Origin: a virus | Lineage: Duplodnaviria > Caudoviricetes | Reading direction: 5' to 3' (one strand) | DNA: 64,000 bases | IMG/VR virus record: IMGVR_UViG_2887198475_000002 | Part shown: positions 1-64,000 of the stretch, one piece after another | Layout: each line of letters opens with the position of its first letter | Numbering within the stretch: the stretch's first letter is position 1 | Notes under the pieces: generated by a model | Told to the model about the DNA's origin: nothing | Databases searched by the model: none | The model's input: the letters and a program-made list of their open reading frames with translations, nothing else | Made by a program: the position numbers and the translations under genes

Positions 1-3000
1 GCCGTTGCCCGTGTCGCCCAGGTCCGCCCGGATGGCCGCGGCCAGATCCTTGAACCGCGTCAGCAGGTCAGGCCCGCCGTCGCTCCCGTCCTTGATGGCG
101 GCGTCCGAGGCCGACTTGTTGAGGCGATAGGCATTGCCGTAGGTCACGGCCCAGAAGCCCGGCCGCTGGCTGTGCATGGCCGGGAACATGGCGTCGATGT
201 TGCGCATCCAGGCGACAGGGTCTTGCTCCTGCCCCTGGTGGTAGACGCCACCGCTGTCAGTCCAGCCGCCGTAGCCGAGGCCGGCTTCCGTCCAGATGGT
301 GACGAGCCCACCATTCGCGGCGGACCACGCCTGAATCTGCCCCTCGATCGTCCCCCACTCCGCGGCAGATTTCGCGTCGTAGCTGTGGTGGTCCCAGAGC
401 ACCCGCCCGTCTGCGACGAACGGGCGCTTGGAGATCATCGCGCTGTAGTGCTTCCAGTTGTTCGCGCCGCACACCAGCACATAGCCGGGGAGAGCTTCGC
501 GCAGGATGCGGTGCAGCGCGACTTGGTGCAGCGTGTAGTCGGAATTGCCGCCCCATTCGTTCGCCGGGCCACACGCGAACTTCGTCCGGTCAAACTGGCG
601 CTCCGCAATCCAAGTCGTGCAGTTGCGGATGTGCTGGTAAATCACCGCCTCGTTTGCGGTGAAATCCTCCCAGGTGGTGAGCACGTCGGCGCAGTCGAGA
701 ATGACCTTGAGGCCGGCATCCATGTATGCCTTCGCGGCGTCGAGGATGCGCGTGAACTGCGCCTTGGTCGGCGGGCTTTTGCCTTCGCCCATCATGTCAT
801 ATGCAGGGCGCCAGCCATAAAACAGGCGGACGTAATCGAAGCCCTGCGCCTTGAGATACTTCCCATAGGTCAGGGCTCCGCCTGGGACGGCCCAGGCCCA
901 CCCGCGCTCGATGTCGGCCCCCATGTAGATGTCTTTGACCCAGGCTTTGGCGAAGGCGATATCCGCAGGATCGAGCGGCGCGCCGCCGGTCGGGTCGAGC
1001 GCGACTTTGCAGAGGCCGGAGTCAACATAGTAGGCGAGATCGTTGGCGTCGTAGACCTTCACGAAGTCGCCGGTGGCGACCATCCGCGCCGTAACCTGAA
1101 TCTGCCCCGTGGTCGGCACGACATTCAGCGCGGTGCGCCATGAGAAGTCCGACGACTTGACGACAACCCAACCGATCTTGCTGATGCCGGTGGACTTGAC
1201 GGTGAAGGTGTAGGGCGCGCCGGCGCCGGCCGTCATCTCGTAGACGGTGCCCGGCTGCTGCGGCGTGATGGAGAGCGAGCGCGTGCCGCCGCCCGGCGTG
1301 GAGGTGGCGATGGTGCAGACGCCGGAATCCGTCGTCACATTGAAGTCGTCGGCGTCCCACACCTTAACGAAATCTCCAGTCGCCATCAGCCGCGGCGCGA
1401 TCATGACGGCTTTGGATGGCGGGACTGACACGACCGTCGCGGAGCTGCGCCAGGAGAAGTCAGACGACTTCACGACGACATAAGCAACCCTGGAAACGCC
1501 GTTGGTATCAACCTGAACGTTCCAGACGGCCCCCTGCCCCTGGATGCTTTCGACCAGGGTTCCAGGGCTCCATGGGTTGAGGCGCACATAATGCCCGGCC
1601 TGCTTGCTCGCCAGCGTGGCCGCGCTCGTTGCCTGCGCCTTGGCGACAATGCCCCAGGACGACACCGAGATGAGTGTGACCTTCTGGGAATAGAACTTCT
1701 TGCTGTCGTCGCCGGGTTTCCTCACCACGAGGTAGTCGCCGGAGGCGCGGAACGGCACTTTGATCTGCTTGCCGGTCGAGGAGCCCGTGACGAGCGCCCA
1801 GGCGTTGCGGCCCCAATTCTGGGCGGTGAACACCGCCCACTCGAAGCTGTCGCCGCCCTTCGTCGTGACCGTGATTGTCCACTCGGCGCTGCCGTCCGGC
1901 GCCGCGGGCAGGCTGTCGGGAGACGACGGCGAGAGGGTGGCCTGGAACTCCACCACGGGCGGGACATAAGGGTTGACCGTGACCGGATCGGAGTAGGTCC
2001 GAACGGAATCGGTCCCAGGCTTCCGGACCGTGAGGTAATCGCCCGTCGCCAGGAACGGTACAGCCAGCGTAGCGCCGGCCAGGGTGCCGGTCAGGGTGGC
2101 CCACCCGGAGCGCGCGGCGTTCTGCGCCGTGAACACGGCCCATTCGGCGCTATTGCCGGCCGTCGTCGTGACCGTGGTTGTCCAGATCGCGGTTCCGCTT
2201 ACCCCGGCCATGATGCTCCCGGGACTCTGCGGGGAAAGCACGATGGCGAACGGATCGACATAGGGCGTGACCGTTACCCGGTCCGAATAGGCTTTTTTGC
2301 TGTCGTCCCCGGGCTTGCGGACAATCAGGTAATCGCCTGTCGCCCGGAACGGGACAGAGAGCTGGGCGCCCGCCGCGGTGCCGGTCAGGGTGGCCCAATC
2401 GGCGCGCGCGCCCTCGCTCAAGTCATGGATGCACCACTCGACGCTGTCGCCGCCGGTGGTGGTGGTGGTGATGGTGGTGGTCCAGGCCGCGGTGCCGTCC
2501 GCCGCCGCGGCCAGGGTGCCCGGGCTCTGCGGGCTCAAGCTGATCGTGTAGGGCACCGTGCCCTCTGCCGTCTCGGAGGCAACGAGCGGCAGGAACGTCC
2601 CGGCAATCGGCAGGTCGAGGGCGAAGCTGGCACTCATGCCGGCCGGCGGCGTGAGAGTGCTGGCGTTGTCGTAGATGCAGCCGTTGCGGCCCGTGCGTTC
2701 GCCGAAAAGGCAGTAACCGATTTCACGCTGGGCCGCGGTGCCGGCGCAGGCCGCATGCGTGATCCGGACCTTGTTCGCGCCGATGATCGCGGCCGCCGAG
2801 ACGGCGCGGATGGCGCCGTTGTCGCGCACCGACCAGCCGCGCCCGTCCAGCGCCTTGGCGTCCAGGGTCTTGAGCTGGGTGCCGCGGTCGTGCGTCACCG
2901 TTATGACGGTGGTGGTGGCGGTTTCCGCCCAGGCGTGCGTGATCCGCGGCCCGAGGCCGCCATAGTCCGCGGCCGGGCCGATGCCATACAGCGCCCGCAT

Positions 3001-3771
3001 CCACCGGCTGACAGACAGGGCAAGGCGCAGGCCCCAGGTCTTGAGATCGGGGCCGTCGATGTGGCTGGTGTCAGTCCCGCCCCGCGGTTCGGCGTCGCTC
3101 GTGTTCCGCAAGGCGATGTGGAAGTTCATCGCCGGATCGGTGGCCAGCTCGTGGAACACCTCGCGGATCATCCGCTGCGCCGCGGTGTTGCTGGGTGCGT
3201 AGGGGATCGGGAGCGGGGCGAATACAGGGAGCCGATCGGCGCTCTTACCCACCCAGGACCGCAGCAGGGTCAGCCAGCGAATGACCGCGGCCTTGTAAGT
3301 CGCCTTGTCCGCAGTGGTCCGCAGTTGGCTGTCAGTCTCCGTGTTGAGCCACCAAATGAGCGGGATGCGGTTGCGGTCCGTTGCAGTCAGCAGGCTCGTG
3401 ACGAAGTTCCGGACGCCGATGCCGGCATATCCCGGCCCCCAGGTGGACGGATCGCCACCGGCGGACGCATCGAGAAACCCGCTGTTGCTGCCAGAGACGT
3501 AAACCGGCGTCCCACCGTATGTTGACCACGTATTGTCAACGGCCCCCTGTTGCAGAGCCCAGCCGTCCGGCCCGGTCCACCCGCCAAGGGTATAGACCGC
3601 CCGCGGCACCCCCCACGCCGTCGAAAGCCCGCCCAGCAACTGCCCAAACGGCCATGGGTCGCCGCCGATGAAGTAGCCTTGATTCGACTGTCCAACCGCC
3701 AGCGCACCCGCATGGGTGACGGTCATTGTGCCGATCGGGGACGACGGAGGATCGAGGAGGAGCGCGGACAT
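1..3771 (-). CDS. Large virion-associated depolymerase-like protein: SGNH (SASA/CE6-like) esterase + ~5 beta-rich repeats + GH5-like domain; runs off window start
   Basis: Absent from the ORF track. Hand translation from ATG 3771 (both ends and part of the middle checked): AVGQSNQG...WWLNTETDS...DTSH (SGNH), then YLKAQGFDYVRL, GLKVILD, PANEW, HHSY, WTEAG (clan GH-A). Preceded by the GTCGTGAC motif. Confidence 0.8.
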   Translation of the reverse strand, partial: MSALLLDPPSSPIGTMTVTHAGALAVGQSNQGYFIGGDPWPFGQLLGGLSTAWGVPRAVYTLGGWTGPDGWALQQGAVDNTWSTYGGTPVYVSGSNSGFLDASAGGDPSTWGPGYAGIGVRNFVTSLLTATDRNRIPLIWWLNTETDSQLRTTADKATYKAAVIRWLTLLRSWVGKSADRLPVFAPLPIPYAPSNTAAQRMIREVFHELATDPAMNFHIALRNTSDAEPRGGTDTSHIDGPDLKTWGLRLALSVSRWMRALYGIGPAADYGGLGPRITHAWAETATTTVITVTHDRGTQLKTLDAKALDGRGWSVRDNGAIRAVSAAAIIGANKVRITHAACAGTAAQREIGYCLFGERTGRNGCIYDNASTLTPPAGMSASFALDLPIAGTFLPLVASETAEGTVPYTISLSPQSPGTLAAAADGTAAWTTTITTTTTGGDSVEWCIHDLSEGARADWATLTGTAAGAQLSVPFRATGDYLIVRKPGDDSKKAYSDRVTVTPYVDPFAIVLSPQSPGSIMAGVSGTAIWTTTVTTTAGNSAEWAVFTAQNAARSGWATLTGTLAGATLAVPFLATGDYLTVRKPGTDSVRTYSDPVTVNPYVPPVVEFQATLSPSSPDSLPAAPDGSAEWTITVTTKGGDSFEWAVFTAQNWGRNAWALVTGSSTGKQIKVPFRASGDYLVVRKPGDDSKKFYSQKVTLISVSSWGIVAKAQATSAATLASKQAGHYVRLNPWSPGTLVESIQGQGAVWNVQVDTNGVSRVAYVVVKSSDFSWRSSATVVSVPPSKAVMIAPRLMATGDFVKVWDADDFNVTTDSGVCTIATSTPGGGTRSLSITPQQPGTVYEMTAGAGAPYTFTVKSTGISKIGWVVVKSSDFSWRTALNVVPTTGQIQVTARMVATGDFVKVYDANDLAYYVDSGLCKVALDPTGGAPLDPADIAFAKAWVKDIYMGADIERGWAWAVPGGALTYGKYLKAQGFDYVRLFYGWRPAYDMMGEGKSPPTKAQFTRILDAAKAYMDAGLKVILDCADVLTTWEDFTANEAVIYQHIRNCTTWIAERQFDRTKFACGPANEWGGNSDYTLHQVALHRILREALPGYVLVCGANNWKHYSAMISKRPFVADGRVLWDHHSYDAKSAAEWGTIEGQIQAWSAANGGLVTIWTEAGLGYGGWTDSGGVYHQGQEQDPVAWMRNIDAMFPAMHSQRPGFWAVTYGNAYRLNKSASDAAIKDGSDGGPDLLTRFKDLAAAIRADLGDTGNG

Positions 3772-3786
3772 ACGCTCCGTTGTTCC

Positions 3787-3794
3787 GTCACGAC
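3787..3794 (-). promoter_or_regulatory. GTCGTGAC putative late-promoter motif
   Basis: 15 nt upstream of ATG 3771; one of 10 intergenic copies. Confidence 0.65.
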
Positions 3795-3795
3795 C

Positions 3796-3829
3796 AAAAA
3801 AGACGGGGGCTCGCTTCCGCGGCCCCCGC
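3796..3829 (-). terminator. Rho-independent terminator after spike gene
   Basis: Minus strand GCGGGGGCC-GCGGAAGCG-AGCCCCCGTC-TTTTTT. Confidence 0.7.
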
Positions 3830-3882
3830 AAGTTTCTGATCTTAGGAACTAGCTAACAAAGCTAAGGGGAGAATCATAACGG

Positions 3883-5232
3883 CTAACTGTAGCCAGGGCC
3901 AGTCCTCTGGCCAGTGCCCACGGCTTTGTCAGAGGATTCCTTCGCCAGACGTGCATGCTCCTGCGTATCGGCTGTCGCCGCCTCCGCGTCTGCCTGGGCC
4001 TTGGCCGCCTGTTCCTGGGCCGCATCCGCGGCCGTCGTGGCAGCCTCCTCCGCCTGTGTGGCGGACAGCTCGGCGGCGATCCTCATGCGGGTGGCCATCT
4101 CGCCCGGGTCGCCCAGGTCGAGCCCTGTCATGGCCTCCAAGGCGGCCTCGGTCACGACATCGCCCACCGGACCGAGTATGGCCTCCATCATGTCATCAAG
4201 GGACGATGTCTCGATGATGTCCCCAGTGACCACCATGGCCTCGCAGTTCACCAAGACGGCCTTGGCGTCCAGCACCAGTAGCTCTGATGAGGCCACCGCC
4301 ACCGGGCCGCCGCCGCCCACCTTGGTTGTGCCGGCCGCCCGCACGACAGCGTCCCCGCCGGTGCTGATCAGAGAATCGCCGACGATCTGAGCTGTCAGGT
4401 CCCCGCCTGCATTGACCTTGACCGCGCCCGCCGCTTGCACGCTCGCGTCGCCACCGGCAGCGATGCGCGCGTTGCCGACTGCCTGCGCCGTGACATCGCC
4501 GCCCGCCGTGACCGTGGCGTTGTCGGGCGTCTGCACCGTGATAGGCCCTCCTGCCGACACGTCCGCGGAACCGGCCACATGCACGGTGGCGTTGCCGCCC
4601 AGCTTCACCGTGCCGTTGCCGGTATAGTAGATTTCGAGGTTCCCGCCGCTCTCGATCAGCGTGTCCCCGCCTGGGCGGATGCGGGCCTTGAACGTCTCCG
4701 TGACGATGGTGATCGTGGGAGGATCGTTCTTCGGCAACTCCCAATTCTCGTTCGCCCCGTAGGGCGTCAGATCCTCGTGCTCGTCTGCCGGCCCTGATTC
4801 TGAATCGAAGCCGATCCGCACATAGGCGCCGCCCGTGTGATGAAATTCATAGCTACCATCAGGAGCGATCTGTTGCAGCGTGCCAGAGGGGTGCCTCCAC
4901 AGCAGGTCACGGTCCTGCTGATCCTCCGTGAACATGATCTGCGAGAGCGGGTGCGGGATGAAGCCGATCACGACCGACCGCCCCTCGACCTTCGCCACCA
5001 TGGCGAGCGTTGTTCGCTCCTCGTCGTTGGGATGCAGCCCGCCAGCTTCCAGCTCGGAAGGCGGGCGAGGGAGGTTATGCATTGACCATGCGCCCGTATC
5101 GGAACTGACGAACCAGTTCAACACGGGGACATTGTTCTCGCGCCAGCCGTCGTCGCAGTAGACGATTTCGACGCACCGGCGCTGCGGCCACACGGCAACG
5201 ACCTGGGCAAAGCGGAGGTTCATATTGGTCAT
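3883..5232 (-). CDS. Baseplate spike (gpV/gp5-like)
   Basis: WRHPSGT..IAPDG motif and G-N/D-A-x-V-x-A beta-helix repeats; follows hub gene. Confidence 0.75.
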   Translation of the reverse strand: MTNMNLRFAQVVAVWPQRRCVEIVYCDDGWRENNVPVLNWFVSSDTGAWSMHNLPRPPSELEAGGLHPNDEERTTLAMVAKVEGRSVVIGFIPHPLSQIMFTEDQQDRDLLWRHPSGTLQQIAPDGSYEFHHTGGAYVRIGFDSESGPADEHEDLTPYGANENWELPKNDPPTITIVTETFKARIRPGGDTLIESGGNLEIYYTGNGTVKLGGNATVHVAGSADVSAGGPITVQTPDNATVTAGGDVTAQAVGNARIAAGGDASVQAAGAVKVNAGGDLTAQIVGDSLISTGGDAVVRAAGTTKVGGGGPVAVASSELLVLDAKAVLVNCEAMVVTGDIIETSSLDDMMEAILGPVGDVVTEAALEAMTGLDLGDPGEMATRMRIAAELSATQAEEAATTAADAAQEQAAKAQADAEAATADTQEHARLAKESSDKAVGTGQRTGPGYS

Positions 5233-5247
5233 GGTGCCCAGGTTCCT

Positions 5248-5255
5248 GTCACGAC
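5248..5255 (-). promoter_or_regulatory. GTCGTGAC putative late-promoter motif
   Basis: GTCGTGAC-AGGAACCT, 15 nt before ATG 5232. Confidence 0.7.
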
Positions 5256-5335
5256 TTTCCCGTGTTTTCGCCTACGAGAATGCCGGGCGGCAGCGGCGAA
5301 GCTCGACGCCTCCCGCCCCCAGCCAGATATAAACT

Positions 5336-6775
5336 TTAGCGCGAATATGGACCTTCCCTTCCCTCCTGCCAGTACGGACGCGCGGCCTGATCCCTCATAA
5401 GGAATCCGGTGCCGCGCTCAAGCGTCAGCGCAGTTTCGAACAGCTTGAGAGGACGGAAGATGTGGGACACACGGGTAATATAGGCTTCCGACACGATTGT
5501 CCCGCGCGTGAGCTGGAAGTATCGTCCGATCTTGTATTCCTCATGGCCTTTCATGACAGCCGTGACTTCTTCAAGCGCCGAGTTGTCACGATTCATTTCC
5601 TTGAGTTCGATCGCCCGATGGCGATGCCACTCGATCACCTTGTTGCCTTCCTCGATGCGCCGCTGGCCGTTGAAGCGGATTGGCGTGTCCGTCACGTCAT
5701 TCGGCAGCAGCCGCGTCTCGACAGTCATCTTGCGCTGTCCGAAAAGGGCCTGTGCAGAGTTGGGATAATCGAAATCTTGCAGGTCGCCGTTCTGTAGCGA
5801 GGCAACATTTGCCTGCACGCTGGTATCGAGCATCGAACTTCCAGGTGGCACCCAATAAAAATTGGACACCCGATAGTCAGACCGCTTCGCATCCCAGGAG
5901 ACGACATCTTCCTCAGTGCGAGCGATCAGCCCCGGGTCCTCGGCGCCCTCCATGATGAAGCCGCCGCCGTAGACGTGCTTGAGCGGCGCGGGGCGGAAAA
6001 CCAAGTCCGGCCCTTCCTCCGTGTCCTCGACAAACAGCTCGTTCCACGGCCTGTCCGCGACCAACTCGGCAAGGCGCCAAAACGGCCCCGTGAAAGGCGC
6101 GACGAGCGAGCACGAGACGATGCCCTCCGGCACGCGCGGACCGACGAGGCGGAAGGGAGGGACATAGGCGCTCGCGAAGGCGGAGAGCTGCTCCACCTTC
6201 TCGTTCATGACGATTTCCACAAGCTGCTGCATGAAGTCGAACACAGGAAGATATGCGACCTCGATCCCGGTGGCCGCTTGCAGCCGGTATGTGTCGAGGT
6301 ATGGCGACGTTTCCGATGCATAGATCGTTTCAGGCAGGAGCTGATGAATCTGCCAGAGCTTGCCCATGTCCTGGCCCGTGATGATGACTGCCCGCTGGGG
6401 CTTGCCCTCCTCGCCGGCCAGGGTTTCGGAGCGGCGCAGCTCGGAGACGAAGCCGCGCATGACCAGCGGCAGCGTGCCGCCGGCATAGCGCCACGGCTCG
6501 CGCGCCATCCGGATCTCGATCATGTCCATCGGCTCGATCAGCCCGTACAGCGTATCGAGGCCCGCCGGATCCTCTCGGTCGGCAAAGCTGATTGAGAAAC
6601 CGCCGCACGGATCAAGCAGGCTTTTCGTCGTCCGCACCACGCCGGCGTCGCCCAGCATGGAGGTTATGTTGAACTCGGCATTGGCCGTCTGCCAGCGATA
6701 GGCGACGCCATTCGCGACGCCCACCAGCTTGATGAGCCGGATCTCTATGCCGGGACTGTCGCAGCGCACTACCAT
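5336..6775 (-). CDS. Baseplate hub / tail protein
   Basis: 479 aa between tape measure and spike; PMDMIEIRM, ITGQDMGK, PWNELFVED, YITRVSH patterns. Confidence 0.7.
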   Translation of the reverse strand: MVVRCDSPGIEIRLIKLVGVANGVAYRWQTANAEFNITSMLGDAGVVRTTKSLLDPCGGFSISFADREDPAGLDTLYGLIEPMDMIEIRMAREPWRYAGGTLPLVMRGFVSELRRSETLAGEEGKPQRAVIITGQDMGKLWQIHQLLPETIYASETSPYLDTYRLQAATGIEVAYLPVFDFMQQLVEIVMNEKVEQLSAFASAYVPPFRLVGPRVPEGIVSCSLVAPFTGPFWRLAELVADRPWNELFVEDTEEGPDLVFRPAPLKHVYGGGFIMEGAEDPGLIARTEEDVVSWDAKRSDYRVSNFYWVPPGSSMLDTSVQANVASLQNGDLQDFDYPNSAQALFGQRKMTVETRLLPNDVTDTPIRFNGQRRIEEGNKVIEWHRHRAIELKEMNRDNSALEEVTAVMKGHEEYKIGRYFQLTRGTIVSEAYITRVSHIFRPLKLFETALTLERGTGFLMRDQAARPYWQEGREGPYSR

Positions 6776-9700
6776 TTATGCTGAAGCTCCCCACGCCTTC
6801 GGCGCTTCGTATGCAGTGACGGGCAAGAACTCCTCGCCCCGGTCTTCGCCCTTGTCGGTTTCGTGGACCACGCGCAGCGGGGCGATGTTCGCGCTCGTGG
6901 AGACGCTGATCTGCTGCGCACCAGCGCCGGCGCCGGCCATGCCGGGCGAGCCCTGCTCGGCCAGCCGTGCGCGCTCCTCCGGCGGGAGCGCGGTCCCGTA
7001 ACCCGGCGATGGGACGGCCCCAGATGCCGCGGTTGCCGGTTCTGGCGACGGCATCCCGGTCGGGGCCTGGGGCAGATCGGCAGCAGGCTGCGGCGCATGA
7101 GCGGCCGCCGGCAGGACGATTGCCGATTCCGGCGGGCGGGGGGCGCCCGGCGGGACGATTGCCGGCCCTGGGGGACGAGGAGCGCCAGGGGGGACAGCCA
7201 TGGCGGCGCCCGGCGGCATAGCCTGGGCGCCCCCTTGCGCAGCTCCGGCCGCCGCCTCCGGCCGCGGGACCTGCGGCGCGGCAGCGATGGCCGCCCGCTC
7301 CTCCCCGATCCGGCGGAGCGCCAACGCCCCCTCTTGGTCGAACCGCCGCATGACGCTCGCCCGCTCGTTCGGGGTGGAGTTGCTGAAGCGGGTCCTGCGC
7401 TGCGCGTAGATGGCCTGCGAGATTTGCTCGTCGGTCAGACGCGCGACCTGTTCCGGGGTGCGCGCGCCCAGGCTCCGGACTGCGTCTTGCAGCACGCTCG
7501 CGCCGCCGGTTGGCCCCCGACTGCTATTCAGGCTCCGTCCAGGCCCGTGCTGCACGGCCGTAGACCAGACCACGTCACGCAAGGCGGCGCTGCGCCCCTG
7601 TAGGTCGATGCCCAGCTCGCCAGCGGTGCGCGCCAGCGGGTTATAGTGCGTGGCCTGGATGTGGGCGTGTTCGATGCCGGCGAAGCGCGGGTCGGTCGCG
7701 GCCTGCTGCCACGCCTGCCGGAACTGAGCCGTCCCTGCCAACGCCGCCCGGCTGCCGCCGGCGGCATCGAGCCGCGCAGCAATGTCGGGGGCCTCGCGCC
7801 GCAGGGTTGCCAGGAACGGCTCGACAGAGCCTCGCGCGCTGGCAAATTGATAGGTGCCATAGCTCCACCCGCCGGTGCTGTCCCGGCCGATCGCCGTGGC
7901 GCCGGCGCGCGCGCTCTCGAATCTGGCCGACAGGCTCCCTATCGGCGCGCCGTTGCCGGCTCCCCCGCCGGCGCCGGGGGGCGAGAGCTGCGGCGCCTGA
8001 GACACCCCGCCATTGGCGCCAGGAGAGAAGGCGACGCGCCCAATCCCCGGCTGCGAACCCGGCGCGCCCTCCTGCGCGCCCATTACGCCCGGCGGCACGC
8101 GCCCGCCCGCGCCACGCCCCGGGCGCGTCAGCTCCGGAGAAACAGCGCCGCCCTCCATCGGCGTGCCCGCCGCCGGCCCGTGTTCCTGACGCCGGATGGA
8201 CGGCCCGATCCAGCCGCCTCCCTGCGGCCTGTTCTCAGGCAGGCGCCAATCGCCGCGAGGCTGCTGCGGCACCTGGGCGCTCGGCCCCGGCTGCCCCTCC
8301 GGCTGCGCCGCGCCGGGCGCGGCTGGTGCGCCAGCTCGACCAGCGGAGCGCGGCTGCGCAGCCAGCCCGGGCGGCCGCGCCGGCGTGCCGGGTTGCGCCG
8401 GGCCGGGCGCTGCGCCGGGGCCTCGATCACCACCGGCAGGCCCAGCATTTGCGCCAGTTTCGGGCGCTGCGCCGGCGCCTCCCGTCACCGCCCCAGGCGG
8501 TTGCTGGGGCGCGCTGGGGCGGCCCAGGTTCGGGGCCGGGGCGCCCGCCGGCGCGGCCTGATTTCCGCCCGCCGGCGCCGAACCTCCCACCGGCGCGCCC
8601 GGCAGCGGGGCCGGGTTGGTCAGGGCATAGCGTTCGCCTGGGTCGCGGACGATCGCGGCCTCGCTGGGCGGCGGGACGGCCTGCTCGCCAGCAGTGCGCG
8701 CGGCCTCGACCTCGCCGGCCTGGGCGATCGGTGCGCCGGCGGCGGCTTCCTCCGCGGTGCGAGGCGCGCGCGCGAGCGGCGGCGGCTGGGTCGGCCGGCG
8801 CACGGCCGCGCCCGGCGGGCGGGTCGGGGTGGCGGGGAGAGGTGGAGCCGCCGCGGCTGGCGCCTGGGGCTGGCCGGCTGCCGGGACGGCAGGAGGCGCG
8901 CCGGGCGGTGCGGACTCTGCCGGGGGCGCCACCTCATGGCCGCCATCGAGAGGAGGCGCCGTGACGGTCCCCGGCATAACTTCGCGGCCAGCCTCCGGGA
9001 CCGGCACGGCCTTGCCGTCGCGCTCCGCCCAGCCTGGGGCGCTCCATCCGGCGGGGACCGGGTCGCCCTCGATCGGTCGCCAGGACGGATCAACATGCGT
9101 CGGCGTGACGCCGAACAGGCGGCGGAAGCGATCGCCGAGCGTGCGCTGCTGCGCCGGCGGCGGGGCAGTCAGAGGTTGCGGGTCAGGCGGGATCGGCTGA
9201 CCGGTCGGCGCCGGTGTCGGAGCAGGCGCGGGGGCGATCGCTCCGGCGCCGGCGACGCCAGCCACCGCACGAGCGGAGGGAGGCGCCGCCGCAGTCTGCC
9301 CACGCCCCTGGGCAGGAGGCAACGCAGGGAGCTGCGAGCCCGCACCCGGCGCGACAGAGGACGGCAGAGCGGCAGGAAGCGAAGCATCGCGCCCGTCGCG
9401 GCCGCCATCACCGGGCGCGCCTTCACCACCAGCTCCACCCGCACCGGCGGCGCTTGGAGTCTGCGGCTCCTCGCCCTGGCGCGGCACGCGCGAAGGCCGA
9501 CGCGGGAGCGGCGCGACAGCGCCGCCGGCAGGGGGAGGCAGAATAGGCGCCGGAGAAGCCGGCAGGGGCGCATTCTGCCCCCCATCGGCCCCGGGCGCCC
9601 CCGGCTGACGTGCGTATCCCTGATCGGCGCGGCGGATAATGTCGGACGACGGCCGGACAGATGCCGGCGGATAGCCGGACACCGCGCCGGGGCCGCGCTC

Positions 9701-12700
9701 GCCAGCGGGGCCGACAGCGCCGGATCCGCCCTCGCCGCCCTGGGCGCCGGCGCCACCGGCACCGCCAGCACCAGCACCAGCGGCTGGGCCAGCACCGCCG
9801 CGGCCGACTTCCGGCGCCACGGGCGGCGCAGAAAGAGGTTGCGGCCCGATCACCTGGGGGCCGGCGCCGCCGGCGCCCGGCCTGAGAACGGGCGCGGCCC
9901 CCGGCGCCGCCGGCGGGGCAGTCATGGGTTGCTGGGGTTGCGAACCGGGCGGGACCGGCTGCGCGCCAGGGCGGCCAACCTCCGCCGGCGCGGTCGGCGT
10001 CGCCCCACCAACACCCGATGCCGCCGGCGGGACAGTCAGCGGGGATGGCCCAGGCGGAATTGCCTGCGCGCCGGGGGCGCCGGCCAGCGCCGAGGCGGCG
10101 TCGCGCCCGCTCTGGCCCGCCACGCCCTCCCCGCCGGCACCACCGGCACCCGGTTCGAGAACAGGAGCTGCGCCAGCCCCCACCGGCGCGGTCGGCACTA
10201 TTCCTGGGTGTCGCGTGGGCGCCCCAGGCGCGGCCGGCGTCGTCCCACCAACACCCGGCGCCGCCGGTGGGGCCGCCAGAGGAACCGGCCCGGGCGGGAT
10301 TGCCCGCGCGCCAGCACCAGCGCCCCCCGGCGCCGCATTGCGCCCGTCCCGCCCTGCCGTGCCTTCGCCACCGGCACCGCCGGCGCCACCAGCGCCAGGG
10401 GCGCCCGGCGCCGCCGGCGGGGCAGTCAGAGGCGGCGGCCCTGGCGGAATCGCCTGCCCGCCGGCGCCGCCAGCACCAGGGGCACCCGGCATCGCCGGCG
10501 GGACAGTCAGCGGGAGCGGCGCGGGCGGAATCGCCTGCACGCCAGGGCGGCCGGCCGGCGCCTGGGCAGCGTCGCGCCCATCGCGGCCGCTCTCACCCGG
10601 CGCGCCAGCACCACCGGCGCCGCCAACACCACCCGCGCCACCGGCGCCAGCGCCAGCACCGGGGCGAAAAACAGGGCCGACGCCCGTTCCAGCCTGCGCG
10701 CCCGGCACCACCGCGGGCGGCTGCTGCGGCAGGGCACCGGCGGTCGATTGCCCGGGAGAAGGCGCGACCTGCCCCGCGGCCGGAGCCGGCCCGCCGACCG
10801 GACGGCCCAGCGCGTCAACCTGCCGCCCCCGCCCGTCAACCGAACCGGGCGCCTCGACAGCCGGAGACGCCGCCGGCGCCGCGCCAGCGTTGCTGGGATC
10901 CGGCGAGACGCGAGGCTCGTTGCCTCTCATTTCCCCCGGGTTCTGAGAGACAACGGGCGGCACCGGCACCGCTTCGCGGCGCGCCTCCGGCTGCGACGAC
11001 ACGGCCCCGACCAGAGATGCAGGGGCCTGCGTGCCCGGCGCGGGAGGGGGCACGGTCACGTTGACGCTGACGTTTGGCGGCGGGGCCGGCCGGCGCGGCT
11101 CGATCGCCGTTGGCTCGCCGCGGGGCGGCCCCTCGACCAGCCCCATCGGCGGCACGGTGGCCAACGGCTCCGGCCCGGGCGGCGGCGGAGGCGGCAATGG
11201 CGGGACTGCCGCGCGCTCTGGCGGAGGAATCGGCACGTACCAATCCGGCCGCTCCGGCGGCGGGAGCGTCGGAAGCGGCTGCGGCAGGTCGGCCGGCTCG
11301 CGCGGAGGAATCGCCTGCGGCTCCGCCGGCTCGGGCGGCTCGGGCGCGGACTGCGGCGGGACAGTCGGCAGCGCCGCCGGCCCCTCCGGCAACGGCTCGC
11401 CCTCCGGCGGCGCAGGCGGACGCTCGACCAAGGGCGGGTGCGGCGGGCGCTCGTTCGGCTCCGGCAGGGGGCTGGCCGGCGGCACCGGCACAACATCCGG
11501 CTTGCCCGGCAGCTCAGAAGCCGGGGCGGGCCGCTCCTCCTCCGCCGGCGCCTCCGCCTGGGCGCGCGGCCGCTGCGGCGCCATAGGCTCCGGAGGAGCG
11601 ACGGTGGCGGGACGAGCCGACGCACGCGGGGAAAGCGCAGCCTGGAAGGCGCGGCTGATGTCCTCTCGCGTTGCACGCGCCTGCGGAGTCTCCGGCTCCT
11701 CCTTCTCCTCCTCCCGGGGACGCTGCGGGACGAGCGGGATCGGCTCCTCCCCGCGCTCGCTCTCCGGCAGCGCGCCCTCCGTAACCTCGATCCCCTGGGC
11801 GCGCAGCTCGTCAGCCGAGAGAGGCGGGAGCTGGCGCGGCCGCGTGACGGGCGGGACCTGCTGCGCCTGCCCGCCCTGGCCTGCCGGGCGCTGCCAGGAT
11901 GGGATGGCGGAAGGCTGCGCTGCCCCCGGCTGGCCGGCGATCGCGGCCGGAGCTGTGACGCCGGGCGGCGACGCCGGCTTGTCCTCGCCCTTGCCGTTCC
12001 ACCACTCCCGCAGCCACGATCCCAGCTTCTGACCGGCCCCCTGGACCGCTTCGATCGGGGGGCGGTTGTAGCCCTCGCCCAGCGCCTCGCTGATGCGCGT
12101 GAGCGGGCGGGCAATGGCGCTGATTACGGTCTTCAGATCGTTGATGGGGGCGACGAGCCCCGTCATGGCCCCCGTCAGCGTGTTGCTGAACGAGGCCATC
12201 GCTTCGACGGTGCGCGTGCCATCGTTGGCTTCGAGCCCGCGGGCGTTGATGGCCTGGGCGAGAGCGGTGCGCAGCTCGTCATCTGTGCCCGCGCGCTGCA
12301 ATGCTTCGCGCCGCTCGGGTGGAAGCGCGATGGTGGAATCTTCGAGGAGACCCCGCCGGCGGGCCTCCATCTGCTCCCGGTTCTCCCCGGCCAGCGTGAT
12401 GAGCGGCTGTAGAGCGCCAGGGTTCACGTCCGACATGGAAATGCCGGCACGCTCGATGGTCGGGAACAGTCGGCCGATGTCACCGCCGGGCGCGGCCTGC
12501 TCGAAAGCCTCGACCTGCCGGATGGTCAGGCCCATGTCGCGCGCGATGCCCGCGCGCCGCCGGTTCGCCTGCTGCTGCGTCTCCGTCCTGGGCGCCGGCG
12601 TCTCCGGCCGCCCTGTGTACATGCGGTTCGCTTCTTCCCACTTCGCCTCGAACAGCGTCGGCGCGGTGGGATCGTCCTCAAGCTCGCCCCGCTCATTCCG

Positions 12701-14047
12701 GCGCCGGCGGATGCGGGCGAACATGCCGCCCTCCTCGATCCGCTGCCACTCCCAGGGGTCCGTGACACCGGCGCGGGTCAGCGCCCGATAGGTCAGATGC
12801 CGCGACGCCTCGCCGGCGCCGCCACCCTGCGTCAGCACCGCGTTGATGCGGTTCAGAACGTCCTCTGCTCCCTGCCCCTGCAAGCCGGGCCGGCCCAGGG
12901 AGGAGAGCGAGGAATACATGCCCGCGAACAGATCGACGTTGCTGCGGTCGGCGAGCTGGCGGTTGCTCTGCTCGGTCCAGCGCACGAGGGCGTCCATGAC
13001 CTCGCCGAAGCGGCCTGTCATGCCGCTCTCGCGCACCGCCTCGCCCACCAGGGCGGCGAAGCGCCGCGGATCCTCCCCCTGCTTGGCGGCGCGGCCCAGG
13101 CCCTGCACCACCTCGCCCGGGTCCTGGCCGTAGGAGCGCGCGACACCGGCTGCCCAGCTCACGCCAGCCTGCGTCGCCCTGCCGCTCGTCTCGTTGGTGA
13201 GCCGCGCCCATTCCAGGCTGTATCTCTGGGCCTCTTGGAAGGTCAGCCCGAAAGCGTCGGCCGTATCGCGGACCTGCCGGCGAAGCGTCTCGAAATCAGT
13301 CCCAGCATCGCGCAGGGTCTTGGACAGGCGATCGTTGGAAACCGCCTCGTCCTGGGCGTTGCCAAGCCCCTTCACGGCCATACCGCCCAGCGCCGAGATG
13401 CCAGCCAGCGCCAACCCGAACTTCGTCGCCTTCAGCAGTCCGCCGGCGCCGCCCATGTCGAGGATGCCGGACAGGAGCCCCTTGTCGGTGCCTCCCTCCT
13501 CGCCCCCTCCGCTCCCGCCACCGCCACCGCCGCCACCACCACTGCCGCGGCCGGTCATGCCCAGGCGGCGGGAGAGCCACGTATCGAGGCCGTAGAGCCA
13601 GCCAGTGCGCGTCTGATGCTGCGGATCGGGCTGGCCCGGCGCTGGGCTTGGGCCTGGGGATGGAGGAGGCGCCCATTGCGTGCCGCGAATCAGGAACGCG
13701 CCGGCATTCGCCTCGTAACGCCGCAGGTCCCGCTGGTCAGCGAAGATTTGGGCCGCGCGATCACGCAGATTGAGGACATCGACGTGCTCCGGACCGCCCG
13801 CCTCGTGCGTGATCTGCCGGGTAGCAGCGCCGGTATCGCCGCGGGCGCGCCGGAGCTGTTCGAGCTGCGCCTGCATCCGCTGCAAGTCGTCGCGCACCGG
13901 CGCGAGGGCCGGGTGCGCGGACGCCAGCACTTCCGCGAGCCGCTTGCCTTCGAGGCCGGCCGCTTTGATGGCCGCCTGGATTTGCGAAAACGCCTGGGTC
14001 GCACCGCTTGGATCGGCGCTGATCCCGATAGATACCCGACCTGCCAC
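6776..14047 (-). CDS. Tape measure protein with long Pro/Gly/Ala-rich insert and C-terminal lysozyme-like (VgrG3-C-like) domain
   Basis: Follows tube and chaperones; helical N-terminal ~700 aa; GSLSARFES..GGWSYGTYQF..VWSTAVQHGPG near C-terminus. Confidence 0.75.
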   Translation of the reverse strand: MAGRVSIGISADPSGATQAFSQIQAAIKAAGLEGKRLAEVLASAHPALAPVRDDLQRMQAQLEQLRRARGDTGAATRQITHEAGGPEHVDVLNLRDRAAQIFADQRDLRRYEANAGAFLIRGTQWAPPPSPGPSPAPGQPDPQHQTRTGWLYGLDTWLSRRLGMTGRGSGGGGGGGGGSGGGEEGGTDKGLLSGILDMGGAGGLLKATKFGLALAGISALGGMAVKGLGNAQDEAVSNDRLSKTLRDAGTDFETLRRQVRDTADAFGLTFQEAQRYSLEWARLTNETSGRATQAGVSWAAGVARSYGQDPGEVVQGLGRAAKQGEDPRRFAALVGEAVRESGMTGRFGEVMDALVRWTEQSNRQLADRSNVDLFAGMYSSLSSLGRPGLQGQGAEDVLNRINAVLTQGGGAGEASRHLTYRALTRAGVTDPWEWQRIEEGGMFARIRRRRNERGELEDDPTAPTLFEAKWEEANRMYTGRPETPAPRTETQQQANRRRAGIARDMGLTIRQVEAFEQAAPGGDIGRLFPTIERAGISMSDVNPGALQPLITLAGENREQMEARRRGLLEDSTIALPPERREALQRAGTDDELRTALAQAINARGLEANDGTRTVEAMASFSNTLTGAMTGLVAPINDLKTVISAIARPLTRISEALGEGYNRPPIEAVQGAGQKLGSWLREWWNGKGEDKPASPPGVTAPAAIAGQPGAAQPSAIPSWQRPAGQGGQAQQVPPVTRPRQLPPLSADELRAQGIEVTEGALPESERGEEPIPLVPQRPREEEKEEPETPQARATREDISRAFQAALSPRASARPATVAPPEPMAPQRPRAQAEAPAEEERPAPASELPGKPDVVPVPPASPLPEPNERPPHPPLVERPPAPPEGEPLPEGPAALPTVPPQSAPEPPEPAEPQAIPPREPADLPQPLPTLPPPERPDWYVPIPPPERAAVPPLPPPPPPGPEPLATVPPMGLVEGPPRGEPTAIEPRRPAPPPNVSVNVTVPPPAPGTQAPASLVGAVSSQPEARREAVPVPPVVSQNPGEMRGNEPRVSPDPSNAGAAPAASPAVEAPGSVDGRGRQVDALGRPVGGPAPAAGQVAPSPGQSTAGALPQQPPAVVPGAQAGTGVGPVFRPGAGAGAGGAGGVGGAGGAGAPGESGRDGRDAAQAPAGRPGVQAIPPAPLPLTVPPAMPGAPGAGGAGGQAIPPGPPPLTAPPAAPGAPGAGGAGGAGGEGTAGRDGRNAAPGGAGAGARAIPPGPVPLAAPPAAPGVGGTTPAAPGAPTRHPGIVPTAPVGAGAAPVLEPGAGGAGGEGVAGQSGRDAASALAGAPGAQAIPPGPSPLTVPPAASGVGGATPTAPAEVGRPGAQPVPPGSQPQQPMTAPPAAPGAAPVLRPGAGGAGPQVIGPQPLSAPPVAPEVGRGGAGPAAGAGAGGAGGAGAQGGEGGSGAVGPAGERGPGAVSGYPPASVRPSSDIIRRADQGYARQPGAPGADGGQNAPLPASPAPILPPPAGGAVAPLPRRPSRVPRQGEEPQTPSAAGAGGAGGEGAPGDGGRDGRDASLPAALPSSVAPGAGSQLPALPPAQGRGQTAAAPPSARAVAGVAGAGAIAPAPAPTPAPTGQPIPPDPQPLTAPPPAQQRTLGDRFRRLFGVTPTHVDPSWRPIEGDPVPAGWSAPGWAERDGKAVPVPEAGREVMPGTVTAPPLDGGHEVAPPAESAPPGAPPAVPAAGQPQAPAAAAPPLPATPTRPPGAAVRRPTQPPPLARAPRTAEEAAAGAPIAQAGEVEAARTAGEQAVPPPSEAAIVRDPGERYALTNPAPLPGAPVGGSAPAGGNQAAPAGAPAPNLGRPSAPQQPPGAVTGGAGAAPETGANAGPAGGDRGPGAAPGPAQPGTPARPPGLAAQPRSAGRAGAPAAPGAAQPEGQPGPSAQVPQQPRGDWRLPENRPQGGGWIGPSIRRQEHGPAAGTPMEGGAVSPELTRPGRGAGGRVPPGVMGAQEGAPGSQPGIGRVAFSPGANGGVSQAPQLSPPGAGGGAGNGAPIGSLSARFESARAGATAIGRDSTGGWSYGTYQFASARGSVEPFLATLRREAPDIAARLDAAGGSRAALAGTAQFRQAWQQAATDPRFAGIEHAHIQATHYNPLARTAGELGIDLQGRSAALRDVVWSTAVQHGPGRSLNSSRGPTGGASVLQDAVRSLGARTPEQVARLTDEQISQAIYAQRRTRFSNSTPNERASVMRRFDQEGALALRRIGEERAAIAAAPQVPRPEAAAGAAQGGAQAMPPGAAMAVPPGAPRPPGPAIVPPGAPRPPESAIVLPAAAHAPQPAADLPQAPTGMPSPEPATAASGAVPSPGYGTALPPEERARLAEQGSPGMAGAGAGAQQISVSTSANIAPLRVVHETDKGEDRGEEFLPVTAYEAPKAWGASA

Positions 14048-14050
14048 GCC

Positions 14051-14090
14051 GCAACCCTTTCTGCGCTCGCAGAGAGGGTTGCGTCACGAC
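14051..14090 (-). promoter_or_regulatory. GTCGTGAC motif plus RBS-occluding hairpin
   Basis: GTCGTGAC-GCAACCCTCTCTGC-GAGC-GCAGAAAGGGTTGC-GGC-GTG. Confidence 0.65.
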
Positions 14091-14096
14091 CGGCGG

Positions 14097-14477
14097 CTAT
14101 CTGCCGGCGTCTCCCCAGCGGCTATCCGCGACGGTTTCCCAGGCGTCCCCGTCCGCCTCGTTCGCGGCGTGGACGGCGGCGACCTGGGCTTCGTGCTGTT
14201 CCGCCTTGGCGATCTGGTCTGCGGTTGGCTCCGGAGCCTTGGCGCCGGAGGCAGCGATTTGCTCCTCCAACATCGCTTCCAGCTCCGCCATTTCCTGCTC
14301 GAAATCAGGGTTGATGTGCTCGTCGCGGAGCTTGGGATTGTCCGTGACGGCGTGAGCCCAATAGTCGAGGACGATGTCCTCAACGGTCATGTCGAGGAAG
14401 CGCGGATCGGTCGGAGGAAGGCCGTAGCGGCGCCGGACATGGAAGTCCATCCGGTCAGCCAGCTCGAAGCCCCACAT
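14097..14477 (-). CDS. Tail assembly chaperone, T-like part
   Basis: Between chaperone G and tape measure; frame stays open upstream across TTT-CGC of G. Confidence 0.6.
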   Translation of the reverse strand: MWGFELADRMDFHVRRRYGLPPTDPRFLDMTVEDIVLDYWAHAVTDNPKLRDEHINPDFEQEMAELEAMLEEQIAASGAKAPEPTADQIAKAEQHEAQVAAVHAANEADGDAWETVADSRWGDAGR

Positions 14478-14490
14478 GCGCCCGTTGCGC

Positions 14491-14802
14491 TCAAGCTCCG
14501 CCGCGAAATCGGTCCTCCGCTACGCGGAGCGCGCCAAATACCTTCCAGAGTTCCGCAGACACGTCCCTGTCCAGAGGATCAAGGTATTCCACGTTCCAGC
14601 CGGCGGGAGCCTCTTTAATCAGGACGATCAGCGTCGCCATCGCAAGGCTGATGTCTTTCAGGTCCGGATCGTCGGTCGGCCCGCCTGTGATCCGCACGGC
14701 CTCGGCCTGGATGCGGATCTGATCGCGGATCAGACGCTTGCGGAATACGAAATGGCCGACGCCTGGGACATCGACCGGATAGGTGCGCTCTGCGGCTTGC
14801 AT
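14491..14802 (-). CDS. Tail assembly chaperone, G-like
   Basis: 103 aa just downstream of tail tube. Confidence 0.65.
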   Translation of the reverse strand: MQAAERTYPVDVPGVGHFVFRKRLIRDQIRIQAEAVRITGGPTDDPDLKDISLAMATLIVLIKEAPAGWNVEYLDPLDRDVSAELWKVFGALRVAEDRFRGGA

Positions 14803-14805
14803 GGG

Positions 14806-14848
14806 AAAGCCCGTCCCTTGTGAGAGGGACGAGCTTTTTCGTCACGAC
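14806..14848 (-). promoter_or_regulatory. GTCGTGAC motif plus RBS-occluding hairpin
   Basis: GTCGTGAC-GAA-AAAGCTCGTCCCT-CTCACA-AGGGACGGGCTTT-CCC-ATG. Confidence 0.6.
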
Positions 14849-14908
14849 CTGACGCGCGCTATGCTGGGAGCGGCGCCAGCTTACCCAGGCGTCGCAACCG
14901 CAGGGGGA

Positions 14909-15361
14909 TTAAAGGCCCTGACCGCGCACATCCAGGGCGCGGAACTGACCGGATTGCATCGTGATCCGGTGCGCCGTGATGTCCACGTCGCCGCTGTCGA
15001 ACGAGCAGCCGATGATCTCGCGCAGGATTTCGCCGGCGCCGATCGCCCGGGGGCCGGGACCGCCCTTGGACAGAATGACGATGTCAAAGATCAGCGCCCG
15101 CATCACGGCTTCGCCGTTCTCGTTCATCTGCGCGAGTTCGGAGCGAAGATTTTGCCTGACAAGCGCCATATTAGAGATACTGACGGAATGCACGGCCTTG
15201 GAAGGGACATGCTCCACGACATGGATGTCGCCGATTCCAGAAGCATCTTCAAGGCCATAGTTGTCCGACAGGCGAACGGACTGGATCAGGCCGATAACCC
15301 TGTCGTCCACGCGGACCTCAATGCGGTTGCCGCTGAACGTTTGATGATTCTCGCGAGGCAT
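14909..15361 (-). CDS. Tail tube protein
   Basis: 150 aa after sheath; SGNRIEV..IGLIQS..YG..SGIGDIHVVEHVP. Confidence 0.8.
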   Translation of the reverse strand: MPRENHQTFSGNRIEVRVDDRVIGLIQSVRLSDNYGLEDASGIGDIHVVEHVPSKAVHSVSISNMALVRQNLRSELAQMNENGEAVMRALIFDIVILSKGGPGPRAIGAGEILREIIGCSFDSGDVDITAHRITMQSGQFRALDVRGQGL

Positions 15362-15423
15362 ACTCTATGCTCCTCTGCGGAGCGCGGCTGCCCACCGCGC
15401 CCGCCTGTGCGGTTGCGGTGCTG

Positions 15424-17163
15424 TTAAGTCAGGGTCGCCGTGCCGCTGTAGGGCGTCACGGAGATACCAACGGTGGTGAAGTTATTCGGAATAACGGGCG
15501 AGCATTGGAAGGTGATGCCCGTCACGTCACCGTTGATGCTTGCAGCAAGGTTTTTGTAAGCTGGGCTTTTCGTGTCGCCAACAAGGATGCCAGGGCCGGC
15601 CGGCTCCTCTTTGGCGAGATAGTCCAGCACCGTCCGCGTGATGGACAGCCCGCGCGACATGAGAGACGGGCTGGCCTTCTGACCGCGCAGCACATCGAGG
15701 GCTTTGCGCACGCTGCGGGCAACATAATCGACCGCAGAGCCGCAGGAGTTCTCGACGCGGTTGTAATTGTCGTCGGACAGCCACGTCGAGATGTCGCGCA
15801 CGACCTTGAACCCGTCCTCCCCCGCGTTCTCCACGACGCAGATGCCGAACCGGATCAGCTCGTCAGTATCGACGGGGTTGCGCGCCTCGAACTCAAGCCC
15901 GCCGACACGGACCGGCTTGTTGGTCAGGCTCGTGCCCGGGTTTACGCCGGCCGCCATCGCCGCCAAAAGAACAGCGGTCATGTAGCCCGGCAGCACCACC
16001 CGGTTGCCGCGGTTGTCGAAGTCATAGTGCGCCGGCCAGCAGAAAGAGGTCCGGTCGGAGCCGATCGCGGCCGCGAGCGACTTGGCCTCTTCCATATCGG
16101 TCCCGGCCGGGCCGCCAACACGCGCGCGCCGCTCGCGCTGCCCCGCATCGCTCATGAAGATGCAATGCGCATCCACCATCGCGTGAACCGCCGAGTCGGC
16201 GGAGAGCGGGACGATGTGCTGGATGTCCAGCCGCTCGCAGGCGTCGATGGCGGTTGACCAGTCCTCGTTCGTCACGGCCGGATCAGCCGCGCCGGTGAGG
16301 AAGGTCCAGGCGACGTTTGCCGGCGGCGAACCGGCGCCGGTGGCGCGCTCGCCAATCGCAAGGCCGGAGGCCGGGCTGTTCAGCCAGTCCACCACGGCCT
16401 GCAAGTCCCCCTTGACGGTGAACGAGGCGGTTTTCACGTCCTGGGCGGTCACGAAGTCCAGGGCGGACGCCGCGCGAAGCAGCTCGGAGCCGGAAGCAGG
16501 CGTTGCGGAGAAGCCGGCGACGGCGTTGATGCGGTCGCAGACCTCCTGAATGGTCGGGAAGTCCTCGAAGGCGATCGTCGCGCGGACCGCGGCCGTGCCG
16601 GCGTCGGCGCCCGACTTGAGGACAACGTTCGCGCCCGCCACAGTGATGTTCGCCACCGCATCAGCGCCGGTGTAGTGGACGCTGAAGGCGTTCCGCGCGA
16701 GGTTGTCGCCAACGCTGTATTCGTTGCCGGCCTGCACGGTGATCTTCTTGCCGCGCAGGGTGCCGGCCTCGACCTTCGCGCGAATGGTGTTGGCCGGGAT
16801 GCCATAGAGCTTCGAGCGCAGCACGATGGAATCGGCCGCCGAGCCATCCTTGAGGGTCAGGCTGGAACGGGTCGCCTGACCGACGCGGATCAGCGTCAGG
16901 GTGCGCGGCCCGCCCGTGGCAGAGCTGGGGCCGAACGCCTTGCGGGCGGCAACCAGCAATTCGCCACCGCGCACCTTGCGCTTGGCGTCCTCGGGGGACT
17001 GGACCCGGATGGGCACGTTCGGCTGGCCGCCATCGGCGCGGCCGACAATGACCATGTCATTGCCAACCGCGGGGTTCCGCGGCGACATGTCCTCGTCATT
17101 GACCTGGGAGAACGTGCCCGGCGTATAGTGCAGAATGCCGTTGAAAAAGACACTGGAAGCCAC
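15424..17163 (-). CDS. Contractile tail sheath protein
   Basis: 579 aa; YTPGTFS, VGRADGGQPN, TAVLLAAMAAG..SLTNK, C-terminal PVIPNNF. Confidence 0.9.
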   Translation of the reverse strand: MASSVFFNGILHYTPGTFSQVNDEDMSPRNPAVGNDMVIVGRADGGQPNVPIRVQSPEDAKRKVRGGELLVAARKAFGPSSATGGPRTLTLIRVGQATRSSLTLKDGSAADSIVLRSKLYGIPANTIRAKVEAGTLRGKKITVQAGNEYSVGDNLARNAFSVHYTGADAVANITVAGANVVLKSGADAGTAAVRATIAFEDFPTIQEVCDRINAVAGFSATPASGSELLRAASALDFVTAQDVKTASFTVKGDLQAVVDWLNSPASGLAIGERATGAGSPPANVAWTFLTGAADPAVTNEDWSTAIDACERLDIQHIVPLSADSAVHAMVDAHCIFMSDAGQRERRARVGGPAGTDMEEAKSLAAAIGSDRTSFCWPAHYDFDNRGNRVVLPGYMTAVLLAAMAAGVNPGTSLTNKPVRVGGLEFEARNPVDTDELIRFGICVVENAGEDGFKVVRDISTWLSDDNYNRVENSCGSAVDYVARSVRKALDVLRGQKASPSLMSRGLSITRTVLDYLAKEEPAGPGILVGDTKSPAYKNLAASINGDVTGITFQCSPVIPNNFTTVGISVTPYSGTATLT

Positions 17164-17201
17164 GGAGTTGCGCTCCTGCGTTCAGAGTTGCGATCAGGCG
17201 A

Positions 17202-17495
17202 TCAGGCGGTCGGGCGACGCCGGAAGCCGACGAACCGGGCGCGATAGGCGGCTTCCGTGTCGCGGAGGCGTCCCGCGGCCTTCTCTTCGGCGTGGAAGGC
17301 AGAGACGAGCGTTGCAGAGCGGATGCCCTGCGAGATCGCTGCTGCGGCTTCCTCAAGGGAGACAAGCGGCGCTTCATCGGCTACGGGAGCCGGCGCCGGA
17401 CCGGCCGTGGTCGGCTTCGCCTTGGGCGCCGGGGCATCGGACGCTGCGGCGGTTTCTTCCGCCGCAGCCGCGGCAGGAGTTGGGTTCTTAGCCAT
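17202..17495 (-). CDS. Small virion-region protein
   Basis: ATG 17495 (MAKNPTP) overlaps the upstream stop. Confidence 0.55.
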   Translation of the reverse strand: MAKNPTPAAAAAEETAAASDAPAPKAKPTTAGPAPAPVADEAPLVSLEEAAAAISQGIRSATLVSAFHAEEKAAGRLRDTEAAYRARFVGFRRRPTA

Positions 17496-18363
17496 TGCCT
17501 TCGTTGCTCTCCTGAGAAGGGAAGAAAGCGGACGCGGACACTTCCACGTCCCTGATCGGCCCCACGCGATGCGACGCATAGGACGGCGCGATGCACGAGA
17601 ACTGCCCCACCGACATGAACAGAATCGCGTTGCTGTTCTTCGGCCCTTCGTCCTCGTGGTCGGACAGCGAGAACTCGACTTGATCCAGGCCCGCGGCCTT
17701 GAAAACAGGCAGGTTCGCGATGACGATGCGCTTGATGGCGCGGCGCAACGCGATGCGCTCGTCCCCGTTCAAGGAGACGGCGACGACGCGCAGCACCACG
17801 CGCGAGAGCCAGCCTTCGCCATCGTCCCAGCCCACGCCCTCGATCACCTCGCCGTCGCCGAACGACTCCCCGATGCCGCGGTAGGCGGGCAGGTCGCTTT
17901 CGAGGTGGACGGACACGCAGGGAAAGGTGACGTGCTCGACCATCGCGAAGGGCGCGGTCACGACCTGAATCTTGCCGGACTGCGGCAGCAGCGCCCCGCG
18001 CTGCACTTCGGTCTTGAGCCCCGCTTCGAGCCGGTCGCGAAGGACCGTCTGCGGGTCCGCATCGTCGCCGGCATAGGACGCCTGGGGCACCCCCTGGCCT
18101 TCGTCATGGCCGATCCAGGCGCCGGTGCGGCCCCGGTAATAGACGCGGTAGTGGTAGGTCGCCCCGTTGGACAGCCCCTTGGCGTCCATCACCACGTTCG
18201 CGTCGGTCCGGTCCACGACCATGGCCGCCCCGGGATCGTCCGGCCCGGTGAAGGCCGCCGGGTTCGTGCGACGAAGCACGCGCCAGCTCGTCGCCTCGTT
18301 CGGAGGCGTGAGATAGAGGCGCAGCGCGCCGCCGGCCATGAGTGTTTCGATGTACGAAATCAT
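17488..18363 (-). CDS. Tail completion/terminator-like protein
   Basis: 291 aa directly upstream of the sheath region; FN3-like N-terminus, FPCVSVHL. Confidence 0.6.
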   Translation of the reverse strand: MISYIETLMAGGALRLYLTPPNEATSWRVLRRTNPAAFTGPDDPGAAMVVDRTDANVVMDAKGLSNGATYHYRVYYRGRTGAWIGHDEGQGVPQASYAGDDADPQTVLRDRLEAGLKTEVQRGALLPQSGKIQVVTAPFAMVEHVTFPCVSVHLESDLPAYRGIGESFGDGEVIEGVGWDDGEGWLSRVVLRVVAVSLNGDERIALRRAIKRIVIANLPVFKAAGLDQVEFSLSDHEDEGPKNSNAILFMSVGQFSCIAPSYASHRVGPIRDVEVSASAFFPSQESNEGNG

Positions 18364-18378
18364 CGTCCGCAGCTTTCC

Positions 18379-18386
18379 GTCACGAC
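18379..18386 (-). promoter_or_regulatory. GTCGTGAC putative late-promoter motif
   Basis: GTCGTGAC-GGAAAGCT, 15 nt before ATG 18363. Confidence 0.7.
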
Positions 18387-18402
18387 CTGCCCCGCGGAGG
18401 CC

Positions 18403-19299
18403 CTATTCGGAGCCAGATCCCAGGTGGCGCCGCATGTCGCGCGCGACGGCGGCCGCGAATGCCTTCTCGGCGTCGGGCTGGATCTCCTGGGCCGTGGTCC
18501 GCGCCGGGTGCAGCCCCGGCCGGGCGGGCGCCTGCCAGCCAGAACTCCACTCGCCCATGACCCTGAACGTCAGGCTCTTGCTGTGCGAGCTGCCGCCGCG
18601 GCCGCCGGGCTTCCTGAACTGGACCATCCCCTCCATGCGGCGGGCCGCCTGCCCGGTCACGCCCAGGGACGCCAGCGTGTCCTTGTCCAGCCGCGTGCCC
18701 CATTGGTAATCGCGCTGGCGGACCTGCACGACCTGCCCGCGCTCCGTGCGCCAGCTCTGCCCGCCGCCGCTGCGCCAGCCGATCGCCCCGGTGCCTGAAT
18801 CGCGCCAGCCCAGCCCCGTGACCTGGGACGGCTTCTGGCTATGCCACCAGTTCTGTACCGCCTCCGGCATCTCGTGCCGGCCGGCTGCCGCGACCGTCCC
18901 CTCTCCGAACCACCGGAACGGGATGATCAGATACCGCTGCCCCTTGTGCGCCCCGTTCTGCACCACCCGGGTCTTGAGCGAGCTGCCCAGGATGCGCTTC
19001 ATGTCCCGGGCCGGGGCGCCCTCCTCGATCGCCCAGGCGTAGGCTAAATCGCTGTAGACCTCGGCGCCGAAAGGCCCCGTCTGCTGCAACTGGATGCTGC
19101 GCAGGTAGGTGCCAGAGCGCGGCTCGATCGTGCCGCCGCCGGGCAGCGGCGCCCCGGAGGCATAGTCCTGCCACTTCGCATGCGCCGCTTCCGAGACGGC
19201 CCGCACCGCCTGGGCCAGCGACGGGAACAGCTCCGCGGTCAGGGGCGACCTGTCCGAGATCAGGTGCCCCATGTCCACGCTGATCCGAAAGCCGGTCAT
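18403..19299 (-). CDS. Neck / virion morphogenesis protein
   Basis: RSGTYLRSI, YAWAIEEG..RDMK, YLIIPFR, TFRVM..SSGW. Confidence 0.65.
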   Translation of the reverse strand: MTGFRISVDMGHLISDRSPLTAELFPSLAQAVRAVSEAAHAKWQDYASGAPLPGGGTIEPRSGTYLRSIQLQQTGPFGAEVYSDLAYAWAIEEGAPARDMKRILGSSLKTRVVQNGAHKGQRYLIIPFRWFGEGTVAAAGRHEMPEAVQNWWHSQKPSQVTGLGWRDSGTGAIGWRSGGGQSWRTERGQVVQVRQRDYQWGTRLDKDTLASLGVTGQAARRMEGMVQFRKPGGRGGSSHSKSLTFRVMGEWSSGWQAPARPGLHPARTTAQEIQPDAEKAFAAAVARDMRRHLGSGSE

Positions 19300-19958
19300 G
19301 TGCGCGGACCGATGTTGCCGAACAACTGGAAGCGCCGGGCCGCCACGCGCCGGGGCAGCGGCAGGCCGCCATGGTGCGCTCTGTCCTGCGGCAGCTCGAT
19401 CAGCAGAAAATACTCAGGGCGGCGCCGGCCGACGATGCTGAACTGCTGTCCCGGCTCCGGCGCGTTGGCGCCGGCGGCCCAGGAGAGCGTGCCATCCGGA
19501 GCTGCGACGGGGGCGTCCCCCTCCACGATCGCATCCCCGGCCCCGAGCCAGAAGCAGCGGTCAATCTGCACTACCAGCCCGTCGCGCACGCATGCCGGCG
19601 CGTCCGTGCCATCGTGCGTCAGCACGAGCTGGAACGGCTCAGACGAGTCCATCATCAGGATTCGATCATGCTCGCCGGCGGCGAACAGAGGCGAGGCCCC
19701 GGGGATCGTCAGCACCACATCGCCAGATTCCCAGCGCCCGAACGCCGCATACTCCCGGGCCAGCTTCATGCCGGAGAGGCCGGTCCATGCGGGGATGGGA
19801 TCGCCCCATATCGTGCCAAGGCCGCGGCAGCGCAGGCAGCCGTAGCGCCCCTGCCCCGTGTTCGGGTCGCGGCAGGGGCACGGCGCGGCGCGGCGCCAGG
19901 ACACACGCTGCCCCAGATCGCGGAGCATCCGGTCGAATCTGGCCGGAGACAGCCGCAT
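19296..19958 (-). CDS. Head closure/neck protein
   Basis: GQRVSW..CPC..C.RC.G.G pattern; position. Confidence 0.65.
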   Translation of the reverse strand: MRLSPARFDRMLRDLGQRVSWRRAAPCPCRDPNTGQGRYGCLRCRGLGTIWGDPIPAWTGLSGMKLAREYAAFGRWESGDVVLTIPGASPLFAAGEHDRILMMDSSEPFQLVLTHDGTDAPACVRDGLVVQIDRCFWLGAGDAIVEGDAPVAAPDGTLSWAAGANAPEPGQQFSIVGRRRPEYFLLIELPQDRAHHGGLPLPRRVAARRFQLFGNIGPRT

Positions 19959-19959
19959 G

Positions 19960-20736
19960 CTACAGCCTGCCCATCACAACGCCGCCGATCAACTGCCGGA
20001 GGCGGGCCAGCTTCTTCTCGATGATGTCCTCGTATTTCGAGGTGTCCATCGACAGGGACTGTGAAAGGCCGTCCGCGGAGACGGAACCGGAAGCCGGGAA
20101 GAACTGATCCTCGACCACGCCCAACACCGCCATCTTCTTGACCACGTCCAGCAGGTCGGGATGCTCCTCCGCCGCATTCTTCAAGCCGGCTCGGTAGCGG
20201 ACCTGAATGGAGAGGGGCATGGCGGAGGCAAAGCCGATCGCGGACAACACGAACCCGCCGAGCTGACCCTGCATGTAGGTCCCGACCGGCACGAACTGCG
20301 CCACACCGTATTTTCGATCGAGCCGTAGCCATTGCACCGGCACGTCGAAAATCGGGTTTTCGGTGCCCGGGTAGACGAACTTGAGGCCATGGACCTTGAT
20401 GACTGGCCGATGGCGGAGCCGCAGAGCACCCCAGGTCCCGGCGGAAAACAGGGCCGGGTCGAAGTCATAGCCGGGCTCCGGGACAACCGCTTCCCCGGCG
20501 TCGCGGAGCGCCTGGATCTCGGCCTCCGGCGTGTCCTGCGGCACCACTTCCCGCGGTGTCAGAAAGGTGCGCAGCGCCTTAGACGCCTGGGCTTCGGCCG
20601 ACAGGAGCTTGCCCCACAGGTAGTCATCGCTGGTTTCCACGTCGGGGAACAGGTTCTGCGAGACAGCCAGCAGACGGTCCCGCCGCATCTCGGCGAGGAC
20701 CACAGCCCGGTCCGCAAAGAGCGTTAGGACCGGCAT
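19960..20736 (-). CDS. Head-tail adaptor
   Basis: LRHRPV, VRYRAG, SVSADGLSQS. Confidence 0.7.
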   Translation of the reverse strand: MPVLTLFADRAVVLAEMRRDRLLAVSQNLFPDVETSDDYLWGKLLSAEAQASKALRTFLTPREVVPQDTPEAEIQALRDAGEAVVPEPGYDFDPALFSAGTWGALRLRHRPVIKVHGLKFVYPGTENPIFDVPVQWLRLDRKYGVAQFVPVGTYMQGQLGGFVLSAIGFASAMPLSIQVRYRAGLKNAAEEHPDLLDVVKKMAVLGVVEDQFFPASGSVSADGLSQSLSMDTSKYEDIIEKKLARLRQLIGGVVMGRL

Positions 20737-21174
20737 TTAGTTGTCGATCTGGATGCTGATCTGTCCGGCCAGGAACTGCGGCGCGGCATCGCCGGAGTTG
20801 ACCGTTTTCGAGGTGGTGAGCGCGCCATACCAATGCAGATTGCCGCCGGTCGCCGCGTCCCAGACGCCCCAATGCGTGATGTTGCCCCAATTGGCCGTGG
20901 GGACGGCGAAGTTCACAGCGATGGCGTTGGTGGTGGTGCCGTTGGTGCCGGAGCTGTTGCCGGAGGTCGAGCCGTGGGTGCCGTTCCAGCTCGCCGTGGC
21001 GCGGGAGACGGACACGCGGGCATATCCGGCGCCCGTGACCTCGGTGCCGGGGCCAGTATCGGAGGGAGCCGCCGTCATGAGGCCGATGTAGAGATTCGTC
21101 GGCAACGTCGGCGCGACGCCGCGGAAATAGTAGTCGATGAGGATGTTTTCGAGGGTATCGGTCATGGCCGTCAT
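20737..21174 (-). CDS. Small virion structural (fiber/collar-like) protein
   Basis: LYIGLMTAAP..EVTGAGYARV..WG.ITH.GVWDAATGGN. Confidence 0.75.
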   Translation of the reverse strand: MTAMTDTLENILIDYYFRGVAPTLPTNLYIGLMTAAPSDTGPGTEVTGAGYARVSVSRATASWNGTHGSTSGNSSGTNGTTTNAIAVNFAVPTANWGNITHWGVWDAATGGNLHWYGALTTSKTVNSGDAAPQFLAGQISIQIDN

Positions 21175-21178
21175 AGGC

Positions 21179-21240
21179 GGAATCCCCTGATTGCGCCGGG
21201 ACTTCCCCGCCGCGCTGCCGGTTCAGGATTCCGTCACGAC
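21179..21240 (-). promoter_or_regulatory. GTCGTGAC motif plus RBS-occluding pairing
   Basis: GGAATCCTGA after the motif is complementary to TCAGGGGATTCC (SD) before ATG 21174. Confidence 0.6.
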
Positions 21241-21525
21241 CAACAGAAAGGTCGCGCCATAGCCACGGAAGCTGGGCTCACGTTAAGTGAAACAAAATAG
21301 GAATAAATGCTGGTTTGCTGTTGGTCATCGTGAACCACGCATACTTTATAACGTTAATTATCGATGTATGTGGATGTCCTACTCGCAATGTTTCAATCCA
21401 AAATTTTGACTTCGATATAGAAAATAATTTTGTTGGCGACACAAGCGCTGCGCATGGCTATAATTTTAATCTGCAATGTTGCAAAAATACTAGTAATACA
21501 GCATACAAATCTACAAGGCATAACA

Positions 21526-21963
21526 ATGCGAGATAAATATATATTAATAAGTGATACAGAATTTGGTTTAAACCCTGCACGTAAATGCAAAACAACTTTT
21601 GTTGCTTTTAGCATTTACATTATTTCGTGTTTTTTAAGTTTAAATGGCATGGCTCAAACGGCGGATGAACGCTGGTTTGCTATAGGAATTTTGAGAGGTG
21701 CATCAAAAGTTCTAGGACCATTCAAGGCTTTGGACGATTGTGAGACGTCACGAAAAGCTGAGGCGGCAAAATTTTACAATCTTTATAAATCTTCTGCTCA
21801 GAAGATCCCCGCGATGGAAAAGCGGACTGTGAAAGCTGCGGGCGATGGACGAGCAGCGCTTCTAACTGCACGCGCTGAACTAGAAGATCTCATGGCCACT
21901 ACGTCTGCCTATCAGGCCATTGCAACTCTTTGGGATACAGGTGCAATCTGTGAGCGGCGCTGA
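21526..21963 (+). CDS. AT-rich moron gene, exported/membrane protein
   Basis: Low GC, antisense to the late operon, hydrophobic N-terminal segment; start uncertain. Confidence 0.55.
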   Translation: MRDKYILISDTEFGLNPARKCKTTFVAFSIYIISCFLSLNGMAQTADERWFAIGILRGASKVLGPFKALDDCETSRKAEAAKFYNLYKSSAQKIPAMEKRTVKAAGDGRAALLTARAELEDLMATTSAYQAIATLWDTGAICERR

Positions 21964-21996
21964 TCCTAGCATGAGGAAGCGCCAGGGTTCGGCTTC

Positions 21997-22362
21997 ATGA
22001 AACCGTTGCATTGGATCATCATCGTTGGGGTGAGCGCTTTCTTGCCGACTAACGTTCAGGCGGCGAAAGAAGTAAATAATCACAAAATTATAGGCATGGG
22101 CAGCGTCAGTTGCATAAATTGGTTAATGTCAAGAACAAAGAAAACCGAAATTATAGCTCAATGGTCCGATCTTTCTGAGCAATGGGTGTTAGGCTATATT
22201 TCTGGAATAGGATGGACAGAAAAATTTGGTGATCCTTTAGCTAAAGTAAATGCTAACGATGTTTGGAATTGGATCGACCATTACTGCACAAATCATTTTG
22301 ATAGCAAATTAAGTGATGCAGCAAACGAGTTCATTTTTAAGCACGCAACACAGAATCGATAA
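21997..22362 (+). CDS. AT-rich moron gene, small secreted two-Cys protein (HdeA/Rap1a-like pattern)
   Basis: Signal peptide ending VQA-A; G..SC..W, W..GY.SG, WI..YC. Confidence 0.7.
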   Translation: MKPLHWIIIVGVSAFLPTNVQAAKEVNNHKIIGMGSVSCINWLMSRTKKTEIIAQWSDLSEQWVLGYISGIGWTEKFGDPLAKVNANDVWNWIDHYCTNHFDSKLSDAANEFIFKHATQNR

Positions 22363-22480
22363 CATTTCCTTCTCCGTGATGGATGCTGTCAGTTCGTCGG
22401 CTTATGGTGGGACCAGCATCCGTTTTATGGCGAGATCCCAAAGGGGCCTGGGGAAGGGCGCCCCAGGCCAAGCAACCAAA

Positions 22481-22768
22481 TCAGGCTGTTGGGACCTCTT
22501 TGGCGTGGGCCTTGCCTCCGCGCCGAGCCTTGCCATCCGCCACGGCCTCGCTGTCGCTGGCCGGGGCCGGGGCCGGTGGCGGGGCAGGCTCCGGCTCGGG
22601 TTCGTCCAGGGAGACGATCTGAAAGCCAGGGATGCCACCGAACAACAGCTCCGCGCGCTCCTGCGGAAGCTCCTCGGAAATCATCGCGCCCCGATCGCGG
22701 ACGAACTTTACGTCGCTGATCGTCTCGGCCGCGTGCGGCAGAGTGCAGATCACTCGCGCCGCGGTCAT
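22481..22768 (-). CDS. Head-region hypothetical protein
   Basis: Overlaps upstream gene (ATGA). Confidence 0.6.
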   Translation of the reverse strand: MTAARVICTLPHAAETISDVKFVRDRGAMISEELPQERAELLFGGIPGFQIVSLDEPEPEPAPPPAPAPASDSEAVADGKARRGGKAHAKEVPTA

Positions 22769-23001
22769 GCGTTCTTCCGATCCTCCGGCAGCTTCACGGC
22801 GGCCGGCAGCGCCAGGGTCGAGACATAGTCGGTTGCCCCAACACCGGAATCTCCGTCCAGCTTCGCCAGCAGGGCCGCGATCACGGCGCGCTGGGCGTTG
22901 ACGGTGGTGATCAGGTCATAGACCACATCGCCCAGGGAGGCGGCATGAGCCGCCGGGTGGGAGTTGTTCAGCTCCGCGCGCAAGCTGCGTCGGCGTGGCA
23001 T
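22765..23001 (-). CDS. Small head protein (possible decoration)
   Basis: AAAGGA SD; directly after major capsid gene. Confidence 0.6.
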   Translation of the reverse strand: MPRRRSLRAELNNSHPAAHAASLGDVVYDLITTVNAQRAVIAALLAKLDGDSGVGATDYVSTLALPAAVKLPEDRKNA

Positions 23002-23021
23002 CGTTCGTTCATCCTTTCAGC

Positions 23022-23051
23022 GTGAGGGGGAGGCCGGCGACCTCCCCCTTA
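23022..23051 (-). terminator. Stem-loop after major capsid gene
   Basis: GGGGGAGG-N7-CCTCCCCC; no U-tract, so it may be a stabiliser. Confidence 0.4.
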
Positions 23052-23063
23052 CCGATCCGCAGC

Positions 23064-24524
23064 TCACTCGTCCGCGAACGGACGCCACACCTGATTGCGG
23101 GTCACGATGTTCCGCACCATCACATGCTGCTTGCGCTTCGACATCCGGAGGAAGCCGAAATACATCTGCGCCCAGGGGATGATCGGGCTGTCGGTGGGGT
23201 AGAGCTGCCACTTCAGCATCGGCATGAGCTGACGGAACGTGATCGCCGTGTCGCCGGGCGACAGGTTCAGCACGTAGGCTTCCTGGCTCCCCGGGACGAT
23301 CCGGTTCACGTCCTCGAACGTGGTGGTCGCACCCACGCGCGGGATGCGGCAGACCTCGCGCAGATCGGCGACGGCAGCCGGGCCATTCTGGCGGCCGCGG
23401 TAGATCACGTAGCCGGTTTCCTGGCCGGCCGCAGATGCGGCGATGGTCAGGACCACCTTCTTGCCGGCGGCGACAGCAATCTGCCCCGTCAGGCTGACGG
23501 TCGAAGCCCCCTTCTCGCTCACGCCGGCCACCCCGTAGACGTAGGTGCCGGCGCGGGCGGTGGTGAACTTAGAGTCCGCGGCGTTGCCCGTGGCGTCCGT
23601 GGTCACGCTGGTCGGGGTCATGCCGGCATTGGCGGCAGCGATGGCCGGCTTGATGAGCTGGAAGGCCCGCTTCATGCCCTCGTGGCGGATGAACACGTCC
23701 TGATTGGTCGCGATGTTGCCGTTGGACGTGCGGATGCCCACCACCGGCGCGCCGATCTTCGCGCCCGTATCACCAACGTTCGAGAGCGGCACGCGATAGG
23801 CCGGATCCAACCTGTTGTCGAAATCCTGCTGTGTCGCCTGATTCATGAACAGATCGGTCGCGGTGCCGAACTGGCCGTAGCCGGCGATGTGCGCGGCGGC
23901 GGCATTCAGCTCGTGCTGGCTTTCCAGCGGCTTGCCGTCCATGTCGATGATGTTCTCGGGCGGCACGCGGCCGCTCGCGACCCCAGCGAGGAGCTGGGCC
24001 TTGATGCCAGAAAACTCAGTTGGGACAACCCCATCGTCCCCCTCGAACAGCAGGTATTCGAGATCGGAGAGGAGCTGCTTCGCGCCGTTGCTGTATTCGG
24101 TCGCCTCCGCGTCCGCGATGGCCTTCTGCAAGGTCACGACCAGCGAAACCTGCCGGCGGGCCATGAGAAACTTGACCATCCCGACCATGCGCTGATAGGC
24201 GCCGGTCGCGTCACGGATCACGCCCGTTTCCGTGTTGGTCGAGCCGCCCAGGAAGCCGCCGATGTCGTCCTGCTCGGTCCATTCGTCCACGGTGCCCAAG
24301 GGCTTGGTCTTGGGCAGGCGGTTGAACAGCACGAAATGCTTGTTGGTTTGCAGGGCGACCTGCATGACGGGGTCCAGCGACTGCACTCGGAGCGCAGCGC
24401 CGCCGGTCAACTCCGGCGCATTGGTTCCGTAGCCAGCGGTCAGGGCTTTCTGTAGCGCCTCAACATCAGCCTGCGCCATTGCGCCGGTGATGGCGCCCGA
24501 CGCGAAGATTGCGGGATCGAGCAT
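23064..24524 (-). CDS. Major capsid protein
   Basis: 486 aa; KALTAGYG..GAALRVQSLD resembles the SPO1/Twort-type MCP N-terminus; LFEGD, EFSGI, QLMPMLK. Confidence 0.9.
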   Translation of the reverse strand: MLDPAIFASGAITGAMAQADVEALQKALTAGYGTNAPELTGGAALRVQSLDPVMQVALQTNKHFVLFNRLPKTKPLGTVDEWTEQDDIGGFLGGSTNTETGVIRDATGAYQRMVGMVKFLMARRQVSLVVTLQKAIADAEATEYSNGAKQLLSDLEYLLFEGDDGVVPTEFSGIKAQLLAGVASGRVPPENIIDMDGKPLESQHELNAAAAHIAGYGQFGTATDLFMNQATQQDFDNRLDPAYRVPLSNVGDTGAKIGAPVVGIRTSNGNIATNQDVFIRHEGMKRAFQLIKPAIAAANAGMTPTSVTTDATGNAADSKFTTARAGTYVYGVAGVSEKGASTVSLTGQIAVAAGKKVVLTIAASAAGQETGYVIYRGRQNGPAAVADLREVCRIPRVGATTTFEDVNRIVPGSQEAYVLNLSPGDTAITFRQLMPMLKWQLYPTDSPIIPWAQMYFGFLRMSKRKQHVMVRNIVTRNQVWRPFADE

Positions 24525-24571
24525 CTGTCAGCCTGCTTTTGTGAGAGGTTGCGTTGCGCGGCGCCGGGCGG

Positions 24572-25246
24572 CTACGCGAACAGGTGCCGCAGCTCGTCGG
24601 GGATGCCGAGGCCGCGGGATTGATAGGTGAACACGCGATTGGCCGCGGTTGCGTCGATCTTGCCTTCGCTCAGGAGCGAGTGCGCCTTCGCCAGAATCGC
24701 CTCGCCGGAGGGGGCTTCCGTGCCAGTTGGCGTCGCCGGGCCGCGCTTCTCGTGGACCGTCAGCACCGCCTTGCGGCCGGAACCAGAGCCGGACAGCTTT
24801 GCGATGTCCGCTCGCATGGCCTTGATGAGCTTGCCCTGCTCCTGAATCGTGGTGAGCATCGGCTTCATCAGCCCGCCCAGGGTTTCGAGCGACTTCGCGA
24901 GCTGGGCGCCCTCACCTTCGCGGGCATCCATGCGGGTCATCAGCGCCTTGAGCATGGCGGTGCCGTCGAAGGCTTCCGCCTTCTCGCCATTGGCAAGCGT
25001 GACCTCGAAGGACTTGCCGAACGCTTCCCCGCCTTCGCCTTCGCCCTCGCCTTCACCCTCGCCCTCGCCGCCACCATCGGCAGCTCCGGCGCCGTCCCGG
25101 GCGGCGGCCTCGATCTTTTCGTCGGTCGCGGCATCGTCGCTGCCCGAATCCGGCAGGGCCTTGGCCAAGGTTTCGAGATCGGCCAGTAGCGCGGCAAAGC
25201 CGCCCTCGGCCTCCGCCGGAGCGCCGGCGGCGGTCTTTTCAGTCAT
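24572..25246 (-). CDS. Scaffold-like protein
   Basis: Between protease and MCP; acidic GE run, coiled coil, GRKAV; many L/F-x-K-A/S sites. Confidence 0.65.
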   Translation of the reverse strand: MTEKTAAGAPAEAEGGFAALLADLETLAKALPDSGSDDAATDEKIEAAARDGAGAADGGGEGEGEGEGEGEGGEAFGKSFEVTLANGEKAEAFDGTAMLKALMTRMDAREGEGAQLAKSLETLGGLMKPMLTTIQEQGKLIKAMRADIAKLSGSGSGRKAVLTVHEKRGPATPTGTEAPSGEAILAKAHSLLSEGKIDATAANRVFTYQSRGLGIPDELRHLFA

Positions 25247-26160
25247 CGAGCTTTCCTCTTGCTGAGAGCGGTCCGCAGATCGCCCAAGAACCGCTCCGTC
25301 CAATCCGCGGCCTCGTCATAGGCGAGGCCGTACGCGGAGATGGCGTGGTCGGTCAGGGCTTCGACGGAAGGGGGGACGCGCTTGGCGCGCACGTCCGATG
25401 CGATGCGGTCCCGGAAATCCCAATAGGATTGCACACGCGGTTCCAGGCTTTGGTGCCGCAGCGCGGCTCCGCCTGTCAGGCTGGCGGAATCGGTCCCGTA
25501 GCCGGCCACGAGGCCCGCCGGCGCGCCGCCGTCTGATTTGGTGAAAATGAAGCCGCCGAGCGACTTGGCGAACGTGCCGACCGGCGCGACGCTGACCTCT
25601 GGCACCGATTTGTTGACGGGACAGCGATCCAGCGCCGTGTTGTTCCAGCGCACGCGCTCGACCACCGCCACGCGGTTCTGCGACTTCGGGTCGAATCGCA
25701 CGGACTTCGCCAGCACCGCGCCGCCCACGCTGGCGAACCACTTCGCGGGAGGCTGCTGCTTGGTCAGGCTGTCCCAGACCATGTTCGCGTTGCGCGCCAT
25801 GGGAGACGAGCCGGTATAGAGCTGGGCCTTAACGAACGTCCGGTTGCCGTCTATGCGGACCGCAACCGGGCGCCCAACCTCATAATCGTAATGGTTGGGG
25901 ATGCCAGCCTTTGGGCCAAGTATAGTGTAGTGCGATAAATCTACATTGCCGTGGCGTATGTAATAATCTGAGCTATCCGCCAGGGCCTTTTGTAATACAA
26001 TTTCGCCCTGGTGGTCGGGATCCTCGTTCGACGCCTCGAAATAGAGGAAACGATTGCCGCCGTCCTCAGACGGGGACGCCTTGAGGACGACGCCAAGCGC
26101 CACCCATTCGGGCACCCCAGACAACAGCTCCTCGTCCCTGCGCGCCGCGCGCTCGTCCAC
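25243..26160 (-). CDS. Prohead protease
   Basis: EASNE..D.QGEIV, NVDLSH, ASVGG, PVN. Confidence 0.8.
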   Translation of the reverse strand: MDERAARRDEELLSGVPEWVALGVVLKASPSEDGGNRFLYFEASNEDPDHQGEIVLQKALADSSDYYIRHGNVDLSHYTILGPKAGIPNHYDYEVGRPVAVRIDGNRTFVKAQLYTGSSPMARNANMVWDSLTKQQPPAKWFASVGGAVLAKSVRFDPKSQNRVAVVERVRWNNTALDRCPVNKSVPEVSVAPVGTFAKSLGGFIFTKSDGGAPAGLVAGYGTDSASLTGGAALRHQSLEPRVQSYWDFRDRIASDVRAKRVPPSVEALTDHAISAYGLAYDEAADWTERFLGDLRTALSKRKAR

Positions 26161-26161
26161 A

Positions 26162-26203
26162 GTGGCAACCCCTTGCTCGTGGGGTCCACGATTGCGTCAC
26201 GAC
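26162..26203 (-). promoter_or_regulatory. GTCGTGAC motif plus RBS-occluding hairpin
   Basis: GTGG-ACCCC-N8-GGGGT-TG-CCAC before GTG 26160. Confidence 0.6.
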
Positions 26204-26222
26204 CTGCGCAGGGAGGAGGAAA

Positions 26223-26516
26223 TCAGCCGCCGATGATAGGCGGCTGTGGGTCAAGGATGGACTTTGCCCGGGCGATGACGACGGCGAGCTGGCCCTTTTC
26301 GAGCGTCAGATCCCGGTAGCGGTCGCCGGCGACGGGGTCGAGGAGCGCCCGGGGGGCGAGCCGGACAAGATCGGATTGGACCTCGCCCAGCCGCGCCTCC
26401 GCCGCGGCGAGGATTTGCCTCTCGGCCGCGGCGGTCTGCTGGGCGAGCCAAGCTAGGTGAACGAGCCGACGACGCGCGCCGGCCATGTGCTGGTCAGGGG
26501 ATGGAGCTGCGGCCAT
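26223..26516 (-). CDS. Hypothetical late protein
   Basis: GTCGTGAC motif (26531-26538) 14 nt upstream. Confidence 0.6.
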   Translation of the reverse strand: MAAAPSPDQHMAGARRRLVHLAWLAQQTAAAERQILAAAEARLGEVQSDLVRLAPRALLDPVAGDRYRDLTLEKGQLAVVIARAKSILDPQPPIIGG

Positions 26517-26531
26517 GGTGGCAGGCTGCCG

Positions 26532-26834
26532 TCACGACCCGGGCTCGCCGGGCTCACCACCGCCTTTCGGCTTCGGCGGCGCCACCAGATCCAGCTCCGC
26601 CATCAGCTCCGCCTGCTTCTTGCGGGACAGCTTCCGGAACGCCAGCACTACCGCCCATGCGTCGCGGGGGACATCCCGGTGGTCCTTTTCCCGTTGGCGG
26701 CACCAGCGGTTCACGGTTGGGATGGCCCAGCCGCCCAACTGCGCCACCCCCTTCTGCCCCAAGCCGGTCTCATCCACAGCGGCGTCGAAGTCACGGGGCA
26801 GATCCATGGCCTCCCCGTCCGCAGTCTCGTTCAT
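26532..26834 (-). CDS. HTH (XRE-like) DNA-binding protein
   Basis: GLGQKGVAQLGGWAIPTVNRW. Confidence 0.65.
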   Translation of the reverse strand: MNETADGEAMDLPRDFDAAVDETGLGQKGVAQLGGWAIPTVNRWCRQREKDHRDVPRDAWAVVLAFRKLSRKKQAELMAELDLVAPPKPKGGGEPGEPGS

Positions 26835-27319
26835 GCCTCGCCCTCGTGCTTGAGCACGAATTGCCCGCGCTCCGTGACCTCCAGCCGCGCCTCCGGGTCG
26901 AATGCGCCGCCCGCCCAGGCCCCCAGTTCGCGCGCGGCGAGGTTCCGGATCGTGGCGAGGCGGATTGGCGGCGAGGCCGCCGGCCCCGCGCTGCCGGATC
27001 GGTAGGCTTTCCCGTCCCGCACCAGGGCGCCGGCGCGCACCAGCTCCGCCAGGGCCGCCCGCTGCGGCGCAGAGAGCGCCGCCCAGGTCGCCCTGGCCGC
27101 GGTCAGGCCCAGGCGGTTGTCCCGCATGGCCGCGTCGAAGTCGGCGAGCACGTCAGCCCGCCCAACGTCGCGCAGGAGGGCGCGCACGCCCTCCCTCTCC
27201 CGCTCCGCCCTGGCGTCGAGCAGGGACGCCACATCATCGTTTCCCTCGAACCAGCACGGCGGCGTGCCGCCCGGCTTGCATCGGACGGCGCATCCGATCG
27301 GGCAGCGCCGATTACTCAT
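26831..27319 (-). CDS. Hypothetical protein (possible wHTH)
   Basis: Overlapping start/stop with both neighbours. Confidence 0.45.
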   Translation of the reverse strand: MSNRRCPIGCAVRCKPGGTPPCWFEGNDDVASLLDARAEREREGVRALLRDVGRADVLADFDAAMRDNRLGLTAARATWAALSAPQRAALAELVRAGALVRDGKAYRSGSAGPAASPPIRLATIRNLAARELGAWAGGAFDPEARLEVTERGQFVLKHEGEA

Positions 27320-27491
27320 AGTGGGGCTTTTCCGCGGGACGCGCCGGCGAGTTCTCCATCTCATCGGCCTCCTCCTGCATCGCCTGGATGCAAGATTCGC
27401 AGTAGGCGGGCGCATCGGCGCTCGTTCCGGTATCGGCGTCGCAGCGCAGGCAGCGAGTGGCGATGATGCGGATGGTGCTAATTTCGGACAC
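27312..27491 (-). CDS. Small CxxC..CxxC protein
   Basis: CLRC..CESC; GAGG SD. Confidence 0.4.
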   Translation of the reverse strand: MSEISTIRIIATRCLRCDADTGTSADAPAYCESCIQAMQEEADEMENSPARPAEKPHYE

Positions 27492-27594
27492 GGCAGCCTC
27501 TAGGAACGAGGGCTTGAAAGTGTCTTGGGCACGCATAAGCAGCGTCGTTTAAGCAGCCCGGCGTTGAAAGGAATACCCCAAGGCTCTAGGGACC

Positions 27595-27834
27595 TTAATC
27601 TTCTTCGGGATCAGCCTCACCGATCAGCCCATTGTACCCAAACTCCGCTTCAAGATATTCAAGCGCGGACCAGTCCTGGTCAGTCGGCTTATAACCTGGG
27701 CTGGGTTCTTCCCAGTAATCATCATCGTTCAGCTTGTACCCGGCACCTTCCAAATGCTGGCGCGCCTGCTTCTCGCCACCGGGCCACTCCGCGCGAAGTT
27801 TGTCAGATTCTTTAGACATGTTTGTTCCTTTCAT
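27595..27834 (-). CDS. Hypothetical protein
   Basis: Acidic, Trp/Tyr-rich ORF in lower-GC DNA. Confidence 0.55.
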   Translation of the reverse strand: MKGTNMSKESDKLRAEWPGGEKQARQHLEGAGYKLNDDDYWEEPSPGYKPTDQDWSALEYLEAEFGYNGLIGEADPEED

Positions 27835-27837
27835 GGA

Positions 27838-28104
27838 TTAGCTGGAAGGGTTGGCCTTGAACGCGACGGCGTATGATCCATCCCGCTTCCGCAGCAGGAC
27901 GAGAGAGCCATCTGCTGTCTCCGTGAAGGCGCGAGCCGACCACAGCTCGCCGAGTGGCGACGTGGCCCAATCATCGAGCGGCGGATCGACACGAACCACA
28001 CCCAGCATCGGCGCCGCGCGGAATGCTAGCGTTTTGGCATAGCGCAGGGATCGCGCCTGAAGCGGTGTCCACGTCAGACCGGCGCCAGGGTAGCCCAACG
28101 TCAT
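27838..28104 (-). CDS. Hypothetical protein
   Basis: GGAGG SD before ATG 28104. Confidence 0.55.
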   Translation of the reverse strand: MTLGYPGAGLTWTPLQARSLRYAKTLAFRAAPMLGVVRVDPPLDDWATSPLGELWSARAFTETADGSLVLLRKRDGSYAVAFKANPSS

Positions 28105-28210
28105 GTTCGACCTCCGGCTTAGCGGGAAGCGTCGGATTTGCGCAGCACGGAGATCAGGGCCTGGGCTTCTGCAATGTGGCGCTGCCTTGTTCTTGGTGTC
28201 GGAGACACTA

Positions 28211-28574
28211 CACCATAGGCGCATTGATGGCGCAAGCCATGCCACAAAGAAAAATGCACCAGAGGCGCGTTTTTCTTTTGCCAGACCGCGGCGACGAAGG
28301 CCCGCGCCTTGGCCCCCTCGATCGCCTCGACGCTGAACTCTGACGAATTGGTCCGTGCGCCCTCGTGGGCAGCACGAACTGTCCCGCGGCGATTCTTTCA
28401 CCGCTGATCGAACGCGAATGAAAGCTGCTGGAACGGCCCGGCCTCTGTGCGGAACATCGCTGACTCCTCTTTGCAGGCAAACAACACCACAGGCGCATTG
28501 CGCGTTCAATCCACAACCACAAAAAATGCACCAGAGGCGCATTTTTATTTTGCAACATTGATGCGCCTGTGGTG
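28211..28574. promoter_or_regulatory. Five CACCAnAGGCGC operator-like sites in a divergent promoter region
   Basis: Copies at 28211, 28257, 28485, 28529 (+) and 28563 (-); TTGCAA-N17-TGTTGT overlaps the last. Confidence 0.7.
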
Positions 28575-28599
28575 TTGTTGGTGCCGAAGGAGAACGGCG

Positions 28600-29232
28600 A
28601 TGTCGAACCGCAAACTTGAAGCTGCGATCAGCCAAGGTAGCTTGTTTGACCTGCTGGCTGCCCAGGCCCCCCAAGCCTCGCGTCGCCTTCTGATCCTGCA
28701 ATGCGGGAAGTCGAAGAACCCGGCCGAAGGCAAGATACCGGCCCGGGACCGCTACACCGGCCCGCTGTGGACGACGCTCCGCAACGCCGATCCCAACGGA
28801 GAGCGCACCCAGGTTGCGGCGCTCTCGGCCAAATACGGCCTGATCCGCGGCAGCCGCGAAATCGATAACTACGATCTAGAAATGACAGACCGGATTGCCG
28901 AGCAGATGTTGTTTGGCGGCGGAAGCGCCCTCTATCCCGTCGCCGAGCCCTGCAAGGCCAAGACCGAGGCCGGTCGGGACCGCTACCGGGCGAAGCTGGC
29001 CGCCATGGGCCGGACCTCCCCGTTCCGCGAGATCGTCCTGACCGAGCGCGCCGCCGGCGCGCCTCTCACCGAAATCTGCATCGTCGGCGGGCACCGCTAT
29101 TGCCGCGTCGCCGAAGCCCTGCTGGCCGAGTTTCGGCTGATGGGCATCCTTTCCCCGTCATGCAAGATCACCATCATCAACGACGAGATCGGCATGATGC
29201 GGAAGCGGATGAAGGAGTGGATTGCGGCTTAA
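28600..29232 (+). CDS. DUF6884/YaaA-like protein
   Basis: LILQCGKSK..PARDRYTG..LSAKYGLI; AAGGAG SD. Confidence 0.7.
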   Translation: MSNRKLEAAISQGSLFDLLAAQAPQASRRLLILQCGKSKNPAEGKIPARDRYTGPLWTTLRNADPNGERTQVAALSAKYGLIRGSREIDNYDLEMTDRIAEQMLFGGGSALYPVAEPCKAKTEAGRDRYRAKLAAMGRTSPFREIVLTERAAGAPLTEICIVGGHRYCRVAEALLAEFRLMGILSPSCKITIINDEIGMMRKRMKEWIAA

Positions 29233-29257
29233 TCAGAAAAAACGAAAGGAACTGGCT

Positions 29258-29527
29258 ATGGCCACGAACGCACCGTTCCCCCTGGCGGCTTCCGACAAAG
29301 CCCTGATCCTGGCAGCCCTCCGGGCCTACACCCCGCCGGCGCTCCTCGATCTTGAGGACTTGGGCGGGCTGATCGACAGCATCGAACAGGCCGGCAACGT
29401 CTACCTCGACTACGCGGACGCCCCGCCCGCCTGCGAGATCGACATTGAAAAATTCGATGACATGGACTGCCGGCCGCTGCGGGACCGCGGCGAGGAGCAG
29501 TTCATGCACAACGCCTGCGACTGGTGA
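29258..29527 (+). CDS. Early hypothetical protein
   Basis: AAAGGA SD; operon packing. Confidence 0.6.
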   Translation: MATNAPFPLAASDKALILAALRAYTPPALLDLEDLGGLIDSIEQAGNVYLDYADAPPACEIDIEKFDDMDCRPLRDRGEEQFMHNACDW

Positions 29528-29541
29528 GAAGGGAAGCAGAC

Positions 29542-29991
29542 ATGACAATCGCACGCGAATCCTATCGCGCCACCTACCGCATCACCCGCGTCATGTGGAA
29601 AGGCCAACGCCAGCAGAATGACATGAGAGGTGCCCTTCGCGAGCGCCTGGGACTGTCCTTGGAGGAGGCCATCGCCTCCGCCGCCGGCGCGCACCCGCGG
29701 GCCTGGGATGCGGCCTGGAATGCCACGTTCCGCCCCCTGCCGTCCCAGCAGTGGAACCGGGTTGAGGCCGCCTGGGGCAACGTTCACGGGGATTGGGACA
29801 TCTCGTTCCGCATGGCGGTTCGCCGCCAGCTCAAGATAGCGCGCCAGATCCGCCATGAGCGCCAGATGTTCGTGCGTGGGCTGCCGGAGCGTGAGCAGCG
29901 GTTCTGGGAGTTCGACCGGCACGCCAAGGCTATCGCCCAGGGGAAGCCGGCGCGTAGCGGCATCGCCTCCGGCACAGAGCTGGCGGCATGA
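29542..29991 (+). CDS. Early hypothetical protein
   Basis: SD; ATGA overlap with next gene. Confidence 0.6.
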   Translation: MTIARESYRATYRITRVMWKGQRQQNDMRGALRERLGLSLEEAIASAAGAHPRAWDAAWNATFRPLPSQQWNRVEAAWGNVHGDWDISFRMAVRRQLKIARQIRHERQMFVRGLPEREQRFWEFDRHAKAIAQGKPARSGIASGTELAA

Positions 29992-30392
29992 CCACCAGCA
30001 CCGTGCAGCTCACGCTCGCGGAGGCCGAGCTGCTGGAACACCGCCTGTCGATCCCTGACTGCATCGCCGACGCGATCGGCGATTACCGCGAGGACGAGGA
30101 CGGGAACGAAGTCCCCTGCCCGTGGACGCGGGATCAGATCGAGGCAAGTACCCGCGGCTTGCTCGCCCAGGTCGAGAGCCGGCGCTGCATCGACCTGACG
30201 GACGATCTGGCGGTTGAGATCGCCGAGGATTGCATGAGCGGTTCGACGTTCTTTGCTGACATTGACGATGCGGTGGCGACGGGAGAGCTGACGAAGGAGC
30301 AGGCCGCCGCCTACCGGAGTGCCGCGAAAAGCCTCTGCCGCAAACTCAGCAAAGCCGCCGGCCGCAAGCTGGATGGCTTCCCGCCGGCCTGA
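29988..30392 (+). CDS. Early hypothetical protein
   Basis: Coupled ORF with GC3-rich codons. Confidence 0.65.
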   Translation: MTTSTVQLTLAEAELLEHRLSIPDCIADAIGDYREDEDGNEVPCPWTRDQIEASTRGLLAQVESRRCIDLTDDLAVEIAEDCMSGSTFFADIDDAVATGELTKEQAAAYRSAAKSLCRKLSKAAGRKLDGFPPA

Positions 30393-30393
30393 A

Positions 30394-30924
30394 ATGCCCC
30401 GCATCCCGGGCATGAACGACCTGTTTGCTGGGACCGCATACAGCGGCCCCGGCGCAGTCTGCGGCATCTGCGGCCGCGCCCTGAAAAATCCCGCCAGCAT
30501 CGAGCGGAGCATCGGCCCCGTCTGCGCTGGCAGCGCCCATCCAAAGACCACCAGCAAGGAGGCTGAGGAAATGCGCGCTCGATACACGACGGAGGTGGAA
30601 ACGGTGCTCGGCATAGCCGCCATCACCATCCGCGATACCGGGCACGACAGCACCAAGAGCGTGACCAATGATGCCGAACGTGTGGTCCTCGATCTGCGGG
30701 AGCGTGGCTTCAAGCTGAACATGCCCGTCATCTACTGCGACAGTATGGGCCGCTGGGACGGTCTGACGATCCGCAACGGCGTGTTCGCCGGCTTCTACCC
30801 GCTCAATTCCCCCGGCAGCACCGACTACAAGGAAGCCAGGGTGATGCTCGCCACCATGATGGCGTTGCGCGATCAGCGCCTGGGCGACGCCACGCCCCGC
30901 GGTCCGGTGTCGGTGGAGGATTGA
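30394..30924 (+). CDS. DUF6011-like Zn finger fused to a domain paralogous to 31555-31839
   Basis: CGICGRALKNPASIERSIGPVC. Confidence 0.65.
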   Translation: MPRIPGMNDLFAGTAYSGPGAVCGICGRALKNPASIERSIGPVCAGSAHPKTTSKEAEEMRARYTTEVETVLGIAAITIRDTGHDSTKSVTNDAERVVLDLRERGFKLNMPVIYCDSMGRWDGLTIRNGVFAGFYPLNSPGSTDYKEARVMLATMMALRDQRLGDATPRGPVSVED

Positions 30925-31109
30925 CCGTGAGCGACCCTCTTTTTCTCATGTTTCTGGCGTGCGCTGCCAGCCTCGCCGGGGGGCCGTTCATGATCCACGG
31001 CACACGCTCCCTCAAGGTGGGCGCGCCGGATTGGGGCGCCATGAGCATCGGCATAGCCTTCCAGGCCGTGGCTTTCCTCCTCGTCATCGTATCCATTCGG
31101 AACACTTGA
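30921..31109 (+). CDS. Small two-TM protein
   Basis: Two hydrophobic segments; coupled. Confidence 0.45.
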   Translation: MTVSDPLFLMFLACAASLAGGPFMIHGTRSLKVGAPDWGAMSIGIAFQAVAFLLVIVSIRNT

Positions 31110-31111
31110 CC

Positions 31112-31552
31112 GTGCAACGCGAAGAAAGCCCCAGCTCTGATCCGGCGCCCAATGCGCCGGAGGAGCCTGTCCTGATCTTCAAACACAACCGCGGCTACTA
31201 CCGGCCGAACGAGTGCGGCTACACCAACTGCACCCGCTACGCCGGGCACTACCCGCGGCCCCAGGCGGAGGAAATCGCGGCGATCGAGCCGGAGAATTTC
31301 ACCCTCTACCCGGTGCCACAGGACCCGCCGGAGCTGGAAGCCCTGGCGGAGTCCATGTTCCTCGCCGACTGCGAGGAGCCTGATGCGCACAAGCGGAAGA
31401 TCGGAGGCGTTCCGGCCGAGTATGCCCGCTGGGGCGAGGGGTGCGGGACGCAGATCGGCATGACAGCGTGCGAGAGCTACCGCCGCCGCGCGCGCATGGT
31501 CCTGTCGCTGCTGGCCCAGCAGCGCATCAGCATAATCCGGGGAGACGGCTAA
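31112..31552 (+). CDS. Early hypothetical protein
   Basis: YYRPNECGYT..AG.Y pattern seen in small phage proteins. Confidence 0.55.
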   Translation: MQREESPSSDPAPNAPEEPVLIFKHNRGYYRPNECGYTNCTRYAGHYPRPQAEEIAAIEPENFTLYPVPQDPPELEALAESMFLADCEEPDAHKRKIGGVPAEYARWGEGCGTQIGMTACESYRRRARMVLSLLAQQRISIIRGDG

Positions 31553-31554
31553 CC

Positions 31555-31839
31555 ATGCGATCCCGCTACACGACCGAGATCGTCAACAACGTGATCTGCA
31601 TTGAGGACACGGGCGACGAACATTGGGACGAGACGCGCAGTGTCACCGATGACTTGGACAACGTCATCGCCGACCTGAAAGAGCGCGGCTTCGATCTGAC
31701 CCTTCCCATCATCTACAAAGATACAGAGACGGGACTCTGGGATGCCGTGATGGTCCGCGACGATCGCTTCGATGGCTTCCAGCGACTCTGCGTGGAATCG
31801 CGGTCTGCCGCCATCTTTGAAGTCACGCGCGAGGACTGA
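31555..31839 (+). CDS. Early hypothetical protein
   Basis: GGAG SD; paralog of 30394 C-terminal domain. Confidence 0.65.
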   Translation: MRSRYTTEIVNNVICIEDTGDEHWDETRSVTDDLDNVIADLKERGFDLTLPIIYKDTETGLWDAVMVRDDRFDGFQRLCVESRSAAIFEVTRED

Positions 31840-31840
31840 G

Positions 31841-32533
31841 ATGTCAGGCGCCCCACGAGAGCAGTACCGCGGCGCCGCCCTCGTGGGGCGGGTGTCTGGG
31901 GGAGCACCCCTGCCCGTCTGGATGGATCTCGTGACGATCGAGTGGCCCGAAGTGCCGGAGCTGCACCGGAAGGAACTGCCGAGGCAAAAGGCGAAGCTCC
32001 TCGTGGATTGGGCCGTGGACTGCGGGCGGGACCAGACGAAGCTGCCTCCCCCCTACACGGCCATTCACCCCAACCCGGGGCCGGGCGCTGTGGCCACCGC
32101 GCCACCACCGCCTCCGGATCCGCCGCGCCTCGCGCTCGACCCGCCGAATCCAGGCGCGGCAGAAGCTGCGGCGCAGCTCCGCGCCGCGCTGGACAGCGGC
32201 CAGCCGCTGAAAGCCGGGGCGGCCATGCACATCAAGGCCGGGCGCAACAGCGGGTGGTTCCTCACCTTCCCAGCCGTCTCCGGCCTGCGCCGATTCCATG
32301 GGCAGAATGGAGCAGCCTACACCCACGCCCTCCTGCCAGCCTGGGAATACCAGCCGGCCGAGCTGCGGGAGATGCTTGGCGACTTGGAGGACTTGGCTGC
32401 CGGCAAGGGGCAGCCGACGAAGGAGACGACACCGGTGAAACCGCCGCCGGTGAAGCCACCGCCAGCGAAGCCCGCCGCAGCCGGCGGGAACCGCAAATAC
32501 CAACGCGACGAAAATGGAAGGCTCGTGTTCTGA
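31841..32533 (+). CDS. Early hypothetical protein
   Basis: GAGGA SD; coupled. Confidence 0.55.
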   Translation: MSGAPREQYRGAALVGRVSGGAPLPVWMDLVTIEWPEVPELHRKELPRQKAKLLVDWAVDCGRDQTKLPPPYTAIHPNPGPGAVATAPPPPPDPPRLALDPPNPGAAEAAAQLRAALDSGQPLKAGAAMHIKAGRNSGWFLTFPAVSGLRRFHGQNGAAYTHALLPAWEYQPAELREMLGDLEDLAAGKGQPTKETTPVKPPPVKPPPAKPAAAGGNRKYQRDENGRLVF

Positions 32534-32862
32534 TGAACATGCGACGCATCATTCTGGCCGCCGTCTTGTTCTGCGCCACGTCAGGCCCCGTGCTGGCGAA
32601 GGCCGCACCGCAGGCCGTCTGCGCCGACTATGCGGCGATGGCTCAACAATTCGCGCAGGATCGCGACGAAGGCATAGCCGAGGACGAACAGCGCAAGACC
32701 GTCCGACTGCTGTACCAATACAGCCCGACCCCAGGCGCCCAGGAACGCCTCGCCCTCGCGGAACAAATCATCACTGCGGTCTACAGCACCGCGGTTGATG
32801 TGCCGCCCAACGCTATGAAAGGCATGATCTATAACCAGTGCATCAACGGCGGCCGCAGGTAG
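32533..32862 (+). CDS. Small secreted protein
   Basis: Signal peptide ending VLA; Cys pair. Confidence 0.6.
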   Translation: MNMRRIILAAVLFCATSGPVLAKAAPQAVCADYAAMAQQFAQDRDEGIAEDEQRKTVRLLYQYSPTPGAQERLALAEQIITAVYSTAVDVPPNAMKGMIYNQCINGGRR

Positions 32863-33204
32863 CATTACCGCAAAGCAGGCGCGCAAGCTGGTGCTCCTGC
32901 GCGATGCGGACGGGTGGCTCCTCTGCCCATATTGCGACGGCCGTGCGAAGCTAGTGACCCTTCTCTGACATTTTGTCGACGAGACCGAATGGCCGGTCTT
33001 AGCCGGAAGCGGAATGGCGGTTTTGCGGGGGGTTCGTCAAAGAGCGGACTTCATGGATCGTCACTCTGGACGACGGGTGTTTCAACGAACCCCAATATGT
33101 TATGCTCTGTTCGGGGTAGGCTCCTGATCGCTTTCCCGCCGCAGTAGGGGTAAGCTCTGCCTCCTACGCGCGACATTCAGGCGCAAAGGAGAGGAAGAGG
33201 CAAC

Positions 33205-33888
33205 TTGGCGACCTACAGCAAGACGATCATCTGTCTGGCGAACTCGTGGAAACTCGGCGCGCGATGCATCGCCGGAAAAGTCGTAACCCCGCAAGGTTTT
33301 GGCGAGTGGATACGACCTATAGGTACAGCAGACCACGGCGCGGTCTCGTATCAAGACCGCCATTATGACGGAGGCGCTGACCCCGCCTTGCTCGACGTCA
33401 TTGAAATCCAGATGTCGTCGAAGTCTCAGCATGCATTTCAAGTTGAAAACCATAATATCGACAATCAATGGTATTGGAGGCTGGTCCGAAGAGCCGCACC
33501 TGCGGAACTCGACAAAGCCCTAGACCCGCTTCAACGCGACCTATGGGGCACTTCTCTCTTTTCCAGCGGCAGCGGCGCCAACGACCGTGTTGCGGAACAT
33601 ATCGCGCCGAACTTCGGTTATTCCTTGCGGCTCATACATGTAGCTGACCTAGAAATTCGAGTTTCTGTAGAAAATCCGAGTTTTACTAATAAAAAGACAG
33701 TGCGAGGTTATTTTACGTACTCCGGAGCCAGGTATGGATTGGCTGTCACTGACCCAGAGACTAGATCGCTCTATATTTCTAGACCAGAAGCAACTTACCC
33801 TGTTGGGGCAGCGATTTTATGTGTTAGTCTTGGTGAGCCATTAAATGGGTATGTCTATAAGCTGATTGCAGGGGTGTTCCTGCCTTGA
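33205..33888 (+). CDS. Dual-OB-domain-like protein
   Basis: ICLANSWKLGARCIAG..WIRP..VTDP..VSLGEP..YKLIAGV. Confidence 0.75.
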   Translation: MATYSKTIICLANSWKLGARCIAGKVVTPQGFGEWIRPIGTADHGAVSYQDRHYDGGADPALLDVIEIQMSSKSQHAFQVENHNIDNQWYWRLVRRAAPAELDKALDPLQRDLWGTSLFSSGSGANDRVAEHIAPNFGYSLRLIHVADLEIRVSVENPSFTNKKTVRGYFTYSGARYGLAVTDPETRSLYISRPEATYPVGAAILCVSLGEPLNGYVYKLIAGVFLP

Positions 33889-34568
33889 GCGCGTCGTTTA
33901 CCAGAGTAAGCGAGGAGGAAGCCGTGGAGCCAAGAGAGGGTACCAAGGTGCTCACAATTGGGCACTCCACGCTTGCCCTCGATTCATTTCTCAATCTGCT
34001 TAAAAAGGCAGGAGTAACAGCCGTTGCTGACGTGCGAAGCACGCCATTTTCACGGCGCTCCCCACACTTCAGCCGTGACGAATTTCGTGCCGCGCTCAGG
34101 GAAATCGGAATTAAATATGTGTTCCTCGGCAAAGAGCTGGGTGGTCGCCCTCGCGCCAGCAACCTCTATTGCGACGGAGTTGCGGACTATGAAAAAATGG
34201 CTGTGGAGCCTGCCTTTCTGAAAGGCATTGAGCGGATTGTCAAAGGCTCCAATGAGCATACGATTGCGCTCATGTGCTCGGAACATAACCCGCTAGATTG
34301 TCACCGCTGCCTTTTAGTCGGGAGAGCGCTAGCAGCGCGTAAAATTTTACTCGGGCACATATTGAGTGATGGAAAGACCGTTACCCAATACCAGATAGAA
34401 GAAAAGCTTTTAGCTTTATCTGGTTCTGAAAATAAAGACATGTTTGCAACTCGCGAAGAACTACTGGCTGCTGCCTATCGGTCAAGGGCGAGATCCGTCG
34501 CCTACCGGGAACCCGCGCGAGAACTGATGGCGCCGGCCGCACCGCATTGGTCTGATCATGCCTTTTGA
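33885..34568 (+). CDS. DUF488-family protein
   Basis: TIGHS, DVRSTPFSR, ELGGRP, ALMCSE..CHR. Confidence 0.85.
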   Translation: MSASFTRVSEEEAVEPREGTKVLTIGHSTLALDSFLNLLKKAGVTAVADVRSTPFSRRSPHFSRDEFRAALREIGIKYVFLGKELGGRPRASNLYCDGVADYEKMAVEPAFLKGIERIVKGSNEHTIALMCSEHNPLDCHRCLLVGRALAARKILLGHILSDGKTVTQYQIEEKLLALSGSENKDMFATREELLAAAYRSRARSVAYREPARELMAPAAPHWSDHAF

Positions 34569-35001
34569 CGTTACAACTATCGGCTTCACTAAAACCAATG
34601 CGAAGGGATTCTTTGACCGCCTCGTTTCGGCTGGCGTCAAAGTTCTCTACGATGTTCGGCTGCACAATACGTCGCAGCTTTCGGGTTTTGCTAAGGCCGA
34701 TGATCTTGCTTTTTTTCTCCAAAAAATTGGCAACATAAAATACCAGCATCAACCGCTACTTGCTCCTACAGATACTATGCTGAAATCATTCAAACGCGAT
34801 AAAGGGGATTGGGATGAGTATCAGAAAAAATTTCTTGACTTGATGATAGAGCGCAGAATTGAAGACCGTTTCAATCCATCTTTATTTGACGGTGCCTGCC
34901 TTCTTTGTTCCGAAGCCACCCCACACCACTGCCACAGGCGACTGGTCTGTGAGTATCTTAATTCCAAATGGGGCGGCGCCCTAAAAATAAGGCACCTATA
35001 G
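34558..35001 (+). CDS. DUF488-family protein, second subtype
   Basis: TIGFTK, DVRL.NTSQLSGFAK, LAPT, LLCSE..CHRRLV. Confidence 0.85.
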   Translation: MPFDVTTIGFTKTNAKGFFDRLVSAGVKVLYDVRLHNTSQLSGFAKADDLAFFLQKIGNIKYQHQPLLAPTDTMLKSFKRDKGDWDEYQKKFLDLMIERRIEDRFNPSLFDGACLLCSEATPHHCHRRLVCEYLNSKWGGALKIRHL

Positions 35002-35231
35002 CGGTTGAAGTCGCGACGCGCGAGGCCCGCATCGCTGCCCACGCGGCATTCGATCGGCTGTGGCAGGCGAAGATGCGCCGCGACGGCTGCACGAAAGGCG
35101 TTGCGCGCAGAGCCGGGTATCGTTGGTTGGCCAGCCAGCTCTACATGGACCCGGCGTACTGCCACATCTCGTGAATGGACGCCGATCTGTGCCACGAGGT
35201 GGAGCGGATCTGCATGGCCGTTGGCCGATGA
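35002..35231 (+). pseudogene. 3' remnant of a DUF3268-like gene
   Basis: ARIAAHAAFDRLW..YRWLA..CHIS*MD..C; no start codon, internal stop. Confidence 0.55.
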
Positions 35232-35274
35232 AGCGCCGTCGCCAGAACCGAGCAAGCGGCGTGGCGACGGCGCT

Positions 35275-35481
35275 TTATTCATTTGAGAGAACGTATCGTG
35301 CGGCCTTGCCGGCTAACCAGCAAGCGACGGCAATAAAAAGGCACAATGCCGTGAAATAAGAGACTTCATCCAGCGGGTATCCAAACAGCACCATGGCTGC
35401 GTTACGGAAGGCACATACAACGAATATCGCGGCCAAGCAGACCCCGAGCCAGTAAAGGACCCTGCCCAAGCGAACAATCAT
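35275..35481 (-). CDS. Small two-TM protein
   Basis: Two hydrophobic helices. Confidence 0.55.
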   Translation of the reverse strand: MIVRLGRVLYWLGVCLAAIFVVCAFRNAAMVLFGYPLDEVSYFTALCLFIAVACWLAGKAARYVLSNE

Positions 35482-35639
35482 AGATCAGCCCCACTAACCG
35501 CCCGCACCCATGCGCGAGGCGTAACGTAATCGTAACGGAACCGGACATCCGCCTCAAGCAAAGGTAAACGTTCCCTGGTGGCGATGGCGGAGCCGAAAGC
35601 CTGAGCGCGCGGCCCGTGCCGCGGCTGAGACGGTCGGCG

Positions 35640-35655
35640 GTCGTGACGGCAGCCT
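35640..35655 (+). promoter_or_regulatory. GTCGTGAC putative late-promoter motif
   Basis: GTCGTGAC-GGCAGCCT, 18 nt before ATG 35666. Confidence 0.7.
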
Positions 35656-35665
35656 TCGCCGCATC

Positions 35666-38600
35666 ATGCAGACCGACACGCCGCCACCCGTCCTCCTGTT
35701 CTTCGCCAAGGCGGTAATCCGCGGCGGCGCCAGCTCTGACCTGTTCGCGGATAAGGTCGAAGTCGCAGGCTACACGAACACCCACGGGACGTTCGTGGCC
35801 CCGCACAAGGCCACCCGGCACAAGCGCCGGGTGGTCCGCGCCGTGCCGGAGGCCGCCAGGGTGCATGTGCAGCCGGATCTGTTCGGCGCCCGGCTGGCGG
35901 CCGAGGCCCCAGCGAAGCGCACCCCCAAGACGGACGATCGGCAGACCATGCTGTTCGGCGCGCCAGCTCCGGCGCCAGAGCAGCCTGCCGCGACACCGGA
36001 GGCCAAGCCGCAGGACATTGACCGCCGGCTGGCCGCGCTGAAGGAGCGCCGCGCGCCGCATCCGGAGGAGGTGGCGCCGGAACCGGCCGCAGCTCCGCAG
36101 CCGGCGCCGAAGGCGCAGGAGGCTCCGCAGGCCGCGCCCGCGCCCCAATCCATCGCTGACCGGATCGTCCAGACTTACCTCAAGCTGACCGGCGGGCAGG
36201 TCAACCGCCGCGCCCGGCTGGCCGACATCCGCGCCGCAATGCCCGACGTGCCGCGCGAGGATCTGGACCGGGCGCTGTTCGCCCTGGCCCACGGCGGCGA
36301 TGCCGGGCTGCTGCGGAACGACGATCAGGCGATGCTGCGGCCGGAAGATCGGACTGCGGCCGTTCAGATCGGCGATCAGGAACGGCATCTGCTGTGGCTC
36401 GACCGGCCGGACCCGAAAGTGGCCGGGCAAGAGTCCCCGGAGCCTCCCGCGCCAGCCCAGGAGGCACCGAAGGCGACGGAGCCGGCGGCGAAGGTGCCGG
36501 ACGCCATCAAGGGGCGGCTGAAACGCGCGCTGGCCGCCCTGGCGGACGTGGAAGCCGCGATGGAGGGCGCCCGCCGCACCGACGAGAAATTCCAGGGCGA
36601 CGGGCGCTACGAGTACGACGCCTACCAGAACCGCGCCACCCAGCGCGAGGCGGCGCAGGCCATGCTCGCCAAATTCCGCGAGCAGGCCCGCAAGCTGGGC
36701 ATCGACCCCGAGGCGACGATCCGCGAGCTGGGCGGCGAGCCGAACGTGTCCATGTCCCAGGCGGGGCAGGCATACGCCGCCGGGACCGGACAGGAGCCGG
36801 ACGTATCCAAGACGGAAGTCGGACAAATGCCGGCAGCACCGGCCGAGCAGAAGCCGTCCGCTGACCCGCTGCATGCCAGCGACGAGGAGTGGCGCCGGGC
36901 GATCTACGACGCGATGCAGGCTCGGTGGGACGCCGGCAAGGACGTGACGGTCCGCACCGCCCTGCGCGTGACGAAGATCGGCCCGAAGCACCGCGATTCC
37001 GTCCGGTTCCGCGACGAGCAAATCCAGATCGCCCGCGGCAAGGGGTGGGACACCCTGCTGGGGATCGGGCGCGAGATCGACCAGCTCGCGCACGAGCTTG
37101 GCCTCCCCACCGGCCAGCAGCGGGCGGATGCGCAGCAGGCGGCGCGCACCCCGGAGGACGACGCCCGCGACGAGGCCCAGCTCGACGCGGCGGCGCGGGA
37201 GCTGCGCCCCCTGGTGGACGCCCAGGACCGTGCCCGGGAGAAATGGGCCACAAGCCGCAGCTTGGAGGACGAGAAGGCGCTCGATGCCGCCGGCGCCCCT
37301 GTGCAGGAGGCCGGCAAGCGGCTCGGCCTGACCGAGCTCCGCCTGCATGACGCCATCGAGCTGGCGTCCAACATGGACCCAGCGCCGGCCGGAGCCGGAC
37401 AGGAGCCGGACGAACCCAAGGCGGAAGCCGGTCAGAAGCCGGACACACCACCGGCGGCTGCCGAGCCGGCCCCGGGGGCAAAGTCGGAGCCGATCAAGCT
37501 GCGCCAGGGCGATGGCGAGGCTGCCTCCGTCCTCCTCCATGCCGCCGCCAGGGGCGACAAGGAAGCCGCCGGGCGGATGACCGCCAAGGAAATGCTCGAA
37601 GCCGCCAACCGGCGGAAGTTCGACATTGCGCAGCGGAACCAGCGCGATCCGAGCCTGCAAACCTATGCCGACGCGCTGATGAACCTCGTGGTGGAGCATG
37701 CGAACGCGGACGGGAAGCATGACGCGTTCCTGTCTAGCCTGAAGGGGCAAGCCGCCTTCAACTTCCTGACCGACGCCATCGGCGAGACGCTCGCCCAGGC
37801 GATCGAGGAGGCCCAGCCGCAGAAAAAAGGGCGGAAGAAGGCCGGGAAGGAGCCGGCGCAGGCCGGACAGCAGGCGGCGGACAAGCCGGACGAAACGCGG
37901 GCAAAAGCCGGACAAACGCCGGCCGAGCGCCCCAAGAAGGGGGCGAAGGGCGACCGGGCCGCGGTGGTGGCCGCGGTGCGCGATGCGCTCGACCGCGACG
38001 ACGCTCCGGCCGCCATCGCCGCCCTCGAATCCCTCACCTACCAAGACCTGCAAGCCGCGGCTGACGCCCTCTCCCTCCCCTTCACCGCCAACCCCAAGGG
38101 CAAGAAGGAGCTTGTCGGGCGGCTCCACAAAATCATCCCGAAGTTGACGCGCAGCGCCGTTGCCGCCTTCCAGCGCGAGAAGCACATCGCCGGAATCCGG
38201 TCCGAACTGAAGAAGGACGAGCACGCCCTGGCGGACCGCGAGGCGTGGGAAGCCGGGAGCAGTCCCGACGATCCGGCGTGGGCCTATGCCCGTCTGCCCG
38301 TGGGATTGACCAAGGATCAGCTCAAAGAGCGGATCGCGCAGCGCCGCCGCGAGCTGGCGCAGGCCGAGGGGGGCGCCAGCCCAGAGGAGCCCCAGCCGGA
38401 AGCGCCGGCAGAGTCCCCGCCCCCGGCCGCTCCGGCGAAGCTGACCAGTTTCGGCGTCCAGCCCGGCACCACGAAGGGCGAGCGGAAGAAGGCGAACAAG
38501 CGCGCCCTCGCCATCCTGGCCGAGAAGCGCGACGAGGAGATGACGGACGAGGACCGCGAGGCCCTGGCCCGCTACACGGGCAACGGCGGCGTCGGGGATT

Positions 38601-41600
38601 CGCAGAGCGAGTTCTACACCCCGCCGGCGGTTGCCTCCTCGATGTGGGACATGCTGCGGAATGCCGGCTTCTCCGGCGGGAGCGTGTTGGAGCCGAGCTG
38701 CGGAACCGGCGTCTACCTGCACACCGCCCCCGAGGCCGCCCGGGTTACGGGCGTGGAGATGGACCCGACCAGCGCGCGGATCGCCGGCATCCTGCACGGC
38801 CCGGCCGGGCACGACATCCACAACGCCAGTCTTGAGCGGTTCGCGACCCAGGACGGCCGGCAATTCGACGCGGTGATCGGCAACGTGCCGTTCTGCGGCC
38901 GCGGCAGCCTCCTGAAAGACGACAAGCCGGAGCTGCCGCGCGCTGAGCAGTACTTCGTGGATACCGCGCTCGACAAATGCCGGGACGGGGGCCTTGTGGC
39001 CGTGATCGTCCCGACCGGCATCATGGACGCCCAGGGCACCCGCAGCTTCCGCGAGCGCATCATGGCGAAAGCGGAGTTCCTGGGCGGCCGGCGGCTGCCG
39101 AATACGTGCTTCCAGGCTGCCCATACCGAGGTGACGAGCGACATCCTCGTGTTCCGCAAGCGCCCCCAGGAGATCGCCGGGGCGCTGGGCGCGCTCGATC
39201 AGGACCAGCTCAAGGCCGCAGGCGTATGGGACGCCGAGTTCCTGGCCGGGACCTACTTCCAGGGCCGCGGCGCCCCGAACGTCATGGGCCGCGTGACGAC
39301 GAAGATGGGGCAATTCGGCGAGGAGGCGACCGTCGCCGGCAGCATGGAGGGCGTGCCCGAGGCCCTGTCCACCTGGGCGCCGGAGGAGCCGGTAGCCCCC
39401 TCCCCGTCCGTGCCTGCCATCCTCGAAAGCCTGGGCGACGACGCGGCGGCCCGCCGGCGCGTGACCAACGCGGCGCTGCGCACCCCCTATCAGGTCGCGC
39501 AGCCCGGGGACGTGCGGGTGGTCAACGGCGTCCGCTATGTCCTGCAAGGCCAACCGCCACGATGGAACCGGGCCGAGGAGGAGGTTCCAGAGGCGGTCGA
39601 GGACGCCCGGCACATCGCGGAGCTGCTGGACGACTTGGCCGAGGGCCGGGCGCGCGATCCGAAATTCACCCGGGCGGGGCTGATCGAGGCCCTGGACTCC
39701 TGGGTGGCGGCCCACGGCACGCCAGCCAGCAACAAGCAGCTCCGCGCGTGGCTGGCCGCGCCGTTCATGCCCCGGGGCGAGGACGTGCATCCCGAGGACC
39801 ACGCCCATCAGGTGCAGCAGGCCCAGCGCCACGTCGCTCGCATCTTGGGCGCGGTCAACGCTGACGGCAGCTATTCCGACCTCGTGACCGGGCGCGTGCG
39901 CGAGGCCGAGGCCGCAGACCTTGAGACGGTGGCGACGCGGCTGGCGCTGGAATGGGGCGGGTTCACAGCCGACCAGCTCGCCACCGCGGCCAACGCGCAC
40001 GTCGATACCGTGCTGGATCGGCTGCACGCCTCCTCCGACTTCGCGGTGGAGGCGGACGGCAAGACGTGGACGACGATCGACGGCTACATGACCGGCGACC
40101 TGTGGCCGAAGCTGGATGCAGCCCGGGCCGCCGCAGCGGAGCCGAGCGTCGCGCCCGAGCTGCGCGCGAAGTATCAGCGGCAGGTCGCCGAGCTGGAAAA
40201 GGCCATCGACCCCAAGAGCCTTGAGGACGTGGAAGTCACGCTTTCCTCCGGCTTCGTCCAGCCGGGCGACATCGAGGCGTGGTTCACGGCGCGGAACGAC
40301 GCCTACAAGGAGCGCAATCCTGGCCGGGCCTGGGAGCCGGGCGAATACAGCGTCACCTATGACAGCGGCGCATGGTCGATCCGGAGGGCAGACGACGGCG
40401 GCGCCCCCTTCCGCGGCAACGATGCGGAGCTGGTGGAGCGTTTTCTTAACCGCGATGGCGTGCGCCGGACCGAGACAGAAAAAGTCGAGGCCCTGAACCG
40501 CGAGTTCAAGACGTGGCTGCTGGGCAGCGAACGTCGAGAGGCGATGGAGGACCGATACAACAGGCTGTATCGCGGCTTCCGCGCACGCGAGTTCTCGAAC
40601 GCCCCCATCCACATCGCCGGCATGAACACGGAGGGCTTGAAGGCTTTCCAGTACGGCGGCGTTCGCTGGGCACTGGCAGCGGGCAAGGGCATCGTCGCCG
40701 CAGATGTCGGCCTTGGCAAGACGGTGAGGGGCCTCATGCTGGCGCGCCTCGCCAAGCAGACAGGGCAGGCGAAGCGGCCAACCTTCGTTGTCCCCAAGAG
40801 CGTGGTCGCGAATTGGGTTGCAGAGGCCGAGAAGTGGTTCCCCGGCAGCCGGGTCCTCGTGATCGGCGAGAGCATGGTCAAGGGGCGGGACGGCACGATG
40901 AAGGCCGTGTCCGACGACGAGGCCACCCGGAAGCAAAAGCTCCAATCGCTGACGCAAAACGATTGGGATTTCGTGTTCATCACGCAGCCCGCCTGGAACG
41001 AGCTGGATGTCTCCCCCGAGCTGCGCGACCGCTACGAAAACGACAACTTCTGGACCCAGCGCGCCGACGCGCTCGACCGGGCCAAGAGCGACAAGAAGCG
41101 CGGGAAGATCCGGACCGCGTTCGAGCTGCAGCAGGCCAAGCAGACCTTCACCAAGCGCGAGGGCTCGATCTTCTTCGATGACCTTGGCGTGGACATGCTC
41201 GTCATGGACGAGGCGCACTGCTTCCCGGCGGGGACGCTGGTGGACGGGCGCCCCATCGAGAGCTTCCATGCCGGGGATTTGGTGCGGGCCTTCGACCACG
41301 CCGCCGGTCGCATCGTCCTTTCCAGAGTTGCCAACCTACAGATCCGCGTCCCCCGCGATCTCTATCGGATCGAGATGGACGACGGCACGACGCTGATCTG
41401 CACAGGCAAGCACCCGATCTTCACGCCGCACGGCTACATCTTTGCCGAAGATATCGCTGTCGGTGACGTGGCGTTCAAAAACAAGCGGGGACCGGCGGAT
41501 GGTGAAGAAGAAAGGCGACCCATGGAGGCGGAGCGTTCCTCGCCTGGAAACGGCGACGCTTCCATGCGCGTGGTGCGGCACGCCCTTGAAGCTGACGCCG

Positions 41601-44600
41601 CAGCAGGATTGGAGGCGCCGCGAGGGGCAGCGGAACTTCTTCTGCAACAAGACCCACTCGGCGCATTCCAGGGAAGCCCGGAAGAGGCCGAATCCCTCCG
41701 CCATGGAAGCAGAGATTGCGCAGGCGAAGGCGCGATTGCTGGCCGTGCTGGGAGATGGTTGGGTGGCGGAGCACATGGTCAAGGAGCCGTATCCGGAGAA
41801 CGGCATCCCGTTTTGCTACAAGGTGGACATCGCACACCCCGGGCTGCTGATCGCCATGGACGTGATCGCATTGCACCCATCGTATTCCAAGCAGGGCCGG
41901 GACCACAGGAGGGAGGCGATTTTATGGAGGTGCGGGTGGCGCGTGTTGCGCCTCTCGATAGGGGAGTTGACGAAACGTTTGGAGGAGTGTGCAAGGGCGG
42001 CGTCGTCTACAACATCGAAGTAGAGCGCCATCACAACTACATCGCCGAAGGCATCCTCGTTCATAACAGCTACAAGAATCTGTTCGCCGCACGCCAGCGG
42101 TTCGGCGAAAGCCCGAAGTTCCTGGGCGGATCCGGGCAGAGCAAGCGCGCGCTGGACACCTTCCACAAAACCAGGGCGCTGCGCGACGCGAACGGCGGGA
42201 AGGGCGTGTTCATGCTCACCGCCACGCCCACGAAGAACAGCCCGCTTGAAGTTTACTCCATGCTTTCGCACATCGCGCCCGAGGCATTCGAGCGCATGGG
42301 CATCCGGAACGCCGAGGATTTCCTCGACCGATTCTGCGTGTTCGAGACACGGAAGATTCTCGGTCTCAACGGCGAGTATGACGACGATCTGTGCGTGACA
42401 GGCTTCAAGAACCTGTCCGAGCTGCGCGAGGTAATGCGCCGCTACATCGACCACAAGACCGCCGAAGATGTCGGGCTTGAGCTGCCGGAGCGCGACGATC
42501 AGCAGCACATGGTCGATATGACGCCGGCCCAGGAAGCCGTTTACGAGGAGCTTCGCTCGCTCATTGCCGGCAAGGACGATGCCGCTGGCAAGATCGACGC
42601 CGAAGGTGAGGCGCACATCTTTTCCGTCATGGACAAGATGCAGAAGGCGACGCTCGACCTGTCCCTGCTGGGGCCGGAGCATGCAGGCGAAGCAAGCCCG
42701 AAGATGGAGCTGTGCGCAAAGAACGTTGCCAGGGGCGCAGCAGACGGCGGGCAGGTTGTGTTCTGCGAAGCGATCGACACGCACGAGAAGATCGTGGACA
42801 TGATCGCCAAGCATGGTATCCCGCGCGAGCGCATCGCCATCATCAACGGCAACACCGCCAAGACCGGCGATGCGCGCCAGAAAATCAGCGACGCCTTCAA
42901 CTCCGGCCGCATCGACGTGGTGATCGCCAACAAGACGGCCGAGGAGGGCGTGAACCTCCAAAAGCGCACTGCCGACATCCATCATCTCGATCTGCCGTGG
43001 GAGCCTGCGACCCTACAGCAGCGCAACGGGCGCGGGCTCCGCCAGGGCAACACCAACAAGGCGGTGCGACTGCACACCTATCTGGCCCGCGGCAGCTTCG
43101 ACGGCTATCGCTGGCAGACGATCAGCGCAAAGAAGGATTGGCAAGACCTGCTGTGGAATGGCGGGGACACCGTCGAAAACCTCGTGTTCGAGGGCGGCGG
43201 CACGCGCGAGGAGATGATGATCGCGCTGTCCAAAGATCCAGACGCCACTGCGAAGAAACTGTCGGAGGACAAGGAGGCGCAGCAGGCGCGCACCGAAGCG
43301 GCGGAGCGCGGGAAGGCGACCGATCAGTTCACGCGCTATCAGGAGATGCGCCGCAGCCTTGCGGAGTTGCGCGCCAAGCACCCGCAGGGAGCCGAGCCGA
43401 GCGCGGCAATGCGGCGCCTCGAATACCGGTCCGACGTGCTCGCTGACACGCTGCGGCACTCGAAATGGTTCGCACACAAGGAGCTGCTGGACAGCGTCGA
43501 GCCGGCATACATCGAGCCGAGCACCAACGTCGCATGGACGAAGGGCAGGGGGTTCGAGCTGGCCGGCGGCTCCGGCGGGCCGATCCACTACAGCTCCTCG
43601 CCGACGCGCTGGGTGGTCGAGGGCGTGGACCTGGGCAATGATGCCGGGCCGCAGATCATTGCCCGACAATGGGGGGCCACCCCAGGCGATGACAGCAAGA
43701 CCGTCCGCATGGACGCGGCGAAGTTCAAGGCGGGCGTGACGCCGATCGCCTACAGCCAGGAGGAAGAGGAAAAGCACATCGCGGCGGAGAAGGCCGCCCG
43801 CGAGGCGAAGGCCAAGAAGGAGGCCGAGGAGAAAGGCGTTGCCCACCTGGGCGAAGTCGCGGCCATGCCGCCCGTCGTGGTGCAGGCGCGCGCCGCCGAG
43901 CTGCAACGCCAGCTCAAGGCATCCGCGGCCGCCTACAAGGATTACGGCTGGGATGGCCCGCTGCCGCTGGTGCGGCCGGATGGCAGCGTGTTCGCCGCCG
44001 AGAGCTACGATGCGCGCAAGCGCCTCGCCGACAACGACTTCCTCCTGCCCACCCCGGAGAACCGGGAGAAGGCCATCGCCGCCTATGCCGACCTCGCATC
44101 GCGCCGCCGCATCCGAAACAACTTCGTGTCCGGCCGCCGCGGCAAGACCACCCATGTCGGCGTGAAGGCCAGCTATCCGGACAGCAACCGGGAATACTCC
44201 GGGTTCGAGGCGAACCCGTGGGAGAAGATCATCCGGCAGCTCTACGGGGACGGCGCGGTGCAGGAGGCGCGCGCCGCCGCCGACAAGCGGATCAGGGAGC
44301 GCATCGACGCGGCGCCCGACTTCCGCTCCGCGGTTGAGGCCGCACAGCCGGCGGTGCAGCTCCCGCAGTATGGCGGCTCGCTGGCCGCCGGGGCGTGGCC
44401 GGCCGATGTGGTGGCGAAGCTGTGGGACAAGGCCGCGGCCGAAGGGCTGCTGCACACCCCGCTGCGGCAGGCGGCGCCGAGCGATTACCAGGGCAGCATC
44501 AACCACCACACGTTCAGCATGCCCGTCCCGGGCAGCTCCTACGACCGCACCAACCCCGGCATGAAGGTGGGCGACTTCCTGAACGCCGTGGGGGCGGGCA

Positions 44601-44959
44601 GGGAGATGCCGCCCGCGCCGGAGCCGGCGCCCAACCCCAAGCCGCAACCGGCGGCGATGCCAGCCGCAGCGCCCACCCAGCCCCCGGAAGCCGGACAGAA
44701 ACCGGCGGAAATAGCCGGACAGAAGCCGGATGCGATATCCGGACAAAAGCCAGCGTTTCCCGGACAGAAGCCGGCGAAAGCCGGACAATCGGCGAACAGG
44801 CCCGATGGCGGGCGCCAGCTCGTGGAGCACGTCACGGCGAATGGCAAGACGATCCGGGGCGTCATCCGGCGCGATCTGTCCTACCATGAGGCCAAGAAGA
44901 TCGACCCCTATACGTTCCGCAAGGACGGGGGGATGTTCATCAGGGAGAAGCACCTTTGA
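35666..44959 (+). CDS. DarB-like polyvalent protein: N6-adenine methyltransferase + SNF2 helicase, intein-containing
   Basis: VLEPSCGTG and GNVPF (MTase); DVGLGKT, DEAH, TATP, EGVNLQ, QRNGRGLRQG (SF2). Confidence 0.9.
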   Translation: MQTDTPPPVLLFFAKAVIRGGASSDLFADKVEVAGYTNTHGTFVAPHKATRHKRRVVRAVPEAARVHVQPDLFGARLAAEAPAKRTPKTDDRQTMLFGAPAPAPEQPAATPEAKPQDIDRRLAALKERRAPHPEEVAPEPAAAPQPAPKAQEAPQAAPAPQSIADRIVQTYLKLTGGQVNRRARLADIRAAMPDVPREDLDRALFALAHGGDAGLLRNDDQAMLRPEDRTAAVQIGDQERHLLWLDRPDPKVAGQESPEPPAPAQEAPKATEPAAKVPDAIKGRLKRALAALADVEAAMEGARRTDEKFQGDGRYEYDAYQNRATQREAAQAMLAKFREQARKLGIDPEATIRELGGEPNVSMSQAGQAYAAGTGQEPDVSKTEVGQMPAAPAEQKPSADPLHASDEEWRRAIYDAMQARWDAGKDVTVRTALRVTKIGPKHRDSVRFRDEQIQIARGKGWDTLLGIGREIDQLAHELGLPTGQQRADAQQAARTPEDDARDEAQLDAAARELRPLVDAQDRAREKWATSRSLEDEKALDAAGAPVQEAGKRLGLTELRLHDAIELASNMDPAPAGAGQEPDEPKAEAGQKPDTPPAAAEPAPGAKSEPIKLRQGDGEAASVLLHAAARGDKEAAGRMTAKEMLEAANRRKFDIAQRNQRDPSLQTYADALMNLVVEHANADGKHDAFLSSLKGQAAFNFLTDAIGETLAQAIEEAQPQKKGRKKAGKEPAQAGQQAADKPDETRAKAGQTPAERPKKGAKGDRAAVVAAVRDALDRDDAPAAIAALESLTYQDLQAAADALSLPFTANPKGKKELVGRLHKIIPKLTRSAVAAFQREKHIAGIRSELKKDEHALADREAWEAGSSPDDPAWAYARLPVGLTKDQLKERIAQRRRELAQAEGGASPEEPQPEAPAESPPPAAPAKLTSFGVQPGTTKGERKKANKRALAILAEKRDEEMTDEDREALARYTGNGGVGDSQSEFYTPPAVASSMWDMLRNAGFSGGSVLEPSCGTGVYLHTAPEAARVTGVEMDPTSARIAGILHGPAGHDIHNASLERFATQDGRQFDAVIGNVPFCGRGSLLKDDKPELPRAEQYFVDTALDKCRDGGLVAVIVPTGIMDAQGTRSFRERIMAKAEFLGGRRLPNTCFQAAHTEVTSDILVFRKRPQEIAGALGALDQDQLKAAGVWDAEFLAGTYFQGRGAPNVMGRVTTKMGQFGEEATVAGSMEGVPEALSTWAPEEPVAPSPSVPAILESLGDDAAARRRVTNAALRTPYQVAQPGDVRVVNGVRYVLQGQPPRWNRAEEEVPEAVEDARHIAELLDDLAEGRARDPKFTRAGLIEALDSWVAAHGTPASNKQLRAWLAAPFMPRGEDVHPEDHAHQVQQAQRHVARILGAVNADGSYSDLVTGRVREAEAADLETVATRLALEWGGFTADQLATAANAHVDTVLDRLHASSDFAVEADGKTWTTIDGYMTGDLWPKLDAARAAAAEPSVAPELRAKYQRQVAELEKAIDPKSLEDVEVTLSSGFVQPGDIEAWFTARNDAYKERNPGRAWEPGEYSVTYDSGAWSIRRADDGGAPFRGNDAELVERFLNRDGVRRTETEKVEALNREFKTWLLGSERREAMEDRYNRLYRGFRAREFSNAPIHIAGMNTEGLKAFQYGGVRWALAAGKGIVAADVGLGKTVRGLMLARLAKQTGQAKRPTFVVPKSVVANWVAEAEKWFPGSRVLVIGESMVKGRDGTMKAVSDDEATRKQKLQSLTQNDWDFVFITQPAWNELDVSPELRDRYENDNFWTQRADALDRAKSDKKRGKIRTAFELQQAKQTFTKREGSIFFDDLGVDMLVMDEAHCFPAGTLVDGRPIESFHAGDLVRAFDHAAGRIVLSRVANLQIRVPRDLYRIEMDDGTTLICTGKHPIFTPHGYIFAEDIAVGDVAFKNKRGPADGEEERRPMEAERSSPGNGDASMRVVRHALEADAAAGLEAPRGAAELLLQQDPLGAFQGSPEEAESLRHGSRDCAGEGAIAGRAGRWLGGGAHGQGAVSGERHPVLLQGGHRTPRAADRHGRDRIAPIVFQAGPGPQEGGDFMEVRVARVAPLDRGVDETFGGVCKGGVVYNIEVERHHNYIAEGILVHNSYKNLFAARQRFGESPKFLGGSGQSKRALDTFHKTRALRDANGGKGVFMLTATPTKNSPLEVYSMLSHIAPEAFERMGIRNAEDFLDRFCVFETRKILGLNGEYDDDLCVTGFKNLSELREVMRRYIDHKTAEDVGLELPERDDQQHMVDMTPAQEAVYEELRSLIAGKDDAAGKIDAEGEAHIFSVMDKMQKATLDLSLLGPEHAGEASPKMELCAKNVARGAADGGQVVFCEAIDTHEKIVDMIAKHGIPRERIAIINGNTAKTGDARQKISDAFNSGRIDVVIANKTAEEGVNLQKRTADIHHLDLPWEPATLQQRNGRGLRQGNTNKAVRLHTYLARGSFDGYRWQTISAKKDWQDLLWNGGDTVENLVFEGGGTREEMMIALSKDPDATAKKLSEDKEAQQARTEAAERGKATDQFTRYQEMRRSLAELRAKHPQGAEPSAAMRRLEYRSDVLADTLRHSKWFAHKELLDSVEPAYIEPSTNVAWTKGRGFELAGGSGGPIHYSSSPTRWVVEGVDLGNDAGPQIIARQWGATPGDDSKTVRMDAAKFKAGVTPIAYSQEEEEKHIAAEKAAREAKAKKEAEEKGVAHLGEVAAMPPVVVQARAAELQRQLKASAAAYKDYGWDGPLPLVRPDGSVFAAESYDARKRLADNDFLLPTPENREKAIAAYADLASRRRIRNNFVSGRRGKTTHVGVKASYPDSNREYSGFEANPWEKIIRQLYGDGAVQEARAAADKRIRERIDAAPDFRSAVEAAQPAVQLPQYGGSLAAGAWPADVVAKLWDKAAAEGLLHTPLRQAAPSDYQGSINHHTFSMPVPGSSYDRTNPGMKVGDFLNAVGAGREMPPAPEPAPNPKPQPAAMPAAAPTQPPEAGQKPAEIAGQKPDAISGQKPAFPGQKPAKAGQSANRPDGGRQLVEHVTANGKTIRGVIRRDLSYHEAKKIDPYTFRKDGGMFIREKHL
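41219..42067 (+). mobile_element. Intein (283 aa) inserted right after DEAH
   Basis: CFPAGTLV (block A), TGKHPIF (block B), VYNIEV..HNY...VHN|S (blocks F/G); removal restores DEAHSYKN. Confidence 0.92.
41499..42023 (+). CDS. Nested +1-frame Zn-finger + DUF559/Vsr-like endonuclease
   Basis: CAWC..FFCNKTH; YKVDIA..LIAMDV..H..RDHRREAIL..GWRVLRL. Confidence 0.75.
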   Translation: MVKKKGDPWRRSVPRLETATLPCAWCGTPLKLTPQQDWRRREGQRNFFCNKTHSAHSREARKRPNPSAMEAEIAQAKARLLAVLGDGWVAEHMVKEPYPENGIPFCYKVDIAHPGLLIAMDVIALHPSYSKQGRDHRREAILWRCGWRVLRLSIGELTKRLEECARAASSTTSK

Positions 44960-45315
44960 GCGACACCCCAGGCCAGATCGACGTACCGACCGCGCTCCGG
45001 AACATCATCGGCGTGTTGCAGGAGAACCCGGCCAACTATCGCCTGTTCGGCGTGTGGTGGTGGCCGGTGAAGCTGGCCCTGCACGTCACCGGGCATGGCC
45101 AGGAGGTGCCGGGCCTGTCCAACCTGCCGTCCGGCAAGAAGCCGTACATGGACGAGGAGCAGGCGGCGCTGGTACCGAAGGGCGGGGTGCAGGAGATCCT
45201 GGCCGCGGCCTTCGAGGAGTATGGGCACAACGCACGTTTCGGGCGCCCCAACGGTCAGGTCGAGACGCCCGATGGCGAGGTGGTGACGATCTACGACCCC
45301 GACATCGGGTTTTAG
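44956..45315 (+). CDS. Hypothetical protein coupled to DarB-like gene
   Basis: TTGA overlap; YRLFGVWWWPVK. Confidence 0.7.
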   Translation: MSDTPGQIDVPTALRNIIGVLQENPANYRLFGVWWWPVKLALHVTGHGQEVPGLSNLPSGKKPYMDEEQAALVPKGGVQEILAAAFEEYGHNARFGRPNGQVETPDGEVVTIYDPDIGF

Positions 45316-45483
45316 GATCCGTGCCCGAATACCCCTTTCGACATGCCGGTCAGCATTCATTCCATAGTTGGCACGACATGGTCCAAGGTGCCAAAGAGAA
45401 ACGAAACCGCTATGATCGCTTCACCTCTTGTCAGAGGCTGGATCTGGGACTGCGTCGTCCCGTTGCACGAAAGAGCGTGAGTC

Positions 45484-45948
45484 TTGCAATTAAATATAGC
45501 ACTTTTACTATTTGCTATCGTGCTGTTTGGCTTGCTGATCTGGTTAATGGCTCAGATCCTGCCGTCTACAGAGGAGAAGCCAGAATCTGCCCCACCCAAG
45601 ATATCTCCACGTAGCAACAAACCGATCCGCCCGCGCTCTGTCGAAGAGCAACTTCGTGATGAGATAGCAGCGGTTCATAATAAGCTGGCATTCCTACAGG
45701 GCGAACATGACCGTTGGAAGGAGCGAGCTAAAGCACTGGCCACTCGCGTTTGCGAGCTTGAAAGTGCTCATGCGGAAAGCATTAAAACTGATTCCGGGGA
45801 TCGCTCTCAATACCGGCGCCTGCGCAGCCTAATCGCAACCGAATTTCATCCTGACCATATCAAGGTTGAAGGTATAGAAAAGATAGTCCGAACGGAGATA
45901 TTCAAGGCAATCTGGCCAAAAGTGCAGGATATTGAAAAGACTCATTAA
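45484..45948 (+). CDS. Membrane-anchored coiled coil with J-domain-like HPD
   Basis: N-terminal TM; YRRL..EFHPD; lower GC. Confidence 0.55.
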   Translation: MQLNIALLLFAIVLFGLLIWLMAQILPSTEEKPESAPPKISPRSNKPIRPRSVEEQLRDEIAAVHNKLAFLQGEHDRWKERAKALATRVCELESAHAESIKTDSGDRSQYRRLRSLIATEFHPDHIKVEGIEKIVRTEIFKAIWPKVQDIEKTH

Positions 45949-46133
45949 GTCATATCATGGTTGTACAAAACTGAAAGTGACAGAGAGGACAAGATGCCTA
46001 TTTCGGCCACGGGTTCACCATTAGGATCCGAGCCAAAATAAACTTTTTTATGTGCCTGTCAGTATTCTCATGGCGGCAACGTTACTTGCACTCGAAATCC
46101 ACTGATTTGGATCGTTTGTTCAAACTTGATCCT

Positions 46134-46367
46134 TTAGCGGAGCGTATCCGGCCGCCGCCGGGCCGCATCGAAGGCCCGGCGATCGCGGTCCGCTTCGCGC
46201 TCCCGAGCGGACCGGTCCTGTTCGGCCTGGAACGCCCGCTCCTGGGCGGCGCGCTTGTCGCGGAGCCACTGATCCGCGCGCCACTCCTCCTCCGCGGTCG
46301 GATCGCGAGCAGCGGCCGGGAGCGCCGCCAGCAGGGCCAGTGCCAGGAAAGCGGCGCGCAGCATCAT
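46134..46367 (-). CDS. Small secreted protein
   Basis: AGGAGG SD; signal peptide. Confidence 0.55.
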   Translation of the reverse strand: MMLRAAFLALALLAALPAAARDPTAEEEWRADQWLRDKRAAQERAFQAEQDRSAREREADRDRRAFDAARRRPDTLR

Positions 46368-46373
46368 GGCCTC

Positions 46374-46838
46374 CTACCCGGCTGTGAGCCGGAATGCGAT
46401 TGCAAAGCCGATCAGGCACCCGATGACGAACACGCCCCCGAGCACCGCGGCCACCACAGCGTACGTCCGCCGGTCGAATGCCTTCTTCCAGCCGGAGGAC
46501 TCCCGTTCGATTGCCGCGCCGACGCGCGCCTCCATCGCGGCGATCACCCGCGCCTGGAACGCCTCCATCGCTGCCGGCGGGAGCGGTTGCCGGGCCTCGA
46601 ACATGATCCGCGCCAGGGCAGGCATCAGCTCCACGAAGGCCGCCTGGGCGACGAAGATTTCCCGCCAGTAGGGATCGCCCTTCACGCCCGGCGCGCGCGC
46701 CGCGGCGACGATCCGTTCGAGCGTCCGATCCACCCGCCCCTGGAAATCGGCCATCAGCTTCGCTGCGTCAGGCCCGGGCAGAGCAGACGGGGGAGAAGGA
46801 GGCGTTGCCTCCTCCTCCCCACGCGCCACAGCATCCAT
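46374..46838 (-). CDS. TraM/MobE-like protein with C-terminal TM
   Basis: Third gene of trio; GDP motif, helical body, C-terminal TM. Confidence 0.5.
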   Translation of the reverse strand: MDAVARGEEEATPPSPPSALPGPDAAKLMADFQGRVDRTLERIVAAARAPGVKGDPYWREIFVAQAAFVELMPALARIMFEARQPLPPAAMEAFQARVIAAMEARVGAAIERESSGWKKAFDRRTYAVVAAVLGGVFVIGCLIGFAIAFRLTAG

Positions 46839-46864
46839 CAGGGCGCGTATTCCCTCCGGGCCGG

Positions 46865-47827
46865 CTACGCCAGCCACGGTAGGAAGCCTTTGCCTTCCAG
46901 CGGCGCTAGCTCCTCGTTCACCGCTTCGAGGTAGCGGCGCACGACGGGCCGGTAGACGCCGGGGATGGGCGGGTTCTTGTTGCCCTCCGGCACGATGCCG
47001 TCCCGGGCCTCGTGGAACAGGAACCGGCGGCTCTCGATCCACAGGGCAAGATCCTGCGGGGCCAGCCGAGGCCACCACAGCTCGACCGCGCCTTCCTCAA
47101 GCGCCCGCTGATATGCCGGGGTGCGGCGAATCGTCTCGAACGATGCCGGGCTATCCGCGCGCCCCAGGTTCAGGATCAGCAGCGAGGCCGGCCATTTGAC
47201 GCCGAGGCGCTGATGCTCGGCGAGCTGCGCCACGTCATCGACCGCGGGCGTGAGCACATAGGCCCCGATCAGCGACACCGCGCCCTGGCGGAGCTGATCC
47301 GGCAGCGTCGGGCCGCTGGCGATCAGCTCGCCGAAAGCGATAGCGTCGGCCCCCAGGTCGAAATACCCGCCCAGGAACTTCCCCTTGCCCCGTGCGGAGG
47401 GCAGCGCCCCGAACACCTTCCGCTGCCACTCGACCACCTGGGCAATGTTCCGGCCCGGGGGCTGCATAACCTGGGCGAAAAATTCGACCAGCAGCCGCGC
47501 CCCGGGATCGGAGGCGAGGAGGATGGTCCGGTCCAGCGACTCCGGGGCCGATTCGAGCTGCTTGCCGCCCAGGGTCCGGGCGATCGTCGTCTTGCCGCTG
47601 TCCCCCGAGCCGATGAGCGCCCAGACGGGCGCGGTGCCCGACAGGTCAGGGATTGGCTTCGTGCGCTGGGTGCGCTTGGGGCCGGCGTCGGTGGGGAGGC
47701 TCGCGGTCGCCGGGACCACTACCTCGTCCATCTCCTCTGCCAGCAGATCGGCCAGCGACTTCCCCTCGTCCTTTTCGGCATCCGGGGGGTTCTCCTTCAC
47801 CACGTTCAGCTTTGGCGCTTGCGCCAT
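46865..47827 (-). CDS. P-loop NTPase, TraL/StbB/MobD-like
   Basis: GSGDSGKTT; FDLGAD; LILNLG. Confidence 0.65.
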   Translation of the reverse strand: MAQAPKLNVVKENPPDAEKDEGKSLADLLAEEMDEVVVPATASLPTDAGPKRTQRTKPIPDLSGTAPVWALIGSGDSGKTTIARTLGGKQLESAPESLDRTILLASDPGARLLVEFFAQVMQPPGRNIAQVVEWQRKVFGALPSARGKGKFLGGYFDLGADAIAFGELIASGPTLPDQLRQGAVSLIGAYVLTPAVDDVAQLAEHQRLGVKWPASLLILNLGRADSPASFETIRRTPAYQRALEEGAVELWWPRLAPQDLALWIESRRFLFHEARDGIVPEGNKNPPIPGVYRPVVRRYLEAVNEELAPLEGKGFLPWLA

Positions 47828-47844
47828 ACCAGTTCCCTTTCAGA

Positions 47845-48339
47845 TCAGACTTTTCGGCCGCCTGCGAATTGCAGCACGTCCGTTTCGTCCTCCTCCTCCG
47901 CGGCGGCGGCCGCGGGAGGAGGAGCAGTTTTCCGCCGCGTCTTGGCCACCGGTGCCGCGGCGGCGGCAGCCGGCGCCTCTGGCGCTGGCGTCTCTTTTGC
48001 GACCGGGCGCGCCCTCGCGGGCGCCCCATCCCCTGCCAGCCGGGCCTTGTCGCGGCGGACCTGCCACCACGCCTTGCGGACCCGCTCGCCGGTAGGAGGC
48101 TTTCCGTCGCCGTCCGCGATCTGCGCCGCGGTTTCTCCCGGATGCAGCGCGCGCAACGCGGCCGCAACCCCGTCCCAATACGGGCGCCGTGGCGGGTTCA
48201 GCCCTGGCGCCAACTCTTCGTAGTGGTCCCACAGATGCTCGTAGAGCGGCGAATGGCCTCCCCGCTTCTCGGGAGGCCGCTGACGAGCCGCTTCGAGGAT
48301 CGCGTCCACTACCAAGGCACCTCTCTTCCGTCCGGTCAT
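47845..48339 (-). CDS. TraK/StbA-like DNA-binding protein
   Basis: HSPLY..HYEEL..W..DGDGKPPT..KAWWQV; repeat array upstream. Confidence 0.5.
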   Translation of the reverse strand: MTGRKRGALVVDAILEAARQRPPEKRGGHSPLYEHLWDHYEELAPGLNPPRRPYWDGVAAALRALHPGETAAQIADGDGKPPTGERVRKAWWQVRRDKARLAGDGAPARARPVAKETPAPEAPAAAAAAPVAKTRRKTAPPPAAAAAEEEDETDVLQFAGGRKV

Positions 48340-48403
48340 CGTCCCGCCTCTGTCCAGGCATGCGGGGGGACCATGCCGCGATTCGAGAGTCGAATCATCC
48401 CCC

Positions 48404-48497
48404 AATCCGGGCAAACTGTCCAGCATACATCCGGCTTCTATCCGTAGGTGTATCCGTCAAAAATCCGGTAAGTGTCCGGCCTTTGTCCTGGTCCGTA
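48404..48497. repeat. Array of (A/G)TCCG-type repeats at ~11-12 bp spacing
   Basis: atccgg, gtccag, atccgg, atccgt, atccgt, atccgg, gtccgg, gtcctg, gtccgt. Confidence 0.55.
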
Positions 48498-48504
48498 GGA
48501 TGGA

Positions 48505-48792
48505 ATGGTGGTAGTCAGATCGAGGCGCCGTTTCCAAACGACGCAGCGGGGAACAGCAGAAAAGGAGTTCGACGTGCCGAGGGACGTTCACAAACTCGCC
48601 GCCGCCGCAGTCTTGCAGGGCCAGGAATCCGAGGATGCCGCGATGCTGGCGCATTGCAGGGAGCAGGCAATGCGCCCGACGCCGGAGGCCGGCAGCTTCG
48701 CCACCGCCTTCGCCCTTCTCCGCCTGACGGACATGGCGCGCCGGCTGATTGTCTCGGATCTGCGCGACGAGGCAGCGGAGGCCGGCCGATGA
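48505..48792 (+). CDS. Hypothetical protein
   Basis: ATGA overlap with dUTPase; start may be GTG after AAGGAG. Confidence 0.5.
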   Translation: MVVVRSRRRFQTTQRGTAEKEFDVPRDVHKLAAAAVLQGQESEDAAMLAHCREQAMRPTPEAGSFATAFALLRLTDMARRLIVSDLRDEAAEAGR

Positions 48793-49274
48793 GCGAGCCA
48801 GCCGCCGAGACGTTCGGCTTCCGCCGCCTGACCATGACGGCCACGGTACCGACCCGGGCGCACCCCAAGGATGCCGGGCTCGACCTGTGCGCCGACCTCT
48901 ACAAGCGCGACGGGGCGGAGAGGGTGGCCGGTGGCATCCTGTGCCTGACCGTCCCACCGGGGCAGCGCCGGCGCATCCCGACCGGGCTCGCCATCACCCC
49001 GCCGGAGGGGACCTTTGCCCATCTGCTGGACAAGTCGGGCCTCGCCGATCGCTACGGCATCACCATCCTGGGCGGCGTCTGCGACGAGGGATACACCGGC
49101 GAGTATCAGGTGATCGTCCTCAACACCGGGAACGAGCCCTGGCACGTCATCCACGGTGTGAAGCTGTGCCAGATCGTGTTCCAGCGCATCTCCTACGCGG
49201 TCGGCGAGGAGCGGGAGCTGCCGCAGACCGCCCGTGGCGCCAAGGGGTTCGGCAGCACGGGGGCGATGGGATGA
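48789..49274 (+). CDS. dut: Trimeric dUTPase
   Basis: DAGLDL, KSGL, GGVCDEGYTGE, KLCQ, RGAKGFGSTG. Confidence 0.9.
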   Translation: MSEPAAETFGFRRLTMTATVPTRAHPKDAGLDLCADLYKRDGAERVAGGILCLTVPPGQRRRIPTGLAITPPEGTFAHLLDKSGLADRYGITILGGVCDEGYTGEYQVIVLNTGNEPWHVIHGVKLCQIVFQRISYAVGEERELPQTARGAKGFGSTGAMG

Positions 49275-49379
49275 CGGCAGTCCTCCTGGCGCCTCCGCGT
49301 CAGGCCCCACCGCCGGATGAGAAGGGCGTCATTGGCTGATCTGTGGCGGGGAGAGCGGCCCGAAGGCGCGCCCGATGGA

Positions 49380-49512
49380 TCCGACCTGGGCGTCCCGTTC
49401 TTCTTCAAGCAGACCGGATCCCGCCGCGAGGCGTGGCCGGGCGTGACCGGGAAGGGCGATAACCCGGCCGAGTGGCCGGACGAGCTGCGCGTCCAGCAAT
49501 TCCCGGGGGCGC
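49380..49512 (+). pseudogene. Fragment of Gp37/Gp68 (DUF5131)-like gene
   Basis: GVPFFFKQTG..KGDNPAEWPDELRVQQFP without the N-terminal domain. Confidence 0.55.
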
Positions 49513-49702
49513 CGTCGAAAACGCCGGGCCGGGTGCGGAGCGTGAGCCAAGACGGGGCCGGCCCAGGCGTCGGCCTGAACCGGCAGAGCCGCCGCAAGGG
49601 CGGCCCAATCTGGGACTTCTTGTCGCGCCCCTACCGGTTCGCCGGCTCGGATCGACAGGCCAGCGGGGCTGGGGACTCTGTGGGCGGCTGGCTCGCGGCG
49701 CT

Positions 49703-50623
49703 TCAGGAGCCGGGTGCGAGTTGGCGCGGCGCGACCGGAGGCCGTGAAGGGTGCAGGATCATCCCGCCGTCCCCTACTTCTATCTTGGCGTCCGGATAAA
49801 CCGCCAAAGCGAGTTGCACGTTGGCCAGGAACAGCCGCCGGAAATCAACCATTCGGCCGATGCCAAGCCCGAATTGCGCCTTCAAAGCCTTCCAGCTCAC
49901 GGGCTGCGGCTTCGATAGGGCGTGGAGCCTGTAAGCCAGCCACGCATACACATCCAGGCCCTGGCTATTATTCGACAGGGCCTTCACAGCAGCCTCTTCT
50001 ATCGGAACGGGATGTTTTTGGAGTTGTTGAAAGAACCCATCTGACAGTCTGGCATTCTCAGCAAGCAATTTGCCAGATCCGTCCATAGATGGCTCAAACA
50101 TAGCCGCTTCAATAATGTTCTGATTTAATAGCCCGACTTTGCCCCCGCGACGCATATGGAACGTCAGCCGGCAATAGGCGATGCGTTCAGACTGTTCGCG
50201 GACCGCCTTCACTACGCCGCCGCCCCACGGAATCCCCATCCGCTCAAGCCAGTCCCGCATGCTTGAGCCGAGCCGCACTTCCGGGCTCTGCGTGCGGAGT
50301 GCTTCTGACTGAAGGTAGAATAAAATCATCCTTGCGCGCGCGCCGAATGGGACTCCGACATTAACAGGCTTCCCGTTAAGGCCGGGGCGTGCGCCCGATT
50401 CGACAATTAGGCTGATGTTTTCAGCGTCTACTTGCCAATCCTGGCCGTCTGGAAGGCGCTTGTGAGGCAACGCTGCTTGGCACCAGCCCGAGAAAAGAAA
50501 GCCGATACCGGTATCTTCATTGCCTAAATACTCGGTTGCAGCCTCGATTACCTCTCGGCGCACGTCGAGATTTAGCGTGCCTTGCTTGCCCTTGGCGACG
50601 AGAAGATCGTGGATGGTTCCCAT
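49703..50623 (-). CDS. repA: Plasmid replication initiator (RepA_C family)
   Basis: CQAALPH, GVPFGARARMIL, HPVPI, LDVYAWLAYRL, QFG, VYP.A; iterons upstream. Confidence 0.88.
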   Translation of the reverse strand: MGTIHDLLVAKGKQGTLNLDVRREVIEAATEYLGNEDTGIGFLFSGWCQAALPHKRLPDGQDWQVDAENISLIVESGARPGLNGKPVNVGVPFGARARMILFYLQSEALRTQSPEVRLGSSMRDWLERMGIPWGGGVVKAVREQSERIAYCRLTFHMRRGGKVGLLNQNIIEAAMFEPSMDGSGKLLAENARLSDGFFQQLQKHPVPIEEAAVKALSNNSQGLDVYAWLAYRLHALSKPQPVSWKALKAQFGLGIGRMVDFRRLFLANVQLALAVYPDAKIEVGDGGMILHPSRPPVAPRQLAPGS

Positions 50624-50659
50624 GCCGCGAGCATGCCACATCTGCGGCGGCTCGGAAGT

Positions 50660-50996
50660 GGGACTTCTTGTCACACCCCCCTGGCGGGGAGAGTGGCGGG
50701 GAGAGGTGTCCACAGGCGGGGGTGGGACTTCTTGTCACACGAGCTATTAGCAAGATATTTGATTCTTATATTAGCTTGTGTGACAAGAAGTCCCGGGATA
50801 ACTCATGTAACCCATTGATATCATTTGGGGCGCTCTGAGGGGGGTGTGACAAGAAGTCCCACTTGCTGTGACAAGAAGTCCCACCCCGCCTGTGGATAAG
50901 TTCTCCGCCGGCCGATGCAGCCCCCCCCGCCCGGCATGAAGCCGCAGGGCGGGAAATTGGTTCAGTTCCTTGTTGGCCAGTGTGACAAGAAGTCCC
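50660..50996. repeat. Iteron origin: six TGTGACAAGAAGTCCC copies, AT-rich core, DnaA box
   Basis: Inverted copies at 50660 and 50724; direct copies at 50779, 50845, 50867, 50981; TGTGGATAA at 50891; variant at 49612. Confidence 0.9.
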
Positions 50997-51220
50997 AGGC
51001 CGTGCGATGAACGTCGGCGCCTGGAACATCCAGAGTTGAGCATCCCCAGCCGTTCAGGCCGGCGCCCACGGAGTCTCCAGTGGCATCGCCAGCCAGCCAC
51101 GCACCCGCGAGGCGCGAGAGACGGGCCAGGAAGGCAGGAGCGGATACTGCCACGGCGCCCGTACGCCGGCATAAACCGGGACTCGCCGGACAGGGAGTCG
51201 TCCGCGGTGCCGGCGGATAC

Positions 51221-52915
51221 TCAGGCGGCCCTGACCCCGGAGATGAAGCTGCCGACCTGACCAGCGAGCCGCTCAGCGCCCCTGGACAGGCTGTCCGCCA
51301 CTTCCAGCACCTGCTGCGAGGCCTGCCCGGTCTCCTCGGCCGCGCGGCTGACGCCGCCGATATTGCGGGTCACCTCACCGGTGCCGGTGGCGGCGTGCTG
51401 GACGCTGCGGGCGATCTCGGCGGTGGCCGAGCCCTGCTCCTTCACCGCGACGGCGATTGTGCCGGTGATGCTGTTGACCTGATCGATGGTGCGCACGATG
51501 CTGCCGATCGCGCCGACCGCGTCCTGCGTCGCCGCCTGGATGCGCGCGATCTGCGCGCCGATCTCGCCGGTGGCGCGCGCGGTCTGGCTGGCGAGATTCT
51601 TGACCTCGCCCGCCACCACGGCGAAGCCCTTTCCGGCGTCGCCCGCCCGCGCCGCCTCGATCGTCGCGTTCAGCGCCAGCAGGTTAGTCTGCCCGGCGAT
51701 GCTGGTGATCAGCCCGACCACGTCGCCGATCTTCTGCGCCGCTTCCGCCAGTGCCCGCACGGTCGCGTTAGTGCGCTGCGCCTCCTCCACCGCCTGATGG
51801 GCGACGGTGGTGGATTGTTCGACCTGCCGGGTGATCTCGCCGATCGAGGCGGAGAGTTCCTCGGTGGCCGAGGCGACGGTCTGGACGCTGCTGGAGGCGT
51901 CCTGCGCGGCGGTGGCAACGGCGCTCGCCTGGGTGCTAGTCTGGTCTGCCGTGCGGGTCATTTGCCCCGCGGTCGCGGTCATCTGGGTGGCGGAGGAGGC
52001 AAGGTGCTGCACCAGCTCGGCCACCTGCCGCTCGAAGTCCTGCACCAGCGCGTCGACCTGCGCCGCACGCCGCTCCTGTGCCGCCCGCGCCGTAGCCTGC
52101 TCGGCGGTGAGGCGGTCGGCGGTGAGCATATTGTCCTTGAACACCTGCAGGGCGGCCGCCATCGCTCCGATCTCGTCGCCGCGCCCGGTGCCGACGATCT
52201 CGGTGGTCAGGTCGTGCCCGGCGAGCCGGCGCATCGCCGCTGTCATGGTCAGGATCGGGGTGGAAATGCCGCGCACCATCAGCCAGCCATTGAGCAGGCA
52301 AAGCCCGCTCATTAGGCCGAGCACGACGAAGATCCAGGTCTGCGCTGATTCGCCAAGGGCGGCGCCGCGCTCGCCGCTGATGCGGGCCTGCTCGGAGTTG
52401 TACTCGATCAGGGCATCCAGGCGTGCCTGCAGGTCATTGTTGAACCTCTCGCGCATCTCGCTGCGGTAGAAGCTCGTCGCCTGCACGTGCTCGTTCGCCT
52501 GGACAAGGGCTTGGAACCGGTCGTTCAGGGCAAAATACGCAGTGACCGCCTGGGTGAACATCTCCCCCATCTGCTGCTCCCGGCCCGGATTCATCAGAGG
52601 GCGGTATGCCAGCAGAGCCTGCTCGATCTGCTCGCGCAAGTCGCGCAGTATTCTGGCGTCCTCCGCCTTGGCCGCACCCTCTGGGGCGAGGAGATAGGCC
52701 GCCTGGAATGCCCGGAAGCGTGTCACGAGATAATCGAGGCGACCGAGCGCCTGGATGCTGGGAAGCTGGTCGTCGCGCATCTCGGCCGCCGCGACATTGA
52801 CCGCCGCCAGCCGTTGCACCGCGAACAAGCCGAGGCCGATCGTGCAGGCGAGGACGATCGCGAAAGCCGTGACGACTTTGGATCGGATGCTGAGGTGATC
52901 GAGAATCTGGTTCAT
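51221..52915 (-). CDS. Methyl-accepting chemotaxis protein
   Basis: Two TMs, HAMP, IAGQTNLLALNATIEAARAGDAGKGFAVVAGEVK. Confidence 0.95.
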   Translation of the reverse strand: MNQILDHLSIRSKVVTAFAIVLACTIGLGLFAVQRLAAVNVAAAEMRDDQLPSIQALGRLDYLVTRFRAFQAAYLLAPEGAAKAEDARILRDLREQIEQALLAYRPLMNPGREQQMGEMFTQAVTAYFALNDRFQALVQANEHVQATSFYRSEMRERFNNDLQARLDALIEYNSEQARISGERGAALGESAQTWIFVVLGLMSGLCLLNGWLMVRGISTPILTMTAAMRRLAGHDLTTEIVGTGRGDEIGAMAAALQVFKDNMLTADRLTAEQATARAAQERRAAQVDALVQDFERQVAELVQHLASSATQMTATAGQMTRTADQTSTQASAVATAAQDASSSVQTVASATEELSASIGEITRQVEQSTTVAHQAVEEAQRTNATVRALAEAAQKIGDVVGLITSIAGQTNLLALNATIEAARAGDAGKGFAVVAGEVKNLASQTARATGEIGAQIARIQAATQDAVGAIGSIVRTIDQVNSITGTIAVAVKEQGSATAEIARSVQHAATGTGEVTRNIGGVSRAAEETGQASQQVLEVADSLSRGAERLAGQVGSFISGVRAA

Positions 52916-53060
52916 CGTGATGTGGCGCCGCTAGGGGGGATTGCACGGGGAGAGGATCTGGACAGCATGTCCGGATGCGAGTGATGACAGAATTCCCGCA
53001 TAGATAGATATACTCTGAATGTTATACAACTTTTAATGATACAAAATTGCTTTTATATAT

Positions 53061-53222
53061 GGCTCTTATCGGGTTTCGGGGTGATGGGTCGCCGATAGCC
53101 GTCAGCCTTGCTGCTCCGCCATGGGTACGCTCGCCAAGTTACTGATTTATTAAGGCAATTCGAGCCAAGATAAGCAGTCGCATTCCGACTCTGGCTCACC
53201 ACCCCGGAACCCGATAAGAGCC
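53061..53222. mobile_element. 162-bp MITE (IS1595-like ends)
   Basis: TIR GGCTCTTATCGGGTT(T/C)CGGGGTG (22/23); 8-bp TSD TTATATAT on both sides. Confidence 0.85.
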
Positions 53223-53541
53223 TTATATATTTCAGATCTTATTTTTACCTGATTACATCCTTTCCTCAGCTGGCTTCTGAGCTTGATAAAGGTGCTGGGA
53301 ATTTGGGATTCCGTGACGAAGGCGGTCAGGCGGCCATCGTTGATGGGCGTCGCTCCCTAGTCAGACGCTCTACGTCCTGGCAGCCGCACAGAAGCCCGCT
53401 GACGGCTTTTCTCCGGTCTGACGCGCTCCTCCGATCGACTTCCCAGCCTTCCAACCTCTGCTTCGTTCCCGATCCGCGCCACGAAGCGTGCTTTTCTGCC
53501 CGTTCTATGGCGGCACCGAGATCTGGCCTGATAACCTGCCC

Positions 53542-54447
53542 CTATGGCGTCACCCCGGTTCGGCGATCTCGTCGTAGCCCCAGCCGAGGAACTGGATTAG
53601 GCAGAAGCGTGGCCGAACGGATTGGCGAGCATTCTGCCCCACGCGGCGGTCCGGACAGCGGTCTCGACGCGGGCGCCGGCGGTAGGCACGCGGGCACAGG
53701 CCAGGAGATCGCCTCGGACGCGACGACGGCCTCGAAGGCCGGGTGCGCGAAGAAGAAGCCCTGCATGTAACGCACACCCGCCTCCCGCAGCGCCTCGACC
53801 TCGCCAATCCGCTCGACACCCTCGACAACGAGCTTGACCCCGAGTTGGCTGGTGAGCGTGACGAGGCTGGCGACGATGCCGAACCGCGTGCGGTCCTGGT
53901 CGCAATCCACGATGAGCTGACGGTCGAGCTTGATGATGTCGGGCTTCAGCTCGACGAGGCGGGCGAGACCGGAATACCCGGTCCCGAAATCGTCGAGTGC
54001 GACCTTGAAGCCGTGGCGGTGGTACTCTTCGAGGATGGCGCGCGTGTGCGCAGCATCGGCGATGCTCTCGTTTTCCGTAAACTCGAAAGTCAGGCGTCCG
54101 AGCGAGAAGCCGTTCGCGGCGGCGGCGGCGAGGGTGCGGCGGATGCAGGCGCGCGGCTCGTAGACGGCGTTGGGCAAGAAGTTGATGTTGAGCCGACCAT
54201 CAAGGCCGAGCCGGGCCGCCATCTCGATCGCCTTGACGCGGCAGGCTTGATCGAAGGCATAGCGGTTCCCGTCGTCGATTTGCGCCAGGATCGATCCCGC
54301 GCTCTCGCCGGAGGGGCCGCGCACCAGAGCCTCGTGCCCATCGATGCGCATCTCTGCAAGATCGACGATGGGCTGGAAAGCCATTGTGAAGGGGAACAGC
54401 AGCACCTCGTCGCGACACCGCCCACAGTCCCACCGTTCGTCCGTCAT
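53542..54447 (-). CDS. Stand-alone EAL-domain protein
   Basis: FQPIVD, HEALVR, INFLPN, EFTE, ALDDFGTGYSGL, IKLD, VEGVE, QGFFF. Confidence 0.92.
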   Translation of the reverse strand: MTDERWDCGRCRDEVLLFPFTMAFQPIVDLAEMRIDGHEALVRGPSGESAGSILAQIDDGNRYAFDQACRVKAIEMAARLGLDGRLNINFLPNAVYEPRACIRRTLAAAAANGFSLGRLTFEFTENESIADAAHTRAILEEYHRHGFKVALDDFGTGYSGLARLVELKPDIIKLDRQLIVDCDQDRTRFGIVASLVTLTSQLGVKLVVEGVERIGEVEALREAGVRYMQGFFFAHPAFEAVVASEAISWPVPACLPPAPASRPLSGPPRGAECSPIRSATLLPNPVPRLGLRRDRRTGVTP

Positions 54448-55284
54448 GGTCGGCCTCGTTTACAACCTAAGATAGAATCGATTGCCTGCATAACACGTGC
54501 AAGTGCCCGCCTCGAAGCCTTTTCAATGGCGAGGGGGCGCGCCATAGAGCGGGCAGGATTGCACGGTTCACAGCCTGCACCTGGAATCGACGGATTGGTT
54601 GCGCCCCTGTCAGACGCGATAACACCGCGATCCCGCGGCCGTGCGGTAAGGGGTGGCGATTTATTTACATATGCTATTATATACGTATAATAACTTACAT
54701 CTGGAAATTGGAGATTATTCGAAATGAACGCCGCCCGTGCCGTAAATAACACTCCAGACAGTGCTTACGATCTCGCCAGCACGTGCCCAAATGCTGAATA
54801 CAAATATATCTCTGGAATGGAGGCAGAGTATAGTATTACTGGCTTTGACCCTTGTGGATTAGTCGATCAATACGGGCTTGGTGCATGGAGATATTACGTT
54901 CATTGTCGTGTTTTTAAGAAAATTTATCGGAGCATACATGCTGACCGCCGAAAATCGGTTGCAGCTATGCTGATGTGGCTAAATAGCGTCAAATGCCCAG
55001 GCCATCTGCCGATCCTGCCTCCATGATCCCCTGAGGCTGCGGCCGAGGCAGACAACACTGCCCCCGGATCGCGCCGCAGCCAAGGTGGACCGCACCCGGC
55101 CCACACCTTGGGCGGAAGCTTCAAGCTCATCGGATTGATCGAAAGCACGGCAATAGACACGGGGGTTTGTCGTCATCTCGCGTATCTCTTGATAGAAATC
55201 CCTTTATTAGCGTGCTCATGATTTGCAGATCAGGGAAGAAAAATAACAAAATATAAGTAGTACACGATGCACTCAGCCGCAAGT

Positions 55285-55461
55285 ATGTCGAACCCTTCCT
55301 TTTTGTCTCAGGAAGCCGACCGTTTTCGGTCCCTTGCTAATGGTGCCAGGGACGCAGGGACTCGAAATTTGCTGCTTAAATTGGCTCAAGACTACGAAGA
55401 CACGGCGCGGGAATGCCCGTCTTGCCCAACCTGGGCGGGCGGCTGCGAGCCGGGCTACTAA
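55285..55461 (+). CDS. Small hypothetical protein
   Basis: A..R.LA..D..LL.LA.DYE helical pattern. Confidence 0.4.
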   Translation: MSNPSFLSQEADRFRSLANGARDAGTRNLLLKLAQDYEDTARECPSCPTWAGGCEPGY

Positions 55462-55576
55462 ACCATCCCCGCGCGCTCGCCTGTCTCACGCAGTTGACTC
55501 GATAGCTACCGGTGACGCTAGCCTTGTGACATCTTTTTACACGTATGTTCAACTTGCGCCTGCCATGCTGCCAAGC

Positions 55577-55801
55577 ATGTTCATGGGAGCCGAAGCCGAA
55601 GCTGCCGCCATCCGGGAAGCCTTTGAGCAGTCCGGCGAGTTGGCCGCCGCCGTTGAGATCCAGCGGCTGTTCCCCGATATTTCCGACATGGAGATCGCGC
55701 TGTGCTGCGCCCGCGCCATCGCGATCTGGTCGCTCCGGGCACTTCCGCCATCCGCGAAAGCAACCCGGGCGCGACGTGGAAAGGATCGATCCGGCAAATA
55801 A
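55577..55801 (+). CDS. Small hypothetical protein
   Basis: AAAIREAFEQSGELAAAVEIQRLFP. Confidence 0.45.
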   Translation: MFMGAEAEAAAIREAFEQSGELAAAVEIQRLFPDISDMEIALCCARAIAIWSLRALPPSAKATRARRGKDRSGK

Positions 55802-55878
55802 TTGCCCGCGGTCCCGGAACGAGGCCTGCGACCAAGCGTAGGAGCGGAGCTGTCCGGAGTCCCTTCGCAGGACGGACG

Positions 55879-56100
55879 TCAGGGTTCCGGCAGCGCGGCC
55901 GGCGCGGTTCGCACCCTCGCCCGCGCCGGCCGCCTACTCGGCGACGTCCAGCGTGACCAGCGACGCCAGTGCCCGCTGCACTGGTGGCATGCCAGCCGCT
56001 CCCTGCCGCTCAAGGCGACGGCGATGTCAGCGAGCGAGGTGGTGTCGGATCCCTGGATCCCCGCGATCACGCCGATGGGGCAGAGCTGGGTGGCCACCGT
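55879..56100 (-). pseudogene. Remnant of serine-recombinase C-terminus, copy 1
   Basis: IAGIQGSDTTSLADIAVALS; near-duplicate of 57070-57142. Confidence 0.4.
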
Positions 56101-56359
56101 CGTTTCCCTGGCACCGCCGGACCCGCTGACGGCGCTGGAGGACCAGGCTGCCAGCCTGGGCACCGGCACGCGGGGCGACCTGTTTGTCCGGAATAACCCG
56201 GACATTTGTCCGGAATAACCCGGACAGAATTACAGAAAATAACGATTAACAATGTTAAAGAATCTGTTAAAGATTCTTCCTACATTTGTACATTATCAAC
56301 CTTAAATCCATAAGTATCGACATAGGAAATTAACCAAAAATAGAATACTGGAGTCGGAA

Positions 56360-56947
56360 ATGCTTGATACAGCGACTGCGCTGATCATCGAACCCAACCC
56401 AGCCGTCGCATCTGCGCTCTGCACTGCTCTGAAATATGCTGGTATCCGCGAAATCATTGAAGCGCATGACATTGCCTCCGGCTTTGCCGGCCTGGAGCGC
56501 GTGCCCCGCGTCGATTGCGCTGTCATCGATCTCAGCTTTCCGCGCGAGCATGCCCTCGGCATGGCGCAGCGCGCCGCCGACCTGTCCATTCCGGCCGTGT
56601 TCACGACTGCCGATTACCGCAAGGTGGAGTGGTTTGCATTCGGGGACTCGCTGCCACTCTGCAAGCCGTTCCTCATTCGTGAATTGCTCGAATGCCTTGA
56701 GCTCGAGATTGAGCGGTCCAGGCGCCTGCAATTGGAAGCGGCGGCCAATCGGGAGCATTCCGAACGCGTTCGGTTGGATGCTGCTGCCGAGCGGGAGCGT
56801 GCCATCCGCCTTCGCCTGCTGAGCGCAGCCACCAGAGAACGCTACCAACGCATCCGAGAGGCTAGGGCTGAGAGACAACGGCACGAACATGAAGAGGAAT
56901 TGCGCCGCCTAGGCATAACGCTTCCTCGCTCATTCCGCTCCTCCTGA
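56360..56947 (+). CDS. Atypical receiver-domain protein
   Basis: ALIIEP, CAVIDL, FTTA, KPF, then coiled coil. Confidence 0.7.
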   Translation: MLDTATALIIEPNPAVASALCTALKYAGIREIIEAHDIASGFAGLERVPRVDCAVIDLSFPREHALGMAQRAADLSIPAVFTTADYRKVEWFAFGDSLPLCKPFLIRELLECLELEIERSRRLQLEAAANREHSERVRLDAAAERERAIRLRLLSAATRERYQRIREARAERQRHEHEEELRRLGITLPRSFRSS

Positions 56948-56975
56948 CGAAAGCGCTGGCAGAATCCGGCGCCGG

Positions 56976-57142
56976 TCACCCGACCAGCCGCGCCAGGATC
57001 CGCTGCACCGTTGCCGCGTGCCACCCACCCCGGCCGCTTGGCGTCGGGATCGACCGGGCCGCCAGCTCGGCGGCAATGTCGAACAGCAAGGTGGTGTTGG
57101 ATCCCTGGATTTCCGCGATCACGGCGATGGGCAGAGCTGGGG
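56976..57142 (-). pseudogene. Remnant of serine-recombinase C-terminus, copy 2
   Basis: IAAELAARSIPTPSGRGGWHAATVQRIL. Confidence 0.5.
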
Positions 57143-57369
57143 TAAGTTGAACATACGTGTAAAAAGTGGTCACTAGGACACGGTCATCATATTTATCAAT
57201 AGGTTGTGCAGCCAGCGCTAGGGTCGTCTGAGCTGATTAGACGCGATAACTGTTCTTATCGCGTAATAGGACTCCCGGCCACAATCGCCGGCAAGTTGCC
57301 GAAATCACGACAGAAAGCCCGGGCCTGGATAGGACGGTCGAGCGCGATTCCAGGCGATGCTGCTGCCGG

Positions 57370-57789
57370 TCATGCCGGGAACGCCTGCACTTCGAGGCGC
57401 CTTCCCAGCGCCCGCAGCGCGGTTTCCACGCTGCCGATGTGGCTGCGGTGCAGTGGGTCGCGCAGCCGTCGCACGGCCCTTTCGTCCAGGCCGATCTGGT
57501 GCCCCAGCTCGACGTTGGAGATGCCGGCGGCGAGCATCGCGCCGTGCAGCGCCAGCTTGGCAGCGACCAAGGACGGCACACCGACGACAGGACGCCCCTT
57601 GGCAGCAGGCGGGGCGGGGATCGGCTTGCCCGCCTCAACGAACGTGCTCAACGCCGTGACCAGCAAGTCTTCCGCCCGGGTCAGGGCCTCGCCCTCAGTC
57701 GCGCCCCAGGTCGAGCCCGGCAGGCGATCGAACGAGACGGCAATGCTGCCGTCATCGGATTCCAGTGTCGCTGGATAGGCGAAGCGCAT
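57370..57789 (-). CDS. hicB: HicB-family antitoxin, no adjacent hicA
   Basis: YPA..VSF..LPG.TWG....EAL....GKPIPAP plus C-terminal HTH. Confidence 0.8.
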   Translation of the reverse strand: MRFAYPATLESDDGSIAVSFDRLPGSTWGATEGEALTRAEDLLVTALSTFVEAGKPIPAPPAAKGRPVVGVPSLVAAKLALHGAMLAAGISNVELGHQIGLDERAVRRLRDPLHRSHIGSVETALRALGRRLEVQAFPA

Positions 57790-58415
57790 CGGCCCGTCCT
57801 CCGGATCAGCTTTGCCGGCTCAGTATCGGACAAATTTGTCCGAACGCTCAACTCCCGCCACCATGCCCCATCCGCATCGGCTCGAACGGCGCCGCCTCGC
57901 CCGCGCTGGCGCAGCTCGACGGCGACGTGTCGTTCCCTTCGGGCGAGGAGGCGCGACGACATAGGCCGTGCGGCCGTTCTGGAAGGCGCAGAGGCCGGTA
58001 TCGGGCGCGGAACGCGGAAACCGGGCACGGGCGCTTCCTGGGGCCTTCCTGGGCCGCCAGGACGGCCGCCGTGGCAGCGAAGGCCGCGGCCTCTGCCCCA
58101 TCGTCATCGAGCCGTGAAGTTCAGCTCGCACGCGCGCGCGTCCCACCTCCTCTCCCTTCTTTCTTTCTTCCCTTCTTTTCTTCTTTTGTAGTTGGTCCCT
58201 CTTCGGTCCCTCTTCGGTCCTTCTTCGGTCCTGGCTTCGGTTCCGCTTTGGTCCTGCGTTGCTTCTGATTTGCCTACAAAGCATTGGAATGCATAGCAAT
58301 TTGCCATGCGCGCTATGGTCCTGGCGTGGCGCGAGCAATGGTCCGAAATTGCCTCGATGGCACCGCCATCGACAGCGTGACGAATCGCGATGAATCGGGC
58401 GTCCGATCCGGCGTC

Positions 58416-59649
58416 GTCATGAACTCGGGCCTGAAGGCCCGAGCTTGTAGGTGCCCAAGATGAGGCTACGCGGCCCTACGTTCGGCAGCATGACGGCTGC
58501 CCCGCCGCGAGATGTTCACGGCGGCTGTGGTGTCGGCGGGGCCAGCGTGCCCGCATTGGATGCACCGGAAGGTGTCGCGATCTGGGCGGTTGCGCTTGTC
58601 TATCATCCCGCAGCACGGGCACTCACGGCTCGTGTTGCGCGGATCTACGCAGACAAGTGGCACGCCTTCCATCGCGGCCTTGTAGGTCAGGAAGGCCCGG
58701 AGTTGGTGGAAGCTCCAACTGTGGTGCGCGCGGCGCTGGGACCGTCTGACCGTTGTCCGCGCGCGGATGCCCTTGAGGTCTTCCAGGGCAATGCCGCGTC
58801 CGGTGTCTTTGGCCTTCCGCACGATGGCTTTGCTGATCCGGTGGTTCACGTCGCGGGCAAACCGCGACTCCTTGGCCCGGCGCCGCTTCAGCAGGCGCTT
58901 GGCCGACTTGGTTCCCTTCTTCTGAAGCTTGCGGCGGAGGCGTGCATGTCGGTTGCGCAGATTGGCGATGTGCGCGCCGCTGAACGTCTCCCCATCGTTG
59001 TCGGCGGCGATGTTCTTCCGGCCGAGATCGACGCCGAGGTATTCGGTCGGGTCGCCCGGCGGCACATCGCCAACGTCGATGGTCACATAGAGGAAGAACT
59101 GCCCGTCGCGGTAGATCAGGTCTGCCTGCCCGCGCACTCGATCAAGCCGGGCGTGCTGGTAGGCGCCGGCCACCCACGGCATGATCTCGCGCCCATCCAC
59201 CGTCAGGACCGAAACCCGGTCCGATCCTTTCCACGACAGGATGCGCTCGTCATAGACAATGGCGCCGTGCGGCCGGAACGACGGTTGGATGGATTTGTCT
59301 CGCTTGTAGACCTCGACCACCTTGGCGATGGCGCGAACGGTCATCTGCGCGGACAGACCAAAGTCAGCGCGGATACCGTGGTAGGCGATCTTCTGAAGCT
59401 CAACCTTGTTGGCACATTTGTTGCTGAAGGCAATGGCAGCAAGCGTGTCGCAGGCAGCATTGAACTGCTCCATCGTCTTCAACAGAGACGCCGCCTGTTC
59501 GGCGGTAGGCAACAGCTTCACCTGCATCGTCAGCTTCATAAAAATCTATATAGGAATCGCTCAATGCAAAGTCAACACCGCATAGCCGACTTCGCCGGCT
59601 GCGCTATCCCTCCGCCGGCTAAAGCCGGCGGCATCTCGCGCAAGCCATG
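58416..59649 (-). mobile_element. TnpB-only IS200/IS605-family element
   Basis: Subterminal hairpins CCGCCGGC-TAAA-GCCGGCGG (~59613-59632) and CTCGGGC-CTGAAG-GCCCGAG (~58424-58443); no tnpA; boundaries inferred. Confidence 0.75.
58466..59539 (-). CDS. tnpB: TnpB RNA-guided nuclease
   Basis: GVDLG, IALEDL, TSRECPCCG, CIQCG, ADTTAAVNI; RuvC D-E-D intact. Confidence 0.93.
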   Translation of the reverse strand: MKLTMQVKLLPTAEQAASLLKTMEQFNAACDTLAAIAFSNKCANKVELQKIAYHGIRADFGLSAQMTVRAIAKVVEVYKRDKSIQPSFRPHGAIVYDERILSWKGSDRVSVLTVDGREIMPWVAGAYQHARLDRVRGQADLIYRDGQFFLYVTIDVGDVPPGDPTEYLGVDLGRKNIAADNDGETFSGAHIANLRNRHARLRRKLQKKGTKSAKRLLKRRRAKESRFARDVNHRISKAIVRKAKDTGRGIALEDLKGIRARTTVRRSQRRAHHSWSFHQLRAFLTYKAAMEGVPLVCVDPRNTSRECPCCGMIDKRNRPDRDTFRCIQCGHAGPADTTAAVNISRRGSRHAAERRAA

Positions 59650-59672
59650 GTGAGAATCAGGCCCGGCCCGGC

Positions 59673-59688
59673 GTCGTGACGCCAGCAT
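59673..59688 (+). promoter_or_regulatory. GTCGTGAC putative late-promoter motif
   Basis: GTCGTGAC-GCCAGCAT, 14 nt before ATG 59695. Confidence 0.7.
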
Positions 59689-59694
59689 GGGGGC

Positions 59695-62600
59695 ATGACC
59701 GCACGAGCCCCAATTGTCCTTTTTTTGAAGGCGTTACAGCCCGGCGAACGCTGGATAACGGTCCACAGCCACGGGCCGGACGCGCCCGGCCAGCCCGTGC
59801 TGATCCGGCAGGAGAGCGACGGCTCCGCAAGGGTGGTTGGGGGCGCCGGCGGGGCGTTGAACCATCTGCGCCTGACCGCTGTGCGCGACGAGGCCGAATA
59901 CAAGCAGGAGGCGGCAAAGCGCGCGGAGCTGCACCGCGACGCCAGGAAGCGGCAGCAGGAGCGCGATCGGCGAGACGGCCTCGCTGACAGCAAGAAGCGG
60001 GCGCGGGAGGTATTGCAGGCCAGCCTGGGCGACCACCGGGCGAAATTCGTGGAGACGGTCGCGCAGGCCATGGGCTGGGACACCCGGTTCCCGGCCGAGA
60101 AATACCAGAACCTCAGCGACGCGGCCCTGCGGCGGGCGCAGCAGCGGCACGCCAACGGCCTGATGAAGCGGGCGCGCGAAGCTGTGGACATGCAGCAGCA
60201 GCGCCTTGTCGCCGACGCCGAGGCGCGGGGCGCTGCGGGCCTGGGCGAAGTCAAGCTCACCAGCTCGAAGCCGGACGAGATCACGGCGGAGGACTTGGCG
60301 CCGGTGGCGCCGCCGAACGGCCGGGGCCTGGGCTTCGACCCGGAATACGGCAAGCGCGCCGCCGCGGCGGGCCTGACCGCGGAGGAAAAGCGGCAGGAGG
60401 CCGAGGCCACCAAGCCGCAGGATCCGGAGCGGCAGGCGGCCGCGGCAGAGCGCAAGGTGACGGCGCAGAAGATCGCCGGCGAGCTGGCGACGGTCCGCGA
60501 TCCGCTTCCCCAGGTGGACCCGAAGCGCGTCGTGGACGATCGCGCCGCCCTCGCCATGGTCAAGGCGCGGAAGGCGTTGCAGCAGGCCGAGCGCGCCGCC
60601 CGGGACGCGAACAAGCAGATCGACGTCGCCCGCACCACGGTCGAGCCGCGGGCCTTCGTCATCGAGACGCGGCAGGCGAGCGATGACGAGGCCCTGAAAG
60701 ACCTCGAAAACGACCTGAAGACGGTCCGGACCCGGGCTTTCGTGTCGGAAGTCGGGAAGATGATCGGGGAGCGGGAGAGCGTCGGCGGGCACATTGCCGC
60801 CGGCGCCTTCAACAGCATCAACGCCCTGGCGCTCGCCGCCGGCGGTTCGGCCCTCCTCGATCGGTCAACGGTGGATGTGCTGGGCACGGACGGCGCCGCG
60901 CGCGTCCTGGCCCGGCGGCTGCAAGCCGACCTCTCCCCGCAGGAGATGGACGAGCTGCGGGGGGCAATGGAGCGGTACCACATCGACCACTACATGCGGG
61001 TGCAGGCGACCGATGGGGCGCTGCGGGACGCGCGGACGTGGCACGAGATGGCCCAGGAGATCGAGCTGGGCGCCGCGAGCACCGGGCATGACCTGATGGC
61101 CGCCCAGGAGCTGAACGCCCGCCGGCGGGAATACGTCGGGAAAGCCCAGCAGGTCTTGGGCGTGGCCCTGGGCGAGATGGAGGCGAACGCCGCGCTGGTG
61201 GCGGCCCTGGGCCGGAAGAAGCCGGAGGCCAGCCTGACGGTCAGCATGGGCAAGCTGGCGCCCGAGCAGGCGATCGCCCAGGCGCGCGCGATCGGGTTGC
61301 AGCGGGGCGAGTACCGGATCGAGCGCGTGGGGGCCTCGACCATGCTGACGGTCGAGGCGGCCGGCATGGATCGGCTGGCGAAGCCGGTCAGCCGGTCCGA
61401 CCTCGCGCGCACCCGGGGCGCGCTGGACATCATCGAGGGGCGCAGGGACGAGGATGGATGGTTGCCGGAGGGCGTGGCGAAGCGCCTGGACCTGGGGCGT
61501 GACGACATGAAGCCGGGCGTGGCCCCCAGCCTCGCGCAGCCATTCCCCGACAAGCCGGCGGACGTGCGGCAAGCGGTGCGCGACTACATCGGCGCCAGGG
61601 CGGCGGACGGGGACACGCCGGCCGACATCCTCGCCGGCCTGCTGAACGAGGAGACGATCCAGCGCGCCGGCGACCGTGACGCCTATTTCCGCGCGGTCGA
61701 GGAGGTGGCCCCGTCGAAGGATGCCGAGGGCAAGCAGATCCGGGCCGAGGCCCACGCGGACCGCTTCGCGGAGCTGGCGGACGACTACACCTCGCGGGGG
61801 CTGGGCGGGAAGCTGCCGCCCCTGCACCGGCAGAAGTTCGCCGAGGACGATGCCGCGGCCGATGCGCTGCACCGGGCGCTGGCGGCGCACCCCGAAGGCG
61901 TGGCGGCATTCAAGCCGGTGGGGGACCTGACGCCGCAGGAGCAGGGCATGCTCCGCGGCGTGTTCGCTGCCGAGTTCGCCAAGTCGGCCGGGCCGGAGGC
62001 GCAGGCCAAGCAGCAGCGGCTTGCCGAGCTGGGCACCAACGAGCCGGAGCGCGAGGTTGAGGACATGTTCGGGCGGGGCGAGAACCCGCTCTGGCGCGAA
62101 TGGAAGGCCGAGCGCGACGGGCTCGCCGAGGAGCTGAACCGCGACACCATGACCTGGGGGAAATACCTCGCGGTCATGGGCAGTCCGGCGGCCGGCTATG
62201 CCGCCATGCAGGACGTGGTCCGGTCGAAGGTGGTCGGGCGCTTCGCCGAGGAGCTGAATCGGCTCCGCCCGGCCGAGGCCGTGAAGGTGGGCAAGACCAC
62301 CATCCGCGGGGACATCGACCACCTGGGCGCCCTCAATCCGGAGGAGCGCGAGCGCCGGGAAACCGAGCGGAAGAAGCTCGCCGGCGCCATGCAGGCGCGC
62401 GTCGGGGGCAAATTCGCGTCGGACGACGTGAAGGGGAAGATCCTGCGGGAGCGCGAGGCCCAGGCAGCCATCGCGCAGAGCCAGATGGGCCTGTTCGGGT
62501 TCGAGGAGCCGGCGCCGAAGGCGGAGGAGGGCGAGGCCGGGCCGCTCCTGCCGGAGCTGCGCCAGGGCGAGCGGCTGACGATCGGGCATCAGGCCGAGCA

Positions 62601-64000
62601 GCAGTTGCAGCGCATGATGGGGCGGATCGGCGCGAACTTCCGCCCCGGCACCGCGCCGGTGAACCTGTGGCGGCCCGACATGAGCGGGAAATTCGTCGGC
62701 CGGCAGCGGGCGGTGAAGCTGATCGAGCACTCGAAAAGAGTGGCTCTTGGACTAGGGGTTGGGTCAGGCAAGACGAGTATCGCGCTATCGGCTTTTACGC
62801 ACCTCAAGGCGAAGGGGAAGGCCAAGCGGGGCCTGTTCATCGTCCCCTCGATCGCCCAGGGGCAGTTCCACGGCGAGGCCCTGAACGTGCTTGAGCCGGG
62901 GCGCTACCGCTGGCACGCGGAGCCGGGTGCGAGCCGGGAGGAGCGCATCGCAGCCTACAAAGACCCGAGCATCGACTTCAACGTGGTCACGCACGCCGCC
63001 TTCAGGGATGACATGCTGCACCTCGCGGCCGCGCGCGAAGGCAGCACGCCGGACATCGTTGCCGAGAAGCTGGACGGCATGACGCCGGAGGGGCGTGCCG
63101 CCTACATGCGCGACCTGCTGGCCGCCGAGGGCATCGACCACGACTATCTGGCCGTGGACGAGGGGCACCAGCTCTTGAACCGCGAGGGCAAAGAAAACTC
63201 GCGGATGGCAAACGTCATAGACGGTATCTCAGACTCTCGAAGCTATTACGTAAATCTCACCGCGGATAGCGTGAAGAACGACGCTTCCGAGGCGTTCGAC
63301 GTGCTCGCGAAGATGGACCGCGCTCGCTACTCAGATCGGGATGCCTTCATGCGGCGCTACGGTGCGAACACGCCGGCGGCGCGCGAGGAGCTTCGCCGGG
63401 AGCTGGCCCGGCACCTCTACGCCGGGCACATCAAGCCGGAGGTGCAGGTCCGGAAGCAGGACGTGAAGGTGGCGCTGGGCGAGCGCGACCGGGCGCAGCT
63501 CGCCGCGATCGACAAGGCCGCGGCGGCGGCGCGCATCGCCCGCATGAAGGGCGAGGTGGATCTGCCCGCGCTCCGGACCCTGGCGCCCGGGGCGTTCGAG
63601 GACGTGCCCGAGGCCCAGCACGAGGACGTGGCGCGGGAGCTGAATCAGTCCATCGGCATCCTGCGCGCCACTGCGGCCCGGCACGCGATCGACGGAAGCG
63701 CCAAGGTGGACAAGCTGTCCGAGCTGGCGCGGGAGCGGGCAGGGAAGCCGGGCGTGGTGTTCGCTCACAGCCTCGCCCGCGTGAAGGAGATCGCGGAACG
63801 CCTGACACGCGAGGGGCACCGGGTTGTCACCCTGACCGGCACGGACACCAGCAAGGAGAAGGACGCCAAGAAGCAGGCTTTCCAGAGCGGCAAGGCGGAC
63901 ATCATCATCTGTTCGGACGCCGGCGCGGTCGGGGCGAATCTGCAACGCGGGCAATGGCTGGCGCAGTTCGACACGCCGCAGACAGCGATGGTCCATAACC
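59695..64000 (+). CDS. Second large SNF2-like protein, runs off window end
   Basis: Absent from ORF track; MTARAPIVLFLKALQPGERWITVH..GQPVLI; same-frame LGVGSGKT (~62750), VDEGH (~63154), TAD..KN, SDAGAVGANLQ. Confidence 0.85.
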   Translation, partial: MTARAPIVLFLKALQPGERWITVHSHGPDAPGQPVLIRQESDGSARVVGGAGGALNHLRLTAVRDEAEYKQEAAKRAELHRDARKRQQERDRRDGLADSKKRAREVLQASLGDHRAKFVETVAQAMGWDTRFPAEKYQNLSDAALRRAQQRHANGLMKRAREAVDMQQQRLVADAEARGAAGLGEVKLTSSKPDEITAEDLAPVAPPNGRGLGFDPEYGKRAAAAGLTAEEKRQEAEATKPQDPERQAAAAERKVTAQKIAGELATVRDPLPQVDPKRVVDDRAALAMVKARKALQQAERAARDANKQIDVARTTVEPRAFVIETRQASDDEALKDLENDLKTVRTRAFVSEVGKMIGERESVGGHIAAGAFNSINALALAAGGSALLDRSTVDVLGTDGAARVLARRLQADLSPQEMDELRGAMERYHIDHYMRVQATDGALRDARTWHEMAQEIELGAASTGHDLMAAQELNARRREYVGKAQQVLGVALGEMEANAALVAALGRKKPEASLTVSMGKLAPEQAIAQARAIGLQRGEYRIERVGASTMLTVEAAGMDRLAKPVSRSDLARTRGALDIIEGRRDEDGWLPEGVAKRLDLGRDDMKPGVAPSLAQPFPDKPADVRQAVRDYIGARAADGDTPADILAGLLNEETIQRAGDRDAYFRAVEEVAPSKDAEGKQIRAEAHADRFAELADDYTSRGLGGKLPPLHRQKFAEDDAAADALHRALAAHPEGVAAFKPVGDLTPQEQGMLRGVFAAEFAKSAGPEAQAKQQRLAELGTNEPEREVEDMFGRGENPLWREWKAERDGLAEELNRDTMTWGKYLAVMGSPAAGYAAMQDVVRSKVVGRFAEELNRLRPAEAVKVGKTTIRGDIDHLGALNPEERERRETERKKLAGAMQARVGGKFASDDVKGKILREREAQAAIAQSQMGLFGFEEPAPKAEEGEAGPLLPELRQGERLTIGHQAEQQLQRMMGRIGANFRPGTAPVNLWRPDMSGKFVGRQRAVKLIEHSKRVALGLGVGSGKTSIALSAFTHLKAKGKAKRGLFIVPSIAQGQFHGEALNVLEPGRYRWHAEPGASREERIAAYKDPSIDFNVVTHAAFRDDMLHLAAAREGSTPDIVAEKLDGMTPEGRAAYMRDLLAAEGIDHDYLAVDEGHQLLNREGKENSRMANVIDGISDSRSYYVNLTADSVKNDASEAFDVLAKMDRARYSDRDAFMRRYGANTPAAREELRRELARHLYAGHIKPEVQVRKQDVKVALGERDRAQLAAIDKAAAAARIARMKGEVDLPALRTLAPGAFEDVPEAQHEDVARELNQSIGILRATAARHAIDGSAKVDKLSELARERAGKPGVVFAHSLARVKEIAERLTREGHRVVTLTGTDTSKEKDAKKQAFQSGKADIIICSDAGAVGANLQRGQWLAQFDTPQTAMVHN

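Follow-up and report, generated by a model that had tools for sequence, protein, structure and literature searches.

The segment 41219-42067 of the window (the 64,000-nt stretch of the viral record IMGVR_UViG_2887198475_000002 that was analysed) is most likely a class-1 intein at helicase motif II that contains a nested +1-frame gene for a Vsr-like nuclease, which is now decayed and passively inherited. Its dual-coding nature, proposed in a preliminary description made from the DNA letters, is strongly supported by the recurrence of the arrangement in 82/82 related loci (80 of them retained as the best 80 of 167), a host frame that avoids stops, and a nuclease frame under purifying selection. 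The features are listed in Table 1.

Table 1. Coordinates of the intein, the nested gene and their surroundings in the window
Feature	Position	Strand	Remarks
Tail sheath gene	15424-17163	-	Evidence for a prophage region
Host gene	35666-44959	+	Single uninterrupted ORF, 3097 aa; N6-methylase and SNF2-type helicase; prophage region
N-extein codons D-E-A-H	41207-41218	+	Helicase motif II/Walker B; immediately 5' of the intein
Class-1 intein	41219-42067	+	283 aa, host frame; CFPAGTLVDG...GILVHN; Pfam and TIGR matches
N-terminal splicing (HINT) domain	41219-41497	+	Block A (C1); block B T62-G-K-H65 at 41402-41413
GGGGA, weak Shine-Dalgarno-like motif	41487-41491	+	7 nt upstream of ATG 41499; 'GGGA' class; putative function
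Host-frame linker	41498-41908	+	Shadow translation of the nuclease gene; predicted disordered
Nested +1-frame ORF	41499-42023	+	ATG to TAG, 174 aa; zinc ribbon and Vsr-like (DUF559/EDxHD-type) nuclease homologue
Zinc-ribbon-like CxxC ... FCxxxH	41565-41657	+	ORF residues 23-53; CAWC...FCNKTH
Degenerate catalytic motif M-D-V-I-A-L-H	41856-41876	+	Family has (I)-E-V-D-G-x-S-H
C-terminal splicing domain	41909-42067	+	Blocks F/G (VVYNIEVERHHNYIAEGILVHN, 42002-42067); AlphaFold, TIGR01443
Doubly structured overlap	41921-42023	+	Nuclease residues ~141-174 (GWRVLRL...) and intein C-domain strands (MEVRVARVAPLD ... VVYNIEV)
+1 extein Ser codon	42068-42070	+	Splicing nucleophile, from sequence reading

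The intein and its host gene

Pfam matches of the host protein to N6_Mtase (1e-11), SNF2-rel_dom (5.4e-20) and Helicase_C (6.6e-11) indicate a prophage methylase/SNF2 helicase and give no sign of the virion protein that had been assumed. The intein interrupts a conserved site of the host protein without shifting its frame, and homologues without it exist. When the occupancy of this site was classified among the best 120 host homologues, 95 were intein-less and nine were occupied. The +1 extein residue was S (5) or C (4) in the occupied homologues, whereas S, C and T were all absent from the intein-less ones, which had A, G, H, Q or N, so that among these 120 the splicing nucleophile is confined to occupied alleles. 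The closest intein-less homologue (P0004), whose flanks are 84% identical, reads MDEGH-AYKN at the insertion site, and the extein sequence 3' of the window intein is SYKN. Contigs from an RNA library of the same organism span 41272-42400 without a joint, indicating that the element is not removed at the RNA level.

The intein matched Pfam Intein_splicing (8.9e-10, 39 bits; cut-off 35.8) and, over its residues 263-283, TIGR01443 (intein_Cterm; 1.5e-7, over the cut-off). C1 of block A (41219-41221), the TxxH of block B and the terminal HN followed by S are all present; C1, H65 and N283 were invariant across 52 aligned inteins and T62 was conserved in at least 90%. The splicing residues are intact, in line with the earlier description of the blocks. 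AlphaFold predicted both halves with confidence (pLDDT 94-98 for residues 1-90 and 85-97 for residues 231-283), and these beta-rich halves together with the Pfam match over the gathering score point to a HINT fold. The linker (~residues 95-230) was predicted without secondary structure at pLDDT 42-58, and residues 94-235 (142 scored) were 18% hydrophobic and 77% disorder-promoting, which agrees with the earlier remark that the central in-frame insert lacks a recognisable fold.

A nuclease gene nested in the +1 frame

The extent of the +1 ORF was confirmed. Both it and the host frame are open, as had been noted, and beyond chance: synonymous shuffling of the +1 ORF predicts 3.08 host-frame stops over the ORF where there are 0 (P=0.013), and for the +1 frame, which also has 0, host-synonymous shuffling predicts 2.35 (P=0.044) and a composition null 6.8 (P=0.001). 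The third frame has seven stops. GC3 across 41499-42023 was 0.81 in the +1 frame and 0.51 in the host frame, and that of the host gene was 0.85.

The ORF gave weak Pfam matches under the curated cut-offs, to MTES_1575 (7.1e-4) and DUF559 (5.6e-3; 17.0 bits vs a gathering cut-off of 20.6), and no matches by phmmer against PDB sequences or by a word-based search of 5.8 billion proteins. The profile comparison suggested for both frames was positive for the intein and fell short for the nuclease ORF's own DUF559 match. The +1 product was predicted at pLDDT 89.9 (AlphaFold), and its C-terminal, nuclease half matched 3r3p (I-Bth0305I; probability 1.00, TM 0.65-0.69), the DUF559 protein 3hrl (TM 0.67), PvuRts1I/AbaSI and Vsr (1cw0) in Foldseek. 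These models suggest a Vsr-like alpha/beta fold, with Foldseek E-values of 3e-3 to 7e-2, none reaching 1e-3. The ORF aligned over its full length with relatives (55 family members in the alignment); DUF559 matched 55/56 aligned members, the window ORF being the only one weaker than E 1e-3, and the family profile matched 3hrl (3.3e-11) and 3r3p (2.2e-3). In the zinc ribbon C23, C26 and G27 are invariant and C49 and C53 nearly so, and the window ORF has H at position 53 where the family has C. The combination of CxxC..FC..H with a DUF559/Vsr-like domain that had been noted is upheld.

The first relatives came from two MAG contigs and the phages MR14 and phi673. The family loci came mostly from IMG/VR; since the 80 kept were the best 80 of 167, a different arrangement is conceivable in more distant members. 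Within this set the nuclease lies in the +1 frame inside an intein at 82/82 loci, the host frame is open across the nuclease at 82/82 and the other sense frame at 0/82. Intein C-termini are present at all 82, and N-termini directly follow DE/DExH at 80/82, the remaining two loci starting at contig ends. The host genes encode a helicase, SNF2 protein, clamp-loader or terminase, and the insertion is at the Walker-B/motif-II site. In 74 distinct loci the host frame had 0 stops vs 547.6 expected, and the third frame had 930. The frame-specific dN/dS comparison that had been advised gave 0.08-0.42 for the nuclease frame (50/75 pairs, those with unsaturated dS) and 0.74-2.33 for the host frame (all 75 pairs). 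Purifying selection thus acts on the nuclease frame of the family and not on the host frame.

A search from the intein side recovered 65 Walker-B loci, of which 60 had a full +1 nuclease, four a +1 remnant and one none; none of the 82 loci (including the best 80 of 167) or of these 65 encodes the nuclease in the host frame. Relatives display a decay series ending in mini-inteins, and empty, full and mini-intein alleles all occur among Vibrio phage helicases sharing 76-87% overall identity with the intein-bearing one. The nuclease is carried by 40 cultured-phage (GenBank) records, 0/40 of which list a separate CDS at the match.

The preliminary description placed the ORF wholly between blocks B and F. 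This needs correction: the ORF runs ~34 codons into the structured C-terminal splicing domain and has its stop codon inside block F (VYNIEVE). Predicted secondary structure in the overlap consists of a strand and helices on the nuclease side and strands on the intein side. The GW codon at 41934 is 134 nt from the intein end, and the same distance was found in 41/73 family loci. In the family the terminal ~100 nt are constrained in both frames (pN/pS 0.41 and 0.59), and upstream of the overlap the host-frame dN/dS is 1.35.

Loss of nuclease residues and competing explanations

The degeneracy suspected at MDVI was borne out. In the DNA alignment with the nearest relatives, L103 and L102, the window motif shows E->D, D->I and the deletion of one codon (Gly), whereas the E, D and G of ExDG each reach at least 90% conservation across the family; the invariant Asp-Gly is absent in every alignment register. 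The ORF has also lost the RGGNG segment, which hardly varies among relatives, together with ~50 residues from its N-terminal region, and it carries the further substitutions F152->L and N154->I. D110, H126, D135, GW and LR are retained. Among the E, D, H, D positions, whose catalytic role is taken from the family name and Dassa et al. 2009 (PMC2677866), the His and the last Asp are kept and the rest are altered. With these losses, the window nuclease has probably ceased to function in homing. The dN/dS of the ORF was 1.27 vs L103 and 0.95 vs L102, a noisy estimate from 68 core codons, and L102 vs L103 also gave ~0.7 though L103 appears intact. The decay reading rests on the lost conserved residues and this dN/dS; the retained residues, the open ORF and the confident fold speak against it, and some residual or altered activity may persist.

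The element could instead still be mobile and its nuclease still active in homing, with Asp in place of Glu and a changed spacing in the active site. The openness of the ORF at the chance levels given above (P=0.044 or 0.001), the predicted fold with its retained residues, and a start within two codons of that of L103 would fit such an enzyme. This is unlikely, given the missing Asp-Gly, the deletions, the two substitutions and a dN/dS around 1; besides, the element occurs once in the 7.4-Mb genome, and a search of 200 further genomes of the same family found no near-identical DNA. Alternatively, the ORF may serve a non-catalytic function, such as DNA binding or regulation, and have been retained for it after the chemistry was lost, as the frame is open despite the lost residues and the zinc ribbon and fold are kept. 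However, only 68/1566 single-base changes would create a stop and indels are purged by host-frame selection, so that a dead ORF may stay open for long. Substitutions relative to L102/L103 show no third-position excess, and the series among relatives that ends in mini-inteins is one of plain decay. We consider such a role distinctly improbable.

There is very little chance that the ORF is a fortuitous open frame, or an in-frame endonuclease disrupted by two compensating sequencing frameshifts, although the window is 66% G+C and contains numerous long spurious ORFs: the ORF is homologous to a nuclease family under purifying selection, the GC3 signal switches frame, the +1 layout recurs in 82/82 independent assemblies (the best 80 of 167 kept) and 40 cultured-phage records, the organism's DNA and RNA contigs show 0 differences from the window, and none of the 82 and 65 loci has an in-frame nuclease.

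As to its expression, the nuclease is inferred to be translated separately from the host protein, on the basis of a start just past the N-terminal splicing domain and the enrichment of Shine-Dalgarno motifs in the family. Strong motifs precede 14/74 family ORFs vs 4.3% of controls, 37/74 loci have no motif before an ATG and 7/74 have no ATG there. In the family the nuclease ORF begins at an ATG of its own, only a few codons upstream of the first CxxC and often directly after a stop, and terminates at its own stop before the intein end. No promoter-like site was found within 41100-42200. Together with the lack of a strong Shine-Dalgarno motif before ATG 41499, this could speak for synthesis of the nuclease as part of the intein chain, through programmed ribosomal frameshifting (+1, then back). 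That route is highly improbable: stop avoidance across the whole nuclease in the host frame (0 vs 547.6 expected) would be pointless if ribosomes left that frame, and the family ORFs have the start, motifs and stop described.

Relation to known elements and the homing cycle

Gosselin, Arsenault & Gogarten (bioRxiv 10.1101/2025.01.02.630785) describe non-canonical inteins of actinobacteriophages whose nuclease lies outside the intein frame, and propose that a free-standing nuclease gene invaded an intein. The window element resembles these in its contiguous intein, its out-of-frame nuclease ORF at the endonuclease position and its stop-free host-frame insert without recognisable fold, and one of their nuclease types is also Vsr-like, with an HHpred link to 3R3P. 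However, their Vsr-like and LAGLIDADG nucleases are antisense and the sole same-strand case is endonuclease VII-like, in 'frame 3', whereas the window family is Vsr-like, on the sense strand, always +1, at Walker-B/motif-II, and has a conserved overlap of ~100-135 nt. We found no report of a same-strand +1 Vsr-like form in the accessible text, although the supplementary tables of 10.1101/2025.01.02.630785 might list such cases. Inteins with out-of-frame nuclease genes are thus known, and the same-strand +1 Vsr-like form appears to be new.

The 'fractured genes' of Dassa et al. 2009 have split inteins with a free-standing Vsr-like nuclease between the halves. They share with the window family the Vsr-like nuclease (three conserved motifs), its endonuclease position and phage DNA-metabolism genes as hosts, and the nuclease 3' end overlaps the C-terminal intein part by 6-69 bp in 15 loci. 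Their host gene is in two ORFs joined by a trans-splicing split intein, whereas inteins of the window family are contiguous with 0 stops in 74 loci, and the window's host gene and intein are unbroken in one ORF. I-Bth0305I (2011, PMC3239194, PDB 3R3P), a homing nuclease from a group I intron of recA, appears from the models to share the catalytic-domain fold with the window protein, and its homing role is the one proposed for the window family, but it is intron-encoded, not in an intein, and the Asp-Gly of the motif is missing from the window protein. The system in PMC11855218 (2025) likewise has a homing nuclease nested on the same strand, with a stop-free host-frame reading that forms a loop; unlike the window it has no intein or splicing domain and its nuclease is HNH, not Vsr-like.

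In the decayed-intein reading that we prefer, the host frame would encode two HINT half-domains joined by a disordered linker of ~140 residues, and self-excision would be expected, from the splicing residues, to restore the helicase ATPase motif. The linker-encoding DNA, read from ATG 41499, would be the zinc-ribbon and Vsr-like homing nuclease gene. In intact relatives, intein-less alleles may be cleaved by the nuclease at the motif-II site, so that the repair process would transfer intein and nested gene jointly. Host-gene selection, by removing stops and frameshifts from the host frame, would shelter the nested ORF as well. The window copy may represent a late stage of the homing cycle, with nuclease activity probably lost, and would persist as a passively inherited intein since its splicing residues are intact.

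We lean slightly towards a broader reading, in which the window carries a worn member of an undescribed, single-origin Walker-B/motif-II intein lineage that always has a sense-strand +1 Vsr-like (EDxHD) nuclease with a fixed, dual-constrained overlap of ~100-135 nt, hops between hosts, is still cycling and is invisible to gene callers. Such a lineage would have used the common DE motif to jump among SF2 helicases, SNF2 ATPases, clamp loaders and terminases. If this holds, the lineage would form the largest class found in nature among same-strand dual-coding intein/nuclease elements.

The intein and its nested reading frame

The host gene lies in a prophage-like region that includes a tail sheath gene at 15424-17163 (minus strand) and is followed downstream by a chemotaxis receptor gene and a TnpB gene, which is adjoined by a second very large ORF. 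The intein with an ORF nested in its +1 frame, reported in the preliminary description, was confirmed as a class-1 intein enclosing a 174-aa ORF, both frames of which are open beyond chance. Over the nested ORF, the host frame contains 0 stops versus 3.08 expected when synonymous codons of the nuclease were shuffled (P=0.013), and the third frame contains seven. The +1 frame contains 0 stops versus 2.35 expected from host-synonymous shuffles (P=0.044) and 6.8 from a composition null (P=0.001).

Features of the window and of related loci (slash, junction at the insertion site)
Feature	Location	Strand or frame	Description
Host gene	35666..44959	+	3097-aa ORF with N6-methylase, SNF2 and Helicase_C domains
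Motif-II codons D-E-A-H	41207-41218	+	Immediately 5' of the intein
Class-1 intein	41219-42067	+	283 aa, CFPAGTLVDG...GILVHN, then SYKN
Nested ORF	41499-42023	+, +1 frame	ATG to TAG, 174 aa, zinc ribbon and Vsr-like nuclease homologue
Doubly structured stretch	about 41921-42023	+	Predicted structures of both products
+1 extein Ser codon	42068-42070	+	Compared with homologues P0004-P0123
TnpB/IS605 OrfB-like gene	58466-59539	-	Cas12f1-like_TNB 1.8e-20, OrfB_IS605 2.8e-8
Second very large ORF	59695-63999, off window edge	+	At least 1434 aa, Helicase_C at its end
Same-strand ORF of related locus L165	L165:2055-2750, intein from 1801	+2 frame	HNH-like motif HH...N...H and several zinc ribbons
Vibrio phage 1.088.O (L182)			Full 356-aa intein with nested nuclease
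Vibrio phage PS17B.1 (L183)			Precise empty site QDE/CHHV
Vibrio phage K458 (L184)			~150-aa mini-intein

The splicing residues of the intein are C1, T62-x-x-H65, the terminal HN and Ser at +1, and its matches to Pfam Intein_splicing (8.9e-10) and TIGR01443 (1.5e-7) both pass the cut-offs. It is shorter than 69 of the 74 inteins of the family, defined here as inteins at Walker-B/motif-II sites with a nested +1 Vsr-like nuclease (median 340 aa). In P0004, the nearest intein-less homologue of the host protein, the flanks are 84% identical and the site reads MDEGH-AYKN. When the 120 best host homologues were sorted by the pattern at the insertion site, 95 were intein-less, 9 carried an intein and 16 fitted neither pattern. 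Directly after DExH, the intein-less homologues have A, G, H, Q or N; the occupied ones have S or C. Since S or C is present at +1 only with an intein, the spliced host protein differs from the empty allele at this residue. RNA-library contigs from the same organism covered 41272-42400 with no difference and no joint, and 40900-41256 had no cover. Nothing is removed at the RNA level in 41272-42400, which fits an intein, not an intron.

The AlphaFold model of the host-frame product consists of two HINT halves (pLDDT 94-98 and 85-97) flanking the reading of the nuclease DNA at approximately residues 95-230, which has pLDDT 42-58 and is without secondary structure. With 18% of its residues hydrophobic and 77% disorder-promoting, this region is predicted to form a disordered linker.

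Composition, homology and structure show that the +1 frame has been shaped as a gene. GC3 is 0.85 in the host gene; within 41499-42023 the host frame falls to 0.51, and the +1 frame has 0.81. A tblastn search with the nested ORF detected matches within helicase genes of Pseudomonas phage MR14 and Corynebacterium phage phi673, which are again in the +1 frame within an intein, and the same was found in two MAG contigs. With the 174-aa ORF as query, a word-indexed search across 5.8 billion proteins gave nothing at E<=0.01, phmmer against PDB sequences gave no match, and PHROGs and NCBIfam gave no meaningful match. AlphaFold with an alignment of 55 relatives modelled the ORF with a Vsr-like fold (pLDDT 89.9, pTM 0.65). 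Foldseek with this model, which returned no E-value as low as 1e-3, placed PvuRts1I 4oq2 (E 2.9e-3), 3r3p and 3hrl at the top, followed by AbaSI and Vsr. The ORF aligned with the I-Bth0305I catalytic domain 3r3p at a probability of 1.00 (TM 0.65-0.69, rmsd ~3 Å over 97 columns) and with the DUF559 protein 3hrl at a TM of 0.67. The family profile matched the PDB sequences of 3hrl and 3r3p at 3.3e-11 and 2.2e-3, respectively. According to the available text of Taylor et al. 2011 (PMC3239194), the EDxHD family is named after I-Bth0305I. Pfam DUF559 matched 55 of the 56 aligned members at E<=1e-3, all but the window ORF, which reached 5.6e-3 and 17 bits (cut-off 20.6).

Selection on two overlapping frames

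A search of IMG/VR with five nested nucleases found 167 relatives, the best 80 of which were analysed, and a genome collection added two loci, at the same places as the related loci L006 and L007. In all 82 loci (the best 80 of 167, plus 2), the host frame to which the nuclease is +1 was open across the full match, in host ORFs of 535-2573 aa, and the other sense frame spanned the match in none. The intein C-terminus (...VYNLEVE..H.Y.ANG.LVHN, followed by C or S) was located at the 3' end of the nuclease in all 82 loci, and C-F-P... directly followed DE or DExH in 80, the remaining two starting at contig ends. Inside the nuclease match of 74 distinct loci, 0 stops were present in the host frame versus 547.6 expected, and 930 in the third frame. 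The proposal of a dual-coding architecture was right.

Among 75 pairs at 55-97% identity, dN/dS in the nuclease frame was 0.08-0.42 in the 50 pairs with unsaturated dS, and that in the host frame was 0.74-2.33 in all 75. These frame-specific ratios and the stop counts indicate selection on the nuclease as a protein and, except at the 3' end, selection on the host frame for openness alone.

Between the GW codon of the nuclease and the last codon of the intein, the spacing is 134 nt in 41 of 73 loci including the window; in 12 it is 137 nt and in 11 it is 158 nt. In most loci the nuclease terminates 10-67 nt short of the intein end (46 nt in the window and 14 loci), and the host frame beneath the nuclease motif GWtVLRF encodes a conserved strand, RVd.vEv. 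In 13 pairs, pN/pS from GW to the stop was 0.41 in the nuclease frame and 0.59 in the host frame; upstream of the overlap, the corresponding values were 0.33 and 1.35. Synonymous change in the nuclease frame was 0.27 from GW to the stop versus 0.61 upstream. In the 3' overlap, both frames are under constraint.

The notion that synonymous changes can avoid host-frame stops in +1 nesting alone was rejected on reasoning, because nearly all stops are avoidable in +2 nesting too, except where Met is followed by a codon starting with A. Third-frame stops are only 1.7 times the host-frame expectation (930 versus 547.6). Common descent with functional overlap better accounts for the strict +1 frame.

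The nuclease of L045, a family locus in an SF2 helicase gene, matches 40 cultured-phage records: 37 of Vibrio phages (CP-T1 among them), phi673 twice, and MR14. In all 40, the annotation under the match is solely a helicase, P-loop or hypothetical CDS, with no separate nested CDS. A profile search of 1.84 billion cluster representatives gave 990 matches at E<=1e-30 and 4003 at E<=1e-10; the ten top cluster matches looked up were all singletons, and eight came from contigs of 1.1-3.2 kb, in which the host ORF is cut.

From the intein side, a search with an alignment of the N-terminal splicing domain and the pattern CFPAGTLV kept 80 loci, 65 at Walker-B-type sites and 15 at other sites. At the Walker-B sites, 60 loci had a +1 nuclease ORF that was 180 aa or longer, four had +1 remnants in inteins of 136-196 aa, and one was a 135-aa mini-intein without nuclease; the host frame was unbroken in all 65 and encoded the nuclease in none. 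At the other sites, 12 loci had no such nuclease, two had an antisense DUF559 ORF and one had a sense +2 HNH ORF. The antisense DUF559/Vsr-like ORFs (L166 and L178, inteins from 1801) match the family HMM at E 2e-14 and 2e-12, and their arrangement corresponds to the antisense architecture described in the available text of Gosselin et al. 2025. The intein of L165 represents another off-frame nuclease arrangement.

Production and decay of the nuclease

The nested nuclease would be made from its own start just after the N-terminal splicing domain. The start codons of the window and of L103, a close relative, lie within two codons of one place just 3' of this domain, and an ATG is present ahead of the first CxxC in 67 of 74 family loci. 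A strong AGGAG/GGAGG was found upstream in 14 of the 74 loci versus 4.3% of control draws, a weaker 4-mer in 16 versus 13.7% of controls, and neither motif in 37. The window has only GGGGA, 7 nt upstream of ATG 41499, and a promoter/terminator scan of 41100-42200 gave 0 sites. In RNA run X4, a 4.8-kb contig with a depth of 91.5 extends downstream from 41776, and the upstream contigs have a depth of 3.6. Since contigs cannot show transcript ends, this step at about 41776-41790 is no more than a faint indication that a transcript boundary lies within the nested ORF.

The window nuclease, earlier suspected to be degenerate, lacks about 50 family residues including the nearly invariant RGGNG, and the family residues K138, F152 and N154 are also altered in it. 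Its nearest relatives in IMG/VR are L103 (57% identical in the N-domain) and L102 (63%). In the DNA alignment with these loci, the family codons GAA GTG GAC GGC ... CAC (E-V-D-G-x-S-H) correspond in the window to GAC GTG ATC, a missing codon, and GCA TTG CAC. At ExDG, whose E, D and G show at least 90% conservation among family members, Glu is replaced by Asp and Asp by Ile, and the Gly codon is lost. The preliminary description read this motif in an ungapped register as M-D-V-I, but the DNA alignment favours D-V-I-gap; the loss of Asp-Gly stands in both registers.

When 200 further genomes from the same taxonomic family were searched at the DNA level, the matches outside the window's own genome were only 28-84 nt long (E>=5e-6). 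Since there was no close relative among them, L102 and L103 were used to estimate dN/dS. Over 68 core codons, substitutions at the three codon positions were [26,29,20] versus L103 and [20,26,20] versus L102, with no third-position excess. The nuclease-frame dN/dS was 1.27 versus L103 and 0.95 versus L102, estimates that are small and noisy and include the doubly constrained stretch, and it was also about 0.7 between L102 and L103. The nested ORF can stay open without selection, because host-frame selection purges indels and few single-base changes (68 of 1566) create stops. On the basis of the residue losses, the lack of third-position excess and this openness, the copy is read as a decaying nuclease, probably dead, inside a still intact intein. 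With this qualification and two small corrections, the architecture proposed in the preliminary description is retained. On this reading, the window copy is on a path toward the remnants and mini-inteins of its relatives L102, L123, L128, L131, L144 and K458. One IMG/VR contig (L069/L134) is the sole member of the 74 with an in-frame stop inside the nuclease match, its host frame being open, and represents a different route of nuclease decay.

Exteins, mobility and known arrangements

Pfam assigned the exteins to an SF2 helicase (L045), an SNF2/HARP ATPase (L026) and a DnaX-like clamp loader (L051). By extein pattern, the 74 inteins comprised 37 in DE/CH[HR] helicases, 17 SNF2-like, 5 clamp-loader-like and 15 unclassified, several of which look clamp-loader-like. 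A family-type intein with nuclease at L036:2816-5122, with the site MDEATR/C and a weak Terminase_6N match, suggests that the element also occupies Walker-B sites of the terminase large subunit. Three states at one site (L182, L183 and L184) are present in Vibrio phage helicases that share 76-87% overall identity with the intein-bearing one, and may be taken to indicate continuing mobility within the family.

Inteins with an off-frame nuclease are a kind of element already in print since 2025. The available text of that preprint (Gosselin, Arsenault & Gogarten, bioRxiv 10.1101/2025.01.02.630785) describes contiguous inteins whose nucleases are LAGLIDADG or Vsr-like on the antisense strand, or endonuclease VII-like in sense 'frame 3', in DNA polymerase, minor capsid, terminase and thymidylate synthase genes, and states that Vsr-like nucleases were otherwise reported only with split inteins. 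In the accessible part of Dassa et al. 2009 (PMC2677866), Vsr-like nucleases are free-standing genes between split-intein halves, with a 3' end that overlaps the downstream intein part by 6-69 bp; that of Arsenault et al. 2025 (PMC11855218) describes an out-of-frame HNH in a methylase gene with no intein. Searches of the main text of open-access papers yielded no account of a Vsr-like nuclease encoded on the sense strand in the +1 frame of contiguous Walker-B inteins. What appears to be new is this form, together with the strictness of its frame, the double constraint on its overlap and its breadth.

With at least 167 viral contigs, 40 cultured phages and, at E<=1e-30, 990 protein clusters, the family is a large natural collection of genes overlapping on the same strand that lends itself to testing, in which one frame is selected for protein sequence, the other for openness only, and a short stretch for both. 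It also reveals an annotation blind spot, namely nucleases hidden within 'helicase' CDSs of public phage genomes. The contiguous form stands between mini-inteins and the 'fractured gene'/split-intein arrangement, and supports the idea that inteins gain nucleases through invasion by free-standing genes. Through selection on the host gene, a selfish gene nested within it can be protected against decay by frameshifts, and the common Walker-B target suggests how one element moves among unrelated ATPase genes.
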